Below are positions 1 through 64,000 of a stretch of 64,000 bases of DNA, one piece after another. How positions within the stretch are numbered: the first letter of the stretch is position 1; each line of letters opens with the position of its first letter. Made by a program: the position numbers and the translations under genes. The notes beneath the pieces are model-generated. The model worked only from the letters and a program-made list of their open reading frames with translations, was not told the origin of the DNA and ran no database searches. Source of the DNA: Candidatus Heimdallarchaeota archaeon (GTDB lineage Archaea > Asgardarchaeota > Heimdallarchaeia > Heimdallarchaeales > Heimdallarchaeaceae); assembly GCA_016840095.1 (NCBI GenBank), contig JAEOSZ010000111.1, positions 86,612 to 150,611 of the forward strand, given 5' to 3'.

Positions 1-388
1 CAGCATCTATCACAACGAGTGCTACATCCACATTTTCTAGAAACTTAATTGCCTCCACTATTCCTCTTGTTGCTTCTTTAGCTCTTTGCATCGCTTCTCC
101 TGCAGAAAGTCCATGCTTCATGAATTCTTTTGGATTTACAGAGGATGCTATACCAGGCATATCTATTAGCGTAAGATCTAGAGATGTTCCATTTGAAGAG
201 AAGTTAACCTTCTCAAGCTTCTGAATTGTTCTAGTCTCGTGTGGAATTTCACTGACAGTTCCAACTTCTTGCTCAGCCCAATCTATTCCAATTTTGTTTG
301 CAAGAGTGGTTTTACCAGCATTTACTTCACCGTAGAACCCCAAATTTATTGATTTTGGCTTTGATTTCAGCCACAATCTCCATGACAA
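1..388 (-). CDS. Era-like small GTPase of the OapA/ArvA family (partial, runs off the left edge; missed by the ORF track)
   Basis: Manual minus-strand translation from TTG at 388, with AGGTGA upstream: MSWRLWLKSKPKSINLGFYGEVNAGKTTLANKI...SEIPHETR...LIDMPGIAS...AMQRAKEATRGIVEAIKFLENVDVALVVIDA. G1 (GEVNAGKT), G2 (PHETR) and G3 (DMPG) are present, plus the RAKEATRG motif of archaeal OapA-type GTPases. Confidence 0.85.
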   Translation of the reverse strand, partial: MSWRLWLKSKPKSINLGFYGEVNAGKTTLANKIGIDWAEQEVGTVSEIPHETRTIQKLEKVNFSSNGTSLDLTLIDMPGIASSVNPKEFMKHGLSAGEAMQRAKEATRGIVEAIKFLENVDVALVVIDA

Positions 389-571
389 TTATTTCACCTA
401 CACAAGCTTACTCACTTGTTAACTTAAAACGAAATATTATTGACATCACACCCTCGTATTACGTTGTCAGTTTCTGTTACATTTCTTGGTTTTTTTTGCG
501 AAATGGTCATCTAATAAGATTTATTAAGTCAAAAAGAAAGAAACTCGAAACAAGGATTACCTAATTAGGTT

Positions 572-1657
572 GTGGTTAAGATTTTCATAATGGGTGCTAG
601 TATCAAAGTATGGTTGAGATTTCTTTGGCAGAACAAATTCAACATCAGCTGGAAATATATCCCGCGAGCATTTGCAATAACGTTGGTTACAGCATTATTT
701 ACACCTCTTATAATCTATGAACACCTAAGATTTAATCGTAAAGTTAGAAGAACAGAGATTAAGGAACCCCCAGTATTTATTATGGGTCATTGGAGAACTG
801 GAACAACTCACTTACAAAATCTCCTCCTCCTCGACGATAAATATGGATACTTAGATCTAGTTGAAGCAACTTTTCCTCATCTAATGCTAGGAAGTTACAA
901 GTTTATTGCAGCAGTAATGAAACCATTAATTCCTGCAACTCGTCCCATGGATAACATGTCCATGACTGCAGCAACACCACAAGAACATGAGTTTGCCATA
1001 GTTGATCTATGTTTACTCTCCCCACAGTCAGGTTTGTTCTTTCCAGATAATAGAGACAGTTATCTTAGGTTTGGTACTTTTGAAGAAGCTTCAGAAGAAG
1101 AAATTAATGAGTGGAAAGAAAACCTAATGTTCTATTTGAAAAAATTAACATATAAGGAAAAAGGCAAACCATTACTTCTAAAAAACCCTCTAGATACATA
1201 TAGAATCAAGCTTCTCTTAGAGCTCTTTCCAGATGCTAAATTCATCAACATTTATAGAAACCCATACAAAGTCTTTTTCTCAACTGTTAAGCTCCATAAA
1301 ACCAATACACACTTGTTTTGGCTACAAAAACCGGATTATGAACTTTATGATTTCATTCTTGATTTATATGTTGAAATTTATGACAAGTTCTACAAAGATT
1401 TTGATTTGATTCCAAAAGAGCAGATTATTGAAATAAAATATGAGGATCTTATTGCAAACCCACTAGATGAATTATCCAAAATATACAACTATCTTAACCT
1501 AGGTGATTTTGAGCAAGTGAAAAACAAAGTTGAGACTTATCTCTATTCTTTGAATGACTATAAGGTTGGAAATTATGAAATATCAAAGAAAGATAAAGAG
1601 CTTATTTACTCAAGATGGAATGAAACCATTGACAGGTGGGGTTATGAAAAACCCTAA
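572..1657 (+). CDS. PAPS-dependent sulfotransferase (Sulfotransfer_3-like), N-terminal hydrophobic segment
   Basis: 5'-PSB loop PVFIMGHWRTGTTHL, LLKNP motif, 3'-PB motif IYRNPYKVFFS, and IKYEDL. The start may be the ATG at 590. Confidence 0.88.
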   Translation: MVKIFIMGASIKVWLRFLWQNKFNISWKYIPRAFAITLVTALFTPLIIYEHLRFNRKVRRTEIKEPPVFIMGHWRTGTTHLQNLLLLDDKYGYLDLVEATFPHLMLGSYKFIAAVMKPLIPATRPMDNMSMTAATPQEHEFAIVDLCLLSPQSGLFFPDNRDSYLRFGTFEEASEEEINEWKENLMFYLKKLTYKEKGKPLLLKNPLDTYRIKLLLELFPDAKFINIYRNPYKVFFSTVKLHKTNTHLFWLQKPDYELYDFILDLYVEIYDKFYKDFDLIPKEQIIEIKYEDLIANPLDELSKIYNYLNLGDFEQVKNKVETYLYSLNDYKVGNYEISKKDKELIYSRWNETIDRWGYEKP

Positions 1658-1675
1658 AAACTATCAGTAAACGTT

Positions 1676-2842
1676 TTACAAGCAAACCATATCTTTTGGG
1701 GTATTTGATAATCGAATTACACCATCTTTAGTAACAACACAATCATCTTCTAAACGAATACCAAAATCTCCAGCAAAGTATAAACCAGGTTCTACAGTTA
1801 TTACAGAGTTTTCAAGTAATTCTTTAGCAGGTCTTTCTGGATAAGCTCTATAAATACCCACTCCGATATCATGTGTCTCAATACCAATTGGGTGACCTGT
1901 TGAGTGAATATACAACTTCTCATGATCATATCCATATTCTTCAAACTTATCTCGAACTGCCATTTCTACATCATGAGAAGAAACTCCTGCTCTAATTTTT
2001 GTGTATGCAGCTTCTTTTGCTTCATGTACAGCTTCATGTGCTCTAAGAACTTCTTCTTTTGGTTTGTTACCTATCCAATATGTGTGAGTAATGTCTGAAT
2101 TAGACATCTCGTAGGCTACTCCATAATCAATTAAAAGCACTTGATTTTTCTCTATCTTCCCTGTTCCTGCTTTATGGTGAGGTATAGCTGCATTTGGTCC
2201 TGATGCTACAATGGGCTCAAAAGCTACTCCCCCTCTTTTGTTACATTCAAATTCTATTATAGCTGCTAATTCTTTTTCAATCATACCAGGTTTGATTAAA
2301 GGTTCAATAACCTCTTCCATCAATTCTTCAGCTAGCTTAGCAGCAATTTTGTGGTTCTCAATTTCCTTTTGTGTTTTAACAGCTCTTACATCAAAAATGA
2401 TATCTTTAGCAGAAACATAATTTAGATTTTTGTTCATACTAGTTAACGCATTAAAAGTTCCACTGGTTAATATATCAGAACTAAATTTTGAAAATACTTC
2501 ACTAGCCTCAACGTAATTTAATGCAACTGTGGATTTATCTAAGAAACCATTGAATAAATTCTGTACTAGCTCTGTTAATTCACTACCTTTTTTGTATGCT
2601 TTGACTTCGTAAATTTCTTCATCTACTAGCATTGCTTCCATCTGAGATGTTATAACTGATGGTTTTCCTCTCTTAGGAATCAGAGTCAAAGTTGGTGATG
2701 CAAACCATTTTTCTAGTAAATATTTTTGGTGTATATCGTATGAATGGTGGCAAAATACTATCCATCCATCTACATTATGATTGTCTAAAACTGCTTGAAT
2801 TCTATCAATTTTTTCACTCAAAATCCACACATTCCTTAACAA
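1676..2842 (-). CDS. Xaa-Pro aminopeptidase/prolidase (M24B)
   Basis: RAVKT..EI, PHH, IDYG..SDITHT, HSTGHPIGIETHD, TVEPGLY, GIRLEDD. Confidence 0.92.
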   Translation of the reverse strand: MLRNVWILSEKIDRIQAVLDNHNVDGWIVFCHHSYDIHQKYLLEKWFASPTLTLIPKRGKPSVITSQMEAMLVDEEIYEVKAYKKGSELTELVQNLFNGFLDKSTVALNYVEASEVFSKFSSDILTSGTFNALTSMNKNLNYVSAKDIIFDVRAVKTQKEIENHKIAAKLAEELMEEVIEPLIKPGMIEKELAAIIEFECNKRGGVAFEPIVASGPNAAIPHHKAGTGKIEKNQVLLIDYGVAYEMSNSDITHTYWIGNKPKEEVLRAHEAVHEAKEAAYTKIRAGVSSHDVEMAVRDKFEEYGYDHEKLYIHSTGHPIGIETHDIGVGIYRAYPERPAKELLENSVITVEPGLYFAGDFGIRLEDDCVVTKDGVIRLSNTPKDMVCL

Positions 2843-3434
2843 TTTGTTTAATGTTATCCGGTAAATAATCGTTCTTTTCTAAATCTATTAAATCTTTAAA
2901 TTTGTCTATATCACTGTATGCGTTTTTACTTTCTAAAATCTCAAATGATAATTCAAGTTTCTCAAATACATCTCTAAATCTTAAAGCAGAGTTCTTACCA
3001 AAAACTAATGGGAAAGTGTCTCCTTTATTGAAAATCAAAATACTAGTTCCATTGTCCTTAGTAGGTCCAAGTAGTATTTTCCTCTCATTATAATTCTTAT
3101 CAAGAATAAATTGTAAATCTTCGGATTTAATTAAAGGTAGATCTGCCATAACAACAGTAATTATATCTTCTTGAATCTCCTTGAAGGCTTCATTTAATGA
3201 TTCATTTAATTCATCCCCCTTGTCATGAAGTATAGAGAAATATCCTGAAAAATCTAATTTTTTCTTTTTTGTAAGGATATACAAATTTGCATCATGTTCA
3301 AGTTTAGCAATTTCATCTATTAGATTCTGAGTCATATGATGAAGCAGTTTTTCAACCGATGAATCTTTTAAACTGGATCGTAATCTACTCTTATCGTTTA
3401 TTGTTCCTCTGTATGGTATTATTATTGCTTTCAT
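2814..3434 (-). CDS. cofC: 2-phospho-L-lactate/PEP guanylyltransferase CofC
   Basis: AIIIP...KSRL, MADLPLI, GPTKDNGTSIL, FGKNS, DID..DL; adjacent to cofD. Confidence 0.8.
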   Translation of the reverse strand: MKAIIIPYRGTINDKSRLRSSLKDSSVEKLLHHMTQNLIDEIAKLEHDANLYILTKKKKLDFSGYFSILHDKGDELNESLNEAFKEIQEDIITVVMADLPLIKSEDLQFILDKNYNERKILLGPTKDNGTSILIFNKGDTFPLVFGKNSALRFRDVFEKLELSFEILESKNAYSDIDKFKDLIDLEKNDYLPDNIKQIVKECVDFE

Positions 3435-4224
3435 CAGCTATTCTTCCAGTATAATCTGATACTAAATATTGCATAAATTCTGGGTTTTGCATTAGTGGTC
3501 TAGCAACAGAAGCTGCTTTTGCTCCTGCTTTTAGCATTGTATGAATGTCATTTATTGTTCGAACTGAGTTATTTCCTATTATTGGGATATCCGTTAATTC
3601 TACAAATTTTCTAATTATTTTAATGTTAGCTCTTTTTTGACCTGGTAACATAGCATCAACATGAATGTAGGAAATAGAATAATCTTCCAAAATCTTTGTT
3701 AGACCAGAATAATCACCAATAATATGTCCTCGAATTTTTATTCCTAGGGGAAAAGAGGGTAATAGTTTTCTTATCGAATCAAGCAGAGTTTCAAGTTTTT
3801 CAGGTTTTAAAAGTAAATTATGCCCACCATTAATTTTTAGAATCTCTTCTTGTCTACAATGAGCATTAATTTCTACAATATCAACAAACTTTGTGACTTC
3901 ATTTAGCCATACTTCAGAAAAATAATCTGCATTTATGAGTCGCACATTGAAACTAACTAGTTGATGATTAGTCTGTTTCTCTAAATTTAGGTTTTCTAAA
4001 CACCATGATTTAACTTGATCAACTTTGAATTGGAGGAGGAATTCATCTCTACCTCTTTCTATCATTCTTGTTGTGGTTAGATGTGATTCACGGTCTATTG
4101 AAAATCCTCCTAGTGTTACCATTCCTGCTCCATAATTTAGAATCTTTTGGCAAAAAGCTCCATCTGAAATTCCTGCTATAGCTGATTGAACAATTGGTGG
4201 TATAAATCTAGGATTTGCACTCAA
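3391..4224 (-). CDS. Dus-like FMN TIM-barrel oxidoreductase (archaeal MJ0144-like)
   Basis: AIAGISDG, TLGG, EINAHCRQ (catalytic Cys position), KIR, IHVDAM, IIGNNSV, SVARP; no C-terminal tRNA-recognition domain evident. Confidence 0.8.
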   Translation of the reverse strand: MSANPRFIPPIVQSAIAGISDGAFCQKILNYGAGMVTLGGFSIDRESHLTTTRMIERGRDEFLLQFKVDQVKSWCLENLNLEKQTNHQLVSFNVRLINADYFSEVWLNEVTKFVDIVEINAHCRQEEILKINGGHNLLLKPEKLETLLDSIRKLLPSFPLGIKIRGHIIGDYSGLTKILEDYSISYIHVDAMLPGQKRANIKIIRKFVELTDIPIIGNNSVRTINDIHTMLKAGAKAASVARPLMQNPEFMQYLVSDYTGRIADESNNNTIQRNNKR

Positions 4225-4230
4225 GATAGT

Positions 4231-5157
4231 TTACCCCCTATTTAGGATAAATGATGCTAGATTTTTTGATATACCTTTTTCATTGAATAAGATATTCTGT
4301 GTTATTACTTCTAAGTTTGTTTCATTTTCTATATCTTTCCTGAAATTTCCGTCCGATTCATGAATAATTATTGTGGAACAAACATCTTTGTAGAGCCTAG
4401 CAATACCTAAAGGAGATACCTCAAGTCCTTTTGCTTTCATCAGATTTTCTGTTGGTCCGCTTATTGGCTTATCCCCTATAATTGGACTGATAGCTATACA
4501 TTTACTCTTATTCTTTTCGAGTGTTTCTCTTATTGCGGATACATCTAATATTGGTCCTATGCTGGTTATGGGATTACTTGGGCCTATAATTATTGTATCA
4601 GAGTTAACCAATTCTTCTTGTGCAGAACGAGAAAAAATAGCATTTTCCACATTTCTTACATAGATATTCTTTATTTCTGTTTCTCCTTTATGTTTAACCC
4701 AAAATTCCTGGAAGTGAATATCTTCATCGTTGTTTGTAACTATACGCGTTTCAATGTGGTTTTCTGAACTTGGATAGATTTTACTTCTTATTCCTAACTT
4801 GTTTATTAAAGAATTAATTATTGAAGACTGGTTCTTTCCGTTCTGCATTTCAAATGTTCTGAAAATATGCAAACCTAAATCTTTGTCTCCTAATCTGAAC
4901 CATGTATCTATTCCATATCTGTTTAGAGCATTTAATGTATTGAAGGATTCATCCTTTACGCCCCAATATTTTTCAACATCTAGTAATTCACTGAAAAGAT
5001 AGAGTATTGTGTCGATATCTGGTGAAACATATAATCCATAGATCCAGATATTATCAGCTGAATTTGCAATAATAGCTAGTTTATCATCATTAATAATTTC
5101 TCTGAATCCTTGTATTAGTTTAGGGGTTCCTGTTCCTCCAGATAGGAAAGTAATCAT
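4231..5157 (-). CDS. cofD: 2-phospho-L-lactate transferase CofD
   Basis: LSGGTGTPKL, VSPDIDTILY, WFRLGDKDLGLH, IHFQEFWV, IGPSNPITSIGPIL. Confidence 0.93.
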   Translation of the reverse strand: MITFLSGGTGTPKLIQGFREIINDDKLAIIANSADNIWIYGLYVSPDIDTILYLFSELLDVEKYWGVKDESFNTLNALNRYGIDTWFRLGDKDLGLHIFRTFEMQNGKNQSSIINSLINKLGIRSKIYPSSENHIETRIVTNNDEDIHFQEFWVKHKGETEIKNIYVRNVENAIFSRSAQEELVNSDTIIIGPSNPITSIGPILDVSAIRETLEKNKSKCIAISPIIGDKPISGPTENLMKAKGLEVSPLGIARLYKDVCSTIIIHESDGNFRKDIENETNLEVITQNILFNEKGISKNLASFILNRG

Positions 5158-5185
5158 TTTGAACCCTCAAATCTTGAAAAATACC

Positions 5186-6136
5186 TTATTTTTTAGCTGT
5201 CTTCTTTGCAGTTGTTGTCTTCTTTGCAGTTGTTGTCTTCTTTGCAGTTGTTGTCTTCTTTGCAGTTGTTGTCTTCTTTGCAGTTGTTGTCTTCTTTGCT
5301 GCTGTAGTTTTTGGTTTAGCTGTAGTTTTTGTTGCTGTTGTCTTCTTTGCAGTTGTTGTCTTCTTTGCTGCTGCTGTCTTTGGTTTAGCTGTAGTTTTTG
5401 TTGCTGTTTTAGCTTTAGTCTCTGGTTTTGTCTCCTCTTTTTGTTTTTCTGGAGTTTCCTTAGGTTTTACTGGTGCAGTTTTCTTTGGTAGTTTTTTCTT
5501 GGGAGTTCCTGTTTCCACCAATCGTAATCTAGAAGTTGATTTTATTACAACTCTATAGTAGGAACCATTTTCTCCCATATCTGGGTTTCGAACGATTTTG
5601 ATAACATCACCAGGTTTTGCTTGTATTGCTTTTACTGCAGCATCAGTTTCTAGTATCTTTGGTATTTGATGTTTCTGAATCTGATATCTTTCCAAGAATC
5701 CTTTTATGTCTCTAGTTCTGAGCTTAACATGCTGACGAACTAGTTGATGCTCAAAGATATTAAACAATGGATTAGTGCTACTAATAATTTCAATTCCTAA
5801 TTTTACAGATTCCTTTTTTGCATAATGTGTTAATGGGGATTCTGCAATTAGTAAGGCTTCATCTAGTTCCTCTTCTTCTTGTAATTTACCTAGAAGTCTG
5901 ATTAATTTCACACCAATTTGAGGATTTTTTGGGAATCGTGCAATAGCTGTTACTGTTTCTTTTTCCTCACTAAGCTTCTTAGCATATACATCTAGAAAAT
6001 CATCGTCTTCTTTTGTATCACTAATCTTAAATCCTCTAAACTCAAGAATTTCCTTAACTCCATCCACAATCCTCTTTTCCTTGGCTTTTTGTTCCTTAGA
6101 AGACAAGTAAGTTACCTCGGCATCCTTAATAATCAA
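5186..6136 (-). CDS. rpo5: RNA polymerase subunit Rpo5/RPB5 with eukaryote-like N-terminal domain and Lys/Thr/Ala-rich C-terminal tail
   Basis: RpoH domain FNIFEHQLVRQH...IPKILETDAAV..IQAKPGDVIKIVR...YYRVV. The preceding RGF...FPKNPQIGVKLIR...ALLIAESPLTHYAKK resembles the RPB5 jaw domain. Confidence 0.85.
   Translation of the reverse strand: MIIKDAEVTYLSSKEQKAKEKRIVDGVKEILEFRGFKISDTKEDDDFLDVYAKKLSEEKETVTAIARFPKNPQIGVKLIRLLGKLQEEEELDEALLIAESPLTHYAKKESVKLGIEIISSTNPLFNIFEHQLVRQHVKLRTRDIKGFLERYQIQKHQIPKILETDAAVKAIQAKPGDVIKIVRNPDMGENGSYYRVVIKSTSRLRLVETGTPKKKLPKKTAPVKPKETPEKQKEETKPETKAKTATKTTAKPKTAAAKKTTTAKKTTATKTTAKPKTTAAKKTTTAKKTTTAKKTTTAKKTTTAKKTTTAKKTAKK
5197..5420. repeat. Coding 18-bp tandem repeat (gcagttgttgtcttcttt) plus a larger imperfect duplication; encodes AKKTTT repeats
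   Basis: About five consecutive copies at 5197-5297, then degenerate copies (KTTAKPKTAAAKKTTT) up to about 5420. Confidence 0.92.
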
Positions 6137-6183
6137 ATTAATTAAAATCTTTTGACAAGTGAGAGGTTTTAATTAAGTCTATT

Positions 6184-6546
6184 TCATTCTTCTTCTGTTT
6201 GAAATTTGATGTAATAAGAACCATCTTTATTTCGACTTATAATTGGTTTAGTGTCACCATTTTCTGTAAGTAATTTTTCTATATCTACTTCAAAAATTCC
6301 TTCACTTGTAAGTCTGATTGCTTCTAGTCCATCTTTTATATCAGTTTGATGAATCTCTTTCTCGACAATAAGATCAAGTTCTTCCTCTTTCTTCTGGTCA
6401 GTAGATCTTTCCTTATAGGTTTTGAATTTAAATGACCCACAATGTGGGCATCCATTAAGTAGAATTTGACTGTTCAATTCAAGTTCTTGTTCGCATAATG
6501 CACAAATTGTGATTTTATTAGATGGATTTGACATATAATCACACAT
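6184..6546 (-). CDS. OapC/ArvC-family (DUF2072) zinc-ribbon protein
   Basis: CALC...ILLNGCPHCGSFKF N-terminal ribbon; C-terminal EAIRLTSEGIFEVDIEKLL...DGSYYIKF. Confidence 0.78.
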   Translation of the reverse strand: MCDYMSNPSNKITICALCEQELELNSQILLNGCPHCGSFKFKTYKERSTDQKKEEELDLIVEKEIHQTDIKDGLEAIRLTSEGIFEVDIEKLLTENGDTKPIISRNKDGSYYIKFQTEEE

Positions 6547-6562
6547 TCTTCTTGTTTATCAT

Positions 6563-7423
6563 TTATTCAAGTTTAATACTAGAATTATATAGGAAAGGAC
6601 CTCTATGATCACATTTTGGACATCCTTTTCTTTCTAATTCTTCTATAGTATTGAAACCTCCTTCAGAACCAACAGTAAAGACTTCACCACATATCGTTTT
6701 ACAGCTATAAGTTTGCAACTTACTATTACTCTCTCTATAATACATCGGTCCATAATAGTGATTAGGAATTGTTTCTTTTGAATTTGCTTTTACTTTGATA
6801 ATGTACATATCTGATACAGATTTGTTCAGTGGTGTATCATGTTCATATGTATTGAAGTCTGTTTTTTTCTCTTCAATTTCTAAGTTCATTTTCTCAATCA
6901 ATTTTTCTAGAATACACATCCTTTCATCTTGAATATCAAAGGAAAGGAAAATTTTGGAGGATGTATTCTTGTTTGCACATTGAACAGCTCTTGTTAAACC
7001 TATTTCCAATCCTTCCTCAGTCATTGGAGGTTCAAGAAAGATATAGTCGAATTGATCTTTGAGAATAATTATCATTCTGATTCTAATATCATGGTTTACA
7101 TATCTTATAGATCTGATTTTTTGCTTAACTTTCATATTAAAAACGATTTCAGGTATTCGTTTGTCAATGTCTAAAACTGCTAAATCCTTTGGTTTTGAAA
7201 GAACTCCGATAGGTAAAGAAGTCAAGTCCATATCTCCTAGAAAAATTATCCTCTTTCCATTATATTCATCAGGATTTATAACTAGAGCTCTCTCTAAACT
7301 CGAGCTTTTTGTAACAAAATATTGATCAAGCTCCTTATTTGGTGTCCCTCGCAGTTCATTCAATTCAAGAAAAGCTTTGTCAATTTTTTCAAAAAGCTCA
7401 TCTTTTCCTGGATTTATACTCAT
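6563..7423 (-). CDS. Branched-chain polyamine synthase BpsA-like (DUF43) aminopropyltransferase with C-terminal Cys cluster
   Basis: P..ELDQYFVT..S..ERA, GKRIIFLGDMDLTSL, VLDIDKRI, HDIR, FDYIFLEPPMT; C-terminal CKTICG...CPKC. Confidence 0.75.
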   Translation of the reverse strand: MSINPGKDELFEKIDKAFLELNELRGTPNKELDQYFVTKSSSLERALVINPDEYNGKRIIFLGDMDLTSLPIGVLSKPKDLAVLDIDKRIPEIVFNMKVKQKIRSIRYVNHDIRIRMIIILKDQFDYIFLEPPMTEEGLEIGLTRAVQCANKNTSSKIFLSFDIQDERMCILEKLIEKMNLEIEEKKTDFNTYEHDTPLNKSVSDMYIIKVKANSKETIPNHYYGPMYYRESNSKLQTYSCKTICGEVFTVGSEGGFNTIEELERKGCPKCDHRGPFLYNSSIKLE

Positions 7424-7467
7424 TAAGATTGGCTTATTATACTAATTTAAAAAAGGTTCGCTGCATC

Positions 7468-9735
7468 TTAAGAAAGAAAAGTTAGCTGTTTTAGAACGTT
7501 AAATAATTCATCGATTGGAAGCTTCTGTAATTTCTCATTTTCTCTTGTTTTTCTGTCTAATTCTTTAAGCAAAATACTGAACTCGTAGGCTGATTTAGAT
7601 AATTGTGCAAATGTTGAATCATATTGAGCAATTGATTGTAAATGATCACTAGCATCCTTTGCTGCCTTAGCACCATCGTTAAAGTGAGAAGCAGCTTTGT
7701 AATTTTCCTTATTTGTATTTGCACCAATTCCGAAAATTGCTTTTTTGGTTGCTTCAAGAAAATCAGTTAGAGCTAGCGATAGAATCTTCTTAATTTCTAT
7801 TGCACCCCAATTAATATTTGAATCTTGTAAATTAAACATCTCCTTGTGATTCAACAACTCCAAACAATTTTCTGCAATTCGTTTGTTGATTATATCAAAT
7901 AGTGCAAAATGATTGAAATTATGGTTGATTATGGCAAAATAATTTTCCTTGATAGAATCTTCTCCAGAAAGAGATAATCTATATCCTTTGGCAATTTTAT
8001 CGATTACTGTATTCAAAAACAAATATTGTCTTGATAGTTCAAACAACCGCAATTCTACATCTTGTCCTTGAATAAATGTTTGACTATACCTGTGCTCTAC
8101 CCACTCTTTATCAATAATTGATTCACTACTGAGTTGAGATATTTCAAGAGCCTTTGTAGAGTAATAATGAGCTTTTGCATGATATATTATATCCAAAACT
8201 TCGTTTGATTCTTTTTCTGCAAGATTTTGTTCTAAATACATAGAATTAGCTAAAAACTCCAAACACTCTATGTCTTTTACAATGTAAACTTTCTTTTCTG
8301 TTTTAGGAAGAAAGTATGCAGAAATTTTTACTGTTCCTATATTCTCTAACAGAGGTTGGATATCATCAAGTTTTATTTTAGTATCTGCTTTCTCTATTTC
8401 TATTAATTGTGTAGAAATATCATTGATTGCATATTCCAGTCTTTCAATAAAACGAACAAGATTCTGTTCTGCTTTTTTCATTGCTTCAGAGAGAGGAGTA
8501 TCTTCAAGAAGAGCAATTTTAAGTTCTTGAACAAAATTAAGATAAACAAAGGGGAGACTACTAACATAGTTGATATTTACTTTCAGATCTGGTCTGTTAA
8601 CAATTTCTTCAATTTCTTCAACAATACCTTGGATATTTTCCTTTTTGTTATCTGTTATAGTACTGTTCAACAAAGAGGTTTTAGCAGCCAGTTCTGCAAT
8701 TCCATGAAAGAAGCTATGTACTGTTTGATCTTTCTTTATACCTTCTTTCAGAGCTAAGGTCCTTTCGGTCATTTCTACATTAGAATCTAAGATTGTTAGT
8801 GCCTCTCCTTCAAGTCCCAAAACTAAGTTCAAGTACTCTACACTTGCAATAAAACTATTACTTTTAGCTGCTTCAAAGCTCAATCTTAAATAATGATCTA
8901 TAAGTTCCTTGTTTCTTTGAGCTTGGTTTAAAGAGATGTGGCTAGTTTCAATTTCTTTTCCTTTTAATTCTGGATCTTCAGGAATTTGCTTATAATAATC
9001 TAGTGCGGTTTCAAGGTGACTTAAGCTTCTCTCAAATGCAAAATGAGTGGCTACTGAATCTTTCCACCACCAATCTTCTCCTAATCGTTTTAGAAATTGT
9101 GCAGTGAATGATACATCAAATTCTGCCATAATTAGTTCATAAGCACCTTTTTCCTCAATTAATTTCTCTTCACTATAACCGTTTGGTGATTCTTCTAGTA
9201 GATGAATAATCTGTTGTTTTTGATTAAGCAAAAGGAAAGTTAGCATCACTTCTTCAATATTTGAAGCTCTTGGATGAGAGGAGTCAAAATAGGTTTGTGA
9301 AATAGTGTTGAGTATTCTATATCCTTCGATATATGCAGTACAATATTCAGGTGATGGTTGAGTTCCAAAAATTCCTGTATTTACAATATCTGCATAAATG
9401 ATCATTAGAATTGCTAGTTCCATTTGAAACTCTTGTAAATCTTCTAATTTTTGAGTAATTATGCCTTTTCTCTCCTCATCTGCATCTATTTGTACTCTGT
9501 CTCTTGTCCATTCATCCAGAAAACGACTATAGAGAAGATGAGATAATGAAGAAACATTCGAAAGAGTATCAGCACAGAATCGCGAAAAATCTAACCAAAC
9601 TTGACTAATTTCATCCAAATCATCAATTTGTACAAAAGATTGGTAAATTCTTTCACGTTCTAATTCCATTAATACAAACTGCTTGAATGGTGAATCACTA
9701 AGTAGCTTGACTATCTCTTTCGAAAATAACATCAT
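7468..9735 (-). CDS. Hypothetical alpha-helical protein (755 aa)
   Basis: Long ORF with helical, E/L/I-rich composition; no recognised motif. Confidence 0.7.
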   Translation of the reverse strand: MMLFSKEIVKLLSDSPFKQFVLMELERERIYQSFVQIDDLDEISQVWLDFSRFCADTLSNVSSLSHLLYSRFLDEWTRDRVQIDADEERKGIITQKLEDLQEFQMELAILMIIYADIVNTGIFGTQPSPEYCTAYIEGYRILNTISQTYFDSSHPRASNIEEVMLTFLLLNQKQQIIHLLEESPNGYSEEKLIEEKGAYELIMAEFDVSFTAQFLKRLGEDWWWKDSVATHFAFERSLSHLETALDYYKQIPEDPELKGKEIETSHISLNQAQRNKELIDHYLRLSFEAAKSNSFIASVEYLNLVLGLEGEALTILDSNVEMTERTLALKEGIKKDQTVHSFFHGIAELAAKTSLLNSTITDNKKENIQGIVEEIEEIVNRPDLKVNINYVSSLPFVYLNFVQELKIALLEDTPLSEAMKKAEQNLVRFIERLEYAINDISTQLIEIEKADTKIKLDDIQPLLENIGTVKISAYFLPKTEKKVYIVKDIECLEFLANSMYLEQNLAEKESNEVLDIIYHAKAHYYSTKALEISQLSSESIIDKEWVEHRYSQTFIQGQDVELRLFELSRQYLFLNTVIDKIAKGYRLSLSGEDSIKENYFAIINHNFNHFALFDIINKRIAENCLELLNHKEMFNLQDSNINWGAIEIKKILSLALTDFLEATKKAIFGIGANTNKENYKAASHFNDGAKAAKDASDHLQSIAQYDSTFAQLSKSAYEFSILLKELDRKTRENEKLQKLPIDELFNVLKQLTFLS

Positions 9736-9812
9736 TTATTGTTTCGCTGAATAGTAAAAAAACGTTTTGTAACTCTCTATTACAGCTAATGATGAAAAAG
9801 ACTGTTTTCTTA

Positions 9813-10079
9813 CTAAGAATTAGTCTTCTCTTCTTTACCTTCTTTGTACCATTCTGGTTCTCTTAGCTCTCCAAGATTTTTATTAAACTCCTGAACAAGT
9901 TTTCTAGCTTGAGAATTTGTTTCAACAGCTATTTTTTCTACTTTACTAAGATTGATTCTATGTTCACAGTATGGACACATTTTAGTTTTTTGAGTTGCTT
10001 TACAATAACTAAACTTCCCACAAGAAATTTTGATGCAGCGTATAACATAATATTCATTTCTAATACTATTACTCTCCAA
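9813..10079 (-). CDS. DUF1922-like zinc-ribbon protein
   Basis: YYVIRC...CGKFSY...KTKMCPYCEHRINL...ARKLVQEFN. Confidence 0.7.
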   Translation of the reverse strand: MESNSIRNEYYVIRCIKISCGKFSYCKATQKTKMCPYCEHRINLSKVEKIAVETNSQARKLVQEFNKNLGELREPEWYKEGKEEKTNS

Positions 10080-10491
10080 CTATTGTGACTGCAACTCTTC
10101 GAGATCTAGGTCTAACATCTAAGCAAACAAACACTGGTTGTTGCCATGTACCTAATTGTAATTTTCCATCTATTATTGATATCGAGATGCTTGGTCCAAT
10201 TAAAGATGCTCGAAGATGGGAATGTGCATTAGAATCAATAAAATCATGTTTATAGCCAGCTCCTTTTGGAATTAACTTGTGAAGTATTTGTTTAAAGTCA
10301 TCTAAGACACCACTCTCATATTCTATTGTTGTTAAGGCACCAGTGGATCCTATAGTATTTGCTGATAGAACTCCGTTTTTCACTGCTGATTTTGCAACTA
10401 TTGAACTGAGCTCTCTTGTTAAATCAATGATATCGATTTCACCGTTTGTATTGAACTGAATAACCTTTGAGAGAACCTGCATTCTGAACAC
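10069..10491 (-). CDS. YjbQ/UPF0047 family protein
   Basis: IIDLT, GSTGALTTIEYE, NAHSHLRASLIGPS, LGTWQ, RSRRV. Confidence 0.92.
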   Translation of the reverse strand: MFRMQVLSKVIQFNTNGEIDIIDLTRELSSIVAKSAVKNGVLSANTIGSTGALTTIEYESGVLDDFKQILHKLIPKGAGYKHDFIDSNAHSHLRASLIGPSISISIIDGKLQLGTWQQPVFVCLDVRPRSRRVAVTIVGE

Positions 10492-10617
10492 CTTGTTAAT
10501 CTATGTCTTATCTATGTGATGTTTGTTAAAAATCAATCGGTAACAGAATTACTTTATCTATTGTGAAGACTTCCAAAAGAAATAAGAATTAGATTCGCAC
10601 AATAGTTTTAGAGAAAC

Positions 10618-11322
10618 ATGTCAGACTCAGAAATAAAAATGAATATTCTGATTGAAGAAGCAAATGCAAATTACAAAGCAAACAGATACAAAGATGCTGC
10701 AAGAACATTTGAACATCTTATTACTTTAGCTATTCAAAACAATGAACTTGAAGAAGCTATATATTTTGCATATAGAGCAGCTGATTGCTGGAGGAAGAAC
10801 AATAACACTATGAATAGAGCAGTTATTTTTAGAGATATAGGAAATATGGCATGTAATTTTAGTGTTCAAATCATAGAAGCTTATTTATCAAAACTAAAGG
10901 ATTTGGAGGAGAAAGCCAAAGCTCTTGAAATTGCTGGTGACTGTTTATTGGGAAGGGACACAAAACTTGCTAAAGAAAGATATAATGAAAGCATTGATAT
11001 CTATAATCAACTTGCAGAAAAGGATAAAGATTCAAACAAAAAGGTTCAGTTCTTAAGAGATGCCTTGGAAGTTACTATAAAACTTGATAACGCAAAAGCA
11101 AAGAAAGAACTAATGATAAGAATTGCGAACACTCATATTTCACTATCAGAGGATGAAATGAAGAAAGACACACCTGAAGGAATACAAGTAGCTTTAAGAT
11201 CCTATGAAGATGCCCTTGAGATGTTTAAAGAACTAAAAATGAAAGAAGATACTCAAGTAATCACAAAGAAAATAGCGGAATTAAAGAAGAAAGTAGAAGA
11301 ATACGACCCATTTGCAACCTAG
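10618..11322 (+). CDS. Helical-repeat (TPR / alpha-SNAP-like) protein
   Basis: Repeated helices YKDAARTF, AYRAADCWRK, AKALEIAGDCLLGRDTKLAKERYNESIDIY. Confidence 0.6.
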   Translation: MSDSEIKMNILIEEANANYKANRYKDAARTFEHLITLAIQNNELEEAIYFAYRAADCWRKNNNTMNRAVIFRDIGNMACNFSVQIIEAYLSKLKDLEEKAKALEIAGDCLLGRDTKLAKERYNESIDIYNQLAEKDKDSNKKVQFLRDALEVTIKLDNAKAKKELMIRIANTHISLSEDEMKKDTPEGIQVALRSYEDALEMFKELKMKEDTQVITKKIAELKKKVEEYDPFAT

Positions 11323-11382
11323 ATTATATTCTCTTTGCAGAAATTTAGTGTTAATAACAATAGTATTTTTATTTCAGATAAC

Positions 11383-11394
11383 AAAAATATAAAA
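11383..11394 (+). promoter_or_regulatory. Putative BRE/TATA promoter of tRNA-Arg(CCT)
   Basis: AAAAATATAAAA about 30-40 nt upstream of the tRNA; a near-identical AAAAATATAAAG lies upstream of tRNA-Arg(GCG) at 34831-34842. Confidence 0.4.
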
Positions 11395-11422
11395 GAGTAA
11401 GATATTTAAACAAAAACAATCT

Positions 11423-11499
11423 GATCCCGTAGCTCAGTTGGATAGAGCGTTTGCCTCCTAAGCAAATGGTCGTGCGTTCGAATCGCATCGGGATCGCCA
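11423..11499 (+). tRNA. tRNA-Arg(CCT), CCA encoded
   Basis: Acceptor GATCCCG/CGGGATC; D arm GCTC/GAGC; anticodon stem TTTGC/GCAAA with loop CT-CCT-AA; T loop TTCGAAT; G73-CCA. Confidence 0.97.
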
Positions 11500-11526
11500 A
11501 TCTTCTATTAAATTCCACCTAAAAAA

Positions 11527-12078
11527 GTGGTAGAAATGAAACAATCTGTCTCAGTACAAATTCCAGTTTATATTAGTAACTTCAAAACATGTAATCCAAA
11601 AATCTGTACTGCAGTCAGAGTGCTAAAATTCAAGAAAGCTAAACCTATTTTAATAGAACAGATTAATCCAAAACATATTGTTTTAACTCCTTTTGCAGAA
11701 TATGCTTTATCTCCTATAGATAGGGAAAGAGCTAAGATTCATGGTTTAGTTGGTGTAGATTGTTCGTGGAATGATATAGAGGGGGGAAGAAAAGCTTTAG
11801 ACAAAGGAACTGGTCGAGCTTTACCGTTTCTTATCGCTGCTAATCCCAATAATTATGGAACCCCTTCTAAACTCAGCACTCTTGAAGCTGTGGCATCAGC
11901 TTTGTATATACTAGGTTCAGAAAAGCAAAGTAGAGCTATGTTGTCTTTGGTAAGCTGGGGAAATGAATTCCATAAAATTAACGAAGACTATTTGAAAAAG
12001 TACTCTGAAGCGAACGATAGTAGTGATGTTATTAAAATACAGAAAAAGATAATGGATAAACTATATAATGAGAAATAA
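11527..12078 (+). CDS. tsr3: rRNA aminocarboxypropyltransferase Tsr3 (DUF367)
   Basis: CNPKICT, LTPFA..LSP.D, VDCSW, RALPFLIAANPNNYG.P.KLSTLEA, SWG.EF..IN. Confidence 0.92.
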   Translation: MVEMKQSVSVQIPVYISNFKTCNPKICTAVRVLKFKKAKPILIEQINPKHIVLTPFAEYALSPIDRERAKIHGLVGVDCSWNDIEGGRKALDKGTGRALPFLIAANPNNYGTPSKLSTLEAVASALYILGSEKQSRAMLSLVSWGNEFHKINEDYLKKYSEANDSSDVIKIQKKIMDKLYNEK

Positions 12079-12144
12079 ACAGCTTTTCTAGAAAATGTTC
12101 AGTTACAGAATTTTTTTTAATATGTGATTTCATTGAAGAGTGAT

Positions 12145-13266
12145 ATGAAAATAGGAATTAACTGCTTTCCAACTGTGGGCGGTTCAGGTATTGTTGCAAC
12201 ACAACTAGCTATCGAACTTGCCAAAAAAGGTCATGATATCCATCTTATTAGTTACGACACCCCATTTTTACTAAGGACTTTTAGACACCCCAATATTACT
12301 CTAGATTTGGTTGACATTATTTCCTATCCCTTGTTTAAAGATATTGGAGCTCCTTATACAATTTTAGCTGGTTCAAAATTGGCAAAAATCGCAGAAAAAT
12401 CTGATCTTGATTTACTTCATATACACTATGCTATTCCTACGGGAGTATCTGCATATCTTGCAAAACAGATTTCTAATGTGCCTGTTGCAATTACTGCTCA
12501 TGGTTCAGATATACATACACTAGGAATAGATCCAGCCTACAATCCTGTTATATCACATGTTTTTGATAACATTGATGGTTTGTCAACTGTATCAGAATAC
12601 ATGAAAAGGGAGATGGAAGAAAAATTTTCGCATAGTAAGGACATCGAGGTTTTATACAATCCTATTGATATTGAGAAGTACAAAAGAATAGATACTAAGC
12701 TTTGTGATTTTAGAATACAATATGAGAATAATTTTGTACATGTTTCAAACTTCAGACCTGTAAAAAATGCTCCATTTATCGTTGAATCATTTGCTGAAGT
12801 TGTAAAAGAACATCCTGATACAGGTTTAATTATGGTTGGAGAAGGACCTGAGAGAAAGAAATGTGAAGAACTGGCAAACAAATTAAATATCAGAGATAAT
12901 GTTATATTCCAAGGAGTAAGGGTTTCAATCACTCCAATCTATAACTGTGCTTCAGCTCTAATATCTGCCAGTAGCAATGAGAGTTTTGGTTTAACTTTAG
13001 CAGAAGCAATGTCTTGTGAAACTCCAGTTATTGCACCTAAAGTAGGTGGAATTCCAGAAGTAATAGACCATGAAATTAATGGCTATGTCTACGAATTAGG
13101 AAACAATGAAATGTTAACAAAATATATGCTAGAATTGCTAGAAGATTCCCGAAAAGTAAGAGAGATGGGTGCTAAAGGTAGACAAAAAGTTGTAGAAAAA
13201 TTTGAAGCAAGTAAAATTGCAGATAGATATGTTAATTGGTACGAAAGAATTCTTGAAGAACTATAA
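12145..13266 (+). CDS. bshA: N-acetyl-alpha-D-glucosaminyl L-malate synthase BshA (GT4)
   Basis: MKIGINCFPTVGGSGIVATQLA, LLHIHYAIP, TAHGSDI, HVSNFRPVK and ESFGL..AEAM match BshA-specific motifs; convergent with bshC. Confidence 0.85.
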   Translation: MKIGINCFPTVGGSGIVATQLAIELAKKGHDIHLISYDTPFLLRTFRHPNITLDLVDIISYPLFKDIGAPYTILAGSKLAKIAEKSDLDLLHIHYAIPTGVSAYLAKQISNVPVAITAHGSDIHTLGIDPAYNPVISHVFDNIDGLSTVSEYMKREMEEKFSHSKDIEVLYNPIDIEKYKRIDTKLCDFRIQYENNFVHVSNFRPVKNAPFIVESFAEVVKEHPDTGLIMVGEGPERKKCEELANKLNIRDNVIFQGVRVSITPIYNCASALISASSNESFGLTLAEAMSCETPVIAPKVGGIPEVIDHEINGYVYELGNNEMLTKYMLELLEDSRKVREMGAKGRQKVVEKFEASKIADRYVNWYERILEEL

Positions 13267-14883
13267 TCGAGCATTAATATATCCAATTCCTCCTATTGGA
13301 GAATCTTCAGAATAGTAGCGTCGATATGATGCTAAATAATCACTTAAACCTGTTACACTTGCCATGATGAACCAAGGCCAACTTACTTCTTGCCATTTGT
13401 GATTATCATCATACATTCCAAACTGCCAAGATTTGTATTTCTCAATATTACTATTTTGTTTATCGGAGATTTTTGTTATTTCTAACATTTTTGCTTCAAT
13501 AATCTTTGCAAGATTACTAGATTCAGCTGTCAATTGTTCTTGTTCTCCCTTCCTTCTAGCTTTGGCTAATCGTCCTAAAGTTTTAAAGAAATCTCCTGCA
13601 AAAAGAGATAAAGTCTCATCTCCAAGCTCTTGATTTAGATTTTCAATCCATGGAGTATTATATAACATTCTTGTATATTTTACATATATTGGAAACTGAA
13701 GGCCTATTTTTCTAGTTGCTGGAATTACTTGAGCATTGTAGTTTATCTCTCCTGGACCAGAAACTCTGATGTATACTGGCATTATAGATTGAAGCAGAGC
13801 TTGATTAGTATCTAATCGAGGTACTAATCTCAATGGAAGATTAGATAGATCAATGTTTTTTTTATCCACGACAAAAGAGTAGACTGTTTTATCGTTTGGA
13901 CATATCCCAGTGAAGTAAAGTGAGTCTTCCTTATCTTTGCAAGATAATTGAATCCTGTGACCATCTTTTGGACTCTCATAAAAGAAAGGAGCGTAATCTT
14001 CATCTTTCTTTGCAGTTGTAAACTGATATCCCAATTTTTCAATTGCTTCTGTAGCTTTATTAAATTCTTCAATATATTCAGTTCGTTTTTTGATAAAGGG
14101 TCTGTATCCATCAACTGATAGTTTCCTTATCTCTGGATGAGATGAAGGAAAGAAAACAACACCCCAATCATTGAAGATATTGGCTTGGATTCCCCAGAGT
14201 AAAGTTATCCATTCTCCTATATCTTTGGAAGATCTATAAGTTTCTCTAATGAAAGTGAGAATATGGTCTACTTTTTCTGTGAAAACCTTCTGAGAGGTTT
14301 TATCCAGGGAGGTTCTAAACTCGTTAAAGATATTTCTAATAATAGAAAGATTTTCTTCAAGCCATAAATATTCATTTGAAGCAATTTTGCTAGAAACTAA
14401 ACCATCAATTGCACTAGTTAACGAAATTGGTTTGCTTGCAGATGATTGATTATTGGGAAGATGAATGGTAGTGATTTCAGGTTGAATACTATCATGAGTA
14501 TTAACTAAGAACATAGGAACTAAGTAATGATTTTTCATTTTACTAACATCTGAGATTGCAGCAACTGTAGCAATTTTATTCCCAATTATACCTGAACCCC
14601 CAAAAATTGTAGCTTGTTGTCCCCCTAAAACTACTCCTTTGTGAATTAAATCAATATTGGCTTCAACTTTTGATGTCAGTAAACCCAAATCTTGGTGATA
14701 ATTTTTGAGTACACGTTTCAACTCTTCTATCTTATTGGAATCAATTGTAATTTTAGGCAATTCTTTAGCTACCTGAATTGAGTCTGAAATTGTTCGAGGA
14801 ACGTTTCCATAGAAATACTTGATATCTGATTTATTTGATCCATCATTAACGAATTTTTCGTACATATCGCCTATAGTTCCCAT
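13261..14883 (-). CDS. bshC: Bacillithiol biosynthesis BshC-like cysteine-adding enzyme
   Basis: VVLGGQQATIFGG...NK, VPMF..THD, APFFY, LLQSIMP, VSGPGEINYNAQ (compare BshC TGQQ...GGPGEIAY); 540 aa; overlaps the bshA stop region. Confidence 0.78.
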   Translation of the reverse strand: MGTIGDMYEKFVNDGSNKSDIKYFYGNVPRTISDSIQVAKELPKITIDSNKIEELKRVLKNYHQDLGLLTSKVEANIDLIHKGVVLGGQQATIFGGSGIIGNKIATVAAISDVSKMKNHYLVPMFLVNTHDSIQPEITTIHLPNNQSSASKPISLTSAIDGLVSSKIASNEYLWLEENLSIIRNIFNEFRTSLDKTSQKVFTEKVDHILTFIRETYRSSKDIGEWITLLWGIQANIFNDWGVVFFPSSHPEIRKLSVDGYRPFIKKRTEYIEEFNKATEAIEKLGYQFTTAKKDEDYAPFFYESPKDGHRIQLSCKDKEDSLYFTGICPNDKTVYSFVVDKKNIDLSNLPLRLVPRLDTNQALLQSIMPVYIRVSGPGEINYNAQVIPATRKIGLQFPIYVKYTRMLYNTPWIENLNQELGDETLSLFAGDFFKTLGRLAKARRKGEQEQLTAESSNLAKIIEAKMLEITKISDKQNSNIEKYKSWQFGMYDDNHKWQEVSWPWFIMASVTGLSDYLASYRRYYSEDSPIGGIGYINARL

Positions 14884-14964
14884 ATTTTAGAGTAAAATTG
14901 TATCTTCTTAATAATTTTTATATGACTTATCTTTTAACTAGTTATAGCTAACAGGTGATAGAAA

Positions 14965-15327
14965 ATGGTTGGAAATCATAATTTTGCTCATATAGAATTA
15001 CCAGTAGATGACGTTTCAAAGGCAAAAGAGTTCTATGAAAAAGTCTTTGATTGGGAAGTTACTATAGAAACAGGATTTGAAGACTATGCCTTCTTCAGAG
15101 AAAGTGAAGATGGAATAGGAGGAGCTTTTCAGAAAGCAGAAAAAATGCTTAATGAAGAAATGATTATTTACATCTCAACTGATGATATTGGAAAGACCTT
15201 CGAAAAGATTATAGCTGCTGGTGGAGAAATAATTCAAGAAAAAACTAAGATTTCAGATGAATATGGGTTTTATGGTAAATTCAAAGATTCTTGTGGGAAT
15301 ATACTGGGATTATGGACTCGAAATTAG
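14965..15327 (+). CDS. VOC/glyoxalase family protein
   Basis: AHIELPVDDVSKAKEFYEKVFDW, IIAAGGEI, FKDSCGNILGLW. Confidence 0.9.
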   Translation: MVGNHNFAHIELPVDDVSKAKEFYEKVFDWEVTIETGFEDYAFFRESEDGIGGAFQKAEKMLNEEMIIYISTDDIGKTFEKIIAAGGEIIQEKTKISDEYGFYGKFKDSCGNILGLWTRN

Positions 15328-15562
15328 TTTTGACTGCCTTAAATTGCAACAATTTATTTGCATTAGTAGCTCTGAGAAACAATAATCTATTGCTATTTTT
15401 TTTCTAGATGCCGACATAAACCTAACTACCTATTTTTTCTTCAGTTTTTATCTAAAGAATTAACTAATTATTACTTATTTCATGTTGATTCTTACACAAA
15501 TTTTTTAAATATAGAATTCTTAATGAAACAACAAGAAACAATTCTAAAGGTGAAAACAAGAA

Positions 15563-15727
15563 ATGGCTAAAGAATGCCCCAAATGTCACAGTAAGAGTCT
15601 GAAAGAAGTGGAGGACAAATCTAAACCAATTGCGTATTTCGGACATCAACCAATCTACAAGAAGAAAATTGTCTGCAAAGACTGCACATATGAATGGTTC
15701 GATGAAGGCGGCGCAGAGGCTGGATAA
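15563..15727 (+). CDS. Small zinc-ribbon protein (54 aa; below the ORF-track cutoff)
   Basis: MAKECPKCHSKSLKEVEDKSKPIAYFGHQPIYKKKIVCKDCTYEWFDEGGAEAG*; AGGTGA SD upstream; pyrimidine-rich tract downstream. Confidence 0.8.
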   Translation: MAKECPKCHSKSLKEVEDKSKPIAYFGHQPIYKKKIVCKDCTYEWFDEGGAEAG

Positions 15728-15815
15728 CCTTCTCTGTTCTATTTTCTTTCTCTTTCCCTTACAAAATGAAATCTAGATATTATTTCTCTTCTGTACTCCC
15801 AGTAGGGATTCTCTG

Positions 15816-16970
15816 ATGAAATTTAAAACAATCATTCGCAAGTATCTCTTCCGTTTTTTAGTAATTGCCATTATGGTTGGAACTTTGTTATATTTCTTCT
15901 TAACTTTAGATGTTAAGGGTTCATTTGTGCTCTATAAATCTGTAACAGTTTATCTTCTACTATTAGCTCTTCTTTTTATGATTATTAGTGCAATAGTCAA
16001 AGCTTATAGGTTTTACATATTAGTTAAACCTTCATCTCCTGATCTCAAATTTATCAAATTTCTATTACCTTATTTTGTTGGATATGGTTTTAGCGTTCTA
16101 GGACCTTTTAAAACTGGAGAAATAGCAAGTGTTGAGATAAACAAAAGATCACTAGATGTTCCTCGATCTTCTTCCTTGGCAGCTTTAGCACTTTTCAGAA
16201 TAGTAGATATGTTTGTTGTTCTGGTTTTTTTCATAGTTGCACTTGGTACAACTGTTCCTCAGATAATTACTAACATTGAACAAAAAAGTGCATTACTTCA
16301 AGCTCAGTCATCGGTTTATTACATAAAACAAAAAATCCCTATCTGGGAATTTTTATCTTCTGGTTTAACTGGAAATCTTCAGCTAGCAATTCAAATTGTC
16401 TTTTACATAGCGATTATAGCAACAATAGTTCTTACTTTTATTTTGTTCTTTCCTCCAGTTGGGAGATTTGTGCTGAAAATTATTATCAAAGTCACTGGTA
16501 AAATATCACTTAAAGGTAAAATATGGTTGGAAACCAAAGTTGTCAAAGCTTTGGATGAGTATTATGATTCGCTTAAGCTTCTCTATACGAAGAAAATAAT
16601 TGCTATTTTAGTTATTATTACAACTGTATTTAGATGGATAATAGAGTTTTATTCACTAAAATTCACACTCATGGCTTTTGGTGGAGATATATCTTTAGTA
16701 AATTCTGCATCAGTAACATCAATTACACTACTAGTTGGTTTACTAACTTTCGTTCCAGCAGGTTTGGGAACTGGTACAGTAACTACTCAATCTCTGTTCA
16801 AAGGACTGGATATCTCCTCAACAGTTGCTGGAGCTACAATAATATTTCAAACCCTTATTGGAACAGGTCTTACACTTTCGATTGCAGCAGTATCCTCCTT
16901 TTTCTTAAAGGAGAAAAAAGAGGAGATAAATGATGAAATAAGTGAAGTAATATCAGAAGAGAATGAGTAA
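15816..16970 (+). CDS. Lysylphosphatidylglycerol-synthase TM-domain / UPF0104 flippase-like membrane protein
   Basis: Multiple TM helices; KAYRF, PFKTGEI, FRIVD, VPAGLG. Confidence 0.8.
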   Translation: MKFKTIIRKYLFRFLVIAIMVGTLLYFFLTLDVKGSFVLYKSVTVYLLLLALLFMIISAIVKAYRFYILVKPSSPDLKFIKFLLPYFVGYGFSVLGPFKTGEIASVEINKRSLDVPRSSSLAALALFRIVDMFVVLVFFIVALGTTVPQIITNIEQKSALLQAQSSVYYIKQKIPIWEFLSSGLTGNLQLAIQIVFYIAIIATIVLTFILFFPPVGRFVLKIIIKVTGKISLKGKIWLETKVVKALDEYYDSLKLLYTKKIIAILVIITTVFRWIIEFYSLKFTLMAFGGDISLVNSASVTSITLLVGLLTFVPAGLGTGTVTTQSLFKGLDISSTVAGATIIFQTLIGTGLTLSIAAVSSFFLKEKKEEINDEISEVISEENE

Positions 16971-16972
16971 AA

Positions 16973-17695
16973 CTAGATACCTTTTTTGAGACGATTAATC
17001 AAGAAATGATGAAAACCTAATTCTTCCATTTTCTTACATGTGAGATCAACATCGTATTCTAATCTTATGTGTTCATATTCAAATTCCTTGGTTTTTTCAT
17101 TTATTTTGAATGTTAAGAAGGATGATTTTGGATTATTGTCTCTGGGTTGTCCAACTGATCCTGGATTTAAGAGATGCTTTCCCTCATTGACTATATGAAG
17201 AGGTTTGTGAGTATGTCCTAAGAATAGAAAGTCAATTTCAGTAAACTCTCTTGTAATCTCAAAGAACATGTTGTACGACCATGATGGTAAATCAGGTGAA
17301 ACATAATCCCTGAGAGGTCTTCGTGGGGATCCATGTACAAACATGGCATTTCCTTCAGATATGAACAAAGGAAAAATTGAGAAGAATGGATGAGATCCTA
17401 GTAATTGTTTTTCTCTAGTAGAAAGTTGACTTTTTGTCCAAGAAAGAGAGATCTTTGGTAAAGGATTGAAATACTTGAAATTGTCTTTCCAAATAGCATA
17501 GTCATGATTTCCAACAACATGGATTTGAGCTAAATTTTCTACAATTTCTATGCATTCCTTTGGATTAGGACCATATCCTACTGTGTCTCCAAGATAGATA
17601 ATAATATCAGGAGATAAATCTTTGATACTATCTGTTACAACGTTGAGTGCTTCTAGATTAGAATGCACATCTGAAAATATTACCAGATTAATCAT
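16973..17695 (-). CDS. Metallophosphoesterase (calcineurin-like, YfcE/PrpA-like)
   Basis: SDVHSN, LGDTVGYG, GNHD, VHGSP, GHTH, NPGSVGQPRD; start moved to the ATG at 17695. Confidence 0.9.
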   Translation of the reverse strand: MINLVIFSDVHSNLEALNVVTDSIKDLSPDIIIYLGDTVGYGPNPKECIEIVENLAQIHVVGNHDYAIWKDNFKYFNPLPKISLSWTKSQLSTREKQLLGSHPFFSIFPLFISEGNAMFVHGSPRRPLRDYVSPDLPSWSYNMFFEITREFTEIDFLFLGHTHKPLHIVNEGKHLLNPGSVGQPRDNNPKSSFLTFKINEKTKEFEYEHIRLEYDVDLTCKKMEELGFHHFLINRLKKGI

Positions 17696-17777
17696 AGATT
17701 TATCAACTAAAGAATTAATAATCAAACCTAATAATAAGATTTTGTCAAAGAATATGAAATAAAAGAAAAAGAAGAGT

Positions 17778-19826
17778 TTATTCTTCTGGAACTGTTTTGA
17801 ATCGTCTTGTAGCAATAGCTCCAACAACTGCAAGACCTACTGATGAGACGAATATTATCAAGGCAATGATGTTAAGAGTAATGCCCGAATCTAAATCGAT
17901 ATCCATAAAAACTTCTACTAAGAAGGTTTCATTATATCCATAACCTCTTTTATGTATTCGAATAGAAACATCAATAAATTGAGTTTTGATACTTGAATCT
18001 GGTAGAATAGCTCCTTCAAAGTTAATATTATCTCCAGTGTTATTCAGCTGTTCATTATTGATGTCTGATTTTAGTTCTTGGATAACAACCCATGCCTGAA
18101 CATCTGGAATGAAACTTCCTTCGTCACCTGTAATAGAAATACTAACTGAAACATTATCTCCTTCAACAATTGTTGTGTCTTCTATAATGAAGTTATCATA
18201 AGAAATTTGATGCTGTAGATCTAGTAGCCAATTCAACTGTCTTAAGAAAAGATACTTGTTATCAGCTCTAAGGATATTAGTTGTGTTAAATATATCAGCT
18301 GAAGCAAAAGTTAGAATCTTTCCACCTCTTTGTAATTCTAATGCTGCCTGAATAGTTGCAGAACCATTTAACGAAATATCTTCTGTACTATTGAAAACAC
18401 CATCCTTTACTTTGTCAATATAAAATTCTCCAGTTTTGTTTATTGAAGCGTATAAATCTCCTTCTTGGAATTGATAATATCCTTCACCAAATAAAATGGT
18501 CCCAAGGGTTGCATTAAGGTCATCAAATTTAATTGCTGATCCTTGTACGTATTCAATCGAACTAACTGTTTGATTAGTAAATATATTGTCTTGAGTTATG
18601 TAAGGAAGATTGAGTATGTCATTTGTATCAAATTCTATAGTAGCGTTGATTCCCAAATCTGTTGAATAAAGTGTTTCATTAAATATTTGGAAACCAAAGT
18701 TACTAAGGAGAAAATTCAATTTACTTTCTTCATCAGCTGTATCACCTAAAACATAGAGGTTTCCACCAGAAGCAACAAAGAACCTGATATCATCTATTTG
18801 ATCTTCTGTTAAATCAGTATGTGATCCAACAAGGATAAGTACATCCAAATCTTTAATTCTTTCATAAGTTATATCATAACCTTCAGAAGCCTTCTTCAGA
18901 GTGTTATTAAGACCATAAGTGTTTATGATTGAATTCATTGATGTTAGATTTCTCTCATCTGTATTAGATGAATCAGAGATATATGTCAAAATGTTCAGTT
19001 TGCTTAAATCTTCTTCATACGAGAAGTAATCATGAACAGTTTCTAAATGGATTGTATTAAAAGCTGTTATTTCGTTAGTTATTTCCGTATAATTAAAAGC
19101 TGCTGTATTGTTTTCATAAACAATGAAGAGATATCTTATAGTTTCTCCTTCTTTTAATGAAATATCTTTTCCATTTGTGTCTCCAGAATCTAACTCTTTT
19201 GCAACTTCGAAAGAAACTTCATATCTATTGAAGTCATCAAGTTCTGTTGTTAAAGCCGAAATAGAATTTTCATATCCTGTCATATTAATATCTAGGACTA
19301 AAGAATCAGGTGTTGTGCCATTGAAATATGCATCTTGGGCTCCTTCAGCTCTATAATTAATCACAACGGCGTCATCTGATGCTTCATTGCTATAACCAAT
19401 TCTGTCATCAAAATTTCTATCGAATAAAATGGAATACCATGTATGTGATTGGTTATTATAAGAATCACCAACTGGGATTGTTGTATTGATAGGTATAAAA
19501 ATTTCACTAACATAGCTAACTCCCATAAATAAATGAGTAGCATTTGATTGAACACGAATGGTTAGAGATATTCTGTTGCCACTTGGGCCAAAAGATGCAT
19601 TGTGTATTGTAGCATTTTCCCACTCTCCAGCATAGCTTTCTAAAACTCCATCAATTACGGGTGGAGTGTTATTAAGTAGCACTATATTTTCTAGTGAAGG
19701 AAAGGCTGGGTTACTATTTTCATCAATTGCTGTAGTTGTAAATGATATACCTACAAAACTTGCTGTAACCAAACTTATGATGTATATAGATACAAACAAT
19801 AGTTTTCTAAGATTTTGTGTTCGCAC
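17778..19826 (-). CDS. Secreted/cell-surface glycoprotein with C-terminal TM anchor (CBM9/DOMON-like plus GldG/IFT52-like domains)
   Basis: Signal peptide after GTG at 19826 (GAGGAG upstream); PVIDG...GEW; LDVLILVG..DLT..QIDDIRFFVASGGNLYVLGD; many N-x-S/T sequons; C-terminal TM followed by RRFK. Confidence 0.65.
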   Translation of the reverse strand: MRTQNLRKLLFVSIYIISLVTASFVGISFTTTAIDENSNPAFPSLENIVLLNNTPPVIDGVLESYAGEWENATIHNASFGPSGNRISLTIRVQSNATHLFMGVSYVSEIFIPINTTIPVGDSYNNQSHTWYSILFDRNFDDRIGYSNEASDDAVVINYRAEGAQDAYFNGTTPDSLVLDINMTGYENSISALTTELDDFNRYEVSFEVAKELDSGDTNGKDISLKEGETIRYLFIVYENNTAAFNYTEITNEITAFNTIHLETVHDYFSYEEDLSKLNILTYISDSSNTDERNLTSMNSIINTYGLNNTLKKASEGYDITYERIKDLDVLILVGSHTDLTEDQIDDIRFFVASGGNLYVLGDTADEESKLNFLLSNFGFQIFNETLYSTDLGINATIEFDTNDILNLPYITQDNIFTNQTVSSIEYVQGSAIKFDDLNATLGTILFGEGYYQFQEGDLYASINKTGEFYIDKVKDGVFNSTEDISLNGSATIQAALELQRGGKILTFASADIFNTTNILRADNKYLFLRQLNWLLDLQHQISYDNFIIEDTTIVEGDNVSVSISITGDEGSFIPDVQAWVVIQELKSDINNEQLNNTGDNINFEGAILPDSSIKTQFIDVSIRIHKRGYGYNETFLVEVFMDIDLDSGITLNIIALIIFVSSVGLAVVGAIATRRFKTVPEE

Positions 19827-20009
19827 TTTGTGTCTACTCCTCAAAGGGTTTAATAAAGCGCTAGCATTTGCCTTTTTAAACTTTATTTCTGCAAAGAAGA
19901 AATGAACATCATTGTGATGCAACATTAGCAAAATACTTATTTGAAGGAGATACAACTGTATTATCGTAACTCAATTTGAAGTTGTGAGAAGTCTCCGGAG
20001 AAGAAAACC

Positions 20010-21233
20010 ATGACTGAATTAAGAGAAAAACTTCTAAAAGAAGAATTTCAAAAGCAAAAAAACATCAAAGGTTTTCCAGTTGAAGCACTTTTAGATGTTT
20101 CAAAAGATGAATCTAAATTTTTAGTAGAATTAGGACTACAAACGATTGAAGATCTAGCAAATAATTGGAATGAACACTATGAAAAAATGATTAAGAAGAT
20201 TCCAAAGGAAAGAGTCAATAGCTGGATAGCTGCTAGTCGATTATTATCTCTGGAGGAAACCGAAAAAGTTACAACAGGTGCAAAGATAATTATGGTTGGA
20301 ATTGATAATGCTGGAAAAACTTCTTTGTCCATAGCATTGAAGCATAGAGGTGCCTTATCATTATTATTCCAAAAATTATATGCTTTAACACCAACACGAG
20401 GATTACTAAGGAGTAAAATTGAAGTTTTTGGATTGGATGTTCATATGCATGAATTGGGTGGACAGAGTATATATCGTGAAGATTACTTAAACAATCCACA
20501 ACAATATTTTATTGGCACAGATGTCATTATTTTTGTAATAGATGTTCAAGCTAAAGACAGATTTGAAGAGAGTTTTGAATATCTAAAACAGATTACCAAT
20601 GTCACAAATGCTTTGAAGCTTAAAGTTCCTTGGAAAATATTCTTTCACAAATCAGATCCTGATTATGAAATAGATGAGAAAAGTACAGAAGTGTTCAGCT
20701 CAATTATTGATTACATGTCTAATAACTGTCCTTTCTTCAATCCTGCAAAAGATTTCTTCAGAACAAGTGTGAAAATACGTTCATCGATTCTAGGTGCTTT
20801 CTCACACATCTTTAGAGAAATTTCACTGATTGAACAAGGCATTCAAGAAGCATCTCAGGAAGTTGCTCAACAACTAAATGCAGATTTCTTTGGTCTATAT
20901 GATTCAAGAAGCAATGTTTGTTTTGCACAGTATAAAACAGATGAAAGATATATTGATATTGCTCATAATGCATATTATGAAGCCATTGAAACGATTGTGA
21001 ATATTCGAGAGGCATTTTTACGAATACGTAGATATACCTTGGATGATGATATTAATGAGATATTCATTTTGAGAGATTTGCGGTTCGGTGGAGATATTTA
21101 TATCATGGCAGTACTGACGCAAGATGAGGAAATGGCAAGAAATCTCGATCAGGATGCAGTACAAGAGATCATTGAAAATCAACTAAGAGATTGGATTGAA
21201 TTTAGAGGATACGCAGCTTTCCCCCTTGATTAA
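20010..21233 (+). CDS. Rag/Arf-like small GTPase with N-terminal helical domain and C-terminal roadblock/longin-like domain
   Basis: G1 GIDNAGKTS, G2 PTRG, G3 ELGGQ, G4 HKSD (Rag-type HKxD), G5 RTSV. Confidence 0.85.
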   Translation: MTELREKLLKEEFQKQKNIKGFPVEALLDVSKDESKFLVELGLQTIEDLANNWNEHYEKMIKKIPKERVNSWIAASRLLSLEETEKVTTGAKIIMVGIDNAGKTSLSIALKHRGALSLLFQKLYALTPTRGLLRSKIEVFGLDVHMHELGGQSIYREDYLNNPQQYFIGTDVIIFVIDVQAKDRFEESFEYLKQITNVTNALKLKVPWKIFFHKSDPDYEIDEKSTEVFSSIIDYMSNNCPFFNPAKDFFRTSVKIRSSILGAFSHIFREISLIEQGIQEASQEVAQQLNADFFGLYDSRSNVCFAQYKTDERYIDIAHNAYYEAIETIVNIREAFLRIRRYTLDDDINEIFILRDLRFGGDIYIMAVLTQDEEMARNLDQDAVQEIIENQLRDWIEFRGYAAFPLD

Positions 21234-21337
21234 ATTCAAACAATTTTTTGATTTCTTTTGCTAATTTCTTTAGATTATGCAAATGAAGTAAACAGTAATA
21301 GAATAGAAAACATATCAAATAAGAAAGTAACTAAAAT

Positions 21338-21429
21338 GCCCCGATAGCTCAGCCTGGCTTAGAGCGGTGATCTCGTAAATACTTCGAGAAAGTCGCAAGA
21401 CGGGGGTTCAAATCCCCCTCAGGGCTCCA
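21338..21429 (+). tRNA. tRNA-Thr(CGT) with 13-nt intron at 37/38 (21378-21390), CCA encoded
   Basis: Acceptor GCCCCGA/TCAGGGC (one C.A mismatch); anticodon stem GTGAT/GTCGC; CT-CGT-A, intron AATACTTCGAGAA, then A38; CTCG/CGAG central BHB helix; T arm GGGGG-TTCAAAT-CCCCC; U73. Confidence 0.9.
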
Positions 21430-21481
21430 TTAATTTCTTTTCTGCTTAAAGTTTAAATATATGCAAAAAATCTAATCTATA

Positions 21482-22408
21482 ATGACTTCATACCTTTTTA
21501 TTGTAAATCCAAATGCTAGAAATGGCGATATTGGAAAGATGTGGCCTAAAGTTGAAGAGGAAATCAAGAAACGAGGTTTAAATTATACAGTTGAAATGAC
21601 AAATGAGCCAAGACATGCAATTGAAATAGCAAAATCAAGAGGAGAGGAATTTGATGTTGTTGTTGCTACTGGGGGAGATGGGACAGTAAATGAAGTAGCT
21701 AATGGTTTGTATGGGCTGAATACAACTTTTGGGATCTTACCACTAGGAAATGGTAATGATTTTGCACTTGGTATAAAACTTGATGAGGATTATCATAGGA
21801 GTTTAGATATCCTTGAACAAGGATTAACCTGCGATTTAACTGTTGGTTTAGCTAAAGCTGATGATGATGAAAGATACTTTGTTAATATTGTAGATACAGG
21901 TGTAGGAGCTACTGTTTCAGTTGCATCCTTCACAGAACTTAAGTGGTTAAGAGGATTTCTCAAATACTACATTCTTGCTTTTAAGAAGCTGTTTCAATAT
22001 CGTTTGGTAGACACCGTGATGCAAATAGATGATCAAGAGGAATTTAAGTCAAAGCTTCTCATGATTGCTGTTGGTGCAGGAAGTAGATTTGGGGGAGGTT
22101 TTCACATATTACCTGAAAATTATCACTATCGGAAAGATTTTGGCATTCTACTTGCTGAGGATATTAGAAAATTAAGACAAATATACTTGCTTCAAATCCT
22201 GAAACCCGGAAAACACTTAGGTAAAAAAGGTGTTACCCATATAAGAGGAAGTAAAGTAACTCTTCAACTAGGAAGACCACTTCCAGTTGAAGTTGAAGGT
22301 GAAATTGTAAACTATGGTGCTACTAATGTTTCATTTGAAGTTGCACCTTTATCAATGAAAACAATTGTACCCCAAGAATTACTAGATTTACAGAAAGCTG
22401 AACCATAG
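21482..22408 (+). CDS. Diacylglycerol/sphingosine kinase family lipid kinase (YegS/DgkB-like)
   Basis: IVNPNARNG, GGDGTVNEVANG, LPLGNGNDFA, YFVNI, RFGGG, VEGE. Confidence 0.9.
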   Translation: MTSYLFIVNPNARNGDIGKMWPKVEEEIKKRGLNYTVEMTNEPRHAIEIAKSRGEEFDVVVATGGDGTVNEVANGLYGLNTTFGILPLGNGNDFALGIKLDEDYHRSLDILEQGLTCDLTVGLAKADDDERYFVNIVDTGVGATVSVASFTELKWLRGFLKYYILAFKKLFQYRLVDTVMQIDDQEEFKSKLLMIAVGAGSRFGGGFHILPENYHYRKDFGILLAEDIRKLRQIYLLQILKPGKHLGKKGVTHIRGSKVTLQLGRPLPVEVEGEIVNYGATNVSFEVAPLSMKTIVPQELLDLQKAEP

Positions 22409-22462
22409 AAAAAGAGATAAGCCCATATCTCTATTATTTTCTTTAGTATACCATCATGAAGA

Positions 22463-22951
22463 GTGATTCAGATACTGGTGAGTTTCATGCATGTAGGATT
22501 CATAATTCAACCCTTATCTCCCACAGATACTTTGGATAAAGTCATTAGCATTTTAGATAAGGATAGAGAAATGTTCCCTAAAGAAGGTGTTCTTTTTTTT
22601 ATAGAATCATACAATGAAACCTATGGAAGCCATATTACCAAACAAAACCAAATTACAGGACTCGATGAATGGTTTAAAGAATATCCTGTAAAACAAGGAG
22701 ATATAATTATTCTATCTAAATATTCAGAAGGATACTATTTATCGTCAACATCTGAAATTGTAGAACAGCAACACCATTTCACGCTGGAAATGGATAGAAT
22801 TCTCTCAATGGAACCTGGAGATATTTTGTGCCCAAATTGTAGGTATAATCTTGAACATGCAGGAAGAACTTCAAGAAAAGATTCGTACATCTTAAAGTGT
22901 GCAAGGTGTGGATTTGCATTAGTTAAAAAAAGTGATTACGATTTAGAATAA
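22463..22951 (+). CDS. Hypothetical protein with C-terminal zinc ribbon
   Basis: CPNC...CARCG. Confidence 0.65.
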   Translation: MIQILVSFMHVGFIIQPLSPTDTLDKVISILDKDREMFPKEGVLFFIESYNETYGSHITKQNQITGLDEWFKEYPVKQGDIIILSKYSEGYYLSSTSEIVEQQHHFTLEMDRILSMEPGDILCPNCRYNLEHAGRTSRKDSYILKCARCGFALVKKSDYDLE

Positions 22952-23093
22952 TAGAAGAACCTACTGATTCTATGTTATTAGCAACTGTAATGACAATTTA
23001 ACCTAAGAATTCTGTAACTTTTTTTTTATAAAGTGTGCATGTGAAAATACCTATGTATTATGTGCCTTTTTGTGCTGATGTGATTTTATTTGC

Positions 23094-23714
23094 ATGAAAT
23101 TTATGCTACATAACATATGGATTGCTAAAGATACTGGTGAATGCCTATTTCATCGTAAGTACGGTAGCATAGATCATGATGAGAATCTTATTACAAGTTT
23201 TCTTAGTGCTATTGAGATTTTTGCACAGAATGTTGATGAAGGGTGTGATCATCTACAAACTACTCGGTATAAGTTCATCTATACAACTTCTGATAAAACG
23301 GTAACCGTTGCTTGTGTTGATAATACCGATGATGATTGTATCATCAGGGATGAATTACAGAAAATTCAATCAGAGTTTCATAAACGTTTTGCAGATGAGT
23401 TGAAAGAGTGGAGAGGGAGAGTAGAACACTTTTCTCAAATGAGTGATTATGTAGATGCGCGACTTGAAAAGTACAGCACACCTGTTGCTAATTTAGTTTC
23501 TTCCAAATTAGAACTTAATCCTCAGATTATAAGCAGGGATGTTGGTAAGAAATTTAGCAGCCAACAACAAAAAGTAATTTCTCTGTTGAAGTATAAAGGA
23601 TCTGCTACTCTAAATGACATTGTAAAACTGATGAAACTAAATGAGGAAGATGCTCAACAAGCTACAAATGATTTATTGTACAAAAACATCATACGTCAAG
23701 TTCCAATATCTTAG
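23094..23714 (+). CDS. Longin-like domain + C-terminal winged-helix protein
   Basis: IWIAKDTGECLFHRKYG...ENLITSFLSAIEIFAQ (Asgard longin pattern); C-terminal QQKVISLLKYKGSATLNDIVK wHTH. Confidence 0.72.
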   Translation: MKFMLHNIWIAKDTGECLFHRKYGSIDHDENLITSFLSAIEIFAQNVDEGCDHLQTTRYKFIYTTSDKTVTVACVDNTDDDCIIRDELQKIQSEFHKRFADELKEWRGRVEHFSQMSDYVDARLEKYSTPVANLVSSKLELNPQIISRDVGKKFSSQQQKVISLLKYKGSATLNDIVKLMKLNEEDAQQATNDLLYKNIIRQVPIS

Positions 23715-23768
23715 AAGTTTTCAAAAGACAAAGGTTTTAAAGTATTTTAAGTCAAAGCCATTGATAGT

Positions 23769-26297
23769 ATGTCTCTTATTGATTACTGGAATTTACTATG
23801 GGATTTAATTAAAAATGATCCCAATATTGGAATTGGTATTCTTATTGCTTTGTTAGGCTTAATATTTCTTATATCAGAAATTGTTACAAAAATAAGACAT
23901 GGAACAACTTCAGAGAATCTGATGTTAGCATTTATTGCTCTAACTTTTGGCCTTGTTTTAATTTTTCTTAGCAACTGGTTAATAGCGATAGCTTTGAGTC
24001 TATTTGTATTAGCTGTTTATCAAACATATATGCTTAGAGAATCACCTGTGTGGAGGGAACTAATGATAATTTCAGTAGTAACGTATTTCGTATTCTTAGT
24101 AGGAACAGTAGGAGACAAAGTGTGGCAACTTGTAACTGGTGAAAAAAATGAGTTATTTACAGGTTGGGCTTATAACTTAATGTTATATGTTTTCATAATT
24201 CTTGCACTAATATTCTTTGGAAAGAAATTCGTACTAGTTAGTCGTTTTATGTCTCCTCAAGTATTATACTTGACACTCTTTGCACTTGTTTATGTTGCTT
24301 TATATGGAGTTGGCAAGTTAATTCCAGGATTTGATAACCTTACATGGAATTATATTGGACTTACATCATTTTCATTGTCCAATTTCTTCACAATTGGTGG
24401 TAGTTCTATTTCAGCAAGTGCAGGAAATCACCTGGGAGGTCTAGTTAAGACAGATTCCCCCTTAGTTCTAAGAACAATCTTTCTTTCTTTGGGACCTTGG
24501 GAAATGATTATTCTTCTTTCAATCTTAATGTATTTCATATCTGGTTGGCTTCTCACAGTACTACTGGGAATAAAACCAACTGATGATAAAAGAGTTCTGA
24601 AGGTTGTAGAAGAAGTAAGAATCCGTTTAGGAATAAAGAGAAAAATCAAGGTTGGTTTTGTTGAAGCCCCAATTTTAAATGCGATGGCCTATGGACCTTT
24701 GTTCGATCAAAGAATAGCACTCATTTCATCAAGCCTAGATGAGTTTAGTGATGATGATATTAGAGGAATTGTTGCACACGAATTAGCTCATAACCAAAGA
24801 GGTCACATCATTTGGCTTCAATTGTTAGCTTGGATTGAGATGATTATTAAGAAAGCATTTTTACTACCTGCAACAACCTTAGACTATGCTGCAGTTAAAG
24901 GACTTATCCCATTTGGTTTGTATTTCCTGATTAGCTATGGAATTATTGCAGTTCTCTATATCTTTGTTAGAATCTTGGAGGGTGACGCTGATCTACAAAC
25001 TAAAAAAGCAGGTTATGGTAGAGAGTTAGCTCAAGTTTTGTACAAACTTGAAGGCTTTTATCAAGGTGTTGCGGGTGATTTTGGAATAAATGTTCAATTA
25101 TTGACAGGCAAAGAATTTAGTCCTGAGGAGAAACAAAGGTTCCAAGGAGAAGCAGCAATGAGACTCTATAAACATCTTTACCGTCCTGGTAGATGGGATA
25201 TGGTTGCAAATCTGTTTATGTCTCACCCACGAACAGCATACAGAATAGTAGCTGTTGTAAGTGATGATTATTCCCCAGTCAAAGGTGCATTACTGCCCTT
25301 TTGGTTAGTTTTACCTAATTTCATTAGAGGAAATGCAATCAGAAAAATGAGCAAAAGAAGAGATGATTTCTCAAAATTAATTTCAGATAGATACAACGAA
25401 TATCACGGAGAAGATGGTGTAAAATCATTTCTTGAAATTACGAGAATGCATGATTTAATCTCAATGCTCAAAGGTAGATATGTTGTTGCATACGATAGAA
25501 TTTTTGATGATTGTATAGAAGGTGAAGTTATAGATATTGAAATTAGTGATACTATAGTCAGACCTCTTCTTTTGAATATTCAAACAGAAAAAGAAGTTAA
25601 GAAAATTCTCTTTACAGATTATGTTATTCATGACGCTCAAAAAGAGGACAAATATATCTTGAAAAATGGTAAAATGGGTAAATTAGTCTCTTGGGATTTA
25701 GATGAAAAAAATCAAAGTCCAACATTTACTTTTCAAGAAATTTCCGACACTTCTAAAACTTTCAAGCGAGATTATACAGGAAAACCGATATCACATTTCA
25801 CAGAATTGATAGGACAGGAAGTATTCAGCTATAATGATGGATTAGACAGGAAGGCAACTTTAACAGATATATCCTTTGAAAAGGATTTTGCTTCCTCTAA
25901 ACTTACTCTTGAGACAGATGATAATGGTAAGATGAAAAAATTTGAGCTCACAGGGAGAGATGTTATTATTGACTTACCACCAGTATTAGTAAGACTTAAT
26001 CCTGATAAAAAGGGTCATCAAACAGGTTTGATAGAGTCTATTGTAGATAAGTCAGTTATTCTTTATACAAAAGAGGAATTAGAAACTGGCATTGCGTGCT
26101 CTATAACAAGTGTAAGTGATGAAAAAATAACTTATAAAATAAAAGATAAAGAATCTGAAGTTGAAAGGAAGAAGGTTGATTATATCTATATTTATACAGA
26201 TATTCCAAAGTTCATGATAAAGAAGCATATATCTTCTCTTGATAGGATTATGATGCGAATCTCAAATATTCGTGATATGAAGTATATTTTTGGATAA
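23769..26297 (+). CDS. M48 (HtpX/Ste24-like) membrane zinc protease with large N-terminal TM region and C-terminal beta-rich extension
   Basis: NAMAYG, AHELAH, EGDAD, SHPRT. Confidence 0.85.
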   Translation: MSLIDYWNLLWDLIKNDPNIGIGILIALLGLIFLISEIVTKIRHGTTSENLMLAFIALTFGLVLIFLSNWLIAIALSLFVLAVYQTYMLRESPVWRELMIISVVTYFVFLVGTVGDKVWQLVTGEKNELFTGWAYNLMLYVFIILALIFFGKKFVLVSRFMSPQVLYLTLFALVYVALYGVGKLIPGFDNLTWNYIGLTSFSLSNFFTIGGSSISASAGNHLGGLVKTDSPLVLRTIFLSLGPWEMIILLSILMYFISGWLLTVLLGIKPTDDKRVLKVVEEVRIRLGIKRKIKVGFVEAPILNAMAYGPLFDQRIALISSSLDEFSDDDIRGIVAHELAHNQRGHIIWLQLLAWIEMIIKKAFLLPATTLDYAAVKGLIPFGLYFLISYGIIAVLYIFVRILEGDADLQTKKAGYGRELAQVLYKLEGFYQGVAGDFGINVQLLTGKEFSPEEKQRFQGEAAMRLYKHLYRPGRWDMVANLFMSHPRTAYRIVAVVSDDYSPVKGALLPFWLVLPNFIRGNAIRKMSKRRDDFSKLISDRYNEYHGEDGVKSFLEITRMHDLISMLKGRYVVAYDRIFDDCIEGEVIDIEISDTIVRPLLLNIQTEKEVKKILFTDYVIHDAQKEDKYILKNGKMGKLVSWDLDEKNQSPTFTFQEISDTSKTFKRDYTGKPISHFTELIGQEVFSYNDGLDRKATLTDISFEKDFASSKLTLETDDNGKMKKFELTGRDVIIDLPPVLVRLNPDKKGHQTGLIESIVDKSVILYTKEELETGIACSITSVSDEKITYKIKDKESEVERKKVDYIYIYTDIPKFMIKKHISSLDRIMMRISNIRDMKYIFG

Positions 26298-26357
26298 GTT
26301 TCCACAAAATCCCACTTCTTTCAAATTTTTTTAATTTTCTAAATTAGTTTGTAGATT

Positions 26358-26981
26358 TCAATATTTGATATGGTCAATTCCTTTAGTTTGACCTATATGC
26401 CCTACTTTTTCTCCAAATGTCCAAAATTCACCACATCCTGCAACCATCCCAAAGAACTGTTTTGATTCAGGATCTAATCTTCCATTTTCATCAGTAACTC
26501 CCTTATGGACACTAGTTCTTACAACTTCAGCAAAAAAAACAATCCGATTTGGTGGTAGTTCATGGGAAGAAATTATCTTACATTCAAGTATTATAGCTGC
26601 TTCTGCTATTCCAGGGGCATCAATATACTTTGAAGAAATTCTTGTTAAATTTGCTTTTTTAAATTTATCCTCTCTTTCAGTTTGACACATATCTATAATA
26701 TCAAATGAATTAGTCCATGAAGTGTCAGGTACATTTAATGTAAACTCTCTGTGCTTGAAAATCAAATCAAGAGCAGCATGTTCATGCTCATTTGTAGTAC
26801 TTTTCTTAGTAACACTAATACCGATTTGTGGAGGATCTCCATTCAATATGAATGTCCAAGCACAGGTAAGATCATCTTCTATATCTTCATCGCCTTTAAC
26901 TCCCAATATGATTGCTGGAACAGGTGGGAGCATTGGTCCAGGTTTTTTTAAATCGATTCGAGTTTCACCAATATTATTCAT
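26358..26981 (-). CDS. Flavin reductase-like (DIM6/NTAB) protein
   Basis: PVPAII, PPQIGISV, EFTLNVP, DKF, APGIAEA..ILECK. Confidence 0.85.
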   Translation of the reverse strand: MNNIGETRIDLKKPGPMLPPVPAIILGVKGDEDIEDDLTCAWTFILNGDPPQIGISVTKKSTTNEHEHAALDLIFKHREFTLNVPDTSWTNSFDIIDMCQTEREDKFKKANLTRISSKYIDAPGIAEAAIILECKIISSHELPPNRIVFFAEVVRTSVHKGVTDENGRLDPESKQFFGMVAGCGEFWTFGEKVGHIGQTKGIDHIKY

Positions 26982-27205
26982 CTACTTACATGGGATATTT
27001 CCAAATTTAAATCATTCTGAATGCTGGAAATCTATTAAATCAAGCTATCCGTTCTATTACTTTTTTTGTAAAAAACAACTCTTCTTACTCTTTTTCGAAT
27101 TCGGTAGTTTAATGTTTTTTGTCAATATATTGCGTTTTAACATGTTTCCAGTATATTATGCTGATATTAAACCTTGTTTTTAATAAAGCCCCTTTCTTAG
27201 ACTTA

Positions 27206-27574
27206 ATGAATAGTGAAGAATCTATCATCAACTATGTACTTAGGAATGAACTCGCTTCAAGAAATGTATCAGTTAGAGAAAATGCCACTTTTAAATTTGG
27301 TAGAAACAAATATGTGATAGATTTCTATCTAAATGGGCATGATATTGGTATTGTAACAATGAACTGGAAACGAACTATTCCAACAAATAAGTTACTCCAA
27401 CTTGAACAACTTATAATATCGCTAAAACTGAAAAAACTAGTTCTCGTGTGCAATTCTATAAGTTCTAACGCAAAAGACTTCCTAGCACGACGCAACATCC
27501 CAATACAGGTCATTCATCTAAATGAAATCTTGTATAAAGAAAGAAGGATTGAGGATTTGATAGCTAGTTATTAG
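27206..27574 (+). CDS. Small restriction-endonuclease-like (Mrr/PD-(D/E)XK fold) protein, probably degenerate
   Basis: VIDFYL..IGIVTMNWKRTI...LVLVCNSISSNAKDF..IQVI; the E-x-K motif is not conserved. Confidence 0.5.
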   Translation: MNSEESIINYVLRNELASRNVSVRENATFKFGRNKYVIDFYLNGHDIGIVTMNWKRTIPTNKLLQLEQLIISLKLKKLVLVCNSISSNAKDFLARRNIPIQVIHLNEILYKERRIEDLIASY

Positions 27575-27577
27575 AAT

Positions 27578-28594
27578 CTAAAGAAATGAATCTAAGATTG
27601 TTTGCTTTGAAAGTGGAATAGAACTAAATCCTTGTTTTCTTAGTTCTGCAGCAAATCTAGTTGTATATCCATAAATTGTGTATATCTGATCCGGATTGCT
27701 TAATTTGCAAATCTCAACTAGTTCATTATAATCTGCATGATCGCTTATAGGGTAACTATGGTCCACAGCCATTCTGTAATTGTAGTTGTCTGAAATAGCC
27801 CACCCAGTAAAAGCAAATAACTTTACATCATATTTCTTTTTCAGATACGAGAAGAAGAAATCTCTCCCAGATTTAAGTGGAGTAAAAAGTATCCATTGAT
27901 TTTTTTGGTCAAGGAAATTAGATTCTTTTGCTTCTGTATATGCCATTGCTGGAATAGATCCTTTAATTTTCTCTTCCAGAAGCAAGGAGTTTATTTTGTA
28001 ATTAGACCCATGCATGACAATATTATCAGAAAGATGCGAAAAAGCATTATAGAGCATTTGAGCTTTACCTAATGCATAACCCATCAGTACAACAGGAATA
28101 TCATTCTCTAGATATTCCGAGATTTGTTCCTGTGCTTCCTTTATCACATTACCATATGCTGGAAATATATAATCAGGTGACCCAAATGTACTTTCTATAA
28201 TTAAGATATCACACTTTTCTGGAGAGAAAGGTTCCAAGAATCCTTTATCTCGGGATGAAACATCCCCCGTATAAACAAGCTTCCCTTCTGAAGATTCAAT
28301 TATTAAAGCAGTAGACCCTACAATGTGTCCACTAGGTTTTTGTTTGAAAGTTGTAGAATCAACAGTATATGATTCAAAATAATTCCCCTCTTCATAGTTT
28401 TTAACAAAATTCTTCAAAAGAATTTTTGTTGTAGGTGATGTAATAATGTCAGTTTTAGGAATTTTTCTTGGGATATGATCTGAATGAGCGTGACTATAGA
28501 ATACAAGAGGATAATACTGTGAGTTCGTACTATCACAAGCAAGTTTCCAATTATTACCATTAACCCTTATTGTTTTAGAGAGAAAAACTTTCAT
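27578..28594 (-). CDS. MBL-fold beta-CASP nuclease with C-terminal PIP box
   Basis: SHAHSDH, SGHIVGS, YTGD, IESTFG, YALGKAQ, TGW, ISDHADY; ends KQTILDSFL. Confidence 0.85.
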   Translation of the reverse strand: MKVFLSKTIRVNGNNWKLACDSTNSQYYPLVFYSHAHSDHIPRKIPKTDIITSPTTKILLKNFVKNYEEGNYFESYTVDSTTFKQKPSGHIVGSTALIIESSEGKLVYTGDVSSRDKGFLEPFSPEKCDILIIESTFGSPDYIFPAYGNVIKEAQEQISEYLENDIPVVLMGYALGKAQMLYNAFSHLSDNIVMHGSNYKINSLLLEEKIKGSIPAMAYTEAKESNFLDQKNQWILFTPLKSGRDFFFSYLKKKYDVKLFAFTGWAISDNYNYRMAVDHSYPISDHADYNELVEICKLSNPDQIYTIYGYTTRFAAELRKQGFSSIPLSKQTILDSFL

Positions 28595-28660
28595 TATCCT
28601 CAGCACAATTGTGCAGATTTGCAATTATAAATATAATGTAAAAATAAGAAAAAAATAGAT

Positions 28661-29317
28661 TTATGCTTTATAAGGCATAATTTCTATTGCGATATTATCG
28701 TCTGTTAGTTCAACATCTCTAGCAGCCTTTTTAATGGCTTCCTTGGCTATTTGAACCATTTGGTCAGTTGTTAATTCATCTGAATACTTTTCTTTAAGAT
28801 AAGCAATAGCTTCTGAATCACCTTCTCCCATAGCTTTTGCTTTACATGAAACAACTCCACCACCAGGATCAACGAATTGTAAACTTGGTCCAGTTTCGTC
28901 TATTCCACCAAACAGCATACCAACACCAAATGGTCTTAATCCACCTTGTTGTGTAAAGACTTGAACATAATCTCCAGTTTTAATTGCTAGTCCTCTAACA
29001 TCCATTTGAACAGAGTATGTTAGTTTAAATATCTCAGCTTCAAGACGAGCTCTACTTATCAGAACACGACCATCAGCAGCTACTCCTGCAAAAATTGCTT
29101 GAATATTATCAGAGACTTTGTGAATTTTCAGATCAGGTTCATTGAGATCTACAACTCTTAATAAACCAGCTAAAACAACACCATGTTTACTCTTTATTCC
29201 TATTGCAATACTTCCTCTTCTAACTGATTCTCTTGCATATTCAGTTTGAATGATACGTCCTTCTGGAGAATACATTAGAGGTGATCTATCATAACCCATT
29301 GATTGTGGTCCTAACAT
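28661..29317 (-). CDS. psmA: 20S proteasome alpha subunit (divergent, short)
   Basis: GYDR..MYSPEGRI.Q.EYA, G..ADGRVL..ARLEA, TQQGGLRPFGV, DP.G, KAKAMG. Confidence 0.9.
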   Translation of the reverse strand: MLGPQSMGYDRSPLMYSPEGRIIQTEYARESVRRGSIAIGIKSKHGVVLAGLLRVVDLNEPDLKIHKVSDNIQAIFAGVAADGRVLISRARLEAEIFKLTYSVQMDVRGLAIKTGDYVQVFTQQGGLRPFGVGMLFGGIDETGPSLQFVDPGGGVVSCKAKAMGEGDSEAIAYLKEKYSDELTTDQMVQIAKEAIKKAARDVELTDDNIAIEIMPYKA

Positions 29318-29321
29318 TTTC

Positions 29322-29984
29322 TTAAGCCTCCAAGTAACCTTTTACTTCATCAGCTGCCAATCTCTTGACACCTTTTTTGTTCACTAACAAAACATCAATT
29401 CCGTCACCAGTAGCAGTATCTCTGCTTGTAGCTGTAGCTAAAGCAGTTATTGCAACTTTGAGTGCTTCTTCTTCAGTTAAACCATCTTTCCAGGTTGATT
29501 CTAAAACACCATATGCAACTAAAGATCCAGAACCTGTAGATGCAAAGTCTTCTTCAGTGATTCCACCTGCCATATCTAGTGTATAAATATGTGGTCCATC
29601 CTTATCCAGACCTGCAACAACCATGGCAACATAATATGGAAAATATGACCTATATTGTTCATACATGATAGAAGCCAGTAAATTTCCAGCCATTTTTGTA
29701 GTAGGTGAGTAACCTCTTCCAAGCGAATAGAGGTTGAGATTAGCTCTTGTAAGATGAACTAGATATTGTGCATCTCCAACCAATCCTGCAATTGTAGCAA
29801 CTGTAGATTCATTGAGTTCATGGACTTTTTCAGCTTTCTTTGAAGCAACAAAAGATCCCATAGAAGCTCTTTTGTCAGCCGCTACAACAGTACCTCCTTT
29901 AAATCTAACAGCAACAGTTGTAGTTCCATGCTTGGGATCCATCATCGGATTATTTCCCATTCCATTGAAATTCGGATTATTCAT
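29322..29984 (-). CDS. psmB: 20S proteasome beta subunit
   Basis: Propeptide ...KHG|TTTVA, AADKRAS, KVH, AGLVGDAQ, TGSGS..AYGVLE, RDTATGDG. Confidence 0.95.
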   Translation of the reverse strand: MNNPNFNGMGNNPMMDPKHGTTTVAVRFKGGTVVAADKRASMGSFVASKKAEKVHELNESTVATIAGLVGDAQYLVHLTRANLNLYSLGRGYSPTTKMAGNLLASIMYEQYRSYFPYYVAMVVAGLDKDGPHIYTLDMAGGITEEDFASTGSGSLVAYGVLESTWKDGLTEEEALKVAITALATATSRDTATGDGIDVLLVNKKGVKRLAADEVKGYLEA

Positions 29985-30046
29985 ATTAATTCCTCATTAT
30001 TTTTTATTTAATTTGTTTAAATATATAGTGTTCTATGAATGATTTT

Positions 30047-30763
30047 CTAATTGTATGTATCTTTGATAAAATCTTCAACAATTTCATAATCTTCAATTTC
30101 TATATTAACTTCATCTAGAGAATATATCTCATTTCTTATCCAGTTTGTAGCTTCTTGTATTTTGTTGTAACTAGGTAAGGATGTTCGATATTCAATGCTA
30201 ATTTGGTTTCCTTTTTGAATGTAGAGATGAACTCTATCATTATTGTTGTCTTCCCAACATAATTCAATACCTTCTTTGTTTTCTCTTTTGTAAAGAAATC
30301 TAAAATTACCGAACCATCTCTTTTCAAATGCTGAAACTAGTATTTCAGATTTTAATGGTGGAATTAAATGTATCTTTTTCCATTGGGAATAGAACCTGTT
30401 GTTCTGTATGTTAATAGCATTGTTAGTTATTAAATCCTTGATTAATCCTTTAGTATAATCGCTTCCAATATTTGTAAGTTCATATGTCCCATTATCTCTT
30501 CTGGATAGAAATTCTCTATCTATTAACCTTTTCAGAGCTTTAGTTAATTGATTTTGATGAAGCAAAGTAGTTTTCTTTAACCCTGAAAAACTATAAGAGA
30601 TTTGAGAATCTGATAAAGTTAATAATAGTTGGACCTCTGGTAATGTTAAATAATCATACTCATTACTATAGAAGTAATCCTTTGGAAGATTGCCTAACTC
30701 AAGGTTGTTATTGTAACCTTCTTTCAAGTTAGAAAAATCTCGATACCCTTGGTCCATATTCAT
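30047..30763 (-). CDS. Winged-helix domain protein (putative transcription regulator)
   Basis: LTLPEVQLLLTL...SFSGLKKTTLLHQNQLTKALKRLIDREFLSR..GTYELT. Confidence 0.7.
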   Translation of the reverse strand: MNMDQGYRDFSNLKEGYNNNLELGNLPKDYFYSNEYDYLTLPEVQLLLTLSDSQISYSFSGLKKTTLLHQNQLTKALKRLIDREFLSRRDNGTYELTNIGSDYTKGLIKDLITNNAINIQNNRFYSQWKKIHLIPPLKSEILVSAFEKRWFGNFRFLYKRENKEGIELCWEDNNNDRVHLYIQKGNQISIEYRTSLPSYNKIQEATNWIRNEIYSLDEVNIEIEDYEIVEDFIKDTYN

Positions 30764-30847
30764 AGTATTATCAATATTATATTATCATAGTACTTTATAA
30801 TGACTTGGTTTTTGCAGAATTTAAAGGAAAAAGAACAAAATATCTTT

Positions 30848-32593
30848 TCAGTTATCTTTCTCTCTATTGTTTTCTTTCTCTATTTCACTTGAAGGACTGA
30901 CTGAAGTAGGATGTAGGTATACTTCTCCATCTAAAATCGTATATGGTATTCTTCTTTCATCTATCCATGGAGCTGTTTCTCTGAATTCCTTGAACATATC
31001 ATTACTCACAATCATGGCATTCTCTTCTTCTGCTAGACGCAGAATGAATTTATCACCATCAACTCTAGCAGGTAACATTTTCATCGCTCCTTCCTTGACT
31101 AACCTATCTAACCGTTTTTGTTCATCAATTTGGTATCGCAATGCTGCATCTGCAACCGTAACGATTTTCTTGAAATTAGCTCTACTTAATCGATTGATCA
31201 TTGCTTCTATATTATTTATTTGTGGTTTATTTGAAAGACTCTTTTCTTCCCATGCTATATTTGAACCATCTAGAATAACCGTTTCTAAAGGATACGATAC
31301 TTCAGGGAAAATTCTTGAGCTTGTAGTTCGAACTCTTCTTGCAATTCCTAAAATGATATCTCTAGAGTAATAAGCTAAACCTATAATCAGTGAAACAAAG
31401 AAGATACTGTAAAAAATAATTGGTTGAAAAATAATTGGAGAGCTTTCAACTGGTATAACTGATACAGCTTGAAATTGTGTAAATAGAAGGATAGTATACC
31501 ATTTCGTCTCAGATACTGTAATCCATTCTAAATCTATACTAAAGGATAATGGGTGTGTTCCATCAATTTGAGGAACACCATAAATGTAATTGTTGTGTCT
31601 ACCTCCCGCAATTCCCACAGAAACATCTTCAATACCTTCAAAAATTATCTGATCGCAATGAATCTCTGGAACAACGTATAACGTTTCATTTTCGTTGTTA
31701 ATTATCTGATATGTTATCACATAATCCTCTCCCATATTCACAGAAATAGGTAGTTGAAAACTGTCAATAACTAAATCAGGTTCTACGATTATTTCTAGTG
31801 GATCACTTAGATAAACCCTTGGAGTATCTGGATCATCAATAGTTCTAAAGGTTATTGTAAATGAGTGTTTTTGGAAAAGGTAATCATCAGGATAGAATGA
31901 AATTATACCATCGTAAAATGCCCCTTCTGCAATTTCAATATTCTGTATTGAATGCGATCTTGTCATTGAACCATCTGTTCCAGTTTTTGTAATTTCATTT
32001 GTTACAGTTACATTTGTAACTGTAGTCCCTCCTACATTATTTATTCTACATGAAACTTGATTATCTTGATACCTTGTAAGAAAAGCAGGATTTGAAGGAA
32101 AGAACATCCTGACTTGTCCGAAAGGTAGAACAATTAGAGTAAAGGATGCTGTAGCATTGTAAGTTGTTGTTGTAGTACTGTTCGCAACAGCTTTAACAGT
32201 AAAAACTCCTCCGTCTTGACCATTAAAAGTTTGCCAAGGGACTGTACGATTGAATTCATCTGTCGTATTTACCCAAACAGTTTCTTCGAAGATATTCTCA
32301 CTAAAAGTGTTAGAGATATTGTAATAAACAGTTGAATCAGGGATTAGTGTATTATTTTCGTAGCAAAACTTCATAGTTAAATTGAGATCGTTTACTCCTC
32401 TAGTAATCTCTGATGGATTTGTATAAAAGCTGAAAGTAGCATTTTCAAAGCTTTGAATAACATATCGAGAGTTCTCTTCTATAGGAGGTTCTATAGCTAG
32501 TGCTACATTAGAAGTAGGATTAACAGTCATTGCCAAAAAGAAAATTCCTACTAAAACTATTAGAATGCTATTATTCAATAACCTCCTAAGCAT
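30848..32593 (-). CDS. Single-pass membrane protein: signal peptide, Ig-like ectodomains, TM, cytoplasmic NYN/Zc3h12a(Regnase)-like PIN RNase
   Basis: N-terminal signal peptide; sequon-rich beta ectodomain; TM IIFYSIFFVSLIIGLAYY; VILDGSNIAW, VADAAL, DGDKFIL, IVSNDMFKEF, WIDERRIPY. Confidence 0.85.
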   Translation of the reverse strand: MLRRLLNNSILIVLVGIFFLAMTVNPTSNVALAIEPPIEENSRYVIQSFENATFSFYTNPSEITRGVNDLNLTMKFCYENNTLIPDSTVYYNISNTFSENIFEETVWVNTTDEFNRTVPWQTFNGQDGGVFTVKAVANSTTTTTYNATASFTLIVLPFGQVRMFFPSNPAFLTRYQDNQVSCRINNVGGTTVTNVTVTNEITKTGTDGSMTRSHSIQNIEIAEGAFYDGIISFYPDDYLFQKHSFTITFRTIDDPDTPRVYLSDPLEIIVEPDLVIDSFQLPISVNMGEDYVITYQIINNENETLYVVPEIHCDQIIFEGIEDVSVGIAGGRHNNYIYGVPQIDGTHPLSFSIDLEWITVSETKWYTILLFTQFQAVSVIPVESSPIIFQPIIFYSIFFVSLIIGLAYYSRDIILGIARRVRTTSSRIFPEVSYPLETVILDGSNIAWEEKSLSNKPQINNIEAMINRLSRANFKKIVTVADAALRYQIDEQKRLDRLVKEGAMKMLPARVDGDKFILRLAEEENAMIVSNDMFKEFRETAPWIDERRIPYTILDGEVYLHPTSVSPSSEIEKENNREKDN

Positions 32594-32687
32594 TTATACA
32601 CTTCTATTTTTTTATTCAAGATAACATTTGAACTGGGTTTAATAAATTTTTGTTAATGTTTTCTGATTCTATAAGAATAAGAATAAT

Positions 32688-33013
32688 GGACGATGCAGAA
32701 ATACCCCTGATTCTGTTCGGAAGCCATTAGGATCTTCCTGGCAACATTCATCTAAGCACTTTACCCAGTTCTTACGAACTCTACTTAAGCTTGCTCCACG
32801 ATGTTTGACCGTTTCATCGTATCCTAGTTTCTTCTCAGCAATTTATTCTAAACATGTCACCAGTCTATTTATCGCATCATTGTTATCGAAACTAGGGCGT
32901 TCGTTTCTGTTTCAAGAGCCATATTCTCATATGGTGGATTTACATCCACATCGTTATTATGGAGTCAGGAGGTTCCTCAGCAATAAGCCGAAAGTTGCCC
33001 TTTTGCTTCGTCC
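32688..33013 (-). ncRNA. rnpB: RNase P RNA
   Basis: Minus strand 5' GGACGAAGCA...GAGGAACCTCCTGA..., internal ACAGAAACGAA and GAAACGG, 3' ...AACAGAATCAGGGG...TGCATCGTCC. P1 GGACGA/TCGTCC and P4-region CCTCCTGA/TCAGGGG pairings; about 326 nt. Confidence 0.88.
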
Positions 33014-33035
33014 AACTAAAAGTATTGAATTATAC

Positions 33036-33043
33036 TGATAAAT
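33036..33043 (-). promoter_or_regulatory. Putative TATA box for RNase P RNA
   Basis: ATTTATCA on the minus strand, centred about 27 nt upstream of the predicted 5' end. Confidence 0.4.
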
Positions 33044-33072
33044 GTAGCTGTAATAGTGAGTAGTTTTGTAAT

Positions 33073-34284
33073 CTAGATAACTTTCAGATTTTTACCTATT
33101 TTCTCCATTGCTGCTAAGATATAATCGATTTCTTCCTCAGTATGAGTTGCCATTACACAACATCTTAATCTTCCTGCATCTAGAGGGACAGCTGGATAAA
33201 CTATTGGTGGTACCAATATACCTGCTTTTCTCATTTGTTTTGCAAATCGAAAAGTTTTGACATCATTTCCAATAATGACAGGTACAATGGGCGTATCCTT
33301 ACTCTTTAATGTATCATACCCTAGCTCTTTAACACCATTAATGAAATGAGTATAGTTTTTCTGTAATGCTCTTATTCTCTCTATATCCGTTTCAATTATT
33401 TCTATTGCTTTAAGAGCTACAGCAGCTGATACTGGTGGAAGAGCTGCACTGAAGATAAACGCATTAGAATTGAACTTTAGATAAGTAATAACATCCTTAT
33501 TAGCAGCAATATATCCTCCTATTGATGGAATTGCTTTACTTAAAGTTCCCATGTAAATATCAATAGCTCCAGGTTCAAGATTGAAATAATCATCAATTCC
33601 TCTTCCATTCGGTCCTATAGTTCCTATTGAGTGAGCTTCATCTACCATTGTAAATGCTTTGTGTTGTTTTGCCAATTCAATAATTTCTGGCATCGGAGCT
33701 ATATCTCCATCCATACTATAAACTCCATCTACAATAACAATCACACGTTTGTAATTCTCACGATGTTCTTCAAGAACTTCAGCTAAGTTATCCATGTCAT
33801 TATGATTGAATCTCTTCCAATCTGCTTTTGACAATATACAACCATCATATATACTCTGATGATCATATTTGTCAATAATGATCAAATCATCTTTTCCAAA
33901 CAATGTGGATATCAAAGTCATATTAGTTACATAACCGCTGCTTAGAACCATTGCATCCTCAGTTCTTTTAAATTCAGAAATTTTCTTTTCTAGAGTATGG
34001 TGTAAATCTGTAGTTCCTGTTAGTAACCTAACACCACCTGCTCCTACACCATATTTATCCATAGCTTCATGTCCTACTTTTATGATTTCAGGATGAGTAA
34101 TGAGTCCCAAATAACTATAAGATCCCAACATTAGTAATTCTTGACCATCCACTAGAACTTTACTAGATGCAGCATTTTGGATAGGGAGCATGTAAGAGTT
34201 TAAACCAAGTTTCTCAAAGTACTTGGCTCTCTTTAAGAAATTCTTAATTTTAGTATTATCTGTGATTTTAGTAATTTTTCTCAC
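33073..34284 (-). CDS. PLP-dependent alpha-oxoamine synthase (serine palmitoyltransferase / BioF / Kbl family)
   Basis: MLGSYSYLGL, G.R.L.GT, DHQSI.DG, HNDM, DGVYSMDGD, VDEAHSIG, GTLSKA (PLP Lys), FSAALPP, RLR...ATHT. Confidence 0.9.
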   Translation of the reverse strand: MRKITKITDNTKIKNFLKRAKYFEKLGLNSYMLPIQNAASSKVLVDGQELLMLGSYSYLGLITHPEIIKVGHEAMDKYGVGAGGVRLLTGTTDLHHTLEKKISEFKRTEDAMVLSSGYVTNMTLISTLFGKDDLIIIDKYDHQSIYDGCILSKADWKRFNHNDMDNLAEVLEEHRENYKRVIVIVDGVYSMDGDIAPMPEIIELAKQHKAFTMVDEAHSIGTIGPNGRGIDDYFNLEPGAIDIYMGTLSKAIPSIGGYIAANKDVITYLKFNSNAFIFSAALPPVSAAVALKAIEIIETDIERIRALQKNYTHFINGVKELGYDTLKSKDTPIVPVIIGNDVKTFRFAKQMRKAGILVPPIVYPAVPLDAGRLRCCVMATHTEEEIDYILAAMEKIGKNLKVI

Positions 34285-34449
34285 CTAAACTAACTTGTAA
34301 CTTTCTAACTAGAATTTGAAATAAATATGTTACTAATAAAACTTCACTTGAAATCTATCAGAAAAATAGTTACAATGAATATTTCGTAGTTGAAATAATT
34401 ATTTGTGGGGTTTAAATAGGTTTGATAGACTGAGATAAATGAAAGTAAT

Positions 34450-34815
34450 ATGGCAAGTTTTTGGGGATTTTCTAGAGAATCAAAGGATATAGCAAAGCAA
34501 ACAATAGAAAAACATCTGCAACATATTACTACAAAAAAAGGTCAGATCACTGTTGAAGAATTGATTAAGCTTTTATGGAATGATTATCATCTTTTTGAGC
34601 ATTATCTTAAGCTCAATCTACGTTTAGAAGAGCTAGAAGATGAAGCAAAAATAATTATAGATTCAGAAAAAAACTTACGACCAACAAAAATGACTGTAAT
34701 TGAATCAGGAGAAATAAGAGAAATTGATGTTTGGGATTTTTATCAGAAGAAGGAACAAGCTGAAACTAATAAGAAAATAATAGAACGATACAAAAACATT
34801 AACTATCTTGCTTGA
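34450..34815 (+). CDS. Hypothetical protein
   Basis: ATG-initiated 121-aa ORF filling the gap; no recognised motif. Confidence 0.6.
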   Translation: MASFWGFSRESKDIAKQTIEKHLQHITTKKGQITVEELIKLLWNDYHLFEHYLKLNLRLEELEDEAKIIIDSEKNLRPTKMTVIESGEIREIDVWDFYQKKEQAETNKKIIERYKNINYLA

Positions 34816-34887
34816 ACTAATATTTAATCGAAAAATATAAAGAGGAGGGAGATTAGAAAACACAAGCTTAGATTTATATTATAACAA

Positions 34888-34963
34888 GGGCCAGTAGTTC
34901 AGTGGATAGAATGGCTGCCTGCGGAGCAGTTGGTCGACGGTTCGAATCCGTTCTGGCCCGCCA
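34888..34963 (+). tRNA. tRNA-Arg(GCG), CCA encoded
   Basis: Acceptor GGGCCAG/CTGGCCC; anticodon stem GCTGC/GCAGT with loop CT-GCG-GA; T loop TTCGAAT; G-CCA. Confidence 0.96.
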
Positions 34964-34969
34964 TTTTCT

Positions 34970-36892
34970 TTATTTCTCTCCCACATAGCCATCTCCAAAC
35001 CACTTGAAGATGATTTCATCCATACGTTGTTCTATGCTTTTCTCAATCTCACCATGAAATTTGCTTGGGATATTAACAAGGTTCAGGTTTTTCACTGTTT
35101 CATGTAAAGATCTTCTTTGATGAAAAGTATCTTTCCTTGTTATAATGACCATTCCAGTATCTTTTTCACCGAATTCAGCCAATATTACTATGTTTTCACC
35201 ATAATCTATTTTCATAACTTTTCCAATTTCACCTGCAAAAACTTCACTTATTATATCTTTTGCTGCTCTAACCATCCCACCAAATAACAATATATCATCA
35301 ACTATTTTTTCTGATTTTATATATTTCTTCAAAGGAATTCCGGATCTATGAAGTATTATGAGTTGATTTGGAGAAATTTCGATTGGATCTTCTCCTACAG
35401 TTATTTTATATCTGATTAAATTTACTAACTCTCTTATTGTTTTCTGAGTTTCTAAAATAATCTTTCTTTGTTCTGCTCTATCTTCTGTGCTCAAAATTGA
35501 TATAAATTTCTGATTAATATCTTCAAGAATGTTCTTAACTTCTTTTCTTTGTTGTGTTTCATTGGCAAACGTGTTAAAATCTTCAAGCAGTTTTGTACAT
35601 TTATCTAGTTGAACTTGATTTGGATTTGAAATATAATTGAAAAGATGAACCTGCAGTAAATCTAAAATTATTTTAGCACTAAGGTGATCCATTCTCTTTT
35701 CTCCAGCAACCTTTAGTGCTTGATTTAAGTAACTCAAAGCTTTTGCAATGTTTAATTTTTGTATTTCTTTTTTACCTAAGAGATAGGATATGTGAGGATT
35801 AGAATTTATTTCATCTTCATTCCGACCATCTAGAATGGATGTTAACACTTTATTGAAATCATCGATTTTTCCTTGTTCAATCAATAGTTCAGCTAAAGAA
35901 TAATCCACAAGATCATCTTTTGATCCAATTTCATCCAGTATTTCCTTTGATATAGAAAATTCCTGAATTGAGGTGGTGAATTCCCTTTTCTGAGCATATA
36001 TTTCTCCAAGATGGGAATGTGCAAGAGCTACTGATCTTCTATCTCCCCACCGTTCATACCAAGTTATCACTTCTAATAATCTCTTCAAAGCATTATCTAA
36101 TTTCCCTTCCATTCTCTCAACAACAGCTATGTTTGAAATAGCAGAAATCTTCCCTCTTTCCTTTTTAAGTTCTCTATAACTACTTTGAGCTTGTTCAAAG
36201 TATCTAATCGCTTCTCCCCAGTTTGCACCATATTTCTCCAGAATACCTAAAAGCATTTGAAATAGTGCTACGTAAATTCGATCACCATAGTTTTTTGCTT
36301 GATGCAAAAATTCTTTACACTTATTTTTTGAGATTTCAACGTTTTGTTCTATTCTCTCTAACCATAGTTTACCATAATTACAATTCAACAAAATTTCTTG
36401 GAAGATATCTTTCTTTTCACCTAATAGTAATGATTCTAGATTTTCACATAAATTCTGATAAATCTCTAATGACTCTTTTCTCTTACCCTGCCTATTCTTT
36501 AATCTGGCTATTCCGTGCATACTAAAAGTCTTGATGAAAACATCCTCTGAAGATTTCAATTCTGAAAAGATGATTTCTGCTGATTGGTAATCTCCTTTTC
36601 TGATATGTGCTATACCTTGCCAAAAAAGTAAATAAGCATTGTTTTTGTATTTTTGCAATTCTTGATTCAACATGTCAAATTTTGATAGATTATAGAGTAG
36701 CTTACCCAACATGAAAAGCAATATATCAGAAGGGGTTTCAATTTTATTACGAATATTATTTACAATTTCTAGCTGTTCATTCAAAGAATTTTTAGAGTAT
36801 TTCTGCGCAATTTTCACATATAAATCCCTTTCATCAGATGTCAGAAAACTTGTATAGTGATGAATTTCAGGGAATATTTGTGTTTCAACCAT
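34970..36892 (-). CDS. TPR-repeat protein with C-terminal longin/roadblock-like domain
   Basis: MalT-like TPRs (AISNIAVVERMEGKLDNA, ALAHSHLGEIYAQKREF); C-terminal LIILHRSGIPL...LLFGGMVRAAKDIISEVF. Confidence 0.75.
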   Translation of the reverse strand: MVETQIFPEIHHYTSFLTSDERDLYVKIAQKYSKNSLNEQLEIVNNIRNKIETPSDILLFMLGKLLYNLSKFDMLNQELQKYKNNAYLLFWQGIAHIRKGDYQSAEIIFSELKSSEDVFIKTFSMHGIARLKNRQGKRKESLEIYQNLCENLESLLLGEKKDIFQEILLNCNYGKLWLERIEQNVEISKNKCKEFLHQAKNYGDRIYVALFQMLLGILEKYGANWGEAIRYFEQAQSSYRELKKERGKISAISNIAVVERMEGKLDNALKRLLEVITWYERWGDRRSVALAHSHLGEIYAQKREFTTSIQEFSISKEILDEIGSKDDLVDYSLAELLIEQGKIDDFNKVLTSILDGRNEDEINSNPHISYLLGKKEIQKLNIAKALSYLNQALKVAGEKRMDHLSAKIILDLLQVHLFNYISNPNQVQLDKCTKLLEDFNTFANETQQRKEVKNILEDINQKFISILSTEDRAEQRKIILETQKTIRELVNLIRYKITVGEDPIEISPNQLIILHRSGIPLKKYIKSEKIVDDILLFGGMVRAAKDIISEVFAGEIGKVMKIDYGENIVILAEFGEKDTGMVIITRKDTFHQRRSLHETVKNLNLVNIPSKFHGEIEKSIEQRMDEIIFKWFGDGYVGEK

Positions 36893-36893
36893 T

Positions 36894-37544
36894 TTAAAGC
36901 TCCGAATGCTTTTTCTTGTAGAAGGGACTATTTCTTTTTAGAGGAATTATATTGAAAGCTTCTGCATATTCTGTAGCTGCTTGAGCTCCTCTCATCTTTG
37001 TTCTACTCTTGTGAAAGTCTATGTAAAAATTCTCTCCACCTTTAGATAATTGTGATTCATAGCATTTTATTGATTGTTCTTTTTTCTCATAATACTCGCT
37101 AATATCTACTAAAATGTGTGGATTGGGAATCAAAATAGTTGTTTCAGCAACATACAGTTTGGAAACAAGATGAGAATTATCATACTGTGTTTCATGAGCT
37201 GCCCACTCAATACCTTCTAATGCGATTTTGAATGTTGTTCTGTGATCAATATGGTAATCGTTCTCTAAGTGAGTTATTACTATTTCGGGTCGAAAGTCAA
37301 GAAGATAGGAAATGAAATCTTTTATTAATTCTGATTCTTTGCTTTTAACATCAGGATAATCAAAAATCACAGGTTTCTGGACACCTAACACTTTAGTTGC
37401 ATTAAGATACTCCTCTTTTCTGACTGAATCAGAAGAAAGACAAAGTGTGCTGACTTCATTGCCTAAAGCTACATATTTTGCTATGGTTCCACCAGAACTT
37501 AATGCTTCATCATCTGGATGAGCGAATACAAATGCTATTTTCAC
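36894..37544 (-). CDS. PIG-L/LmbE N-deacetylase, candidate BshB
   Basis: FAHPDDE..SGGTIAKY, R.EE, PEIVITH...HIDH, VDISEY...K..I.CYESQ, RGAQ...YAEAF. Confidence 0.8.
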   Translation of the reverse strand: MKIAFVFAHPDDEALSSGGTIAKYVALGNEVSTLCLSSDSVRKEEYLNATKVLGVQKPVIFDYPDVKSKESELIKDFISYLLDFRPEIVITHLENDYHIDHRTTFKIALEGIEWAAHETQYDNSHLVSKLYVAETTILIPNPHILVDISEYYEKKEQSIKCYESQLSKGGENFYIDFHKSRTKMRGAQAATEYAEAFNIIPLKRNSPFYKKKHSEL

Positions 37545-37599
37545 AATTGTGTTAATGAAACAGAATATAAAAAGAATTCCAAGAACACTAGACTTGAAT

Positions 37600-38613
37600 T
37601 CATTCTTCTAAATATTTTACTACTTCAATACCTGCTTTATAACCATCTCCTATAAGAATAGGAGTGTAATCCAATTCTCCCTTAATGGTTCCAGCAGCAA
37701 ACAAACCTTCTATATTTGTTGAATTATTTATTTGTGTGTTAATGAACCCATCTTCAGTTGTTGAAATATTAAGTTCTTCAAAAATTGATAAATCTGGTTT
37801 ATCCTTTAGCTCTATGAATACACCATTTACTGAAAGTTCTTTCATCTCACTTTCTTCTTGATACCTTAATCCTTCTACATTTTGACTTCCAAAGATTTCC
37901 ACAGTATCAAGATTAACATTATTTCTTATTGTGATGTTAGAAGCTGCAGTTAGTTTCTTTAGAAATCTTTTATCGCAACCTAACTCATCATCTGGACATA
38001 GAAGAGTTACTTTCCTACAGTACTTTCTTAGAAAAAGAGCTCCTCTAGCTACAAAATTACCTGTGCCTATAATTACAACCTTTCTTCCTCGAAAGAGAGC
38101 TCCATCGCAGACAGCACAATGTGAAACACCTTTGTGAACAAAAACCTCTTCTCCTTTTATTGTGTGATGAAGTTCTGGAAGACCGGTTGATATTATAATT
38201 GATTTAGCTTCAATTGATTTTTCTTCAGTGTTGATAATGAACTTATTTTCTTCTTTAGATACAGATTTGACCATTTCATTAGTAATGTTCAATACTGGAA
38301 CAACTTGATTAACATCTGACATGATTTCTTCTTTAGGAATTTCTTCTGCAGAATCAGAAGATATTTTGTCTTGAATAAACTCTAAGTTGAGACTCTGCAC
38401 TTGGTCAACGATTTGTTGGATAAAATCAACACCAATAATTTTGCTAATACCTGGCAGAGTTTCTAATTCTCCTTTCTTTGCTGTATTTGAATCGAATGGA
38501 ATACCAAACAATTTAATCTTTAAATCAGGATTTTTACTATATGCAGCAATAGCTGCTGATAAACCAGTAGCACCTGAACCAATAATAGCCAAATCACAAT
38601 TCTCTGCATCCAT
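37600..38613 (-). CDS. Thioredoxin reductase-like flavoprotein with degenerate NADPH-binding motifs
   Basis: IIGSGATGLSAA; GVSHCAVCDG (CxxC); GTGNFVARGA and LLCPDD replace GGGNSA and HRR; GLFAAGT. Confidence 0.82.
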   Translation of the reverse strand: MDAENCDLAIIGSGATGLSAAIAAYSKNPDLKIKLFGIPFDSNTAKKGELETLPGISKIIGVDFIQQIVDQVQSLNLEFIQDKISSDSAEEIPKEEIMSDVNQVVPVLNITNEMVKSVSKEENKFIINTEEKSIEAKSIIISTGLPELHHTIKGEEVFVHKGVSHCAVCDGALFRGRKVVIIGTGNFVARGALFLRKYCRKVTLLCPDDELGCDKRFLKKLTAASNITIRNNVNLDTVEIFGSQNVEGLRYQEESEMKELSVNGVFIELKDKPDLSIFEELNISTTEDGFINTQINNSTNIEGLFAAGTIKGELDYTPILIGDGYKAGIEVVKYLEE

Positions 38614-38740
38614 ATCAATACACTACTATTAAAATAAAAAAACTTTGTTGATAAGGAAAAGTCGAACATCAAAGTATTGACAAAAGATTATTTTTGAAAA
38701 TAAAAAATGAAAAATAAAAGATGAAAAAGGAAAAAAGGGC

Positions 38741-38956
38741 TTAGTTGTCTACAATAAAGTAGAATACTGACCTCATATCGTTTAAATTACTTCTCTTAAT
38801 TATTAACCCTAACTCAATCAATCTTCTTAGGGCATATCTTGCAGTTCTTGCAGGGATTGCCGAAGCTTTAATTAGTTGCTTTTGAGTTAGTGGACCCTTT
38901 TTTTCCAAAATAGAAAGAAGTTTTTTTCCCGAAACTGGTATTTCTTCATCTGCCAT
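38741..38956 (-). CDS. Small winged-helix (MarR-like) DNA-binding protein
   Basis: LEKKGPLTQKQL...PARTARYALRRLIELGLI...DMRSVFY. Confidence 0.85.
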   Translation of the reverse strand: MADEEIPVSGKKLLSILEKKGPLTQKQLIKASAIPARTARYALRRLIELGLIIKRSNLNDMRSVFYFIVDN

Positions 38957-38986
38957 ATTTGTTATCCCCTTGCTTAGTAAGTAATA

Positions 38987-39066
38987 CGGATAAGCTACTC
39001 TTATAAAAGCAATCTCAGTATTTTATCCGCGATTGCTAGAGAGTTTCTAGAGGATTTATCCGCGAT
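38987..39066. promoter_or_regulatory. Candidate operator repeats: TTTATCCGCGAT x2, plus an inverted TTATCCG half-site
   Basis: Exact 12-mers at 39022-39033 and 39055-39066 (33-bp period); CGGATAA at 38987-38993; located upstream of the wHTH gene. Confidence 0.55.
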
Positions 39067-39271
39067 ACACTGTTTGATATTTTACTTTTATTCTAACGTA
39101 ATATCGCACTAATACACAGCTAATTTTTTAGTGCTAAGAAGATAAGTGCTAAATGGCTATTTAAACTCATAAGATTTCTGATGACAAATTGCTCTCTTTA
39201 GTTTATTTTTGGTTAAATCATAATAAAGCTTATAATGGTTAAACAGTCATATGTTTCTTTAGTGAGGTCTT

Positions 39272-39730
39272 GTGAGTCACAAAGTTGAAAGTTCTCCAGA
39301 AATATACCATTTAGCTAATCAGCTACAAAGAATCAACTATCTTGGGAATGTACAGACCATTCAAATCGAATTTGAATTTATACCTGAAGATAAGAAAGTT
39401 GAACTTGACGATATGTTTCAAGACTCAACAGGTATTGGAAAATTTAAGTCTGATTTGATAATTCTTGAACAGATTTCTGGAAGAGATATGTTGGAAATCA
39501 TAAATACACTCCATAATATTAGTTTGATATTTGGTGATCTTTCAATCATAGATGGAATAACTTCGTTAGTTGAAGTAAGTTACAAAGGAGAAACGTACTT
39601 TGTAGTTGTTGCATATAACCCTTCAACCAGTGGTTTGGAGTTAATTTCAACATCAGAGAGTAAATTATATTTTGAGTTACTAAATTTTATTAGAACCAAA
39701 TGGGCTCTTTCAAAGACTTTCATCAAATGA
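39272..39730 (+). CDS. Hypothetical protein
   Basis: GTG start with GAGG upstream; 152 aa. Confidence 0.65.
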   Translation: MSHKVESSPEIYHLANQLQRINYLGNVQTIQIEFEFIPEDKKVELDDMFQDSTGIGKFKSDLIILEQISGRDMLEIINTLHNISLIFGDLSIIDGITSLVEVSYKGETYFVVVAYNPSTSGLELISTSESKLYFELLNFIRTKWALSKTFIK

Positions 39731-39747
39731 TGGAATTGAATCCATTT

Positions 39748-40851
39748 TCATTCAACCAGTTTATCACTCAAAATTTGTTTCAGAAGCTTAACTTTAATTT
39801 GTACATCCTCATCTTCAAGTTGCTTCTTCTTGTTTTCTACTTTCTCGCTTATGTCATAGAGAATGTAGGAAGCAACATGAAAATCTACAGTTAACCCTTT
39901 GGAATAAAGATCCTGTAGTACAAAATCAGACCCCATTTTTGATAAAGCAAAATTATATCCCTTGAGAAATGCTATAATGTCCTTTTTTGTTTCATCAAAG
40001 TTTTTGTATTTCTGAAATTCTTTAATTAAAGGTTTAGCAAAAAAAGTTCCTATATCTTCTGCTCTATCTCTGCCTGGCATGATAAATTCTGGATCAATGA
40101 TATACACTTTTATTTTTGGAGGAAACTCTTCAGTAATCTCACTCCCAGCTGAAGTAACATCTGAAGAAAATAATAGATTCCCTTGGTGAAAATCTCCATG
40201 AATTAGAGTTGAACCAAGAGATTCTTCTAAGGAAAGAAAAGAAGGAAGCATTAAATCCAAAATTTCTGATTCTAAAGAAGTGTCATTCAGAGTAGACAAA
40301 AGATACAATACTAGCTTCTTGTAAGGTTCTGTAGCAAATTTATTAGTTTCAACACCATGGATAGTTGATAGAGTCTGACCTGCTAATTGATGTTTAAAAT
40401 TCTTGTCGAGACTTGTCTCTCTAAAACTTTTTCCTGTAATCCCTTCGTAGATAATGCATCTATTTGAGTGACTCTTATAAATAATTTCAGGGATGTAAAT
40501 ACCAGGAAATCTTTCAGTTGTTTTGGAGATTATATCATAATTCTTTATTTCTTTGTTGTATCTCACATCGTCTGCTGAAAACTTTACAACCAGGTTAATT
40601 GACTGTTCTCCAATATCAGTATTCAGATAATATGTTACGAAATGTACTTTAGATTTAGAGGTTCCTTTCTCAATTGAATTAACTTCCTTTATGGATATCA
40701 AAGAAGGTAATTCACCAGTAGTTTCGAAAATCTGTGATTTGAAATATGAGTCAAGACTCTCTCCAATTGTTGTAAGAATTATTCTTAGTTTTTGTTTCTT
40801 TCTAACTGAATCAGGAGAGAAGGATTCTGTTTTCTCATTCAAAAGACTCAC
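39748..40851 (-). CDS. APH/choline-kinase-like phosphotransferase (protein-kinase-like fold)
   Basis: VVKF, E..NY, IYE, IHGDFHQGNLL (Brenner motif), IIDPEF, EDIG. Confidence 0.82.
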   Translation of the reverse strand: MSLLNEKTESFSPDSVRKKQKLRIILTTIGESLDSYFKSQIFETTGELPSLISIKEVNSIEKGTSKSKVHFVTYYLNTDIGEQSINLVVKFSADDVRYNKEIKNYDIISKTTERFPGIYIPEIIYKSHSNRCIIYEGITGKSFRETSLDKNFKHQLAGQTLSTIHGVETNKFATEPYKKLVLYLLSTLNDTSLESEILDLMLPSFLSLEESLGSTLIHGDFHQGNLLFSSDVTSAGSEITEEFPPKIKVYIIDPEFIMPGRDRAEDIGTFFAKPLIKEFQKYKNFDETKKDIIAFLKGYNFALSKMGSDFVLQDLYSKGLTVDFHVASYILYDISEKVENKKKQLEDEDVQIKVKLLKQILSDKLVE

Positions 40852-40926
40852 TTTCTAAACCAATTATTAAAAACAAGTAAAAACCCACTGAAAAACTTAC
40901 CTCTAATTTCTTCTCTCTTTCCCCAG

Positions 40927-41310
40927 TTATATTAGAAGATTTAGTGGATTTAACATTCCGATTATTTTGTCTCCGTCTACTACAATAAGATGATTGATTT
41001 TGTGTTCTTTCATTTTTAATAATGCAGATGAAATAGTTTCATGAGCACTGATTTTTATTATTGGAGTTTGCATGACTTCTCGAACTTTAACTTTTTTCAA
41101 TTCCTTATCTTCAGAAATGACTTTTATAATATCCTTACTAGTGAGAATTCCTATTGCATTTCCATTATCTGCAACCAGCAAAGATCCAACATCAAAATCT
41201 GCCATAATTGATGTGGCTTCGTAAAGATTTTTTGATGATTTTATATACAAAATTCCTTTTGTCATTACACTCGAAACTGGGTCATCAATTTCGTAGGTTC
41301 TAAGTGTCAT
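40927..41310 (-). CDS. CBS-domain pair protein
   Basis: VMT...VGSLLV..GILTSKDI; VREVM..P...M..HKINHLIVVD. Confidence 0.92.
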   Translation of the reverse strand: MTLRTYEIDDPVSSVMTKGILYIKSSKNLYEATSIMADFDVGSLLVADNGNAIGILTSKDIIKVISEDKELKKVKVREVMQTPIIKISAHETISSALLKMKEHKINHLIVVDGDKIIGMLNPLNLLI

Positions 41311-41410
41311 CAGTATTATCTAGAACATTTAGAAGTTAAAGATTTTGTATAATGCAATAAAATTAAGACAAGCGATAAAGATAATTACCCTTCAATTAAT
41401 ACTGTTCTTG

Positions 41411-42964
41411 ATGGATAAATCTGTAAAAATAGTTCATTTCAGTGACATACACTTCTCTCCTCGTCTCCAATTCATAAGAGATAGTTATGACGAAGCAGTA
41501 TCTGTCATTAATCAAACTCCTCATGACTTTGCAGTTTTTTCAGGAGATCTAACTCAAGATGGGTTGAAGGATGAATATGAACTGGCTAATAAACTAAGGA
41601 GAGACATCATCTCACCTAAAATTTATTGGATCATCGGAAACCATGATTCACGTTCAGGAGGATTCGAAGTATGGGAGGAAAGTATAGGCCCAAGAGAGTT
41701 TCATGAATTCTCAGATGATATACTCTTCATTGGTTTAGATTCTTGTATTCCTGATCGTGATGGTGGAAGATTTGGGAGAGAAGCTCTTGATTATACCAAA
41801 AAAATTCTTATGAAATATGGTGATGCAAAATTAAAACTTGTAGGTTTTCACCATCATATCTTACCAATTCCTAAGACAGGAAGAGAAAGATCTAATGCTA
41901 TTGATGCTGGTGATATGCTCTCAGTTCTTTTAGATCATAATGTTGATGCAGTTTTTACAGGACACAAACATCATCCTAATGTTTACAAAGTAGAAGATAC
42001 AATAATAATCTCTGCTGGAAGCGTTTCAAGCTACAAGACTCGCAGTGGAGGACCAAGATCATTCAATTATGTTGAAATAACACCAGAAAGAGAAGTTAAA
42101 GTAAAGATAATGAAAACAGATGGAGCTACAATCAAAAATGAGTTAAAAACAATAACCAGACGATTTAGAATGGTTGATTCTACTGGTGGAATCTGGTTAA
42201 GGCTAGCTCAAATCGCAGGAACAGATTTTGGAGTAGGAAATAATAGACAAGAAGAGCTGTTTCAAAAAGGAGTTGATCTGATTAATACAACCAACCCAGA
42301 TTTGATCATTCATTGTGGTGATATGACAGCTAATGGTCGAACATCCGATTATGAATCTGCAGTTGAAGCTTTATCTGTTTATTCTGACAAACTAATTTTC
42401 TGTCCTGGACCAAACGATTTGAGAGGTTTTGGGGAAACGCTACTGCATAAGTATTTTGATATAGAAAACATAATAGAAAAAAATAACTCATCATTTTATG
42501 TTTTGAATACATCAGCTCCAGAAACAAAAATTGGTGTAGTCGGTAGAACAACTCAGAATAGACTTGAGAAATATGTTTATCATACAAAACAGCTTTCACA
42601 GGATAAATTCCATACTGTTCTTATGCATCATCATCTTATTCCCATACCTGGGAGGAGAGAAATATCAGCTCTAGAAGATGCTGGAGATGTCTTACGTTTA
42701 CTCTCGGATACTGGAGTCAACCTTGTTCTTAGTGGTCACTTAGGAAGAGCTTTTTGTACAAGAGTTGAAAAAACAGCTTTTGTAAATTGCAATACCCTTT
42801 CTTCTCAACAAACAGCTTCTTCTGAAAATAGTTTCAATTTAATTGATATTTCGACAGAAGGTGCAATAGTAGTTTCCGAAATTAATGTTCCATCTGGTTT
42901 TAGAAGGATTCTAGGGATTTTTCCCGGAATAGTTGCCGACAAAAATACAGAAGATGATAAATAA
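41411..42964 (+). CDS. Tandem two-domain metallophosphoesterase (Icc/CpdA-like)
   Basis: Domain 1: SDIH, SGDLT, GNHD, HHH, GHKH. Domain 2: degenerate AGTD, CGDMT, GPND, HHH, GHLG. Confidence 0.85.
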   Translation: MDKSVKIVHFSDIHFSPRLQFIRDSYDEAVSVINQTPHDFAVFSGDLTQDGLKDEYELANKLRRDIISPKIYWIIGNHDSRSGGFEVWEESIGPREFHEFSDDILFIGLDSCIPDRDGGRFGREALDYTKKILMKYGDAKLKLVGFHHHILPIPKTGRERSNAIDAGDMLSVLLDHNVDAVFTGHKHHPNVYKVEDTIIISAGSVSSYKTRSGGPRSFNYVEITPEREVKVKIMKTDGATIKNELKTITRRFRMVDSTGGIWLRLAQIAGTDFGVGNNRQEELFQKGVDLINTTNPDLIIHCGDMTANGRTSDYESAVEALSVYSDKLIFCPGPNDLRGFGETLLHKYFDIENIIEKNNSSFYVLNTSAPETKIGVVGRTTQNRLEKYVYHTKQLSQDKFHTVLMHHHLIPIPGRREISALEDAGDVLRLLSDTGVNLVLSGHLGRAFCTRVEKTAFVNCNTLSSQQTASSENSFNLIDISTEGAIVVSEINVPSGFRRILGIFPGIVADKNTEDDK

Positions 42965-43028
42965 ATTCCAAGAATCCATAAGCCTTTGTCGAAGGATTTT
43001 TTAAACTTAATAGAATGTATAAATTATA

Positions 43029-46000
43029 ATGAAGCTTCCTTATGTAGTACGTAAACTAAGAAAGTTTACAATATACTCGATTGCATTTTATGTGCTTATT
43101 TTGGTAATGTTTTCACCCGTTCCACAGATTTTTGCAGCATCATCTTCTGCAGGAAATCCTTGGTTCTGTGATGATTCAAACTTGTTAGAGAGAGAAATAG
43201 GAACAGAGATCATCCTTGTAGATCCAGCTATAAAAAGGGATATACGTCCAGAAGAAGCTGGATTTTCTTATACTCCTCAAACACAAACAGGTGATACTAG
43301 TAATCAATTCTCAACTACTGATTATCTTGAAGTAAATCACAATGAAGTCTTCAATTTAACAAACTTCGATGATACAGGAAAAATAAATAACAGTTATTCA
43401 ATCTCCAGTATTTCTGGGTATACAAATGATTCTTTAAATTATGGAATAACTGAAATGAAATCTATAGATGATTATTACACAATTGAAGATGAATATGATG
43501 GAGCAATAACATTCGCAACAGGTAGTGTTTATACCTTGGCTCAAGCTTTTGATGTAAATTGGGATTACGCATTTTATTATGGAAGTGAACTACTACTTGC
43601 ATATGACACAGGTGCCTTACCTTCATTAGAAGATTATGAGCTTTCCTTGCATTTAGTCGGAGAATCTGGTGGAGATCCAGATATGAGCAATATTATAAGT
43701 AATTGCACCTCAAACCCTTTCTCTCAATCCAATCAATATGCAGGCCTTGGTTTCGAGTTCTTTGATTTTACAGATGTTCGATTAACAAAGGGTACTTATT
43801 TCATTGTGGCTAACTTGTCAAAAGTTGATACAGATGATGCTCCAAAACATTTTCAATGGGCTAAAAATGACCATTCTTCTGATGGTGTTGATAATGGTAA
43901 AACAGTTACAAGAAATCTTCTTTTTCCAGGAACTTGGAGTGTTGCTACATCATATGATCTTACGCTAATAAACTCACTTTATCCTGTTGATAGTAATAAT
44001 AATTCAATAGTCTTTACTGATCCAGATGAGATAAATTTACAAGATAATGGAGACAGTGTTAGTATAACAACTGAAATTATCTCAAGTTTAGGAACACATG
44101 AACTCACCTCTAATACTTCAATTCAAATTTCTTTCAGTAACACATATACATTCGCAAAAACACAGAGTGGAGGAAGTGTAAATGCTGAATTCTCTGCAAC
44201 AAATGCATCTTTCTGGTCTTATAGTATAGATTGGAATATAACTTGGAATACAGGATTGGTAGATATATCACCCTATTCAAATCTCGTTAGATATCAGATA
44301 GTTTATACACCAACTGATTGGCATGATACAATTTTTGATTTCTACTACAATGGTTCATCAATGCCATCCACTTCAAGAGTTTCTCAAGGTTATCAGATTG
44401 ATTTAGGTTCTAGTGTTTCGCCTGGTGATTGGCGATTGAGTACTAATAGTCCGAACTATCTAAATGATCTTCAGTTGTTAGATGATACAACACCTTCTGA
44501 AAGATTTTTACTTGGCTATTGGATAGGTGGAACCACAGATTCCACAGGTTATGTTGGTTCTAAAATTGTTGCTAATACTTTAGTGCAAGGAGACGGAGGA
44601 GGAACTCCATATAATGAAACAACAGGAAGCTTGAATTATACATTATATGATATAGATGGAAATATTATTCCATTGAAGAGTTCATTACCTGCTAACTTAA
44701 TTTATACTGATACAACTTCATACACTCTTTCTGGAGTAACTCAAGTTAGTGCGGGATATTATACCCCAGAAATATACTTTGATCCTTCAGCAAGTGGATC
44801 TGATTTACCTGGTTTTTGGACTGCAGCTGTTATGTGGCAAAATGGTACAGAAGTTGGTTTCTATTCTCAAAGAATAGTTGTACAAACACAAACCGAACTA
44901 GTTTTAGAATGGGAAGAAGAACCATTTGGAAGTTGGGTAACTTCTGACATAACCAGAAAGGGATTAGATTCAATTTTAGTAAGGGGTTCATATTATAATA
45001 TTAGTGAACCCTATACAACTGGAGTTAAGAACATAATTCCTTCAGCAACTGTAACTTACACAGTCAGTAATGCTTCTTGGAACAAAAATGATGTTTTCAA
45101 TGACTATGCTCCAGATTATAATGCTTCAATATTAGTTGATACAAGCATGGATGTAGGAACCTATACAGTTGATTTCCTTGGAACTGGAGCTTTTCTTGAG
45201 AACAATTCAACAAGCTTCACTTTAACAGTTTTCTATGAACTTGATCTCATTGCTGAATACACTCACTATGAGACAAACTACACGAACAATGTGATATTTT
45301 ATTTGAATCTATTTGATGTGACTGCTTCAGTAAATTTGAGTTTATCACCTAACGATATGACTGTATTCATAAGAAATGGAACAGATTTTGAATTGTTTAA
45401 TCCAGCTGATTATTCATTTAATTACCAAGCATCAACAGAACAGTGGATACTTGATTTCAGTACATCAACAAATAATCTTGCTATTGGTTCATATAATGTA
45501 GAAGTATCAATACTATTGAATAACTACAGAGAAAGTTACTCAGATGATTATGTGTCAGACACTTATACTTTTGAGATTAAAGCTCCTAAAACAGAAATAC
45601 AGGAAATAAGTTATGCAACTTCAATCTATCTTTATCATGATGCAGTTTTTACATTTAATTATGTAGACACAAATCACTCAATTGACTTGGTTACAACAAC
45701 TTATTCAGGTTCAGCAAGTGTAGCCAATGTGGATGTAGCTATTGTTGAAGCACTTGGTGTTTATACTGTAACTGTAACCAATAACAATCCATCAGTTAGT
45801 TCTTTTGATATCTATATTGATATTAGTTTAACAAATTATGAGGCTTTTACAAGCCATCTCTTAGGAAGTCTAACTGTTTTAACAATTGAAACTAGTTTAA
45901 CAGATGTATTGGTACCAACTGAAGTATATGTGGGGTATGTAACATCAATTGTTGTTTATTTTGAAGATACAACACATTCTGAAGCAATCAATGAAATTGG

Positions 46001-48038
46001 TGGGGATGGGCTGTTTGTTACAGTAACTAGTAATGCTACAATATTGATTAGTGATATAAGTTATGCTTTTCTTGGTGGTGGACAGTATAATGTCTCATTT
46101 GTAAATAATGATTATACAATGCCAGGAATAAATGTCACAATAACTATTGGAAGAACAGGATATGATTCAGCTAGCATGTTCTTTGAAATACAGATAATCT
46201 CAATTGACACAAATTCAGATTTAGTAGATATTGCAGATCAAGATATAACAATATACTTTGGAGATGGAACAGTAGTAGAGGTTTACTATTGGGATGATAT
46301 ACTTGGGGATAACGTAACAGAACCAGATATATTCTTAGCTGGAAATGTTTCAGTGACCTTTGACTTTACCTATAATTTTGCTTTTAATAAAACTACCATC
46401 ACAATTGATCCAATTTTTAGCCTTGGAACATTTTATCTGAATATTACGATTATAGAACCTGGTTATGCACCTCAGATGATTCAAATATTAATTACAACCG
46501 AAGAGAGAGTAACGGATATTTACATCAATGCAGGTAATGTAAACAATACTGAATTTGCGAGTGAAATAGTCGACGTATCATTTGATTTCAAAGATTTAAC
46601 TGGAGGTAATGTAAGCATTGACTCTGCTTTAATAGGCGCATTATTTGCCTTAGATAACAGTTCTCTTGTAATAGATGATTATTTCAACTCAATCACGAAC
46701 ACTACGTTTGGTGCTTACTATATAGTATCATTTGAAGCTGATCCATCAGTAGCTGTAGGAACAGTCTACATACTTGAAGTAACCTTTTCTAAGTACGGGT
46801 ATCAAACTCAAACGATAATCATCAGAATTACTTATCATCCTGCGAGGGATTATGATATTGTTATTGAAATTGAAGGTGATATAAGGCAGCTTGAAACTAT
46901 AGAATTCATTGTTTTAATTGATAACATCACTTTTGAAGCAATGGCAGCTGGTGCTGATGCTTACATACACCTTCAACCAACATTTACTGGTGAGACTGTT
47001 AGAATCACTTATACCTTTACTTATGCAAATGGAACTATTGTAACTTACTGGGAGGATATTGATATTGCAATAAATCCTTCAGGAGGATATATAGCCAGTC
47101 TTGAAGTCGACATCCCATGGCATGTGTTGAATATCTCTTATTATGTAAGTTATTCTCCTACAGGAAATAACCAATATGTTATTCTTTCAAAATCCACAAC
47201 CGAGGTTTTAGATATAGTTGATACTCCAACATTTATTGGTTTACTAACTTATCTTTTCAAGGAATATACACTCTACATGATTGTTGGTATTGTTGCTTTA
47301 GCTGTCATAATTATTGCAATTATAATTGTTCAATTTACAATAATTCGACCTAAGAAACAGAGAAAGAAAGAAGGAAAGAGAAAATATCTTGATAAAATCT
47401 CTAAAATCTTAACAAGTGTTCTCACTCTGAGAAAAGTAATTGTAGTACACATCGAATCAGGATTACCTGTCTATGAATGGGATCTTGGTGGTGAAATTAC
47501 AGTAGATTCTTCCCTTGTAACTGGTTTCCTTCAAGCAGTGGCTGGAATGGGAAGCGAAATAAGTGGAGGACAAACTGGAGCAGTTAAAAAGATAGATTAC
47601 GGACAATTTGTAGTTTCAAGTGCTTCAAAAGACTGTATCACAGCTTATCTCTTTAGCACTGGTGATATCTCAATGGATGTTGAAACCGGTATTGCTAACT
47701 TTGTTGAATGGTTTGAGAAAAGATTCCAATCAGTTTTACATGAATGGGGTGGAATAACAGATGAATTCACTAAAAATTCTAGACAAATAATAGATACTCT
47801 TAGTGAGGAGCTTTTTGTTTGGACACTACATCCTCTTTCTATAAATACATTAAGAGAAAAGGATGCTGCAAAACTAAGTGCTCTCGGTCAAAGAATATTC
47901 AAGTTTATTAAAGACTATAAAGAGGTTACAATTAGTGTGGCTCTCGAATATTTCAACAAAACACCAATCGAAGAAACACTATCTACCTTATTCAATATGA
48001 TTGATGAAAAATACTTATTGAGAATGACCTTCAGATAA
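43029..48038 (+). CDS. Giant single-pass surface protein (1669 aa): Ig-like ectodomain, TM, cytoplasmic longin-like domain
   Basis: Signal peptide; T/S/N/Y-rich beta repeats (K/T-GY motifs, many sequons); TM YMIVGIVALAVIIIAIIIV followed by RPKKQRKK; LRKVIVVHIESGLPVY...DSSLVTGFLQAV. Confidence 0.82.
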   Translation: MKLPYVVRKLRKFTIYSIAFYVLILVMFSPVPQIFAASSSAGNPWFCDDSNLLEREIGTEIILVDPAIKRDIRPEEAGFSYTPQTQTGDTSNQFSTTDYLEVNHNEVFNLTNFDDTGKINNSYSISSISGYTNDSLNYGITEMKSIDDYYTIEDEYDGAITFATGSVYTLAQAFDVNWDYAFYYGSELLLAYDTGALPSLEDYELSLHLVGESGGDPDMSNIISNCTSNPFSQSNQYAGLGFEFFDFTDVRLTKGTYFIVANLSKVDTDDAPKHFQWAKNDHSSDGVDNGKTVTRNLLFPGTWSVATSYDLTLINSLYPVDSNNNSIVFTDPDEINLQDNGDSVSITTEIISSLGTHELTSNTSIQISFSNTYTFAKTQSGGSVNAEFSATNASFWSYSIDWNITWNTGLVDISPYSNLVRYQIVYTPTDWHDTIFDFYYNGSSMPSTSRVSQGYQIDLGSSVSPGDWRLSTNSPNYLNDLQLLDDTTPSERFLLGYWIGGTTDSTGYVGSKIVANTLVQGDGGGTPYNETTGSLNYTLYDIDGNIIPLKSSLPANLIYTDTTSYTLSGVTQVSAGYYTPEIYFDPSASGSDLPGFWTAAVMWQNGTEVGFYSQRIVVQTQTELVLEWEEEPFGSWVTSDITRKGLDSILVRGSYYNISEPYTTGVKNIIPSATVTYTVSNASWNKNDVFNDYAPDYNASILVDTSMDVGTYTVDFLGTGAFLENNSTSFTLTVFYELDLIAEYTHYETNYTNNVIFYLNLFDVTASVNLSLSPNDMTVFIRNGTDFELFNPADYSFNYQASTEQWILDFSTSTNNLAIGSYNVEVSILLNNYRESYSDDYVSDTYTFEIKAPKTEIQEISYATSIYLYHDAVFTFNYVDTNHSIDLVTTTYSGSASVANVDVAIVEALGVYTVTVTNNNPSVSSFDIYIDISLTNYEAFTSHLLGSLTVLTIETSLTDVLVPTEVYVGYVTSIVVYFEDTTHSEAINEIGGDGLFVTVTSNATILISDISYAFLGGGQYNVSFVNNDYTMPGINVTITIGRTGYDSASMFFEIQIISIDTNSDLVDIADQDITIYFGDGTVVEVYYWDDILGDNVTEPDIFLAGNVSVTFDFTYNFAFNKTTITIDPIFSLGTFYLNITIIEPGYAPQMIQILITTEERVTDIYINAGNVNNTEFASEIVDVSFDFKDLTGGNVSIDSALIGALFALDNSSLVIDDYFNSITNTTFGAYYIVSFEADPSVAVGTVYILEVTFSKYGYQTQTIIIRITYHPARDYDIVIEIEGDIRQLETIEFIVLIDNITFEAMAAGADAYIHLQPTFTGETVRITYTFTYANGTIVTYWEDIDIAINPSGGYIASLEVDIPWHVLNISYYVSYSPTGNNQYVILSKSTTEVLDIVDTPTFIGLLTYLFKEYTLYMIVGIVALAVIIIAIIIVQFTIIRPKKQRKKEGKRKYLDKISKILTSVLTLRKVIVVHIESGLPVYEWDLGGEITVDSSLVTGFLQAVAGMGSEISGGQTGAVKKIDYGQFVVSSASKDCITAYLFSTGDISMDVETGIANFVEWFEKRFQSVLHEWGGITDEFTKNSRQIIDTLSEELFVWTLHPLSINTLREKDAAKLSALGQRIFKFIKDYKEVTISVALEYFNKTPIEETLSTLFNMIDEKYLLRMTFR

Positions 48039-48158
48039 AACTTCTCAAAACCCTTTTCTCTCTTTTTTTATTGTTTTAATCATCTAACTTCAAGTTTTAG
48101 AAAAAAGATAAATAAGGAAAACTTCAAAAATGAATTAGAAAGGGTTGATTAGACTTAA

Positions 48159-48629
48159 ATGAAAAAGAACTTCATATTTCCTGAAAATTGTTTATATTAC
48201 TCAACATTTGTATGGGTAGAAGATAGAGGTAGAGGAATCTTTCGAATAGGTTTGACTGATTACGGTCAGCATGTTCTAGATGATATTATATCAATAACCC
48301 TACCAGAGAAAGGAATTTACGTAGAAAAAGATGAGGAAATTATATCGATAGATTCAATTGAAGATACATTCACCATTCATTCACCTATTGCTGGAACCAT
48401 AGATGAATTAAACATGGAAGTTAGACAAGGGCCTGAATTATTAAATGAAAGTCCATATGAAGATGGTTGGATTCTAGAAATTGAGATTGGTTCTGAAGAT
48501 GATTTAGATAGTCTTTTGGATTATAATGATGTTTTAGATAATTTTCATGAAGAATATGAAGATGAAGACTTCGATGAAGATGATGAGGAAGAAGATAGTA
48601 TCAGTGAAGAAGACGAGTTCAATTACTAA
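48159..48629 (+). CDS. Glycine cleavage H-like protein lacking the lipoyl lysine, acidic C-terminal tail
   Basis: RIGLTDYGQ..L.DI, SPIAGTI.E.N, PELLNESPYEDGWI; DSIED where ESVK is expected. Confidence 0.82.
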   Translation: MKKNFIFPENCLYYSTFVWVEDRGRGIFRIGLTDYGQHVLDDIISITLPEKGIYVEKDEEIISIDSIEDTFTIHSPIAGTIDELNMEVRQGPELLNESPYEDGWILEIEIGSEDDLDSLLDYNDVLDNFHEEYEDEDFDEDDEEEDSISEEDEFNY

Positions 48630-48799
48630 CTCATTACTGTTATTCCTCGAAAGTTTTAAATAAATTCTAGTTTAAGTAGTACAAAACCTATATGGGGCGT
48701 AACGTAACTTGGAATTTCATTAACACCTTCTGAACCCCAACTTATAACTAAGTTAGTAGTAACTATTTTTTTAAACTATGTTGTTAGGAGAAGTGAACA

Positions 48800-50296
48800 A
48801 TGAGTAATTTAGAGAAGAAAATATCTTTGCCTTCTGAAGCTATAAAAATCTATAAGATGATTGATGAGAATAGCAAAATATCAATTAAAGAGCTAGAGAA
48901 ACAAACAAAATTAGATAGAGGAAAGTTGGAACATTTCCTTGGATTGCTTGTAAGTAATGAGTTGATCTCTCGTTTGGATATTGTGAGTCATCAAGTATTT
49001 CTTACTAATAATGGCAAAGAAGCTGCAGAAAAACAATTAGTAGAACGACGAATAGCTAAGATTCTAAAGGAGAAAGAAAGCGTTTCCTTCGATGATCTTT
49101 CTAAAGCGTTGAAGACAGATAATAGGGAACTGAATGCTGGAATTGGTCTTCTTAAGAAACAAGGATTAATTGAGATAAACAAAGGACAAATCAGTCTATT
49201 AGATAAAAAGAAAGAGGTAAATAAAGAACTTCAATTAATTTTGGAGAAACTCCTTTCAGGTGAAATTGTAGATACAAGTGAATTCAATGAACTTCTATTT
49301 CAAAGGAATCTAGCCTCTTTGGAGGAAGTTAAGGAAATACGTTTAGAAGTTTTAATTCCTTACAAAGAAATCTCAACTTTGATTCAAAAAGTGAGTGATG
49401 TAAGTCGATTAACTCCAGAAATGATTAGAGATGGTTCATGGAGAAATACAACATTACGTTCGTATAATCTAAAAGCCTCCCCTCCATCATTCTATGCGGG
49501 AAGAAAACAGCCATATGCTGCTTTTCTAGATAATGTAAAGCAGAAGTTATGTGCTCTGGGCTTTAAAGAAATGAGGGGTCCAGCTGTTGAATTAGAGTTT
49601 TGGAATTTTGATGCTCTGTTTCAAGCTCAGAATCATTCTGCTCGAGAATGGTCAGATGTATACTCTGTTTCAGAACCTAAACATGGTAAGTTACCTAAAG
49701 CAGATTATGTAGATAATGTGAAAAAAGCACATGAAGATGGTTTTAACACTGGCAGCAAAGGATGGAGATATAAGTGGAATCCAATGAAAAGTGCTCGATT
49801 AGTTTTGAGAGCACATGGAACATCTGTTAGTGCAAGAACCTTGGTTGATTTGGAAGTGCCTTCAAAGTACTTTTCAATATCTCGCTGTTATCGACCCGAT
49901 ACAGTTGATGCAACACATCTCTCTGAATTTACTCAAGTAGAAGGAATTGTAGTTGATCCTTCTATTACATTTAGAGATTTATTGGGTATTCTAAAAGCAT
50001 TTGCAGTAGATATTGCACAGAATGAGAATTTCAAGTTCAAACCAGATTATTATCCCTTTACGGAACCATCAGTTGAACTTGATGTCCTTGATCCAAATCT
50101 AGGTTGGATTGAATTCGGTGGAGCTGGTATCTTCAGACCAGAAGTAACTAAACCTTTTGGAATTGAAGAACCTGTAATAGCTTGGGGATTAGGAATTGAA
50201 AGATTGTTCATGGTAAAACATGGAATAGCTGATATACGAGAACTATTCAATCACAAGTTTTCATGGCTGAGATCAGCAGATATGTCAAGAGGTTAA
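48800..50296 (+). CDS. pheS: Phenylalanyl-tRNA synthetase alpha subunit (archaeal/eukaryotic type)
   Basis: FWNFDALFQ.Q.H.ARE, LRAHGT, RCYRPD..DATH..EF.QVEG, YPFTEPS, GAGIFRPE, AWGLGIERL. Confidence 0.97.
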   Translation: MSNLEKKISLPSEAIKIYKMIDENSKISIKELEKQTKLDRGKLEHFLGLLVSNELISRLDIVSHQVFLTNNGKEAAEKQLVERRIAKILKEKESVSFDDLSKALKTDNRELNAGIGLLKKQGLIEINKGQISLLDKKKEVNKELQLILEKLLSGEIVDTSEFNELLFQRNLASLEEVKEIRLEVLIPYKEISTLIQKVSDVSRLTPEMIRDGSWRNTTLRSYNLKASPPSFYAGRKQPYAAFLDNVKQKLCALGFKEMRGPAVELEFWNFDALFQAQNHSAREWSDVYSVSEPKHGKLPKADYVDNVKKAHEDGFNTGSKGWRYKWNPMKSARLVLRAHGTSVSARTLVDLEVPSKYFSISRCYRPDTVDATHLSEFTQVEGIVVDPSITFRDLLGILKAFAVDIAQNENFKFKPDYYPFTEPSVELDVLDPNLGWIEFGGAGIFRPEVTKPFGIEEPVIAWGLGIERLFMVKHGIADIRELFNHKFSWLRSADMSRG

Positions 50297-50300
50297 ACAA

Positions 50301-51995
50301 ATGGTATCAATAAAAGCAAGTTATACTAAATTTCAAGAACTGTTAGGAAAACAAGTAACATTAGAAGAATTGGAAGACTTACTTTCTTTTGCAAAATCTG
50401 AAATTGATCAATACGTCGAAGAAGAGGATATGCTTGTCATCGACATTAAAACTAGTAATAGACCTGATCTTTGGTGTACTGAAGGGATGGTTAGAGAGCT
50501 AAAAGGAATACTTGGTGAAGAGAAAGGCATTCCTTCATATGATGTAAAAGAAAGTGATTATGTAGTAGAAGTTGATCCAAAACTTGCAAAAACAAGACCT
50601 TTCATAGCTTGTGCTCTAGCAAAAAACATATCGCTTAATGATTTCTACATTAAACAAATTATGCAGCTTTCTGAAAAGATAGATTATTCTTATGGAAGAC
50701 GAAGAAAGAGGTCTTCAATTGGGTTCTATAATCTCTCTATGATTAAGAGTCCCATTGAATACAAGGTAATAGATGAAAGTCATGAGTTTATTCCCCTTGA
50801 ACACACAGAAAAAATGACTTTGGATAGAATTCTAGATGAACATGAAAAAGGACAAGAATTTGGAAATATTGTCAAAGGGTATGGTCATTATCCTATACTC
50901 CTTTCAGCAGATGGTATGACTTTGTCGCTACCTCCAGTTATCAATAGTAATGATGTGGGGAAAATTACTGAAGAAACTACAGAAAGTCTAATTGAAGTAA
51001 CAGGAACCAATTTTGAAACAGTCAATGTTGTTTTGAATATTTTATGTCAAGTTATGGCTGACCATGGTGCTGAAATATATAGTGTAAAAATCAAATATCC
51101 CTCTGAAATCTATAGTGAAGAGATCGTAACACCTCTCTTTGACAAAGAAGAAATTAAAATTAATCTGGATGAAGTCAATAAATATCTAGGGACTGAAATG
51201 AAACCAAAAGAAGCAGCTAAACTTGTGGAGAAAAGAAGATTCAATTGCAGTTCGATAGAAGGAAAAGTATTGACTATCGAAATTCCTTCTTATAGAAAGG
51301 ACATACTTCACTGGGTAGATATTTCAGAAGAGTTAGCTATAGCTCTTGACTACAACAAAATCGGTCCTACCAAATGGAAGGTTCTCACAACTGGAGGACT
51401 TCTTCCTGAAACTGAGAGCGAAAATCTTGTTCGTAGTATTCTTGTGGGAGCTGGAGGAGTTGAAGTTCTAACCAATTCTCTTACTGATCCTGAAATTCTG
51501 ACATCTCGAGTTAATATTGACAAAAAGGATTTTGTTAAAATTGAGAATCCCGTTTCGTCTACTTATAGTGTGATGCGAAACTTACTTTATCCACTGCTGA
51601 TCAATGTTCTTTCTAAGAATACACATGAAGCTTATCCTCAAATGATTTTTGAGGTTGGAGAGGTTGTGATGATATCTGGTGAGAATGTTTTGACACAAAG
51701 CAATGCAGCATTTGTTATTGCTGATGCAGATGCCAGCTTTGAAGACGCTCATAAGAGATTAAATAATCTCCTGTCTTTACTCTCTGCAGATTACGAGATA
51801 AAGCAGTACAATCACCCTTCCTTTACAGAAGGAAGGTGTGGTCAGGTAATAATTAACAAGAAAGAATGTGGAATTATAGGAGAAATTAACCCAAGTATTC
51901 TGGAAAATAATCAGATTTGGGTTCCAGTTGTAGGATTTGAGATAGAATTACCACTTATCCCAAATTTAAAATGCAAAGTAAAAAGTACTTTTTAA
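50301..51995 (+). CDS. pheT: Phenylalanyl-tRNA synthetase beta subunit
   Basis: NRPDLW, RPFIA, LPPVINS, YRKDILH.VDI.EE, NP.S..YS.MR, IFEVGEV, GEINP. Confidence 0.96.
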   Translation: MVSIKASYTKFQELLGKQVTLEELEDLLSFAKSEIDQYVEEEDMLVIDIKTSNRPDLWCTEGMVRELKGILGEEKGIPSYDVKESDYVVEVDPKLAKTRPFIACALAKNISLNDFYIKQIMQLSEKIDYSYGRRRKRSSIGFYNLSMIKSPIEYKVIDESHEFIPLEHTEKMTLDRILDEHEKGQEFGNIVKGYGHYPILLSADGMTLSLPPVINSNDVGKITEETTESLIEVTGTNFETVNVVLNILCQVMADHGAEIYSVKIKYPSEIYSEEIVTPLFDKEEIKINLDEVNKYLGTEMKPKEAAKLVEKRRFNCSSIEGKVLTIEIPSYRKDILHWVDISEELAIALDYNKIGPTKWKVLTTGGLLPETESENLVRSILVGAGGVEVLTNSLTDPEILTSRVNIDKKDFVKIENPVSSTYSVMRNLLYPLLINVLSKNTHEAYPQMIFEVGEVVMISGENVLTQSNAAFVIADADASFEDAHKRLNNLLSLLSADYEIKQYNHPSFTEGRCGQVIINKKECGIIGEINPSILENNQIWVPVVGFEIELPLIPNLKCKVKSTF

Positions 51996-52012
51996 AGCGA
52001 CTTTTTACTATT

Positions 52013-52933
52013 TCATTTATTTTCAAGGTCTAGTATTCTTTTCCAAACTATATCCAACATTTGTTCAGTAGCAATTTTATTGTCAGAAGTTTCAATAGTT
52101 GGTATATTTAGTTTAGTTGCTTCTTCCATTAAGTAGGTTTGAATGTTCCTAATCTCTTGAAAAGAATCCAGATATCTATCTGCTTCTCTTTTTTGAACTT
52201 TTGTCCCTCTAAATTGAATTCTTCTAAGATGTTCTTCTTCATCTTCAAGGTAAAACATAATCATAACAATATGTGGTTCTTCCAAAATTAAACGACTAAG
52301 AATGTTTGGAGCTAAATGAACTCCTTCTATGATAGTGTTCTCTCTAGAGAATAAAGCAGATTGAATGGTTGCTTCTACTCCAACGATCACATACCTACAT
52401 TGTTCCTCATAACCAATAATTGATTTTCTTAAAATTGGGTTAATTGTGGGTTTGAGATACCTATGAGCCTCATAACTGCTACCATGTAATTCAGGAATTA
52501 ACTTAGAGGAGATTGTTTGTCTAAGAATTTCCCTTACCATATCTGTACCTATAATATTGGTTATCTCAAGTCTTTTAGATAAGTCTACAGCTAATGTGCT
52601 TTTCCCTACTCCTGGAACTCCAGCTAATAAAACAATAATAGGTTTATACTTCTGTTCTCCTTCAAATATAACATATCTTTGCGCCAAGCGTTTGTCTATC
52701 TTTTCAATTTCTGCAGTTATGATTTTGATTAGATTGTCTTTAGAAAGTATTTTTGATGCAGAACTTATTTCATCTTCAACCTTATTAGCAACTTCTAAAG
52801 CTAGATTGGCATCAATTCCAATAGAATATAAAGAGGAAGAAAGTATTCCTTTAGAAAAATACTCAAATTCATCTTTCTTTTTTCGAATTTTAAGAAAACC
52901 ATCGGAATTATCAATAGTCATTAAAGATATCAA
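52013..52933 (-). CDS. 2-phosphoglycerate kinase-like protein (ATP-cone + P-loop), paralog 1
   Basis: FSKGILSSSL, LLAGVPGVGKST, IGTDMVREILR, LH.SSY.A, IIEGVHL.P, F.EIR.IQ.YL. Confidence 0.85.
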   Translation of the reverse strand: MISLMTIDNSDGFLKIRKKKDEFEYFSKGILSSSLYSIGIDANLALEVANKVEDEISSASKILSKDNLIKIITAEIEKIDKRLAQRYVIFEGEQKYKPIIVLLAGVPGVGKSTLAVDLSKRLEITNIIGTDMVREILRQTISSKLIPELHGSSYEAHRYLKPTINPILRKSIIGYEEQCRYVIVGVEATIQSALFSRENTIIEGVHLAPNILSRLILEEPHIVMIMFYLEDEEEHLRRIQFRGTKVQKREADRYLDSFQEIRNIQTYLMEEATKLNIPTIETSDNKIATEQMLDIVWKRILDLENK

Positions 52934-53009
52934 TACTTTTCTAATCTAAAAAGTTAACTTTTTAACAGCGTAGCTATATTTCTCATTAGTAATGAGATGT
53001 GATTGATAA

Positions 53010-53903
53010 ATGGAAAAGGATTTTCAAGTCTATATACAAGGAAAGACTAAACAACTATTTTCCAGAGGGATATTAGCTCAGAAACTTGAAATGATAGGTT
53101 TTTCTCTTTCAAAAGGTTATGAGTTTTCTATGCATATTTATGATGATCTTATTAAGTTAAAACAAGAAATCATCTCGAAGGAAGACTTAGACAATATTAT
53201 TGCTTCACATCTTTCTGATCAATTTAATCAAAACTTAAGTGAAAAATATCTAATGATAGAGCGTTGGAGAGAATCTAATATTCCTCTCTGGATTCTCATA
53301 TCTGGTGCAATTGGAGCAGGTAAAAGCACTTTGTCTAGACAAATTGCAGGAGATTTAGGTATCCAGCATGTAATAGGAACTCATTTTGTTAGAGATGTTC
53401 TAAGAAAGGTTCTCTCAGCTGATATTATGCCAGAATTACATTCGACTTCTTATAAAGCATTTCAAACTTTAAAACCAATTTATAGTAGTCGTTTTGATCA
53501 AATTATTTTGGGTTTTGAAAATCATGCAAAATATGTTAATATTGGAGTAGATGCGATTTTAGTAAGAGCAGAAAAAGAATCGGTTTCAGTTATAGTAGAA
53601 GGGATTCATCTTTTACCAGTTTTTTTTGATGATATTCTTAAAAAGAATCCTAATGTTTTGTATATAACAATCGCCGTTCCTGATTCTGAAATGCACAAAG
53701 AGAATCTAAGTTTACAATATACTCAAGAGAAAGAAGAATTGCTTTCTAATTTTGATAATATAAGAAAAATTCATGATCATCTAGTTAATGAAACTAAAAT
53801 AAGAAATTTACCGACAATTGAAACAGTCAAGGGGACAGATACTATTTGGAAGTTAAGAGAATTGGTAGTAGATAAAATTGTTTCACTAGTTTCATCGCAA
53901 TAG
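53010..53903 (+). CDS. 2-phosphoglycerate kinase-like protein, paralog 2
   Basis: FSRGILA, LISGAIGAGKST, IGTHFVRDVLR, LHSTSYKA, IVEGIHL.P. Confidence 0.82.
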   Translation: MEKDFQVYIQGKTKQLFSRGILAQKLEMIGFSLSKGYEFSMHIYDDLIKLKQEIISKEDLDNIIASHLSDQFNQNLSEKYLMIERWRESNIPLWILISGAIGAGKSTLSRQIAGDLGIQHVIGTHFVRDVLRKVLSADIMPELHSTSYKAFQTLKPIYSSRFDQIILGFENHAKYVNIGVDAILVRAEKESVSVIVEGIHLLPVFFDDILKKNPNVLYITIAVPDSEMHKENLSLQYTQEKEELLSNFDNIRKIHDHLVNETKIRNLPTIETVKGTDTIWKLRELVVDKIVSLVSSQ

Positions 53904-53937
53904 GAATTCTTTAAAATTCACAAAATAATACTTGTTA

Positions 53938-53992
53938 GCCAATGATGTAGTTGCAACGACCTGATTATTGATGATCGACTTTTGGCTGAGGC
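53938..53992 (+). ncRNA. Box C/D guide sRNA
   Basis: GCC-A-[C: ATGATGT]-AGTTGCAACGAC-[D': CTGA]-TTA-[C': TTGATGA]-TCGACTTTTGG-[D: CTGA]-GGC; terminal GCC/GGC stem; 11-12 nt guides. Confidence 0.82.
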
Positions 53993-53998
53993 ACTATA

Positions 53999-54283
53999 GT
54001 GATTGAAATGTCAGAAAGTACGTGTTATATTCACACAAGGTATATAGCGGAAAATGAATGCCACAGATGTAAGCTTCCTATCTGTGAAAATTGTTCAAAA
54101 AAATACTGGCAGACAAATGCTCTAACAGCAATGTTTCAATCTCAAAAAAACCAACAAGAAGAGATTGTTTTATGTCCTGGTTGTTTAAGGATTACAAGAA
54201 TACGTAATGGATTTTTCTCTGGTTTTTTATTAATTTTAGTTTTAGGTATGATTGTAGCTGGAATTGTAATTGGAGTTCGATAG
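53999..54283 (+). CDS. B-box-like zinc-finger protein with C-terminal TM helix
   Basis: CYIH...CHRCKLPICENC...CPGC; hydrophobic C-terminus. Confidence 0.7.
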   Translation: MIEMSESTCYIHTRYIAENECHRCKLPICENCSKKYWQTNALTAMFQSQKNQQEEIVLCPGCLRITRIRNGFFSGFLLILVLGMIVAGIVIGVR

Positions 54284-54316
54284 AGATACAATCATCTTAA
54301 TTCTTATTGAATTAGT

Positions 54317-55240
54317 TTATTCTTCACTATCTTCTACAATATTCTCTTGGTTGTTATCTTCTGCTTCTATGTCAGAATCATCAACTGAATACTCAGCATC
54401 AATTTCTTCGATTTCTTTAACCAAATCAGTATCACAAATAGGACACTCAGTTAAGTTGCTTGAAATAATAGACCCACAAGAAAAACATGTTATTGGAAAA
54501 ACGTCTTCCTTTTCCCAATCGAATGTGTAAGGTTTCTTTCCCCAGGATCTGGCTCTCCACTTTGCCATATCAACTTCTCCTTCTTCATCAACAAATTCTC
54601 TCAAATCAAGAGATGCAGTAGAGATGTATTTCCTTCTTATCATTCTCTGGAATAAGAAAATGAACAAAGGGAAGAAAAGGATATGAGTAATTAAAATAGA
54701 AAGAAACACAACAGATAAGGAAGTTTCACTTAAGCTTTTTACAACAGGAAGAGTAAATGACGCTATTAGAGAACTAACTGCAAAAGTAATAAATTCTAAT
54801 ACAAGAAATATTAAAATTGAAAAACTAGCTAAGATTGAAATGTCTCTAATTATTGTTTTTATGATTAGTCCTTTTTGCTTATCTTTGAAATCAATCTTCA
54901 TATACTCTAGATAGCTTCTAAATGCTCCAATGTTAGTTCTTGTAATTAATAGTGAAAGAAAGATTGTGATTGCTAGAGAAACTAAAAATATTATTATGCT
55001 AATCCACCAATTATACACCAGATATCCCAAAGCTCGAACTAACCAGCTTTTGTATCCTAGTAAATTAACATCCATGTTTCTTAATAATGGATAGAGCTTC
55101 CCTAAAATTGTGAAAACAAAGAGGAGAAAATAAGTAAAAATAAAGTTGATTGTTATCAAATTCCCTAATTCTTCATTTTTCTTTGAAAGAGCTTTTTGTT
55201 GCTTTTCCCAAGGGAAGACTGCCTCTATTATGGGTTGCAT
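54317..55240 (-). CDS. Multi-pass membrane protein with C-terminal zinc ribbon and acidic tail
   Basis: About four TM segments; CFSCG...CPIC. Confidence 0.7.
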   Translation of the reverse strand: MQPIIEAVFPWEKQQKALSKKNEELGNLITINFIFTYFLLFVFTILGKLYPLLRNMDVNLLGYKSWLVRALGYLVYNWWISIIIFLVSLAITIFLSLLITRTNIGAFRSYLEYMKIDFKDKQKGLIIKTIIRDISILASFSILIFLVLEFITFAVSSLIASFTLPVVKSLSETSLSVVFLSILITHILFFPLFIFLFQRMIRRKYISTASLDLREFVDEEGEVDMAKWRARSWGKKPYTFDWEKEDVFPITCFSCGSIISSNLTECPICDTDLVKEIEEIDAEYSVDDSDIEAEDNNQENIVEDSEE

Positions 55241-55318
55241 TATTTAAAACTACATTTCAGATATATTAAAGATTACTAAATAGTTTCAAAAAGAAACATT
55301 TAAACCAACACTATCAAA

Positions 55319-56323
55319 GTGATACTAATGATTTCTCTAGGGATTGAAAGTTCAGCTGACAAGTTAGGTGTCGGAATAATAGATGACAAAGGAAATGTTT
55401 TGTCAAATATTCGAAGAACCTACAAACCACCTTATGGTAGTGGGATCCATCCTAGAGAAGCTTCTGAATTTCACTCTTCAACAATGCCAGGAGCTATAGA
55501 AGATGCTTTTCAAGAATCTGGAATCAAACCAGATGAAATTGATTTAATCTCCTTCACAAAAGGACCAGGTTTGGGACCTTGTTTGAGGATAGGTGCAGTT
55601 ACTGCAAGAACACTTTCTTTATCCTTGGATAAACCATTAATTGCAGTAAATCATCCAATCGCCCATGTTGAAATTGGGAGATTAGTTGGAGGTCTTGATG
55701 ATCCTGTTGTTCTCTATGTTTCTGGAGGAAACACCCAAGTTATTGCTTTTTCAGAGAAAAGATATAGAGTATTTGGTGAAACAATAGATATACCTGTGGG
55801 AAATTGTTTAGATGTTTTTGGAAGAAATGCTGGTCTTAGTGATAAAGAAAACCCTATGGGTAGAATGATAGAAATTGAAGCTTTGAAAAGCTCAAATTAT
55901 GTTTCAATACCTTATGTGATTAAAGGAATGGATGTTTCGTTCTCTGGGATATTAACACATGCGACTAGATTATTCAATGACAAGAAACATCCACTTGAAG
56001 ATATTGCTTTTAGTCTTCAAGAAACTGTTTTTTCAATGTTGGTTGAAGTTACTGAACGAGCATTAGCTCACACTAAAAAAGAAGAAATTCTAGTTTGTGG
56101 TGGTGTAGCTGCTAATACAAGATTGAAAGAAATGCTAGATGAAATGGCTAATTCTCATGGTGTTATATTCAGAGGACTCAATGCAGATCTTGCTCTAGAT
56201 AATGGTGTAATGATAGCCTGGTTAGGTATTCTAATGAAACAATCAGGAGTTTCAACAAGGTTTGAAGATACGACTGTGGATCAACATTTCAGACCAGAAG
56301 ATGTAGATGTTACTTGGAGATAA
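55319..56323 (+). CDS. kae1: KEOPS t6A synthase Kae1
   Basis: LGIESSA, GIHPREA, GPGLGPCLR, VNHPIAHVE, LYVSGGNTQ, GET.D, KGMDVSFSG, GGVAAN, DNGVMIAW, FRPEDV. Confidence 0.96.
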   Translation: MILMISLGIESSADKLGVGIIDDKGNVLSNIRRTYKPPYGSGIHPREASEFHSSTMPGAIEDAFQESGIKPDEIDLISFTKGPGLGPCLRIGAVTARTLSLSLDKPLIAVNHPIAHVEIGRLVGGLDDPVVLYVSGGNTQVIAFSEKRYRVFGETIDIPVGNCLDVFGRNAGLSDKENPMGRMIEIEALKSSNYVSIPYVIKGMDVSFSGILTHATRLFNDKKHPLEDIAFSLQETVFSMLVEVTERALAHTKKEEILVCGGVAANTRLKEMLDEMANSHGVIFRGLNADLALDNGVMIAWLGILMKQSGVSTRFEDTTVDQHFRPEDVDVTWR

Positions 56324-57639
56324 ATTGTGATTATATGCAATCGGCTATTATATTTGACTATACGAAGAAGAATTTCTACAGTCTTACTCCTTTAGTTGCT
56401 ACTATAGATAATATCAAAGATTTACAAGACATAGACCTCTTACTTGAAGAAGATATAGATTCAATAAGAATCAGGAAGCTATTGGAAAAATATACGAATC
56501 TCATTATAGCTTTTTCATTTAGAACTGCTCAATTTGAAGATATATACATTCGTATGAAAGCAATTTATTCTTCATTAAAAAAAACTGAATTAGAAAGAAT
56601 CACCTTTATCGCTGGTGGAAGTCATCCCTCAGGAAGTCCTTCTACAACTTTAAAATCTGGATTTGATTTCGTCTTTATTGGAGAAGCCGAATATTCATTA
56701 ACTGAATTCATAAGACGAAATCTTCAAGAAGATGATCTGTTCAAAACACCAGGAATTAGCTTCATGGAAGATGAAAAGCTAATATTAACTCCACGACCAG
56801 ATCCCATCAAATTGGATGAATACCCATTTATTTCCAAAAAACGAAGATTATATCCACCGTTGGAAATAAGTAGAGGTTGCTCATTTGGATGTACATTCTG
56901 TCAAGTTCCAAAGCTTTTCCATCATAGAACTCGGCATCGTTCTCCAGAGATTCTTTTAGATGTCATTAAATGGATGGGGACAAAGAAATTAAACGATATT
57001 CGTTTTATAACCCCAAATTCTTTTGGTTATATGTCTCCAAAACCTAAAGAAGTGAATAAAGATGCCATTCTTCACCTTCTGTCCTCAATTAAATCAACCC
57101 CTGGAATTGACAATGTTTATTATGGAACATTCCCTGGAGAAGTCAGACCAGAGACTGTGTCTTATGATTTAATGAGTGATATACAACCGATGATCTCAAA
57201 CTCTAGAATTTCTATAGGTCTTCAATCGGGAAGTAATAAAGTTCTCAAAGATATTCGAAGAGGACATACAGTTGAAGAGGGGATTAATGCGATTGAGATA
57301 CTTGATGACATTGGATTTACACCAATAGTTGATATCATCATAGGATTACCCACTGCTACAGAAGAAGATGAAATGGCAACCATCAATGTTATTCGGCATT
57401 TAATTAAAAGGAATTCTATAATAAGGGCTCATGTATTCATGCCTTTACCTGGAACTAGCCTTGAGAAAACAGAATTCAAACCAGTTTATCCAAAAATTAA
57501 GAAAATTCTTGGTAAATTAAGTTTTCAAGGAAAACTAGAAGGTAATTGGTCACATCAAGAAAAGCATGCTTTGAATGCATGGAAGCTTAACCAAAGAATA
57601 GCTAATATGCCTTTTATACAGAGAGAAGATAATCTTTAG
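56314..57639 (+). CDS. B12-binding domain radical SAM protein (TIGR04013-like)
   Basis: IAGGSHPSG, GFDFVFIGEAE, EISRGCSFGCTFCQ (CxxxCxxC), RFITPN, GTFPGEVRPE, GLQSGS, FMPLPGT. Confidence 0.88.
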   Translation: MEINCDYMQSAIIFDYTKKNFYSLTPLVATIDNIKDLQDIDLLLEEDIDSIRIRKLLEKYTNLIIAFSFRTAQFEDIYIRMKAIYSSLKKTELERITFIAGGSHPSGSPSTTLKSGFDFVFIGEAEYSLTEFIRRNLQEDDLFKTPGISFMEDEKLILTPRPDPIKLDEYPFISKKRRLYPPLEISRGCSFGCTFCQVPKLFHHRTRHRSPEILLDVIKWMGTKKLNDIRFITPNSFGYMSPKPKEVNKDAILHLLSSIKSTPGIDNVYYGTFPGEVRPETVSYDLMSDIQPMISNSRISIGLQSGSNKVLKDIRRGHTVEEGINAIEILDDIGFTPIVDIIIGLPTATEEDEMATINVIRHLIKRNSIIRAHVFMPLPGTSLEKTEFKPVYPKIKKILGKLSFQGKLEGNWSHQEKHALNAWKLNQRIANMPFIQREDNL

Positions 57640-58279
57640 CAGTTTGTTCTTCTTTCAAATGTCTAGCTCTAGCTTCAACTTTCATTGCTCTACGAAAAAT
57701 GGTTTTTGCATCACTCATGGTTTCTTTATATCCTTTTTGAAACGCAATGAAATATTCCTTTTCATGATCTGTATGAGTACTTGTAAAACATTTCTTGATT
57801 AACAGAATATCAACAGCTTTATCTTCTACAGCTTTTGAAAACTTTCCTAGTCCAAAATCAATGAATACAAGTTCTTGGTTTTCAATTAGAACATTACTTG
57901 TAGTTAGATCTCCATGAATTATGTCTTTCGAATGCAATTTCCCAACATTCCTCCCCATTAGAGAAATATAGTGTATCTTATCCTCAAAATTTCCTGAACT
58001 GTTTAAAAGATCCTTGACTAATTGTCCCTCAATATATTCCATTGTAATAGTAGCTGTTTCTAAATCAATATCAAAGATGAAAGGAGTTTTTACACCTGCA
58101 TCTCTTGAAGCAACTAGTAATTTTGATTCAGAGATGGTTCTGCTTCTACGTAAATTATTATCAATTTGTTCGATTCTGTAGGTTTTAGGGATTCGAATTT
58201 TCCTCAAAACCTGATACTCTAACCATTTACCTCTTTGAAGAATGGCTTCAGCTCCCCACTTATTTTCTTTAGATGACAA
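57614..58279 (-). CDS. bud32: KEOPS kinase/ATPase Bud32
   Basis: GAEA, K.R.PK.YR...D..LR..RT..E, IIHGDLTTSN, IDFGL, EDKAVD. Confidence 0.95.
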   Translation of the reverse strand: MSSKENKWGAEAILQRGKWLEYQVLRKIRIPKTYRIEQIDNNLRRSRTISESKLLVASRDAGVKTPFIFDIDLETATITMEYIEGQLVKDLLNSSGNFEDKIHYISLMGRNVGKLHSKDIIHGDLTTSNVLIENQELVFIDFGLGKFSKAVEDKAVDILLIKKCFTSTHTDHEKEYFIAFQKGYKETMSDAKTIFRRAMKVEARARHLKEEQTAKDYLLSV

Positions 58280-58292
58280 TTTTACTGCTCCT

Positions 58293-59339
58293 TCAACTTT
58301 TCTTTTTTTTAATAACTTCTAGATTCTTTAGAGCAGTGGAAATTTCATCCCCAATTGGCTTATCCAAAACTTGATTGTTGAGAGACAAAACTCCTTTATT
58401 CTTTCCTACTTTACCAATTATCTCACAAGGGATTTGTTCTTGCTTTAGATATTCAAGAATGTCATCTGCTTTTTCTTTAGGTGCTGCTACAATGAGTAAA
58501 CCTGATGAAATTAGTCTAAAAGGATCAAATTCAAGCCACATAGCCAATTTCTTTGTAACATGTGATAATCTTGGGAGTTTGTGAAGTTCAATACTCAACT
58601 CACTGAATGCAATTATTTCATATAAAGCACCATGTATTCCTCCCTCGGTGGCATCATGTATTAGGGAAGGTTGAAACTTTTTATTCAAATCTAAAGCTAA
58701 ATCAACAATTCTTAGTTCTGATCCTATTCTGCTTCCCTCTTCAATTTCGTCATCACTAAGTATAGAATGTATCAAATTACCTGATTCAGAAATAATTATT
58801 CCTGTACCCTCTGCTCCTGTAAAACCAATTGCAAGAATGTTCTCATTCTCTCTTAATTTATTAGCTACAATGAAATCTTGAGGAACAAAACCTAGCATGT
58901 GACCTGAGACTATAGGTATTTTTGCGGAATCTGAGATTTCTGTGTGACCACCTAAAATACTTATTCCAAGTTCAATGCATTGTTGATGAATCTGCTCTTG
59001 AATGTTCTTTACTTCTTTAAAAGTGGTTTGAACTGGAACAATGATGGAAGAAAGAAAACCAAATGGTAGTGCTCCAGTACAAGAAACATCATTAGCATTC
59101 ACAACTACTGCATATCGTCCTGGTTCCGCTGTAGGAAAGGTTATTGGGTCAGATTTTACAACAAGTAAAGTCTTTGAAGTACTATTATAGAACCGTTGAG
59201 CTTTTCTTTCAGCTTCGAGTACGTCTATTACAGCTGCATCTCTTCCTACTTGACCTGAAACGACTATACCTTCATTCTCTGAGCCTTTCATTTCTAGTAT
59301 TTTTCTTAGAAGTGAAATCTCTAGCTTACCTTCTTCCAT
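58293..59339 (-). CDS. AIR synthase-related (HypE/PurM-like) protein
   Basis: G.DAAV, KSDPIT, VNANDV, GGHTE, HDATEGG, ISSG.L. Confidence 0.88.
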   Translation of the reverse strand: MEEGKLEISLLRKILEMKGSENEGIVVSGQVGRDAAVIDVLEAERKAQRFYNSTSKTLLVVKSDPITFPTAEPGRYAVVVNANDVSCTGALPFGFLSSIIVPVQTTFKEVKNIQEQIHQQCIELGISILGGHTEISDSAKIPIVSGHMLGFVPQDFIVANKLRENENILAIGFTGAEGTGIIISESGNLIHSILSDDEIEEGSRIGSELRIVDLALDLNKKFQPSLIHDATEGGIHGALYEIIAFSELSIELHKLPRLSHVTKKLAMWLEFDPFRLISSGLLIVAAPKEKADDILEYLKQEQIPCEIIGKVGKNKGVLSLNNQVLDKPIGDEISTALKNLEVIKKKKS

Positions 59340-59399
59340 TAATATCTCTATAAATTATAATTTCTAAAAGTTTTTTGAATAAGAGATAAGAAAAAATGG

Positions 59400-60365
59400 T
59401 TAGAAACCCATTGTTTTCAAGATGTGTTTAATTATTTTGAATTTATAACCCACATTTATTACGTCATTGACATTGGTTGTCATTCCAACAAGAATTTTAC
59501 CTTCTGAACAGTCTTCAACTATGATTTGGACAACTTCTGCATTTAATGCTTTGATATCTTCTTCGGAGTTTATCATCTCATAAATAACTCTTGGAAATCT
59601 TGTTATAGTTTCTAAAACATAGATAATTTTCTTCTCTTCAAGATTCCCTGCATAAAGCTCTCCCATTGCACCGTCTTCTTTAGGAAAAATATATGCTGAA
59701 GCTGATGGAGCGATGCAACCTCTTATTGAAGAAAATAACAGGGATGTTATTGCTCTTTTATTTGCTTCATCAAGTATTTCTTGTGTCATTTCACTTGTTG
59801 GAATCCTTGGAACAGATTCAAAAGGTCGAATTTCTTCATATACATCTGCTTTAGTTTGTGCATTACTGGTTTCAGGAATAACTTTCACTTCTACTGGCTT
59901 AACTTGAACCATCTCTCTTCTTTCGATTCCAAGTCGTGAGTATATTTTATCAACATTTTGTCTGATTTTATCCTGATTTTTATCAAAATCAGAACCACAT
60001 GTTTTAACTAAAAGATCAATATTGTTTTTTGATGTTAGACTTCCTATAACATCTTCGCCAAATGCTTGAACATAATTTAATATAGTTGGACGTATTTCAA
60101 CAGCAATATTTTCAACCCTAGAAACAAATAGCAAGGTTAAGTCAATAAAGGTAATATAAGTTGCTCTGAACTTACCGCGAAATATAGTGATTTCATTATA
60201 TCTTCTAACCCATTGATAGAATTCAATAGGATGAATGAAGTAGCTGTGAATTTCTGACTTTTCGATTTCACTTCTTGTGTTTTCAATCTCAAAGATATTA
60301 TTCCCTACCAAATCATAAATAATTATAGCTACCAGTGGATTGATTTCAGTTCTAAGAAAAGGCAT
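59400..60365 (-). CDS. Putative longin-like + roadblock-like domain protein (paralog A)
   Basis: N-terminal AIIIYDLVGNNIF beta-rich domain; C-terminal domain homologous to those of 60554 and 61854. Confidence 0.6.
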   Translation of the reverse strand: MPFLRTEINPLVAIIIYDLVGNNIFEIENTRSEIEKSEIHSYFIHPIEFYQWVRRYNEITIFRGKFRATYITFIDLTLLFVSRVENIAVEIRPTILNYVQAFGEDVIGSLTSKNNIDLLVKTCGSDFDKNQDKIRQNVDKIYSRLGIERREMVQVKPVEVKVIPETSNAQTKADVYEEIRPFESVPRIPTSEMTQEILDEANKRAITSLLFSSIRGCIAPSASAYIFPKEDGAMGELYAGNLEEKKIIYVLETITRFPRVIYEMINSEEDIKALNAEVVQIIVEDCSEGKILVGMTTNVNDVINVGYKFKIIKHILKTMGF

Positions 60366-60553
60366 AAGACCTCAACTAGATATTATTATCTGATTTTTGG
60401 CTAATAAATATATCTCAAGTGTCTAGTAATATCACAAAATGAGAAAAAGGTATATAGAATGTATCTTCCCCCCTCTTTTCTATAGTTTTTTAGCCATTAA
60501 TAGTAAGGAAATATTTTTAGAGTTTTAATTGTATTATTTTTTGTGGTTAAGTA

Positions 60554-61135
60554 ATGACAAGTAAAAAAGATTCCAATGATTCTCCTTCTTCAAAGATCAC
60601 ATCACGAAAAAGAAAACCACCACTAAAAGATGTTTTTATTGAGATGGAAGAAGTAGCATATGAAACTTTGAATATTTCATTTAAGAAACTTAAATCTGGG
60701 CAATATTTACGTGATTTTCTTACACAAACATCAACAAGTGATGATGTCAAGGAAGCTATTCGCGTTACTATTGATGCTTTGCTTGACAGTATCTCTTCTG
60801 ATTTTAAATCTCTTTCAGCTGCAGCATTAGTTCCACATCCTGAAAGCTCTGATTCAAGAGCTATCGTAAGAGGACCTCTTGAGAAAGATATAGTGAAAAG
60901 AGTGTTAGAAATTTTCCACAGATATCCTCCTGTAATTAATGATTTACTGGGATCAGAAGAAGAGGTTAAGGTTTTGGATACAGGAATTGGTTTTGTAGTT
61001 CTAGAAAATTGTCAGAAAGACAATTATTTGATCGGAATTGTACAAAAACAGAAAGATGTGGACGAACTCTCTAGAAAACTGAGACATGTACAAAATGTTG
61101 TTATTGAGAATACATTACTATTAGAAGACATCTAG
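60554..61135 (+). CDS. Putative roadblock-like domain protein (paralog B)
   Basis: VLEIFHRYPPVI..LLGSEEEVKVLDTG..FVVLE domain shared with its neighbours. Confidence 0.6.
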   Translation: MTSKKDSNDSPSSKITSRKRKPPLKDVFIEMEEVAYETLNISFKKLKSGQYLRDFLTQTSTSDDVKEAIRVTIDALLDSISSDFKSLSAAALVPHPESSDSRAIVRGPLEKDIVKRVLEIFHRYPPVINDLLGSEEEVKVLDTGIGFVVLENCQKDNYLIGIVQKQKDVDELSRKLRHVQNVVIENTLLLEDI

Positions 61136-61156
61136 TTACTCAACAAAAAATTACAC

Positions 61157-61681
61157 TTAAAGCTTAATTCCACATTTGGGGCACGTATTCATCCCTTCTT
61201 TTATCTCTTCAAAGCATTTCCAACAAATTATTTTATCAGATTTTCTTTCCGAGTACTCCATAGCTAATCTAAGGATTTCCGTTGAAATTTTATTAATTTC
61301 ATTTTTCAATCTACCAATTCTGGTTTTTTCAATTTTATTCAGAAGAAGAAATACTATGAAGAATAATGCGCCACTACTCATTAGAATGATACCAGATATC
61401 AACAGAGCATTCTGCCACCCTTCGGACAGATTATCTCTATATGCAACAAAAATAATCAAAGGGATTAATAGAATAGCAGATGTCAGTAAAATCAACCAAA
61501 CGATCAACTTTAAACCTAAAAAAGTTCTATTGAACCAATAAGGAATGTTGAATTTATATGAGAAGATATCCAATTCAAAGAAGTTTTCATCGTCAATATC
61601 ATGAATTTCAAAAAAGACATTTTTTCCAATAACCTTCTTTTGAAAAACTAGTTGGTGAGTACTCTTCTCTTTAAAGTGCAT
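61157..61681 (-). CDS. Two-TM membrane protein with C-terminal zinc ribbon
   Basis: Two hydrophobic helices; CWKC...CPKCG; the reading frame stays open upstream of the ATG, so the start is uncertain. Confidence 0.7.
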   Translation of the reverse strand: MHFKEKSTHQLVFQKKVIGKNVFFEIHDIDDENFFELDIFSYKFNIPYWFNRTFLGLKLIVWLILLTSAILLIPLIIFVAYRDNLSEGWQNALLISGIILMSSGALFFIVFLLLNKIEKTRIGRLKNEINKISTEILRLAMEYSERKSDKIICWKCFEEIKEGMNTCPKCGIKL

Positions 61682-61853
61682 ATTCTCTTTTTCAAGATTA
61701 AGTTTAAGATACTCAAAAAATTGTACGGTGTCTTTAACAGTACTTCTAATTTTTTCTGAAACATAAATTTCTTTGGATTGATTTCTCTTCTCCAGAATAA
61801 TTACTCTCCATACAATCTTTACTAATAGAGTAGACCTAATAGTAAATATAGCT

Positions 61854-62936
61854 TTAGAATGAAGATTTCAAAAATTCAGAAATCATTGTTGTGACCAATT
61901 TCATTCTTTTAGAGATTACACTTATCTCATCCCTATTTTTTGTAATACTAACTAGCATACCACTTTCTGTTTCTTCAAGAATAACAACACCGTCTCCTGC
62001 ATCTAAGGTTTTTTCTTCTCCTGCAGATTCAATCGTTTGCTTGACGACTTCAGGATATTTAGAGAGTATTCCAAGAACGAATTCAGCGTGCTTTTCAGAC
62101 ATACCATGTGTAATAGTTTCTAAAGCACCTTTGTCTCCAGTAAAAACAAAACATACTCCTGTTTTTGTTGATAAACCTTTAACAATAGAAGACATAACCC
62201 TTGCAATAGAATCTCTCTTTGTTTGTTCTAACAACTGCTGTGTAAGTTCAACTTTCTTATCATCAGAAACACCTTGAATCAGTGGTTCAGCTTTGTGTCC
62301 TATGTACTCGAGTAGATCCTCTACTTGACCAGTTCCTTGGGCAGGAGTAACAGGAGAGGTACTTTCTCTTGGGGTTGAATACGCTTCTGAAGTTGTGGAA
62401 GATGATGATACAGGAGTTGATGCGGGTTCTGAATAAACAGGTTTTTCTTCAACAACTCTTGGTTGCTCTATTGGTTCTGAAACTACTTCTTGTGGTTTCT
62501 TTGTTGGGTAATAATCGTATTTAATCTGACTAGCAGCTCTTTCTGATATTAGATTTCCTAAACGTTTAATTAGTGCTGTTTGGGATCTTGGTTCCATTTT
62601 ATCAATGGTTCCATAATCTTGCAGTTGCTCTATTAGCTTATTTTTTATGATTTGAATCAGTTTTAGAGCTGTATTTTCATCAGTATCTGGTTTAAACATA
62701 CAAGCTAAGACAATGTTATAGAATAAGTGATAATCAACTCTGAAAACTTCATTAACGAGAGATATACTCTGAGATTTCTTTAGTTCTTCTCTAGTCTTTG
62801 TACTTGTATCTATTACTTGAAAAACAGTGGAAAAAGCAGTCTTTGTATTAATAACTTTGTCAAATATCATGTCCTCTTCCAAAGTAAAAAGGCTGAAACC
62901 AACAAACAAATTCCATGGTAAATCAAAGTCACTCAT
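61854..62936 (-). CDS. Putative longin-like + S/T/P linker + roadblock-like domain protein (paralog C)
   Basis: N-terminal GFSLFTLEEDMIF domain; disordered linker; VLGILSKYPEVV...EEKTLDAGDGVVILE C-terminal domain. Confidence 0.6.
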   Translation of the reverse strand: MSDFDLPWNLFVGFSLFTLEEDMIFDKVINTKTAFSTVFQVIDTSTKTREELKKSQSISLVNEVFRVDYHLFYNIVLACMFKPDTDENTALKLIQIIKNKLIEQLQDYGTIDKMEPRSQTALIKRLGNLISERAASQIKYDYYPTKKPQEVVSEPIEQPRVVEEKPVYSEPASTPVSSSSTTSEAYSTPRESTSPVTPAQGTGQVEDLLEYIGHKAEPLIQGVSDDKKVELTQQLLEQTKRDSIARVMSSIVKGLSTKTGVCFVFTGDKGALETITHGMSEKHAEFVLGILSKYPEVVKQTIESAGEEKTLDAGDGVVILEETESGMLVSITKNRDEISVISKRMKLVTTMISEFLKSSF

Positions 62937-63030
62937 ATTAAATCCTCACAATGTATGTGAGCTGATTGCTTAATCTCACTTTTTTATTTAGTTTCTTTCT
63001 TGTATTTAATAATCTATTGTGTGAAGAACA

Positions 63031-64000
63031 TCATTTCTTTTTCTTCTGTTGCTTTTTTTCTTCTTTTAATCTTCTTCTCTCCCATTTTTTCCATTTCTTG
63101 ATGTTCTTATTTGATTCATTACCGAAAACAACAGCAGAGTATGAACGTCCCTCTGTTTCACCTAATGCTCTGACTTGGAAATCTTCTTCTTCTTCTCTTT
63201 TCTTAGTATCAGCAAGCATTTGATCAATAATTTCTTGCCTTCTTTTCTCTGCTTCTATCTCCAAATCGGTTTGAACAATTTGCTCTTGAACTACTTCTGG
63301 CTCTTGAACAATTTGCTCTTGAACTACTTCTGGCTCTTGAACAATTTGCTCTTGAACAATTTGCTCTTGAACTACTTCTGGCTCTTGAGTTGGTTCAATT
63401 TCTAGCGTATCATCTTTTATGATAATTTCATCCTTGGTTATTGGAACACTTGTGGTTTCCTCAACAAAAACAAGATTATGAATATCATCTGGAATATTCT
63501 CGGGTTGAATTAAAACATCTGTATCAATAACTGGATCAGTTACAATAGGTTCTGAAAGATCGACTGATGCAAGTTCTGCAATTTTTTCCTCAAATGCAGT
63601 TCCTTGAATAATTTCTGAAGCTTTCAATATTTGTGGTTGAATTTCGATAACTTTAGCTTCTTCAGCAACCTCAAGATTTTCTGAAGGAATAGGTATTTGT
63701 TCTTTTTCAATTATTTCTTGAATTTCCTCTTGAACACTTACATCGATTTCTCCAACTTCCTCACCAGACACTGCTTTTGCTAATCCTATAGTTACTTCCT
63801 CTAATTCTTGCTCTAAATCATCTTCTGATTCTAGTTTTTCAACAATCTCTTCTTCAGGTTCTAATTCTAGTTTTTCAACAATCTCTTCTTCAGGTTCTAA
63901 TTCTAGTTCTTCAACAATCTCTTCTTCAGGTTCTAATTCTAGTTCTTCAACAATCTCTTCTTCAGGTTCTAATTCTAGTTCTTCAACAATCTCTTCTTCA
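63031..64000 (-). CDS. Highly acidic repeat protein with basic C-terminus (partial; start lies beyond the right edge)
   Basis: The frame is open from 63999 through the ORF-track GTG at 63771 (EEEIVEELELEP repeats); ends WKKWERRRLKEEKKQQKKKK. Confidence 0.75.
   Translation of the reverse strand, partial: EEEIVEELELEPEEEIVEELELEPEEEIVEELELEPEEEIVEKLELEPEEEIVEKLESEDDLEQELEEVTIGLAKAVSGEEVGEIDVSVQEEIQEIIEKEQIPIPSENLEVAEEAKVIEIQPQILKASEIIQGTAFEEKIAELASVDLSEPIVTDPVIDTDVLIQPENIPDDIHNLVFVEETTSVPITKDEIIIKDDTLEIEPTQEPEVVQEQIVQEQIVQEPEVVQEQIVQEPEVVQEQIVQTDLEIEAEKRRQEIIDQMLADTKKREEEEDFQVRALGETEGRSYSAVVFGNESNKNIKKWKKWERRRLKEEKKQQKKKK
63271..63388. repeat. Coding 33-bp tandem repeat (EPEVVQEQIVQ) with a 15-bp sub-repeat
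   Basis: ttgaacaatttgctcttgaactacttctggctc at 63271, 63304 and 63352, with an extra ttgaacaatttgctc at 63337. Confidence 0.9.
63829..64000. repeat. Coding 36-bp tandem repeat (LEPEEEIVE[E/K]LE), four full copies plus a partial fifth
   Basis: ttctagtt[c/t]ttcaacaatctcttcttcaggttctaa at 63829, 63865, 63901 and 63937, partial at 63973; no spacers. Confidence 0.93.

Follow-up and report, generated by a model that had tools for sequence, protein, structure and literature searches.

We consider it likely that an open reading frame on the minus strand of the window, the 64,000-nucleotide stretch of DNA analyzed here, encodes the single Rpo5 of the Heimdallarchaeaceae polymerase, in a long version whose ortholog is the full-length RPB5 of eukaryotes. 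The RPB5 jaw region of eukaryotic polymerases thus probably arose in archaea. The product of the open reading frame has three parts, namely, an N-terminal alpha-beta domain, an Rpb5_C/RpoH assembly domain, and a disordered tail (Table 1). The first two stand in the same order as in eukaryotic RPB5 (RPABC1, POLR2E; PF03871 plus PF01191; PDB 1dzf, 5flm_E, 7f4g_E, and 7eu0_E), the subunit common to Pol I, II, and III. A eukaryote-type two-domain RPB5, in place of the short archaeal RpoH, had already been proposed in a sequence-only reading of this DNA, and that proposal was borne out by the finding of both the jaw homology and the Rpb5_C domain.

The same reading had confined the gene to positions 5543-6136. 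This span does hold the two-domain region, but the gene extends to 5186, since a 112-residue tail rich in Lys, Thr, and Ala comes after the assembly domain and had been left out. Translation gives 316 aa from a TTG codon at 6136 and 306 aa from a second TTG at 6106 (codon 11). The latter is the likelier start, given that most homologs begin at codon 11 in the homolog alignment, that a GAGGT motif is found 7 nt upstream, and that residues 1-9 were modelled at pLDDT <50. About 120 residues, including FPKNPQIGVKLIR and LQEEEELDEALLIAESPLTHYAKK, precede the PF01191 match at aa 125-197, as originally described. An assembly or fusion artefact was ruled out because considerably more than 100 genomes show this same architecture.

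Table 1. Features of the long rpo5 gene and its surroundings (positions in the window)
Feature	Position	Strand	Basis
Whole ORF, rpo5/rpoH long form	5186..6136	minus	ORF list and translation
Stop codon TAA	5186-5188	minus	
Polycationic disordered tail, aa 205-316 (112 aa)	5189..5524	minus	pLDDT, composition
Tandem DNA repeats encoding the tail	5198..5408	minus	Tandem Repeats Finder
RpoH/Rpb5_C assembly domain, aa 125-197	5546..5764	minus	Pfam PF01191, PDB matches, alignment A1
N-terminal domain, aa 11-122, jaw-like, with RGF motif	5771..6106	minus	Profile, hhalign, model, structural alignment, Mrr_cat
GAGGT, putative Shine-Dalgarno-like motif, 7 nt upstream of TTG 6106	6114..6118	minus	Sequence inspection, inference
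Candidate TATA-like A/T-rich run TTTTAATTAA	6138-6147		Sequence inspection, inference

A genuine Rpb5_C domain forms the C-terminal assembly module. It matched PF01191 over model positions 1-73 of 73 (E 1.6e-21, 76.3 bits for a cut-off of 23.5), and RpoH and RPB5 chains of the PDB matched it at E 7e-28. Its likeness to the short archaeal Rpo5/RpoH (75-85 aa; 4qiw_H, 8cro_H, and 2waq_H) reaches E 6.6e-28, with 42-47% identity to Thermococcales RpoH and an rmsd of ~2.7-3.0 Å to all archaeal chains. Anchoring on Rpo1'/Rpo1'' is presumably common to both forms of the subunit, whereas the N-terminal domain and the tail are both present in the Heimdall long form and absent from the short one. In yeast RPB5, the quasi-invariant Rpb1-binding residues of this domain are H147, P151, D182, R200, and R212 (PMC1802627). 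The His, the Asp, and the two Arg are kept in Heimdall Rpo5 as H130, D165, R183, and R195, all of them invariant in alignment A1. The position of the quasi-invariant Pro is taken by Arg134 in this protein and by Arg in its three closest kin, and by Pro in the remaining homologs.

In sequence as well as in fold, the N-terminal domain shows specific homology to the jaw of eukaryotic RPB5, as represented in our comparisons by metazoan RPB5 or PDB chains. When the domain alone (124 aa) was searched against the PDB, the top six matches were all RPB5 chains (E 0.0024). A profile of 30 Asgard N-terminal domains, built without the C-terminal domain, gave only RPB5 chains among its top 12 PDB matches, with human RPB5 at E 1.1e-10 over residues 12-117, and retrieved no nuclease from the PDB at E <1. 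Profile-profile comparison of the Asgard domains with 32 metazoan RPB5 N-terminal domains using hhalign returned a probability of 97.1% (E 6e-11, 91 columns). Searched in the opposite direction, the metazoan profile found a single match among the 9232 six-frame ORFs of the genome, the long rpo5 ORF itself (E 0.0014). A phmmer search of 1.8 billion representatives with the N-terminal domain gave 18 matches, including a eukaryotic RPB5 (P0066, E 3.9e-4) identified as such by Pfam Rpb5_N at E 1e-39, and the group labels obtained in a profile search of the protein collection with the same domain were exclusively Asgard (Heimdall, Hod, Hel, Jord, and Thor).

Three sequence blocks are held in common with RPB5, namely, RGY at the end of helix 1, FP..P.(V/I)G(V/I)K.I(R/K), and T-x-x-AK, and the human RPB5 strings that the sequence-only reading had put forward proved genuine, aligning as stated in HMMER alignments to PDB RPB5 chains. 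The Arg of RGY/RGF is the sole invariant column across the 30 Asgard domains and aligns with the RGY of the human DRGY motif, the preceding Asp not being retained. In RPB5, DRGY at the end of helix alpha-1 is invariant, and an R26E substitution is lethal in yeast (PMC1802627). A chimera joining the yeast N-module to the Pyrococcus C-terminal part fails in yeast unless selected for (PMC3906176). The Pfam model Rpb5_N (PF03871), recommended earlier as a check, gave no match in the Rpo5 protein or anywhere in the genome, so that the Heimdall domain, unlike that of RPB5, stays below the threshold of this family; among the Asgard relatives, it matched 2 of 30 domains and reached only E 1.5e-5. This model matched residues 4-94 of P0066 and hence stops near human RPB5 residue 94, whereas the best-conserved block covers residues ~72-122. 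We attribute the miss to this model boundary and see in it no argument against homology.

Structure prediction likewise placed the N-terminal region onto RPB5-N, in keeping with the initial proposal. The model of the domain (pLDDT 93.5) shares the succession helix, three strands, helix, strand, helix, strand with RPB5 and superimposes on RPB5 residues 3-134 at Z 12.2 and rmsd 2.1 Å, with 104 of 112 residues aligned. It is also smaller (~112 aa versus ~130-140 aa in RPB5) and lacks the ~18 residues that eukaryotes have inserted between strand 2 and strand 3. With the full-length model as the Foldseek query, the top 36 matches were full-length RPB5 (E 1e-13, ~210 aligned columns), ranking ahead of the short RpoH chains; the mutual orientation of the two domains in this model differs from that in solved RPB5 (global rmsd 7-8 Å). 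A complex prediction of the N-terminal domain against Rpo1'' and the Rpo5 assembly domain weighs neither way (score 0.00, mark 0.32). Structure alone cannot tell RPB5-N from other nuclease folds, because EndoMS/NucS (Z 11.5) and AF1548 (Z 10.9) align nearly as closely as RPB5-N, and EndoMS and RPB5 are tied at the top when the N-terminal model is used alone in Foldseek (E ~1e-3).

This resemblance extends to Mrr-type nucleases at large (Mrr_cat PF04471, NA-iREase1 PF22722; AF1548 1y88, EndoMS/NucS 5gkj, and MspJI 4f0p), with which the domain shares its fold at Z 8-11.5. By itself, it scored above the Mrr_cat cut-off (24.0 versus 21 bits; 19.9 bits for the whole protein), and Mrr_cat matched all 30 Asgard domains at E <=0.01, as opposed to the two matched by Rpb5_N. 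Such matches, together with the tie in fold among RPB5-N, EndoMS, and AF1548, could speak for a convergent origin, with Asgard archaea and eukaryotes having fused different Mrr-like domains to RpoH and the Heimdall domain being an analogue of the jaw. Nuclease-like modules are also clearly mobile in this family, as they are tripled in two Asgard loci (L059 and L060), and one resembling the N-terminal domain is fused to MgtE_N in another protein (P0054). We nevertheless regard two independent fusions as improbable, given that the profile of the N-terminal domain by itself retrieves RPB5 from the PDB but not a single nuclease, and so ranks RPB5-N closer than every nuclease of solved structure, that hhalign gives a probability of 97%, and that the reciprocal genome search recovers the long rpo5 ORF alone. 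Furthermore, the domain order and the position of the linker are identical, the critical RGY arginine is common to both (PMC1802627), and a single fusion requires fewer assumptions than two separate ones.

Of the 30 Asgard families sampled, at least 20 have the long form, which supports the earlier suggestion that the two-domain RPB5 is older than eukaryotes. Acquisition of the two-domain gene by Asgard archaea from a eukaryote, a scenario favored by the extension of RPB5 similarity over both domains, is very unlikely for a single-copy polymerase subunit so widely distributed. The assembly domain, moreover, is closer in identity to Thermococcales RpoH than the protein is to RPB5 over its full length (~20-23%), and Mrr nucleases resemble the Asgard N-terminal domain more closely than they do eukaryotic RPB5-N. 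The latter feature, along with the lack of the eukaryotic insertion, agrees better with an earlier condition than with a derived one.

As the sequence-only reading had observed, the gene lies outside an rpoH-rpoB-rpoA operon, being adjacent to neither rpoB nor rpoA. That operon is dispersed in the Heimdall genome, with a helicase and SurE upstream of rpoB and rpoA'/A'' ~12 kb away from it. In the five short-form Asgard loci examined, rpo5 is directly 5' of rpoB, whereas long forms are not so placed. From the isolated position of the gene it had been surmised that the long form might be a second, specialised paralog. On such a view it would serve a subset of polymerases, and a normal short rpoH would be located ahead of rpoB. 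Although the genome is only 89% complete and tandem duplicates of the long form occur in another Asgard family (L046 and L047), this idea is hardly tenable: PF01191 has one match in this genome and exactly one in each of the 22 other genomes of the same genus searched (22/22), the genes in front of rpoB include no rpoH, and the assembly domain has kept four of its five Rpb1-binding residues. Heimdall Rpo5 would serve one archaeal polymerase, in contrast to RPB5, which serves three.

Judging from its residues, the N-terminal domain belongs to the Mrr-type PD-(D/E)XK fold but is catalytically inactive. Alignment A2 (30 Asgard N-terminal domains) contains no Asp, Glu, or Lys column that reaches 90% conservation, let alone invariance, and strand 3, which reads AIARFPK in the Heimdall protein and VVWIFKEP in Loki-type forms, has no (D/E/Q)-x-K, the catalytic columns being those assigned by the general fold rule for PD-(D/E)XK. 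The domain differs from Mrr nucleases in lacking the conserved catalytic Asp/(Asp,Glu,Gln)-x-Lys and in being fused to a polymerase subunit, and NA-iREase1, a family of inactive REases, is matched by 28 of the 30 Asgard domains. That the polymerase carries an active nuclease cutting DNA or RNA, for example at stalled complexes or in foreign DNA, is scarcely credible against this background despite the Mrr_cat score and an Asp (D49) at the start of strand 2 in the family. Eukaryotic RPB5-N itself is not known to act as a nuclease, and a survey of PD-(D/E)XK proteins gives the role of eukaryotic RPB5-N solely as an RNA polymerase subunit (PMC3424549). In existing annotation, fragments of the N-terminal domain are called "restriction endonuclease" (P0085), and long rpo5 genes are labelled just "subunit H." The sequence-only reading had overlooked both the restriction-endonuclease nature of this domain and the C-terminal tail.

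With orthology to RPB5 as the preferred reading, the assembly domain would anchor Rpo5 on Rpo1'/Rpo1'', and the N-terminal domain would make up the lower jaw alongside the channel for downstream DNA, like its homologs in Pol I, II, and III. An Mrr-like nuclease domain may have been fused to RpoH and then inactivated in an archaeal ancestor, after which the fused gene would have left the rpoH-rpoB operon and eukaryotes would have inherited the fused form. We give about even chances to the more detailed history in which the jaw is a domesticated Mrr nuclease, fused and inactivated in an archaeal ancestor, released from the operon, and then elaborated in Asgard archaea through tandem copies, tripled jaws, and, in the Heimdall genus, an H1-like polycationic tail tethering the polymerase to DNA or chromatin. 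If correct, these proposals would shift another presumed eukaryotic innovation of the transcription machinery back into archaea, give the jaw a concrete origin in an inactivated Mrr-type nuclease, and offer polymerases, simpler than Pol I, II, and III, in which to study what the jaw and an added DNA-binding tail do.

The N-terminal module of RPB5 has been called "typically eukaryotic" (PMC1802627) and is likewise treated as eukaryote-specific elsewhere (PMC3906176), its distribution being given as Eukaryota in a further study (PMC3424549), while archaeal Rpo5 is described as a protein that "lacks the first ~130 residues" (PMC2675907). The long Rpo5 goes unmentioned in recent works on Asgard informational proteins and archaeal polymerase subunits (PMC10307638, PMC7289017, and PMC13257274), and we found no published description of a long, jaw-bearing Asgard Rpo5.

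The 112-residue tail, which has a counterpart in no RPB5, was modelled at pLDDT <50 over aa 204-316 and consists of 32% Lys, 33% Thr, and 16% Ala, with a net charge of +31. It is encoded by 10.3 copies of an 18-nt unit (KKTTTA) at 5198-5380, nested in 3.0 copies of a 69-nt unit at 5198-5408. A Cys/Leu/Ser-rich ORF on the plus strand (5159-5491) was rejected as a gene, as it is the antisense reading of these repeats. Within the genus, every complete copy whose tail could be read through carries a Lys-rich tail with a net charge of +18 to +52, and the repeat units vary between species while the composition is kept. A proteome-wide habit of adding such tails was ruled out, because a comparable tract occurs in just five six-frame ORFs of the genome, that of Rpo5 being the most extreme; of the other four, three are on HhH or Toprim proteins.

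Its composition suggests that this genus-specific tail could tether the polymerase non-specifically to DNA or chromatin close to the downstream duplex, in a role analogous to that of the lysine-rich C-terminus of Sulfolobus Rpo13 or of the histone H1 tail. Rpo13 of the Sulfolobales is a small element located by Rpo5 at the downstream DNA channel. Lys makes up ten of its last 20 residues, and it has been proposed to contact DNA; in eukaryotes, the RPB5 jaw partly fills the Rpo13 site (PMC2675907). Rpo13 is, however, a separate helix-turn-helix subunit, and the Heimdall tail is likened to it by analogy alone. With the C-terminal tail of histone H1 and with chlamydial Hc2, the tail has in common a long, disordered, highly positive tract of Lys/Ala/Thr/Pro repeats, a likeness of low complexity and composition only that does not demonstrate homology. 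Repeat units differ even among species of the Heimdall genus. Two homologs carry a precomputed annotation for the Pfam family HC2 (PF07382).

The rpo5 gene is larger than a sequence-only reading of this DNA had given. The interval proposed there, 5543-6136, spans the N-domain through the end of the assembly domain and misses 112 further codons (5189-5524). TTG at 6136 is improbable as the true start, since most homologs start at codon 11 of this ORF, a second TTG stands at that codon (6106) with GAGGT 7 nt upstream, and residues 1-9 of the model have pLDDT <50. The window (~32% G+C) belongs to contig C122 of the source genome (3.44 Mb, 89% complete), and the closest relatives of Rpo5 are labelled Candidatus Heimdallarchaeota or Heimdallarchaeaceae. 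At residue 134 (window ~5735-5737, minus strand), where the assembly domain has a quasi-invariant Pro (P151 in yeast; P151T is temperature sensitive), this protein and the three homologs closest to it have Arg (LVRQH), and other homologs read LVPQH.

Features of rpo5, its neighbourhood and the related Asgard loci
Feature	Position	Strand	Basis
rpo5 ORF, 316 codons	window 5186..6136	-	ORF list and translation
RNA_pol_Rpb5_C	aa 125-197		Pfam, E 1.6e-21
Mrr_cat and NA-iREase1, both sub-threshold	aa 25-119 of whole protein		Pfam; sole matches in that stretch
bpsA-like	window 6563-7423	-
oapC-like zinc ribbon	window 6184-6546	-
cofD	window 4231-5157	-
Archaeal RNase P RNA	window 32691-33010	-	157 bits
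Three tRNAs	window 11423-11496, 21338-21426, 34888-34960	+
rpoA'/rpoA'' and rpoB	source genome (G000) contig C152, ~21800-25900 and 37800-41200
Triple-module Rpo5, family f2	L059:21-1446, L060:1100-2594	-	frames
Tandem rpo5, family f11	L046 644-1283 and 1348-1927	+
Tandem rpo5, family f11	L047, two genes	-

Homology of the N-domain to the RPB5 jaw was tested independently of the assembly domain. Searched alone against the PDB, the 124-aa N-terminal piece returned RPB5 chains as all six of its best matches (E 0.0024), and the human RPB5 strings quoted in the sequence-only reading are visible in that alignment. Against 1.8 billion representative proteins, the same piece gave 18 matches, mostly to proteins of 177-295 aa, and Mrr_cat was combined with Rpb5_C in 7 of the 10 that were scanned against Pfam; a eukaryotic RPB5 (P0066; Pfam Rpb5_N, E 1e-39) was matched at E 3.9e-4. 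A profile of 30 Asgard N-domains, excised by DNA reference from long-form genes of 20 families (A2), found RPB5 in all 12 of its best PDB sequences and no nuclease at E <1; human RPB5 aligned to it over residues 12-117 (E 1.1e-10), the human sequence having one 18-residue insertion. Compared by hhalign with 32 metazoan RPB5 N-domains, A2 reached 97.1% probability (E 6e-11, 91 columns). The metazoan profile, run against all 9232 six-frame ORFs of the source genome, matched solely the Rpo5 ORF (E 0.0014). Heimdallarchaeaceae N-domains are among the top scorers of the metazoan profile. The 36 best Foldseek matches of the full-length model were full-length RPB5 over ~210 columns, with short RpoH chains ranking below, and the N-domain model (pLDDT 93.5) superposed 104 of its 112 residues on RPB5 residues 3-134 (Z 12.2, rmsd 2.1 A). 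A2 has one invariant residue, the Arg of an RGY/RGF motif that closes helix 1. It falls on the DRGY motif that RPB5 keeps invariant, and inverting the charge of this motif's Arg is lethal in yeast (PMC1802627). The earlier observation is confirmed, and its main reading, a two-domain, RPB5-like protein, holds.

The Pfam model of the jaw itself, Rpb5_N (PF03871), proposed earlier as a check, matched neither the Rpo5 protein nor anything else in the source genome, a result explained by the limits of the model: it spans approximately residues 4-94 of RPB5, whereas conservation is strongest at about 72-122. Members of A2 were instead recognized by Mrr_cat (30/30) and NA-iREase1 (28/30), with Rpb5_N matching 2/30, and RPB5-N has been counted among the PD-(D/E)XK folds (PMC3424549). 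At the level of fold, RPB5-N (Z 12.2), EndoMS/NucS (Z 11.5) and AF1548 (Z 10.9) are tied for the N-domain model; the specific tie to RPB5 comes from the sequence profiles and is not supplied by the fold. Since A2 has no conserved Asp, Glu or Lys column and no (D/E/Q)-x-K in strand 3, the Asgard N-domain can be read as a probable dead nuclease, and it seems to bridge Mrr-type nucleases and the eukaryotic jaw. The RPB5 N-module has been called eukaryote-specific (PMC1802627, PMC2675907, PMC3906176), its distribution being given as Eukaryota (PMC3424549), and long Rpo5 is unmentioned in surveys of archaeal transcription, Asgard informational proteins and small archaeal polymerase subunits (PMC7289017, PMC10307638, PMC13257274), in a literature search that took in few subscription journals. 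A two-domain archaeal Rpo5 clearly matters for understanding how the eukaryotic transcription machinery arose. In P0054 (275 aa), another protein from the N-terminal piece search, an N-domain-like module (46% identity over aa 13-84) is linked to MgtE_N/FliG_M-like domains where Rpb5_C would stand; the module may have been put to a further use there, or the fusion may be an assembly artefact.

Across the phylum, the assembly domain (PF01191) is present in 282 of 301 genomes, and a single-sequence query with the N-domain of this ORF found that domain in 169 of 301. At least 20 of 30 families have long frames, of 180-250 aa and with an N-domain that can be aligned, and short frames (81-125 aa) are found in f8, f13, f14, f18 and f19. 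Source labels on relatives include Heimdall-, Hod-, Hel-, Jord- and Thorarchaeota. The Rpo5 of family f2, which belongs to the same order, reaches 475-480 aa, with three tandem nuclease-like modules before the assembly domain, and family f11 (Loki-type) often has two tandem long-form genes. At 5/5 loci sampled from the short-form families (L061-L065), rpoH is followed directly by rpoB, whereas no rpoB lies in the 0.3-1.5 kb covered downstream of the long genes (L003-L060, 20 families). In this small sample of phylogenetically non-independent loci, gain of the N-domain and exit from the rpoB operon seem coupled.

The suggestion that the gene might be a second paralog is judged wrong, with exactly one PF01191 match per genome, both in the 89%-complete source genome and in 22 further genomes of its genus. 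Helicase and SurE genes, not the short rpoH that was to be looked for, lie upstream of rpoB on contig C152, and rpoA'/rpoA'' share the strand of rpoB at a distance of ~12 kb, separated from it by unrelated genes. From these three observations, we conclude that the classical rpo operon is dispersed in this genome and that the Rpo5 ORF is its only rpoH. Immediately downstream of rpoB, the other strand encodes a NusA-like KH protein.

The tail (5189-5524) is made of Lys/Thr/Ala-rich repeats of an 18-nt unit (x10.3), and residues 204-316 of the model have pLDDT <50. In all readable complete copies of the genus, tails measure 75-154 aa, with 31-42% Lys and a net charge of +18 to +52, and the repeat unit varies by species (KKTTTA here; KPKKTPSKTA, KKAKATPD, AKKTTP and others elsewhere). 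This retention of composition while the sequence turns over suggests that selection favours a disordered, polycationic appendage on Rpo5. Tails are short or acidic in other genera of the family and absent from other families. Rpo5 is positioned by downstream DNA (PMC7289017, PMC2847245), and in Sulfolobus, Rpo13 docks next to Rpo5 and has been proposed to reach DNA with its lysine-rich end (PMC2675907); by analogy with that end, the tail might serve as a non-specific DNA or chromatin tether. Comparable Lys-rich tracts occur in five ORFs of the genome, that of Rpo5 being the most extreme. The other four (contigs C128, C59, C44 and C4; L066-L069) belong to an HhH protein, two Toprim-domain proteins and a 940-aa frame with no Pfam match; the Toprim-domain proteins are similar, lie on different contigs and are possibly duplicates or contamination.

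The order bpsA-like, oapC-like, rpo5, cofD (window 3391-7423, minus strand) is family-wide (L003-L031, L036, L040, L042), and rpo5 is followed by cofD in three other Asgard families as well; no functional link is apparent. Upstream of the bpsA-like gene lies a 755-aa ORF (7468-9735, minus strand) without a Pfam match. Farther along the window, the 89-nt tRNA at 21338 scores lower and may contain an intron.

Follow-up and report, generated by a model that had tools for sequence, protein, structure and literature searches.

Genes for a probable bacillithiol-type thiol pathway in an Asgard archaeon of the family Heimdallarchaeaceae

Does an Asgard archaeon make bacillithiol? The question is raised by two adjoining genes in the window (by which we mean the whole stretch of 64,000 nucleotides analyzed here), one bearing the marks of bshA and the other resembling bshC. 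The original prediction held that the organism makes bacillithiol or a variant of it, and it implied that a VOC enzyme encoded beside the pair makes use of the thiol. As far as sequence goes, the first of these claims is probably right, and an equivalog-level BshA, a BshC fold, a deacetylase of the BshB type and the conservation of the genes all uphold it. We consider it likely that three enzymes encoded in the window form a pathway to bacillithiol or to one of its very close analogues.

The novelty that the prediction implied has to be given up. A 2020 review by Rawat and Maupin-Furlow had already described archaeal homologues of BshA and BshC, most of them from Asgard lineages, and reached the same conclusion (PMC7278568), and the NCBI annotation already labels these proteins BshA and BshC. 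The core claim is known, and the window represents no new kind of system. What is added here is a three-gene assignment that includes the deacetylase, the distinction of Asgard-type from canonical sets, the distribution over lineages, and a candidate reductase; these additions ease the testing of the published suggestion. The identity of the small thiol that buffers the Asgard cytoplasm matters for understanding how these relatives of the eukaryotic ancestor dealt with oxygen and electrophiles.

The gene pair and its neighbor

The coordinates, the convergent and overlapping arrangement of the pair and the divergent VOC gene are all as first placed (Table 1). In the ORF map bshA and the BshC-like gene overlap by 6 bp, and 81 bp separate the latter from the VOC gene. 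A GTG at 12124 opens the bshA reading frame (12124-13266, plus strand); the start is likely the ATG at 12145, since the resulting 373 aa fit the 371-373 aa of close homologues. The motifs described for the two proteins are present as well: FPTVGGSGIVAT, HYAIP and HVSNFRPVK in the first, GGQQ and GPGEINY in the second. The host is archaeal, as had been stated: the RNase P RNA is of the archaeal type, NCBI labels close homologues Candidatus Heimdallarchaeaceae, and the 150-kb contig that holds the genes also carries others of archaeal or Asgard type. The genome bin is 89% complete, with an estimated contamination of 7.8%.

Table 1. Positions of the genes and of the RNA discussed in the text, numbered from the first nucleotide of the window
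Feature	Positions	Strand	Remarks
bshA	12145-13266	+	ATG start; 373 aa
BshC-like gene (Asgard-type, putative cysteine-adding enzyme)	13261-14883	-	540 aa
Small VOC/glyoxalase-fold gene	14965-15327	+	120 aa; PF00903
Lysyl-PG-synthase-TM-domain gene	15816-16970		follows the bshA/BshC-like locus
Archaeal RNase P RNA	32691-33010		
PIG-L/LmbE-family deacetylase, candidate BshB	36894-37544	-	PF02585
Divergent TrxR-family flavoprotein	37600-38613	-	CxxC kept; directly upstream of the PIG-L gene, same strand

The first protein matches the NCBIfam equivalog TIGR03999 over profile positions 1-374 of 375 (366.1 bits, E 1.9e-109), above the curated cut-off of 273.7 bits, and so its naming as BshA stands. 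Among 14 control genomes this cut-off is reached only by B. subtilis and D. radiodurans. On other models the protein scores far less, with 71.8 bits for MshA (cut-off 462.5) and at most 122 bits for other GT4 families. It has the two-domain GT-B/GT4 architecture (PF13439 and PF00534) and aligns with B. anthracis BshA (3mbo/2jjm) over residues 7-377 (E 1.3e-80, 274 bits). PTVGGSG, HVSNFRPVK and NESFG align with these structures, and the substrate loops are all conserved; the roles of GGSG, VSN..K and ESFG in the loops for UDP-GlcNAc and the acceptor have been described (PMC10361700). Identity is 59-92% inside the family and about 40-44% to bacteria and to other Asgard lineages alike.

The BshC had been called divergent, and it does fall in an Asgard-specific BshC clade that scores under the equivalog cut-off. 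The check with family models gave a divided answer: PF10079 (Rossmann-like_BshC) is passed at 94.9 bits against a cut-off of 27 (E 8.9e-27), whereas the equivalog TIGR03998 is matched at 112.6 bits (E 2.3e-32), short of its 265.8, and over profile positions 30-446 of 529 only. The protein matches the BshC model alone, with no match to MshC, and its identity to B. subtilis BshC is about 16-18%.

The 540-aa protein nevertheless models onto the BshC fold (a Rossmann core with CP inserts, followed by a helical C-terminal domain), a point on which the original prediction had staked itself. Its AF2 model (pLDDT 93, pTM 0.93) finds its best structural match in the BshC structure 4wbd (VIA Z 34.5, rmsd 2.7 Å over 449 residues; Foldseek E 1.9e-20, TM 0.68), with model residues 1-538 aligned to 11-539 of the chain, C-terminal domain included; the runner-up is class I LysRS, at Z 21. 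A profile of the Asgard BshC homologues matches 4wbd only in the PDB (E 8e-24). GGQQ and GPGEINY are invariant in the Asgard clade, which also has an ancestral insert with 3-4 Cys, resembling a zinc ribbon, that is absent from 4wbd and degenerate in the window's genus. PF24850, the C-terminal coiled-coil domain carried by canonical relatives, has no sequence match in the protein, though the structural alignment extends to residue 538; canonical BshC proteins, for their part, fit the Asgard clade profile over its first ~400 positions only. A related-locus search of the genome contigs with the single BshC-like protein as query returned no match, and a second homologue search with an alignment as query brought almost no gain (word index).

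Which amino acid does such an enzyme add? The reaction of bacterial BshC has never been reconstituted in vitro, B. subtilis included (PMC5790435, PMC4360819), so that the amino acid added by the Asgard-type enzyme cannot be read from its sequence.

As for the VOC gene, its protein matches PF00903 (54.2 bits, E 2.3e-14) and reaches no NCBIfam family cut-off; the gene is single copy in the genome. Nine loci of the genus, that of the window among them, have enough flank, and in 3 of these the gene lies beside bshC; no locus from another family shows the adjacency. Since the adjacency is not conserved, the gene was rejected as a pathway member and the implied functional link finds no support: it is probably an unrelated, variable neighbor outside the bacillithiol system.

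A candidate deacetylase and the thiol genes of the genome

The predicted pair lacked a deacetylase, and the window contains a candidate BshB, a PIG-L gene 22 kb from bshA and the BshC-like gene. The best NCBIfam match of its protein is BshB1 (TIGR04001) at 89.5 bits, below the cut-off of 182.5; the genome's other two PIG-L genes reach 93.3 and 65.8 on the same model. PF02585 is passed (82.8 bits, cut-off 28.2), and MshB is matched at 47.9 bits (cut-off 224.4). The protein retains the metal-site motifs AHPDDE and DYHxDH, and H9, D11, D12 and H101 are invariant in an alignment with cluster-linked orthologues and canonical BshB1; the zinc ligands of PIG-L/LmbE deacetylases are the His and Asp of HPDD and a later His (PMC5790435). 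Are the three PIG-L genes equally good candidates? The PIG-L proteins encoded next to bshA/bshC in the sister family and in Thorarchaeota match this one only, and reciprocally. Orthologues directly adjoin bshA or bshC in a sister family of the order, in Thorarchaeota and in one further family (in f3 and f4 the adjoining gene is bshA), and 40 of 41 relatives have one match at E<=1e-20. By this reciprocal comparison, the gene is the orthologue of the bshA/bshC-adjacent PIG-L of other Asgard lineages.

In 25 of 25 genus loci the deacetylase gene is paired with that of a TrxR-like protein, in the order TrxR-like then PIG-L. The flavoprotein fits TrxR (TIGR01292, 203.5 bits, cut-off 343) better than YpdA (TIGR04018, 69.5 bits, cut-off 339.9), carries an insertion and retains CAVC; three further TrxR paralogues are found in the genome, the best at 298.6 bits. 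Speculatively, it is a candidate disulfide reductase for the thiol. TrxR-like genes beside bshC in family f3 were considered as its orthologues and set aside, being only 23-25% identical.

Another question concerns the remaining thiol genes. In this 89% complete genome there is no match to BrxA/B (PF06491) or to BrxC/YtxJ (TIGR04019), the best match to YpdA/Bdr (TIGR04018) reaches 71.7 bits against a cut-off of 339.9, and a search for gamma-glutamylcysteine ligase (GCS2) found none. DinB_2 counts 11 paralogues. Since DinB_2 is common as well in f5, an Asgard family without bsh genes (21 of 22), the count is only a weakly informative marker of bacillithiol use. A CoA-disulfide-reductase-like gene (532.6 bits) is present, and CoA could therefore be the main thiol; bacillithiol itself has been detected in no archaeon (PMC7278568).

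Distribution and history in Asgard archaea

The genes are widespread among the relatives. A bshA match over the cut-off occurs in 39 of 41 and the BshC-like gene in all 41, mostly adjoining bshA. The conserved neighbor of the locus in Heimdallarchaeaceae is a ribosome-biogenesis gene; among the conserved genes nearby there is no methyltransferase and no other tailoring gene. Counted singly, the three genes occur in 39-41 of 41 relatives, their synteny is conserved, and the set is an inherited feature of the order. Across 400 sampled Asgard genomes, BshA exceeds its cut-off in 146 and PF10079 is found in 156, in the same families: the genes occur in Heimdallarchaeaceae and sister families, in Thorarchaeota and in Gerdarchaeota, and among the same 400 genomes they were found neither in the largest sampled Asgard family nor in another family of the same class.

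Vertical or horizontal origin was addressed with quick LG+G4 trees. In favor of long residence, the Asgard-type BshC proteins form one clade (support 99) with subclades by lineage and with named members that are all Asgard, and the sampled bacterial BshA form a clade that excludes the archaeal ones; on the other side, both trees are unrooted, and that of BshA was built without sequences from Bacillota or Deinococcota. Outside Asgard, the nearest relatives of Asgard-type BshC stand in polysaccharide or ATP-grasp gene contexts (two contexts read), which counts against the bacillithiol reading. The gene set appears to be long-resident in Asgard archaea and not a recent bacterial import.

A broader reading is that several Asgard lineages, among them Heimdallarchaeaceae with its sister families and Thorarchaeota, carry an old sugar-thiol pathway of their own, with their own BshC clade (its zinc-ribbon insert being ancestral), their own BshB clade and a dedicated CxxC TrxR in place of YpdA and the bacilliredoxins. 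This is a tentative idea, and we hold it to be possible but doubtful. If true, Archaea would have their first redox buffer based on a glycoside thiol, be it bacillithiol or a new analogue, and the zinc-ribbon, aminoacyl-tRNA-synthetase-like BshC could help to identify the activated cysteine donor of BshC.

The proposed pathway among its rivals and known systems

How would the three enzymes work together? BshA would join UDP-GlcNAc and L-malate into GlcNAc-malate, as its equivalog-level match suggests. The PIG-L protein would deacetylate this to GlcN-malate, a role to which its fold family, its metal ligands and its neighborhood in relatives point. The BshC-like protein, a class-I aminoacyl-tRNA-synthetase-like Rossmann enzyme, would then put cysteine on the free amine, consistent with its fold, its motifs and its strict co-occurrence. 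The resulting low-molecular-weight thiol would buffer the redox state of the cell and assist thiol S-transferases as their cofactor; DinB_2 has 11 paralogues in the genome. The oxidized thiol might, speculatively, be recycled by the TrxR paralogue paired with the deacetylase.

Could the product be something else? BshA and the deacetylase may lead to GlcN-malate, onto which the divergent BshC-like enzyme attaches another group, or the product may be modified, for example as in N-methyl-bacillithiol; what results would then be either a novel sugar-based thiol or a conjugate that is not a thiol. The low identity to B. subtilis BshC, far under the equivalog cut-off, leaves room for this, as do the ancestral Cys-rich insert, the fit of canonical BshC to only part of the clade profile, and the fact that the substrate of BshC is not established even in bacteria (PMC5790435). 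We still judge a related but different compound unlikely, given that the entire BshC fold is kept down to the C-terminal domain, that both signature motifs are invariant, that the BshC-like gene is linked to an equivalog-grade BshA as tightly as in bacteria, and that no tailoring gene is conserved nearby.

A GT4 enzyme acting with a PIG-L protein likewise underlies the synthesis of GlcN-phosphatidylinositol (PIG-A and PIG-L families), and with an aminoacyl-ligase-like enzyme added the set might build or decorate a glycoconjugate, such as a GlcN-containing lipid or polysaccharide, with no soluble thiol involved. Besides this shared logic, one nearest non-Asgard relative sits in an operon of PIG-L, BshC-like and GT genes within a large polysaccharide cluster, and a lysyl-PG-synthase-TM-domain gene follows the locus. 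What makes such a role improbable is the BshA, with its 366 bits on a malate-specific equivalog model against 72 for MshA and no more than 122 for other GT4 families and with substrate loops conserved as in the solved enzymes, and also the family's locus, which lies outside any polysaccharide cluster and next to the ribosome-biogenesis gene. Hardly credible at all is a recent bacterial import or a contaminated bin, either of which would tell nothing about Asgard biology. The contamination estimate of the bin might suggest it, and so might the Gerdarchaeota operon, which is canonical and bacterial-looking, with a BshA nearest a bacterial clade; against it stand the archaeal genes and RNase P RNA of the contig, the near-universal occurrence in relatives, the separate BshC clade with named members from Asgard only, and a BshA about equally distant from bacteria and from other Asgard lineages. 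Synteny across relatives refutes bin contamination, and recent transfer was rejected on synteny together with phylogeny (from unrooted trees).

A pathway to bacillithiol or a very close analogue remains our preferred reading, and it can be set beside known systems. Mycothiol synthesis in Actinobacteria (MshA/MshB/MshC) follows the same logic in combining a GT4 enzyme with a deacetylase of the PIG-L family and with a cysteine ligase that resembles class-I aaRS and works on a GlcN glycoside; the window's proteins differ from it by their low MshA and MshB scores and the missing MshC match. With the bacterial BshA/BshB/BshC of B. subtilis, S. aureus and D. radiodurans (3mbo, 5d00, 4wbd) the window shares all three enzyme families, down to the equivalog-level BshA, the whole-length BshC fold with GGQQ and GPGEINY, and the PIG-L metal ligands. 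Co-occurrence and clustering of bshA and bshC are likewise common to bacteria and the window's lineage, and it was through them that bacterial bshC was originally discovered (PMC5790435). The differences are that the window's BshC and BshB score well under the equivalog cut-offs; that its BshC belongs to the Asgard clade with the ancestral Cys-rich insert and has no PF24850 match; that neither the bacilliredoxins BrxA/B/C nor a YpdA-type reductase was found in its genome; that in its genus the deacetylase goes together with a TrxR paralogue bearing CxxC; and that the host is an archaeon.

A further comparison comes from Gerdarchaeota, Asgard archaea of the same class. Their bshC-bshB-bshA operon (locus L042) has the same three functions in one cluster, whereas bshB is unlinked from bshA/bshC in the window. 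Its BshC falls in the Bacillus-type clade and its BshA is nearest sampled bacteria, in contrast to the divergent set of the window. BshC, BshB and BshA of this operon score 386.5, 222.5 and 423.8 bits, all over the equivalog cut-offs, so that a complete canonical pathway exists in Asgard archaea, judged by its genes. For uncultured genomes, the present analysis contradicts, at the level of genes, a RefSeq-based statement by which the pathway is complete in no archaeon (PMC12719100).

Gene layout and identity of the focal proteins

The three frames lie as the original prediction described them, and all the motifs that it quoted are present in the two focal proteins. The closest homologues of both carry the NCBI name "Candidatus Heimdallarchaeaceae archaeon", and an archaeal RNase P RNA in the window marks the host as an archaeon. 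The host bin comprises 3.44 Mb (89% complete, 7.8% contamination), and the window's contig 150 kb.

Features of the window, with side observations from the same stretch
Feature	Position	Strand	Remarks
bshA	12124-13266	+	380-aa frame; ATG at 12145 gives 373 aa, the typical length of close homologues
BshC-like gene	13261-14883	-	540-aa frame; converges on bshA, overlap 6 bp
VOC gene	14965-15327	+	120-aa frame; divergent from BshC-like gene
PIG-L deacetylase, BshB candidate	36894-37544		BshB1 89.5 bits; PF02585 82.8 bits
Divergent TrxR-family paralogue	37600-38613		CxxC kept (CAVC); insertion of roughly 40 aa
ORF	7468-9735	-	755 aa; no Pfam match
Small GTPase	20010-21233	+	407 aa; Gtr1/RagA and Arf family matches; type typical of Asgard genomes, eukaryote-like signature
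tRNA-Thr(CGT)	21338-21429	+	92 nt; anticodon at position 37; probably contains an intron
Archaeal RNase P RNA	32691-33010		
PLP acyltransferase, BioF/Kbl family	33073-34284	-	Serine palmitoyltransferase models 393.8 bits, nearly equal to BioF/Kbl models; under every cut-off
ORF	43029-48038	+	1669 aa

As for the glycosyltransferase, it is BshA, the putative GlcNAc-malate synthase, by all the sequence tests applied, as had been proposed. On the equivalog model TIGR03999 it reaches 366.1 bits (cut-off 273.7), against 72 bits on the MshA model and at most 121 bits on any other GT4 family; out of 14 control genomes, B. subtilis and D. radiodurans alone exceed the TIGR03999 cut-off. The match to the solved B. 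anthracis BshA (3mbo, 2jjm) spans residues 7-377 (E 1.3e-80), and the N-terminal GGSG loop, the HYAIP and VSN..K segments and the ESFG sugar-binding motif, whose roles are taken from PMC10361700, are all conserved.

The convergent gene, which encodes the putative cysteine-adding enzyme, had been read as a divergent BshC, and both the assignment to the family and the divergence hold. The protein passes Pfam PF10079 (94.9 bits, threshold 27), but it falls below the cut-off of the equivalog TIGR03998 (112.6 vs 265.8 bits), matching profile positions 30-446 only. When a profile of A2, an alignment of 36 Asgard homologues, was compared with the PDB, the sole match was B. subtilis BshC (4wbd, E 8e-24). 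The same structure is the best match of an AlphaFold2 model built on A2 (pLDDT 93, pTM 0.93; Foldseek E 1.9e-20, TM 0.68). By VIA, 449 residues are aligned (model residues 1-538, Z 34.5, rmsd 2.7 Å), with class I lysyl-tRNA synthetase a distant runner-up (Z 21), so that the 540-aa protein does model onto the BshC fold; a failure to do so had been named in the original prediction as grounds for refuting it.

Within that fold, the protein belongs to a divergent, Asgard-specific clade. An exhaustive search of 1.84 billion representative proteins with the A2 profile gave a sharp score gap: some 40 full-length representatives score at least 260 bits over the entire profile, while canonical BshC proteins reach at most 130 bits, over about the first 400 positions only. 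Named members of the high-scoring set are all Asgard (Heimdall, Thor, Odin, "Promethearchaeota" and Harpocratesius). In a quick, unrooted tree (LG+G4), a branch with SH-aLRT 99 separates the Asgard-type proteins, whose subclades follow lineages, and Gerdarchaeota sequences fall inside the Bacillus-type clade. A Cys-rich, zinc-ribbon-like insert (around window-protein residues 300-330 in A2) is ancestral to the Asgard-type clade. It holds four Cys in Thorarchaeota and family f12 (C-x4/5-C ... CPxC) and three in other Heimdall families, and it is degenerate in the window's genus, its ligands largely lost. In f12, a gene of ~406-409 aa with the same orientation immediately precedes the BshC-like gene, the start of which it overlaps (L043:3997-5217, L053:6079-7308); the L043 copy carries a transglutaminase-core domain (PF01841).

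The sister group in the tree is a set of metagenomic sequences. One member sits in a PIG-L, BshC-like and GT operon within a large polysaccharide gene cluster (L059:9354-13057), and another is flanked on both sides by ATP-grasp genes; its contig is archaeal and carries a gene for ribosomal protein S26e (L060:8067-13050). Precomputed Pfam matches list none for either protein.

A candidate deacetylase and accessory functions

The original prediction lacked a deacetylase. The host genome has three PIG-L genes, each under the BshB1 cut-off, and the one in the window, which retains the metal-site residues HPDD...DYHxDH, is a candidate BshB that would complete the set. PIG-L genes directly adjoin bshA or bshC in Thorarchaeota (L044, L045, L052), in f12 (L043, L053) and in a sister family within the order (L047), and their products are 33-41% identical to the window protein by BLAST; queried with those from L047 and L045, the host genome returns only the window gene among its three. 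A single match at E<=1e-20 occurs in 40 of 41 relatives, and the orthologue adjoins bshA directly in two families of the order (f3, f4), whereas in the window's genus the two share a contig at a distance of 13-26 kb.

The TrxR paralogue stands immediately upstream of the deacetylase in 25/25 genus loci. As the thiol's disulfide reductase it is a plausible candidate, though a speculative one; three further TrxR-family genes occur in the host genome, better TrxR candidates among them.

Searches of the host genome (89% complete) found no BrxA/B, BrxC/YtxJ or YpdA-grade reductase, and no gamma-glutamylcysteine ligase of the GCS2 type; a CoA-disulfide-reductase-like gene is present (532.6 bits, slightly below its cut-off). 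DinB_2 is the fold of bacillithiol S-transferases, and the host has 11 such genes. They are near-universal in bsh-positive families, yet they also occur in f5, a bsh-negative family of the same class, and therefore lend bacillithiol use weak support. The VOC gene, which had been linked to the pair, encodes a generic glyoxalase fold. Three of the nine genus loci with sufficient flanking sequence have it beside bshC, and no locus from another family does; elsewhere, a lysyl-PG-synthase-TM gene directly follows bshC. A functional link is not supported, and the VOC gene is probably not part of the thiol system.

Distribution and origin in Asgard archaea

Among the 41 relatives, BshA exceeds its cut-off in 39 and the BshC-like gene is present in all, mostly adjoining bshA in convergent orientation. 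Of 400 Asgard genomes, 146 have a BshA above its cut-off and 156 a protein that passes PF10079, and the positive families coincide: those of the window's order (f1-f4), Gerdarchaeota (f7), Thorarchaeota (f31), f12 and f32. BshA was found neither in the largest sampled family, f20 (0/135; no match at E<=1e-55), nor in f5 (0/22). A few f20 genomes hold a PIG-L gene paired with an Asgard-type BshC-like gene (L054:5620-8031, L055:5158-7574, L056:5238-7654, L057:567-2983); no gene in the retrieved flanks is BshA-like.

How did these genes come to be there? In the BshA tree, likewise quick and unrooted and built without Bacillota and Deinococcota BshA, a branch with support 99 separates the bacteria with names (FCB group, Acidobacteria); the Gerdarchaeota type lies closest to these, and Heimdallarchaeaceae are far away. 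Within the family, BshA sequences are 59-92% identical; to bacteria and to other Asgard lineages alike, identity falls to ~40-44%. Together with the conserved synteny, tree and identity argue for long residence of the genes in Asgard and oppose contamination or recent import.

Likely product and canonical gene sets

Taken together, sequence and modelled structure support a bacillithiol-type pathway well, now with a BshB candidate, and the product of the genes is probably bacillithiol or a close analogue. An end product that is modified or different from bacillithiol, for which the original prediction had allowed given its divergent BshC, seems unlikely. The core claim of Asgard bsh genes is, however, already published: Rawat and Maupin-Furlow (Antioxidants 2020; PMC7278568, section 13) listed 39 InterPro matches each for archaeal BshA and BshC, mostly Asgard, and noted that archaea may make bacillithiol, a compound never detected there. 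Among the papers searched, no other ties Asgard or Heimdall archaea to bacillithiol genes. NCBI annotation already calls close homologues BshA and BshC; the two proteins of Thorarchaeota SMTZ-45 still carry the label "hypothetical protein".

A Gerdarchaeota genome (G082) carries a bshC-bshB-bshA operon (L042:5162-8564) whose products score 386.5, 222.5 and 423.8 bits, all past the bacterial equivalog cut-offs. A complete canonical pathway therefore exists in archaeal MAGs, contrary to a RefSeq-only survey (PMC12719100), and Asgard archaea have two kinds of bsh gene set: the canonical one of Gerdarchaeota, and that of the window, in which the BshC-like and PIG-L proteins score below their cut-offs.

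Follow-up and report, generated by a model that had tools for sequence, protein, structure and literature searches.

Six features follow one another on the minus strand of a 64,000-nt stretch of Candidatus Heimdallarchaeota DNA (contig JAEOSZ010000111.1; hereafter the window): the RNase P RNA gene, genes for a membrane-anchored NYN RNase, a winged-helix (wHTH) protein and the beta and alpha subunits of the 20S proteasome, and a gene for a beta-CASP nuclease. Does this run act as one module, and what links its members to the proteasome? We read it not as one module but as four or five transcription units side by side, whose functional core would be wHTH-psmB-psmA.

Composition of the gene run

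Profile searches and open reading frame (ORF) coordinates in the window confirmed that the six features lie in series on one strand. They are listed below in the order of the run, together with the elements between them and a nearby protease-like gene.

32691..33010, minus strand: rnpB, archaeal RNase P RNA (RF00373, full model 1-288, 156.8 bits; gathering score 84)
32638..32651, minus strand: TATA-like element AAAAATTTATTAAA, ~50 nt upstream of the NYN start codon, read from sequence
30848..32593, minus strand: NYN gene, 581-aa ORF (PF11977 RNase_Zc3h12a at aa 436-557, 62.9 bits)
30823..30840, minus strand: T-rich stretch TTTTGTTCTTTTTCCTTT, just past the NYN stop codon, read from sequence
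30794..30805, minus strand: AGTCA box abutting a TATA box, AGTCATTATAAA, 42 nt upstream of the wHTH ATG
30047..30763, minus strand: wHTH gene, 238 aa (weak MarR/SarA wHTH profile matches)
30015..30030, minus strand: second TATA-like element CACTATATATTTAAAC, between wHTH and psmB, from the upstream-region alignment
29322..29984, minus strand: psmB, 20S proteasome beta subunit (PF00227, E 1e-55)
28661..29317, minus strand: psmA, 20S proteasome alpha subunit (PF00227, E 3e-45; PF10584)
28640..28655, minus strand: strong oligo-T terminator-like run TTTTTTTCTTATTTTT, after psmA
28625-28638, minus strand: TATA-like element of the beta-CASP gene, which also has a GAGG motif
27578..28594, minus strand: beta-CASP metallo-beta-lactamase nuclease gene from its ATG (TTG-start ORF to 28624)
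23769-26297, opposite strand to the run: M48/M56 protein, 842 aa

The first-pass annotation gave 4 nt between psmB and psmA, which stands, and about 60-95 nt elsewhere; the other gaps are 97, 84 and 62 nt along the run from rnpB, then 36 nt to the TTG start of the beta-CASP gene. The likely beta-CASP start is, however, the ATG at 28594, which follows the GAGG Shine-Dalgarno-like motif and gives a 66-nt gap and a protein of 338 aa. The protease described there as HtpX-type does lie near the run, but on the opposite strand, and a flavin reductase gene and a 151-aa ORF separate it from the beta-CASP gene.

In the source genome, which is 89% complete, psmB and psmA are the sole PF00227 matches and the NYN gene is the sole PF11977 match. 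The protein encoded by psmB, the only beta gene found, has a propeptide and a Thr after HG (…KHG followed by TTTV), and scores 204 bits against TIGR03634 (cut-off 224). The psmA product scores 206.8 bits against NF003075.

Conservation of gene order

All five genera of the Heimdallarchaeaceae (family f1) keep the six-gene order, and rnpB-NYN-wHTH-psmB-psmA is retained wherever the contig allows (~30 genomes), so that chance adjacency does not hold within the family; related genomes are non-independent samples. Beyond the family the run comes apart. The psmB-psmA pair is adjacent in every genome of the class Heimdallarchaeia examined, and wHTH stays with it: directly downstream of psmA in f2, adjacent and co-oriented in f7 (5/5 loci), ~4 kb away on the same strand in f5 (6/6 loci), and adjacent in one genome of f29, an Asgard family outside the class. 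The three genes are adjacent in all five f1 genera, including g13, where wHTH is inverted and still in place. Judged by this synteny, wHTH-psmB-psmA is the only deeply conserved unit of the run, linked across the Heimdallarchaeia and one further Asgard family.

The remaining genes appear as neighbours, with no tie to the AGTCA box and with adjacency at the level of the family or, for NYN, the order. Next to NYN in all five Heimdallarchaeaceae genera, rnpB was not found in the 5-16 kb around NYN at 11 loci of three other families; on this comparison its adjacency is specific to the Heimdallarchaeaceae, which speaks against the proposal that the RNase acts on the neighbouring RNase P transcript. 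As for the beta-CASP gene, a nuclease ORF is indeed present, but its closest family is a DNA-repair exonuclease (TIGR04122, 139.8 bits, below the 325-bit cut-off), not an RNase. An RMMBL match reaches 18.5 bits, and PDB matches include both RNases (TTHA0252, CPSF73) and DNA nucleases (SNM1A, Apollo); the product looks like a DNA nuclease. The gene appears to travel with a different gene block, bCASP-orf151-M48, which is inverted or relocated relative to psmA in three genomes (G001, G023 and G016), and is on this evidence not a stable member of the proteasome unit.

The AGTCA box and the wHTH protein

Upstream of wHTH, AGTCA sits exactly at the BRE position, often within an imperfect (G)ACT-N-AGTC palindrome; strong conservation is limited to its right half. 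Two features of the site run against a regulator: its conserved part is brief, and a 4-1-4 layout is unusual among the palindromes of MarR-type dimers. Among 47 genomes of six families, 44 carry the box within 160 nt upstream of the start of psmB or a co-oriented wHTH gene (two of the three negatives are contig ends), against a background of 2.0% of 2741 ORF starts. The sequence flanking the box cannot be aligned between families. In the source genome AGTCATTAWAWA occurs six times, where 13 copies are expected, and only two of these stand at promoter distance from an ORF: the wHTH box and a copy ahead of the gene for a PAC2 proteasome-assembly chaperone (PF09754, E 1.5e-32). The PAC2 box is kept in g1 and g10 and is also found in g3 of family f3, that is, in three genera. 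PAN, two Cdc48 genes and the second PAC2 paralogue lack the box; any regulon is thus small.

Across families, box and wHTH go together. A box precedes the beta-subunit gene in 8 of the 10 wHTH-positive families sampled (f9 and f18 have no exact box there) and none of the 12 beta genes in five wHTH-negative Asgard genomes. It also lies upstream of wHTH genes in f6, f7, f9, f28 and f29; in f9 and f28 no psmB occurs within the 7-17 kb fetched around these genes, a pattern that fits autoregulation.

An operator had been proposed at 29985-30046, between wHTH and psmB. That interval holds only the TATA-like element at 30015..30030, a putative internal psmB promoter kept in the genus, and the conserved box lies at 30794-30805, upstream of wHTH. 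No oligo-T run interrupts the wHTH-psmB interval; T-rich runs follow psmA in every relative.

The wHTH protein (AF2 model, pLDDT 82) is predicted to combine a MarR-type winged helix with an alpha/beta C-terminal domain resembling known dimerisation domains. In structure comparison (VIA), aa 25-116 matched MarR 3cdh with Z 12.1 and dozens of MarR-type DNA binders with Z 10-12, and aa 123-233 matched the N-domain of spermine synthase with Z 11.9. At 17-26% identity, F59, G61, H69, L73, L77, R79, Y94 and R155 are invariant; invariant residues fall in the predicted recognition helix and wing, and H69, Q70 and R79 of that helix are invariant or nearly so across this protein family, in which identity is about 20%.

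We consider it somewhat better than an even bet that wHTH-psmB-psmA is a box-driven proteasome unit and that the wHTH protein binds the box and regulates its own gene, psmBA and PAC2. A promoter with AGTCA in the BRE position probably drives the three genes, which include the organism's only 20S proteasome genes, with wHTH presumably co-transcribed with psmBA; control of its own gene, the core genes and PAC2 by wHTH would amount to a dedicated proteasome regulon. Repression is suggested because occupancy of the box would cover the BRE/TATA region, and activation by TFB recruitment is equally conceivable. The proposed link between a transcription regulator and the proteasome is supported by class-wide linkage and by a box common to wHTH, psmB and PAC2, with DNA binding by wHTH predicted. 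Linkage, box, box distribution and fold all rest on comparative sequence evidence.

Could the wHTH protein instead be an accessory or assembly factor of the proteasome, its winged helix serving protein contacts and the box being read by some other factor? Nearly every genome of the class has the gene as a single copy (78 of 83), as with a housekeeping gene. The gene also comes first in the proteasome unit, has its promoter element in common with the gene for an assembly chaperone, and lacks the box at its own promoter in f3, f4 and f5. A class-wide single-copy protein could, against a regulator, be a structural partner of the proteasome. We nevertheless regard an accessory role as unlikely, given the resemblance to MarR-type DNA binders, the placement of the invariant residues, and the boxes at wHTH genes with no proteasome gene in the fetched flanks.

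It is more doubtful still that a general factor (for example, a TFB paralogue) reads AGTCA as a variant BRE or core-promoter signature, with wHTH a mere long-standing neighbour of unrelated regulatory role. Such a signature would account for the exact BRE position, the conservation of the right half alone and the box at about 2% of other ORF starts. It would not account for the co-occurrence of wHTH and the beta-gene box described above, the recurrence of the box at wHTH genes in at least five families, or the under-representation of AGTCAT plus five A/T genome-wide (156 found, 314 expected).

The membrane-anchored NYN RNase

The first-pass annotation had set the run beside the IRE1-Hac1/XBP1-ERAD pathway: a membrane RNase sensing an extracytoplasmic cue would cleave the mRNA of wHTH or of the proteasome genes, or else the transcript of RNase P. 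The predicted protein (AF2 model, pLDDT 83) has a fitting layout: a signal or anchor at the N terminus, then three Ig-like ectodomains, a transmembrane helix at aa 387-409 followed by five K/R residues, and a cytoplasmic NYN domain at aa 436-560; its 10 N-glycosylation sequons all lie in the ectodomain, with none in the cytoplasmic part. PDB sequence matches are KHNYN and ZC3H12A/B/C, and D442, N445, D482, D514 and D532 are invariant among 22 sequences from four families, leaving the catalytic residues intact. We model it as a receptor-like single-pass membrane protein with a Regnase/Zc3h12a-type RNase domain. It has no kinase or KEN domain, however, and Foldseek returned only generic tandem Ig-like folds for the ectodomain.

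Its position is less constant than that of wHTH. The RNase is almost confined to one order and is near the proteasome in two families only: it adjoins wHTH-psmBA in all five f1 genera and is divergent from psmB, ~400 nt apart, in f2. Two f3 genomes have it within 5 and 12 kb of psmBA, but it is unlinked in most genomes of f3 and f4, two of the order's four families, with neighbours that include an AlaX-like and an MOFRL gene. No NYN orthologue (E<=1e-15) was found in 22 f5 or 12 f7 genomes, two families that keep the wHTH-psmBA link and the box.

Transcription also seems separable. The TATA-like element at 32638..32651, which has no AGTCA box, is a putative separate NYN promoter, and in g13 an element of similar kind adjoins the 3' end of rnpB. 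The T-rich stretch at 30823..30840 is a possible archaeal terminator. It is not kept in all species; in some, just ~12-20 nt without a T-run separate the NYN stop codon from the box, so read-through from NYN is possible. Of the two stretches tested for conserved RNA structure, neither the wHTH 5' region (consensus energy -0.6 kcal/mol) nor the junction of wHTH and psmB (-1.5 kcal/mol) showed any. What would link the RNase to a UPR-like pathway is family-level adjacency only, and we rate such a pathway as very improbable; the promoter signature common to wHTH-psmBA and an assembly gene points instead to a dedicated proteasome regulator. For rnpB, NYN and the beta-CASP gene, inherited gene order devoid of functional meaning is the default reading, and within the family unrelated opposite-strand neighbours (orf151, M48) are equally stably adjacent, but as an account of the whole run it has next to no chance, since the wHTH-psmBA link persists at class level and beyond while all else is reshuffled, and outlasts a local inversion of wHTH alone.

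Comparison with known systems

Our literature searches turned up no account of a proteasome regulator or proteasome promoter element in archaea. The IRE1-Hac1/XBP1 unfolded protein response resembles the locus in a protein that spans the membrane once, joining an extracytoplasmic domain to a cytoplasmic endoribonuclease-type domain, and in the involvement of a transcription-factor-type gene and degradation machinery. The present protein has an NYN/PIN-like RNase fold and three Ig-like modules where IRE1 has its kinase/KEN part and ectodomain, the stretches tested hold no structured RNA target, and lineages that keep the regulator-proteasome pair yielded no RNase orthologue.

The PF11977 family (Regnase-1/ZC3H12A, KHNYN, N4BP1) has been placed in the PRORP-like group of PIN-like nucleases, with the function of bacterial members listed as unknown (PMC5499597). 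The NYN domain here is homologous, with conserved DGSN, D and SND motifs; unlike those proteins, it has no CCCH zinc finger, KH or ubiquitin-binding domain, and is predicted to be membrane-anchored with a sequon-rich ectodomain.

An archaeal exosome-proteasome superoperon, in which psmA accompanies Rrp4/41/42 and RNase P protein subunits, was reportedly described by Koonin et al. in 2001. Here too proteasome and RNA-processing genes, including an RNase P component, are juxtaposed. However, this genome carries Rrp41/42 and Rpp14 on a separate contig that lacks psmA. Its psmA pairs with psmB, and the adjoining RNase P component is an RNA gene whose adjacency is family-specific. In the actinobacterial prcB-prcA operon, beta likewise precedes alpha, almost abutting, and a wHTH-type regulator gene (a candidate here) lies in the cluster; the PafBC proteins encoded there are HTH-WYL and control the DNA-damage response, not the proteasome. 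The present locus has no pupylation genes, and its subunits are archaeal-type.

Phr, the heat-shock regulator of Pyrococcus and Thermococcus, is an autoregulated wHTH protein of ~200 aa with a separate C-terminal dimerisation part, which occupies core promoter elements and has proteostasis genes (hsp20 and an AAA+ ATPase) under its control. It shares with the candidate regulator the status of an archaeal wHTH protein tied to proteostasis, and in f5 an Hsp20 gene flanks wHTH. We detected no sequence relationship; the C-terminal domain is alpha/beta here and a coiled coil in Phr, and the wHTH protein would act on the 20S core and PAC2 rather than on chaperones.

Dedicated proteasome regulons are established in yeast (Rpn4/PACE), mammals (Nrf1(NFE2L1)/ARE) and plants (NAC53/78/PRCE). 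Their regulators (zinc finger, bZIP and NAC, respectively) are unrelated in fold to the MarR-type wHTH protein, which is encoded inside or beside the operon and whose putative regulon so far comprises two to three promoters. As in those systems, one short cis-element is common to core-subunit and assembly-factor promoters and is associated with a dedicated DNA-binding-type protein; binding and feedback are putative here, and in many lineages the box also stands at the candidate regulator's own gene.

The gene run around the proteasome genes

All six features that the first-pass annotation placed in series on the minus strand were found by covariance-model and profile matches, as follows.

32691-33010, minus strand, rnpB (RF00373, 156.8 bits)
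30848-32593, minus strand, NYN gene, a 581-aa ORF with a C-terminal Zc3h12a-type NYN domain (PF11977, 62.9 bits)
30047-30763, minus strand, winged-helix (wHTH) gene, a 238-aa ORF with weak MarR/SarA wHTH matches
29322-29984, minus strand, psmB (PF00227, E 1e-55)
28661-29317, minus strand, psmA, starting 4 nt after psmB (PF00227, E 3e-45)
27578 (end) to 28594 (likely start ATG), minus strand, beta-CASP metallo-beta-lactamase ORF

The RNase P RNA match covers model positions 1-288, and its score compares with a gathering threshold of 84. PsmB carries the nucleophile Thr after a propeptide (…KHG followed by TTTVAV) and scores 204 bits against TIGR03634, slightly under the equivalog cut-off of 224. 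PsmA (218 aa) also matches PF10584 (30.3 bits versus a cut-off of 27.7) and stops about 30 residues short of the C-terminal end of the NF003075 model. The host genome, a Heimdallarchaeaceae MAG of 3.44 Mb that is 89% complete, has one alpha and one beta gene and no PF00227 match beyond these two; thus the proteasome of the window is the housekeeping proteasome. PF11977 likewise has a single match in this 89%-complete MAG. Beta and alpha form a tight operon in that order in every Heimdallarchaeia genome examined (window 28661-29984; loci L143-L150 and L160-L171). A canonical exosome-proteasome superoperon does not account for the RNase P neighbour: Rrp41/42 (C49:25858-27316) and Rpp14 (C49:50302) lie on another contig without psmA, the only psmA being on C122.

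For the beta-CASP gene the likely start is ATG 28594, behind a GAGG motif. Its product contains HAHSDH, in keeping with the metallo-beta-lactamase motif HxHxDH. The best family match is no RNase but the ligase-associated DNA-damage-response exonuclease TIGR04122, itself below cut-off (139.8 bits versus 325); PF07521 and PF12706 are under their cut-offs, and the PDB matches include nucleases acting on RNA and others acting on DNA. Neither a ligase nor a helicase gene was seen in its neighbourhood. The nearby protease, initially described as HtpX-type, is an 842-aa M48/M56 protein on the opposite strand. Together with a 151-aa ORF without Pfam match (orf151), this membrane metalloprotease and beta-CASP form a block (window 23769-28624; loci L035, L036 and L037) that is kept in five genera. 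Three species belonging to the window's genus have it, as a unit, inverted or moved from psmA, and the window's copy carries an extra flavin-reductase gene.

By sequence reading, a TATA-like element lies between rnpB and NYN, and downstream of NYN the window has a T-rich run that some species lack. A promoter with an AGTCA box precedes wHTH; between wHTH and psmB there is no oligo-T run and a genus-conserved second TATA, and every relative has a strong oligo-T run after psmA. Beta-CASP has its own TATA-like element and the Shine-Dalgarno-like GAGG motif. The most economical reading would be five units: rnpB, NYN, wHTH-psmB-psmA with an internal psmB promoter, and beta-CASP. A scan for bacterial-type promoters and terminators, a method not applicable to archaea, gave the same counts as shuffled sequences.

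Conservation of the links between the genes

In the window's own family (f1), the order rnpB-NYN-wHTH-psmB-psmA is kept wherever contigs allow (five genera, about 30 genomes). The unrelated-looking, opposite-strand orf151 and M48 genes are equally stable there, so conservation at the family level cannot separate function from inertia. In the complete Ca. Heimdallarchaeum genomes (genus g13), wHTH alone is inverted and still lies between NYN and psmB. An NYN orthologue is present in all four families of the order (f1-f4). Outside f1, only f2 has it close to psmBA, in divergent orientation, and two f3 genomes have it at a looser 5-12 kb; nor is rnpB near NYN outside f1. Elsewhere NYN adjoins an AlaX-like gene, a MOFRL gene or others, and the neighbours in f3 and f4 (AlaX-like, MOFRL, an alkaline phosphatase gene, a 609-aa unknown) gave no functional clue. 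Among two families of the class outside the order, no NYN orthologue was found at E ≤ 1e-15 (0/22 genomes in f5, 0/12 in f7).

Of 83 Heimdallarchaeia genomes, 78 have a single wHTH-family gene. This gene adjoins psmB-psmA, co-oriented, at all five f7 loci; at all six f5 loci one strand carries Hsp20-wHTH-LeuRS-psmB-psmA, which puts wHTH about 4 kb upstream. Beyond the class, the wHTH family turns up in a handful of Asgard families (f9, f18, f22, f28 and f29), adjoining psmB-psmA in one f29 genome and lying about 4 kb away in another; it was not found in the large families (0/71 and 0/92 genomes). Among the links of the run, only the wHTH-psmBA association is ancient. This link is kept class-wide and beyond; those of NYN, rnpB and beta-CASP are lineage-specific.

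Several local features accompany wHTH. The f5 loci (L160, L163, L164, L165, L168 and L171) represent six species of one genus; their LeuRS-like gene encodes a class-I aaRS, an Hsp20 gene flanks wHTH, and the Hsp20 promoter of L165, the sole one read, has no AGTCA box. At seven f3 loci where wHTH lies away from the proteasome (L090, L093, L094, L096 and L100-L102), a conserved small ORF of 80-136 aa follows on the same strand; it matches no Pfam family, and the window's genome has no clear homologue of it. In two f4 genomes the wHTH profile match crosses one in-frame TAG (G027:C150:2261-2965 and G031:C429:21989-22693); the true start may just lie 3' of this stop.

The AGTCA box and the wHTH protein

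The box, AGTCA abutting the TATA box, lies 40-43 nt before the wHTH ATG in an upstream alignment of genera g1 and g10 (window copy, 30794-30805, minus strand). An ACT-N often stands 5' of it, which yields an imperfect (G)ACT-N-AGTC palindrome. In g12, g13 and f2 the box is instead upstream of psmB, always directed at psmB and in exactly one copy per 9-17 kb locus; simple inversion scenarios fail to explain this placement in g13, where wHTH is inverted. Upstream of psmB it was found at 10/10 loci in f2, f3 and f4 and at 11/11 in f5 and f7. Counted by one rule throughout (AGTCA with a minimum of 7 of 8 A/T, no more than 160 nt upstream of psmB or of a co-oriented wHTH gene), 44 of 47 genomes from six families had the box, contig ends explaining two of the three misses, compared with a background of 2.0% of 2741 ORF starts in the window's genome. 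At two f3 loci of genus g3 (L143 and L147), two AGTCA direct repeats stand 11-12 nt apart upstream of psmB, about one helical turn (AGTCAggactcAGTCAttttta), and might indicate cooperative binding.

The exact sequence AGTCATTAWAWA occurs six times genome-wide (13 expected), and only two copies are at promoter distance from an ORF, those of wHTH and of a PAC2 gene. The latter (G000:C152:9595-10338) matches PF09754 at 113.6 bits (cut-off 25.8; E 1.5e-32; model positions 1-214 of 215). Its box is kept through g1 and g10 despite unalignable flanks, and is also found in g3. This PAC2 gene directly follows rpl3-rpl4-rpl23-rpl2 (G000:C152:5000-10400; L104) and has its own box promoter in g1, g10 and g3; in g11-g13 and f2 it abuts rpl2 with no separate promoter. 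Within the window's genome, the box is missing at PAN, at two Cdc48 genes, at another AAA ATPase gene and at the second PAC2 paralogue. Nor was a wider regulon found genome-wide: relaxing the motif to AGTCAT+W5 gave 12 promoter-position matches, and apart from wHTH and PAC2 these fall at a bshC-like gene, three IS-like ORFs and unrelated ORFs. The sequence AGTCATATTAA stands 89 nt upstream of each of three ORFs of about 436 aa that are nearly identical to one another (MMTLVWRVECIEL…; G000:C28:17883, C57:6494 and C163:222481); these ORFs are probably IS-encoded, and this sequence is probably part of the element's end and not a regulatory box. A variant, AGTCATATAAAA, is at 14916-14927 (minus strand) in the window, 44 nt upstream of a 540-aa ORF (13261-14883).

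No Pfam family covers the wHTH protein. In VIA fold comparison of the predicted model, a MarR-type winged helix spans residues 25-116 (3cdh: Z 12.1, r.m.s.d. 2.1 Å across 88 residues), and MarR structures by the dozen match at Z 10-11.6; PF01047 reaches 18.7 bits, under its cut-off of 24.6. Whereas MarR proteins have a helical N/C-terminal dimerisation interface, the C-terminal half here is an alpha/beta domain (residues 123-233), which resembles the spermine synthase N-domain (Z 11.9) and Roco COR-B (Z 10), both dimerisation modules. Fold comparison alone was informative for this domain, with no match from PDB sequence search, Pfam or the protein atlas. Family members share 17-26% identity, and the invariant residues (SFQGL…HQ..L..AL.RL and Y94) fall in the predicted HTH, recognition helix and wing, which fits a conserved DNA target.

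We infer from these sequence patterns that the wHTH protein would read the box, and the same goes for its DNA binding, for the sign of regulation and for co-transcription. The box, or a form with one to two mismatches, precedes wHTH genes in f7 and f6; it also does so in f9, f28 and f29, of which f9 and f28 have no psmB within the fetched 7-17 kb. At beta-subunit genes the box is present in 8 of 10 wHTH-positive families sampled, and it is absent from all 12 beta genes of five Asgard genomes that lack wHTH (Fisher's exact test, p ~0.007, with families taken as independent, which overstates the case). However, wHTH promoters in f3, f4 and f5 are without the box, the beta-subunit genes of f9 and f18 have no exact copy, and the site is short for a MarR-type dimer.

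The membrane NYN RNase and comparison with known systems

In the predicted model (pLDDT 83) the NYN protein is receptor-like: a hydrophobic segment at the N terminus is followed by three confidently modelled beta-sandwich domains, then by a TM helix (residues 387-409) and the NYN domain. It has ten N-glycosylation sequons in the ectodomain and none in the cytoplasmic part, and five K/R residues just after the TM helix. The PF11977 score compares with a cut-off of 23. All 22 sequences compared share D442, N445, D514 and D532, and nearly all share E536; by KHNYN/ZC3H12 alignments these would correspond to Regnase-1 D141, N144, D226, D244 and D248. The catalytic DGSN, D and SND residues are invariant over four families, and the ectodomain drifts to about 20% identity. 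This membrane-anchored Regnase-type RNase is an interesting orphan in its own right. PF11977 has been grouped structurally with protein-only RNase P nucleases (PMC5499597), which makes the adjacency to rnpB a curiosity; nothing further supports a link.

The run had been proposed as a module resembling the unfolded protein response, with sensor RNase, regulator and proteasome. Its pairing of regulator and proteasome is real and deep, with a shared cis-element behind it; the sensor RNase, rnpB and beta-CASP are lineage-specific neighbours, and family-level adjacency is the one basis of the UPR-like reading. No box was found in the promoters of NYN, rnpB and beta-CASP. RNAalifold recovered no conserved structure in the two short stretches folded, the wHTH 5' region (consensus energy -0.6 kcal/mol) and the wHTH-psmB junction (-1.5 kcal/mol). 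It is highly improbable that in Heimdallarchaeaceae the RNase is wired into the proteasome regulon, such that an extracytoplasmic or envelope signal would activate it to cut either the leader transcript of the box-driven wHTH-psmBA unit or just the wHTH mRNA, resetting the output of proteasomes. If true, prokaryotes that are the closest relatives of eukaryotes would have a membrane-to-proteasome pathway working by RNA cleavage. The protein is a loose architectural analogue of IRE1 and not a relative: Pfam gives PF11977 alone over the 581 residues and the model a single NYN domain after the TM helix, with neither kinase nor KEN domain. As to a lumenal sensor of the IRE1/PERK type, the model shows the three beta-sandwich domains, for which Foldseek returned only generic tandem Ig-like or MG-like proteins, a search that could miss an unlisted fold.

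Three features are linked: the 20S core operon bears a class-wide promoter box, an assembly-chaperone gene bears it too, and a wHTH gene of an uncharacterised family is co-inherited. Together they suggest a dedicated proteasome regulon in Heimdallarchaeia. Our literature search found nothing relevant on an archaeal proteasome regulator or a membrane NYN RNase, nor a description of such a regulon in this class, and we know of no dedicated transcriptional regulator or cis-element of proteasome genes described in archaea. The candidate is cheaply testable, with one protein, one 12-bp site and two promoters. In other archaea psmA and psmB are often unlinked, and actinobacterial prcB-prcA has the same beta-then-alpha order. 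Heimdallarchaeia are usually placed nearest to eukaryotes among archaea, and in eukaryotes proteasome abundance is set by specialised regulons (Rpn4, Nrf1 and NAC53/78).

Follow-up and report, generated by a model that had tools for sequence, protein, structure and literature searches.

Closest described systems

Eukaryotic Zc3h12a RNases (Regnase-1/MCPIP1, ZC3H12B-D, KHNYN and N4BP1) are soluble proteins in which the NYN domain (Pfam PF11977) is accompanied by a CCCH zinc finger or KH domains. Regnase-1 is also membrane-adjacent, sitting at the ER and at ribosomes, and breaks down mRNAs that are being actively translated (PMC7145602). Prokaryotic stand-alone PF11977 proteins consist of the domain with neither ectodomain nor transmembrane (TM) helix, and according to Pfam the members of PF11977 carry from zero to five of the active-site residues (PMC5499597). 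Rae1/YacP of Bacillus subtilis is a soluble bacterial endoribonuclease of the PIN-like/NYN superfamily, belonging to a different Pfam family (NYN_YacP, PF05991), that cuts mRNA upstream of stalled ribosomes in a translation-dependent manner (PMC12407103). Regnase-1 and Rae1/YacP thus set a precedent for NYN-type RNases that act on translating mRNA, the latter being a mechanistic precedent near ribosomes.

RNase Y and RNase E are RNA decay enzymes that a short N-terminal TM or amphipathic helix keeps on the cytoplasmic side of the membrane. They have no large ectodomain, and neither the HD domain of the one nor the catalytic core of the other is related to NYN. The only well-known arrangement of a transmembrane sensor with an RNase is, to our knowledge, that of IRE1 (with which RNase L may be compared), in which a single TM helix links an outside or luminal domain to an endoribonuclease in the cytoplasm. 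The prokaryotic transmembrane receptors that we know of have kinases, cyclases, proteases or anti-sigma factors as output, and a receptor with direct endoribonuclease output is known to us essentially only from eukaryotic IRE1.

Here we describe P0001, a protein encoded in a 64,000-nucleotide stretch of a contig from a Heimdall-group Asgard archaeon (the window). It shares PF11977 and the fold with the eukaryotic Zc3h12a RNases, and differs from them by its signal peptide, its three ectodomains, its TM helix and the lack of a zinc finger. Its predicted placement resembles that of RNase Y and RNase E. The active-site pattern (D, N, the D482 equivalent, A/G-D, S/T-N-D, D/E) is that of the prokaryotic stand-alone proteins, relative to which the P0001 family is far more conserved and adds a C-terminal L-H-P extension. 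A first-pass annotation, made from the sequence, had not recognized a transmembrane RNA-decay signaling or defense system of this kind as described in archaea, and our literature search likewise found no description of this receptor-like NYN family.

Anatomy of the gene and protein

From its N-terminus, P0001 has a signal peptide and three beta-sandwich ectodomains; then come a single TM helix, a run of basic residues and a predicted cytoplasmic NYN domain. The features, all on the minus strand, are as follows.

30848..32593, minus strand: whole gene P0001, a single intact ORF of 581 aa plus stop
32495..32593, minus strand: signal peptide or N-terminal anchor, aa 1-33, with MLRR, a hydrophobic core and a cleavage-like site between ALA and I
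32129..32443, minus strand: ectodomain D1, aa 51-155, a macroglobulin (MG)-like beta-sandwich that bears most of the sequons
31781..32128, minus strand: ectodomain D2, aa 156-271, an ASH/PapD-like beta-sandwich
31448..31780, minus strand: ectodomain D3, aa 272-382, a membrane-proximal MG/CARDB-like beta-sandwich
31364..31438, minus strand: single TM helix, aa 386-410, hydropathy up to 2.23
31283..31363, minus strand: juxtamembrane linker, aa 411-437, starting YYSRD (YFSRD in most members) plus a basic stretch
30908..31282, minus strand: Zc3h12a-type NYN (PIN-like) endoribonuclease domain (PF11977), predicted cytoplasmic, aa 438-562
30851..30907, minus strand: C-terminal tail, aa 563-581, variable and charged, with no Cys/His zinc-finger pattern

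Kyte-Doolittle analysis gave only two hydrophobic segments, aa 5-27 and aa 385-410. The first is the hydropathy peak of the signal peptide, whose M-x-R-R start and hydrophobic core are conserved across the family; the TM region is modeled by AlphaFold as a helix at aa 391-420 and is followed by five K/R residues in GIARRVRTTSSR. Among 55 family members, the 15 aa before the TM helix hold on average 0.42 K+R, versus 4.33 in the 15 aa after it. Sequon density in the family is 3.3 per 100 aa outside and 0.3 inside, where composition leads one to expect 1.5 and 0.6. Charge bias and sequon asymmetry agree on orientation, and P0001 is best described as a predicted type I single-pass membrane glycoprotein with its NYN domain in the cytoplasm. 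The first-pass annotation had proposed this plan (cleavable signal peptide, sequon-dense Ig-like ectodomain, TM helix near 31370-31435, basic residues, cytoplasmic NYN domain with intact acidic residues), and each element was recovered. At about 145 aa, the cytoplasmic part is small.

The linker has a nearly constant length of 28-32 aa across the order-wide family. Positions Y408, F409, S410, R411 and D412 are each at least 90% conserved, and 35 order-wide members share the pattern aromatic-aromatic-basic-x-acidic-(I or L)-R at near-constant spacing from the DGSN motif. The C-terminal tail has a mean pairwise identity of 0.29 and is modeled with pLDDT below 50.

The NYN domain

PF11977 (RNase_Zc3h12a) is the sole Pfam match above cut-off in P0001, scoring 62.9 bits against a gathering cut-off of 23 (E 3.8e-17) over aa 436-557 and profile positions 2-137 of 154; an NCBIfam search returned no family. 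The motifs DGSN, ADAA, DGD and SND are all found. The best structural correspondence is with ZC3H12C (7ndj_A; Z 16.8, rmsd 2.1 over 129 aa, 26% identity), with PRORP1 also matched (4g23_A; Z 12.8), and a cluster of 150-aa NYN proteins in the ESM Atlas, 90% of them annotated as bacterial, superposes at TM 0.81. Sequence matches in the PDB are to KHNYN, ZC3H12B/C and Regnase-1. These eukaryotic sequences score only about 20-28 bits, versus 70-250 bits for prokaryotic relatives, so that a special kinship with eukaryotic Regnase is unsupported.

Using the Regnase-1 active-site residue list (PMC5499597), we found equivalents of D141, N144, D226, S242, D244 and D248 at D442, N445, D514, S530, D532 and E536, the last an Asp to Glu change. 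D442, N445, D482, D514, N531, D532 and E536 are invariant among 26 order-wide sequences, and position 530 is S or T. The position of Regnase D225 is G (or A) at 513 throughout the family, the adjoining D512 is not conserved across the order, and D482 is an extra invariant Asp relative to Regnase. The same combination is common among 123 other prokaryote-type relatives aligned, 97 of which have A/G at the D225 position and 95 an Asp at the equivalent of 482. The active site is thus of the prokaryotic configuration, G/A for D225 plus D482, with an intact catalytic core that would be expected to confer RNase activity.

No zinc finger was found by Pfam search or by inspection of the 19-aa tail after aa 562. 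Because both this finger and D225 are missing, the substrate rules of Regnase are not transferable to P0001. The Regnase-type assignment of the first-pass annotation therefore holds at the level of the RNase_Zc3h12a family, while the active site is prokaryotic and the CCCH finger missing. Its IRE1-like architecture holds only as a layout of sensor, TM helix and RNase: the IRE1 effector is a kinase plus KEN, unrelated to NYN, its sensor domain is unrelated too, and no kinase or KEN domain was matched by Pfam in P0001. For a homodimer of aa 425-570, complex prediction gave a score of 0.00, the mark being 0.42, which is neutral on dimerization.

The ectodomain

The AlphaFold model has three all-beta domains, with pLDDT above 90 over aa 50-380. 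D1 matches an MG domain of alpha-2-macroglobulin (2p9r_B; Z 11.9, rmsd 2.3 over 95 aa), D2 matches 6fvi_A (Z 10.6, rmsd 3.2 over 112 aa), and D3 matches 7e1y_A (Z 10.5) and 6rqj_A (Z 10.2). Two weak, sub-threshold Pfam matches fall in D3: A2M with E 0.044, and CARDB with E 0.15 and 12.7 bits where 22.7 are required. The ESM Atlas neighbors of D3, of the CARDB/NPCBM_assoc/COG1361 S-layer family, are leads only, with a feature score of 0.85 and structural TM scores of 0.16-0.37; the beta-sandwich fold as such is clear from the structural matches. Neither Pfam nor structural comparison identified a recognized ligand-binding domain in the ectodomain, and the MG, CARDB and ASH sandwiches are generic folds, used as well in purely structural archaeal surface proteins. 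A lead to TRAP-beta (8b5l_q, Z 9.1, plus one Atlas row) was dropped because there were many equal Ig-like matches and no sequence support.

Ten N-glycosylation sequons lie in the ectodomain: NAT51, NLT71, NNT80, NIS92, NTT109, NRT115, NST138, NAT146, NVT194 and NET302. Seven of these positions (N51, N80, N92, N109, N115 and N138 in D1, and N194 in D2) are kept in at least 42 of 55 sequences. The 340-aa ectodomain is present in every family member and is under purifying selection, yet it evolves much faster than the NYN domain, mean pairwise identity in the family being 0.37-0.48 for the ectodomains versus 0.82 for NYN. No ectodomain without NYN was found with aa 45-385 as query (candidates of 187-597 aa), the search, which covered proteins up to 1017 aa, giving family members and fragments only.

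Distribution and genomic neighborhood

We found orthologs of 566-648 aa, mostly single-copy, in 39 of the 46 other genomes of Heimdallarchaeales; by the four families of the order the counts are 26/30, 1/1, 2/3 and 10/12 genomes. Full-length orthologs share 42-84% identity, and in the NYN tree the family comes out as a single clade (33 rows, SH-like support 97). The closest relatives outside the family, P0097-P0100, are soluble NYN proteins with a length of just 150-210 aa. The fusion is not an assembly chimera, a possibility that the first-pass annotation had raised, because 66 database proteins have this architecture and single-contig genomes of the family encode it as well. P0001 appears from these sequences to be a core, vertically inherited gene of this one archaeal order.

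Directly upstream of P0001 lies a non-coding RNA gene.

32691..33010, minus strand: archaeal RNase P RNA gene, same strand as P0001 (RF00373, 156.8 bits)

This adjacency is kept at all five loci checked in the window's own family (the window, L002, L004, L022 and L023) and is missing at 11 loci of other families. It is read as lineage synteny because it is confined to the one family; a functional link, which might have been suggested by the PRORP fold being NYN as well, was rejected since other families do without the adjacency. Neighbors are the RNase P RNA, proteasome subunits, ThrRS, an AlaX-like editing protein, phosphatases and metabolic genes. All-against-all BLAST of the ORFs of 22 loci gave three or four lineage-specific gene contexts and no neighbor universal across the order. 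At 7 loci the gene adjoins one for a 605-aa PIN-like protein, which the window's own genome encodes on other contigs. A scan for sigma-70 promoters and terminators, a model not applicable to archaea, gave sites no commoner than in shuffled sequence.

TM-NYN fusions in other archaea

A TM helix lies directly upstream of NYN in 31 of 31 closest cluster representatives. Four Promethearchaeota proteins (P0225, P0140, P0226 and P0227) have a signal peptide, a PQQ beta-propeller, a TM helix, a basic stretch and a PF11977 NYN domain. Their logic of signal peptide, ectodomain, TM helix, basic stretch and NYN is that of P0001, whereas the ectodomain is an unrelated propeller and the NYN domain falls outside the Heimdall clade. 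The group is rare, with four database clusters (P0140, which includes P0225; P0226; P0227), each sharing at least 81% identity with P0225. Other matches of that search have the same type of PQQ propeller joined to protein kinases. In Thermofilaceae, P0116 fuses an uncharacterized 200-aa ectodomain to TM-NYN. Different ectodomains have joined TM-NYN independently, which supports NYN as an output module of surface receptors. Simpler proteins also occur: P0125 and P0179 manage with an N-terminal TM anchor, so tethering alone could be the point of the fusion.

Proposed function and alternatives

Our preferred reading, to which we assign a probability of about 0.45, is that P0001 is a receptor-like membrane RNase of Heimdallarchaeales that serves envelope or secretion housekeeping or regulation rather than mobile defense. 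Three N-glycosylated beta-sandwich domains would face outward, and the predicted metal-dependent NYN RNase would lie about 30 residues below the inner membrane face. Binding to an envelope component, to a ligand or to another copy would set the state of the ectodomain; this state could be relayed by the TM helix and the juxtamembrane segment of fixed length, and would in turn set the activity or clustering of NYN. The nuclease would then cleave RNA at the membrane, most plausibly mRNAs that membrane-bound ribosomes are translating. Our analysis shows the anatomy, the topology indicators, the fold, the conservation of the catalytic residues, the phyletic spread and the re-use of TM-NYN as a module; we infer the RNase activity, the outside-in coupling and the substrate class. 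The reading can be put more specifically as a one-component transmembrane pathway with RNA cleavage as output, in which a cue from outside or from the envelope, picked up by the three glycoprotein domains, would itself gate the cytoplasmic NYN endoribonuclease acting on membrane-associated mRNAs. NYN would then be a general archaeal receptor output domain, re-used with beta-propeller and other sensors; this we offer tentatively, as rather doubtful.

A similar standing, serious and still on the unlikely side, is given to a constitutive membrane-tethered RNase, a counterpart of RNase Y or RNase E whose ectodomain merely anchors or positions it and does no signaling. A near-universal, mostly single-copy gene in a housekeeping neighborhood suits such an enzyme, as do the very strong NYN constraint (0.82 mean identity), the generic structural folds of the ectodomain and the recurrent tethering of NYN seen in the short N-terminal-TM proteins. 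However, three domains and 340 aa with conserved sequons far exceed the needs of an anchor, the linker has a fixed length and a conserved motif, and propeller ectodomains of sensor type were fused independently to TM-NYN; these features fit the receptor-like reading better. Release of the nuclease by regulated proteolysis is considerably less probable. By analogy with ATF6 or RsiW, the ectodomain would be shed and an intramembrane cut would free a soluble NYN for the cytoplasm, a scheme compatible with the single-pass type I layout, with the Pro and Gly in or near the TM helix, and with the nearest outside relatives, whose short soluble form indicates that NYN can work untethered. Yet no protease gene is linked to the P0001 family, specific cleavage-site signals are absent from the sequence, and a conserved linker of fixed length speaks for a nuclease that works on its tether.

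The first-pass annotation gave a defense system as one option, and this part of it is not supported. An antiviral or abortive-infection sensor, in which virus attachment or envelope damage would trigger shutdown of host and viral RNA, is suggested by the cleavage of viral RNA by eukaryotic Zc3h12a RNases (PMC5499597) and by a surface-exposed domain that evolves faster than the effector. STAND/AAA_16-NYN fusions are found among the relatives (P0112 and P0163) and point the same way. Fusions of this type are typical of conflict systems. Against this stand near-universal, mostly one-copy occurrence across the order, descent as one clade, lineage-stable synteny among housekeeping genes, and the lack of mobile-element or defense-island context at the loci examined and of any immunity or antitoxin-like partner; PADLOC, whose library covers described systems only, matched no family at E up to 0.1. 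We consider such a sensor improbable. Least probable of all is that NYN is not an RNase and binds RNA, DNA, the ribosome or some other substrate, the main role being extracellular adhesion or an envelope lattice. PF11977 members with few or no active-site residues do exist (PMC5499597), the D225 position is Gly, and the ectodomain resembles S-layer-family or adhesin arrays. Nevertheless, seven active-site residues have stayed invariant across the order while their flanks diverged to 40-50% identity, and G/A for D225 plus D482 is the norm among the 123 relatives, not decay.

Significance

The P0001 family occurs in the Heimdall class of archaea, to which the closest known relatives of eukaryotes belong. 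Direct ancestry of the eukaryotic Regnase proteins is not supported, since the NYN domain of P0001 is of prokaryotic type. A conserved, order-wide archaeal family joins a surface glycoprotein to a Regnase-family RNase domain, and elsewhere in the archaea this output is fused to different ectodomains. If the one-component pathway proposed above is true, prokaryotes would have in it a functional analogue of IRE1/RIDD or of ER-localized Regnase-1. Archaea, as far as we know, have neither RNase E nor RNase Y; coupling of the ectodomain to the nuclease, if true, would give them a membrane-localized RNA-decay enzyme and would be a new way of controlling gene expression from the outside in.

Anatomy and topology of P0001

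The TM-NYN gene and its single internal TM segment are located in the window as follows.

30848..32593 (-), gene for P0001, one unbroken ORF of 581 aa by ORF reading
31364..31438 (-), TM segment, aa 385-410 by hydropathy, with five Lys/Arg directly after it

The anatomy of P0001 is solid. Hydropathy finds only two hydrophobic segments, aa 5-27 and aa 385-410; the first follows an MLRR start and precedes a cleavage-like site (between ALA and I), and the approximately 350 residues between the two hold ten N-x-S/T sequons. Beyond the TM segment, aa 436-557 match the Pfam family PF11977 (RNase_Zc3h12a NYN) at 62.9 bits (E = 3.8e-17; cut-off 23 bits). NCBIfam provided no family for P0001, and its PDB matches by sequence are KHNYN, ZC3H12B/C and Regnase-1. 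The first-pass annotation had described a signal-peptide-like start, a sequon-rich ectodomain and one TM helix at 31370-31435, all borne out here apart from slightly different TM limits, and the motifs that it quoted (DGSN, ADAA, DGD, SND and ARRVR) are all present.

We examined topology in 55 full-length family members. On average, the 15 residues that precede the TM segment hold 0.42 Lys plus Arg, and the 15 that follow it hold 4.33. The ectodomain has 3.3 sequons per 100 aa and the C-terminal part 0.3, whereas composition alone would give 1.5 and 0.6, and seven sequon positions are kept in at least 42 of the 55 sequences. Archaeal N-glycosylation takes place outside the cell, so charge bias, sequon density and sequon conservation agree in predicting an outside position for the beta-domains and a cytoplasmic one for NYN. 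Cleavage of the N-terminal segment, or its absence, makes no difference to this.

Translation may start at ATG or at a downstream TTG, and the choice is slightly uncertain, because the Arg-Arg codons of MLRR (32579..32593, minus strand) spell AGGAGG with an in-frame TTG a few bases downstream, and in Heimdallarchaeum aukensis the same GGAGGT serves as a Shine-Dalgarno-like element before ATG. The N-terminus is hydrophobic from either start.

Predicted structure

An AlphaFold2 model of P0001 was built from the 55-sequence family alignment, with mean pLDDT 82.7 and values above 90 over aa 50-380. It contains the following parts.

about aa 51-155, D1, all-beta
about aa 156-271, D2, all-beta
about aa 272-382, D3, all-beta
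aa 391-420, long helix
aa 417-430, low-confidence stretch
aa 438-562, alpha/beta domain (NYN)

The model domains were compared exhaustively with PDB representatives. The best match of the NYN domain is RNA-bound ZC3H12C (7ndj_A; Z 16.8, rmsd 2.1 Å over 129 residues, 26% identity), followed by PRORP1 (Z 12.8). D1 matches macroglobulin (MG) domains (2p9r_B, Z 11.9), D2 matches ASH/PapD-like domains (6fvi_A, Z 10.6), and D3 matches MG/CARDB-like domains (Z about 10.5). By these matches the ectodomain is a set of generic surface-protein sandwiches, with no recognisable ligand-binding fold in the model. Foldseek and the ESM Atlas agree; their matches are Ig-like domains in tandem and CARDB, NPCBM_assoc and 'COG1361 S-layer family' proteins of archaea, at low scores that serve as leads only.

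Active site and kinship of the NYN domain

The Regnase-1 site comprises D141, D225, D226, D244 and D248 (PMC5499597). Alignment gave the following correspondences.

Residues of Regnase-1 and their P0001 equivalents
D141, D442
N144, N445
D226, D514
S242, S530
D244, D532
D248, E536

Across a 26-sequence alignment spanning the order-level family, D442, N445, D514, D532, E536, D482, R486, R519, R548 and H561 are invariant, and position 530 is Ser or Thr only. The position of Regnase D225 is Gly or Ala in the family, and the neighbouring D512 is unconserved. The family HMM was used to align 123 further relatives, of which 97 likewise have Ala or Gly there and 95 have Asp at the equivalent of position 482; the residue is therefore no sign of decay, and the domain is a normal member of the prokaryotic PF11977 branch. 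A survey of the PIN superfamily lists the function of this branch as unknown (PMC5499597). Unlike eukaryotic Regnase/ZC3H12 proteins, P0001 has no CCCH finger. Scores to eukaryotic proteins are about 20-28 bits vs. 70-250 bits to prokaryotic relatives, and thus the sequence comparison gives no evidence for a special Asgard-to-eukaryote relationship of the domain.

Distribution and other NYN architectures

We found 66 relatives of P0001 among 5.8 billion proteins, nearly all of 555-597 aa and nearly all with PF11977; every named source is a metagenome-assembled genome of Heimdallarchaeota or Heimdallarchaeaceae, among them the circularised genome of Ca. Heimdallarchaeum aukensis. With the NYN domain alone as query, exhaustive HMMER searching yielded 31 cluster representatives at E < 1e-30, and a hydropathy scan placed a TM segment directly upstream of NYN in every non-fragment. 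A census of the phylum covered 400 genomes, counting high-scoring matches in ORFs of 566-648 aa (shorter at contig ends). In the four families of Heimdallarchaeales, 26/30, 1/1, 2/3 and 10/12 genomes have an ortholog, as a single copy in most and in the window's own genome; the remaining genomes of the phylum gave only weak matches, to other NYN architectures. FastTree analysis of 145 NYN domains groups the family as one clade (33 rows, SH-like support 97), at a resolution limited by 136 columns and no bootstrap.

Two other ectodomain-TM-NYN designs were found. In the Promethearchaeota proteins P0225, P0140, P0226 and P0227 a signal peptide is followed by a PQQ-type beta-propeller (PF13570, E = 8e-76), a TM helix, a KKK stretch and the PF11977 domain. 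This design is rare, with four database clusters (P0140 including P0225, plus P0226 and P0227), each with 81% identity or more to P0225. The same search matched P0312 and P0320, in which this propeller is joined to protein kinases; receptor kinases thus use it as their extracellular part. The third design, outside Asgard, comes from Thermofilaceae metagenome-assembled genomes (P0116, P0217); the 454-aa P0116 has a signal peptide, an ectodomain of ~200 aa of no known type, a TM helix, a coiled-coil-like stretch and a PF11977 NYN domain. The NYN domains of both designs fall outside the Heimdall clade in the FastTree analysis, and these fusions therefore look independent of the Heimdall family. 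Short proteins with an N-terminal TM and NYN also exist (P0125, P0179 and others), and the relatives P0112, P0163 and P0145 include soluble fusions, AAA_16/STAND-NTPase-NYN (about 900 aa) and TPR-NYN (505 aa). The prokaryotic Zc3h12a-type NYN domain is an effector module put to use in many architectures.

Gene neighborhood

The TM-NYN gene has the following neighbors.

32691..33010 (-), RNase P RNA gene (rnpB), upstream, RF00373, 156.8 bits
27578..30763 (-), co-oriented downstream block: 238-aa MarR-like winged-helix protein, proteasome beta, proteasome alpha, 348-aa metallo-beta-lactamase/RMMBL-like protein

The gap to rnpB, on the same strand, is about 100 bp. This adjacency holds at 5/5 loci of Heimdallarchaeaceae and 0/11 loci of other families. 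The block from rnpB through the NYN, winged-helix and proteasome genes to the metallo-beta-lactamase-fold gene is common to the five loci, with the winged-helix gene on the opposite strand in H. aukensis; proteasome genes also lie at most two genes from the NYN gene, in differing arrangements, at loci L018 and L019. One group of other-family loci has a ~605-aa PIN-like protein, ThrRS and an AlaX-like editing protein, and another has a glycerate-kinase-like protein or metallophosphatase plus alkaline phosphatase. No universal neighbor was found across the compared loci.

The ~605-aa protein (L005:4104-5915; relatives in L009, L010, L012, L014, L015 and L018) adjoins the TM-NYN gene at these seven loci in either orientation; its N-terminal PIN-domain match is weak (E about 1e-3, under the cut-off), and two paralogs are on other contigs of the window's genome (C30:3780-5495 and C1:25314-27047). 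A TATA-like element, TTTATTAA, between rnpB and the TM-NYN gene is conserved in three aligned genomes. Upstream of rnpB are a class-II aminotransferase of AONS/KBL/serine-palmitoyltransferase type (33073..34284, minus strand; PF00155, E 3.5e-57), which recurs in L004 and L023, a tRNA gene (34888..34960, plus strand), and a 640-aa TPR-repeat protein (34970..36892, minus strand), also found in L004. The H. aukensis locus carries a Cas12f/TnpB-like fragment (PF07282; L002:4227-4547) immediately upstream of rnpB, and the 37-aa 'gene' annotated there at 4670-4783 sits within the RNase P RNA.

Function

Full-text literature searches on NYN with transmembrane archaeal proteins, Asgard Zc3h12a and Heimdallarchaeota NYN yielded no description of the P0001 family, in keeping with the first-pass annotation, which recognised no such described system in archaea; the sole archaeal NYN mention found was a soluble protein of methanogens.

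We commit to reading the family as a receptor-like, core, non-defence membrane RNase, whose gating, dimerisation and substrates we infer. The TM helix and a fixed linker would couple the state of the ectodomain to the cytoplasmic NYN endonuclease, which would cut RNA at the membrane. Regnase-1 is localised to the ER and ribosomes (PMC7145602) and Rae1 is ribosome-dependent (PMC12407103); by analogy with these, the most plausible targets would be mRNAs on membrane-bound ribosomes. Mean pairwise identity is 0.82 for NYN, 0.47 for D1, 0.48 for D2, 0.37 for D3, 0.39 for the TM segment and 0.29 for the tail. At its cytoplasmic end the TM segment has a conserved motif, YFSRD in Heimdallarchaeaceae (YYSRD in P0001) and aromatic-aromatic-basic-x-acidic-[IL]-R across the order, at a nearly constant 28-32 residues from DGSN; motif and spacing together suggest that the linker has a defined geometry and is no floppy tether. 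The main competing reading is a constitutive membrane tether whose ectodomain is purely structural.

Defence, raised as an option by the first-pass annotation, is less likely: every compared context consists of housekeeping genes, and PADLOC, which covers described systems, assigned P0001 to no defence family. These results and the phyletic pattern speak against a mobile defence system. Proteolytic release of the NYN domain and a non-catalytic role for it are also less likely than the receptor-like RNase.
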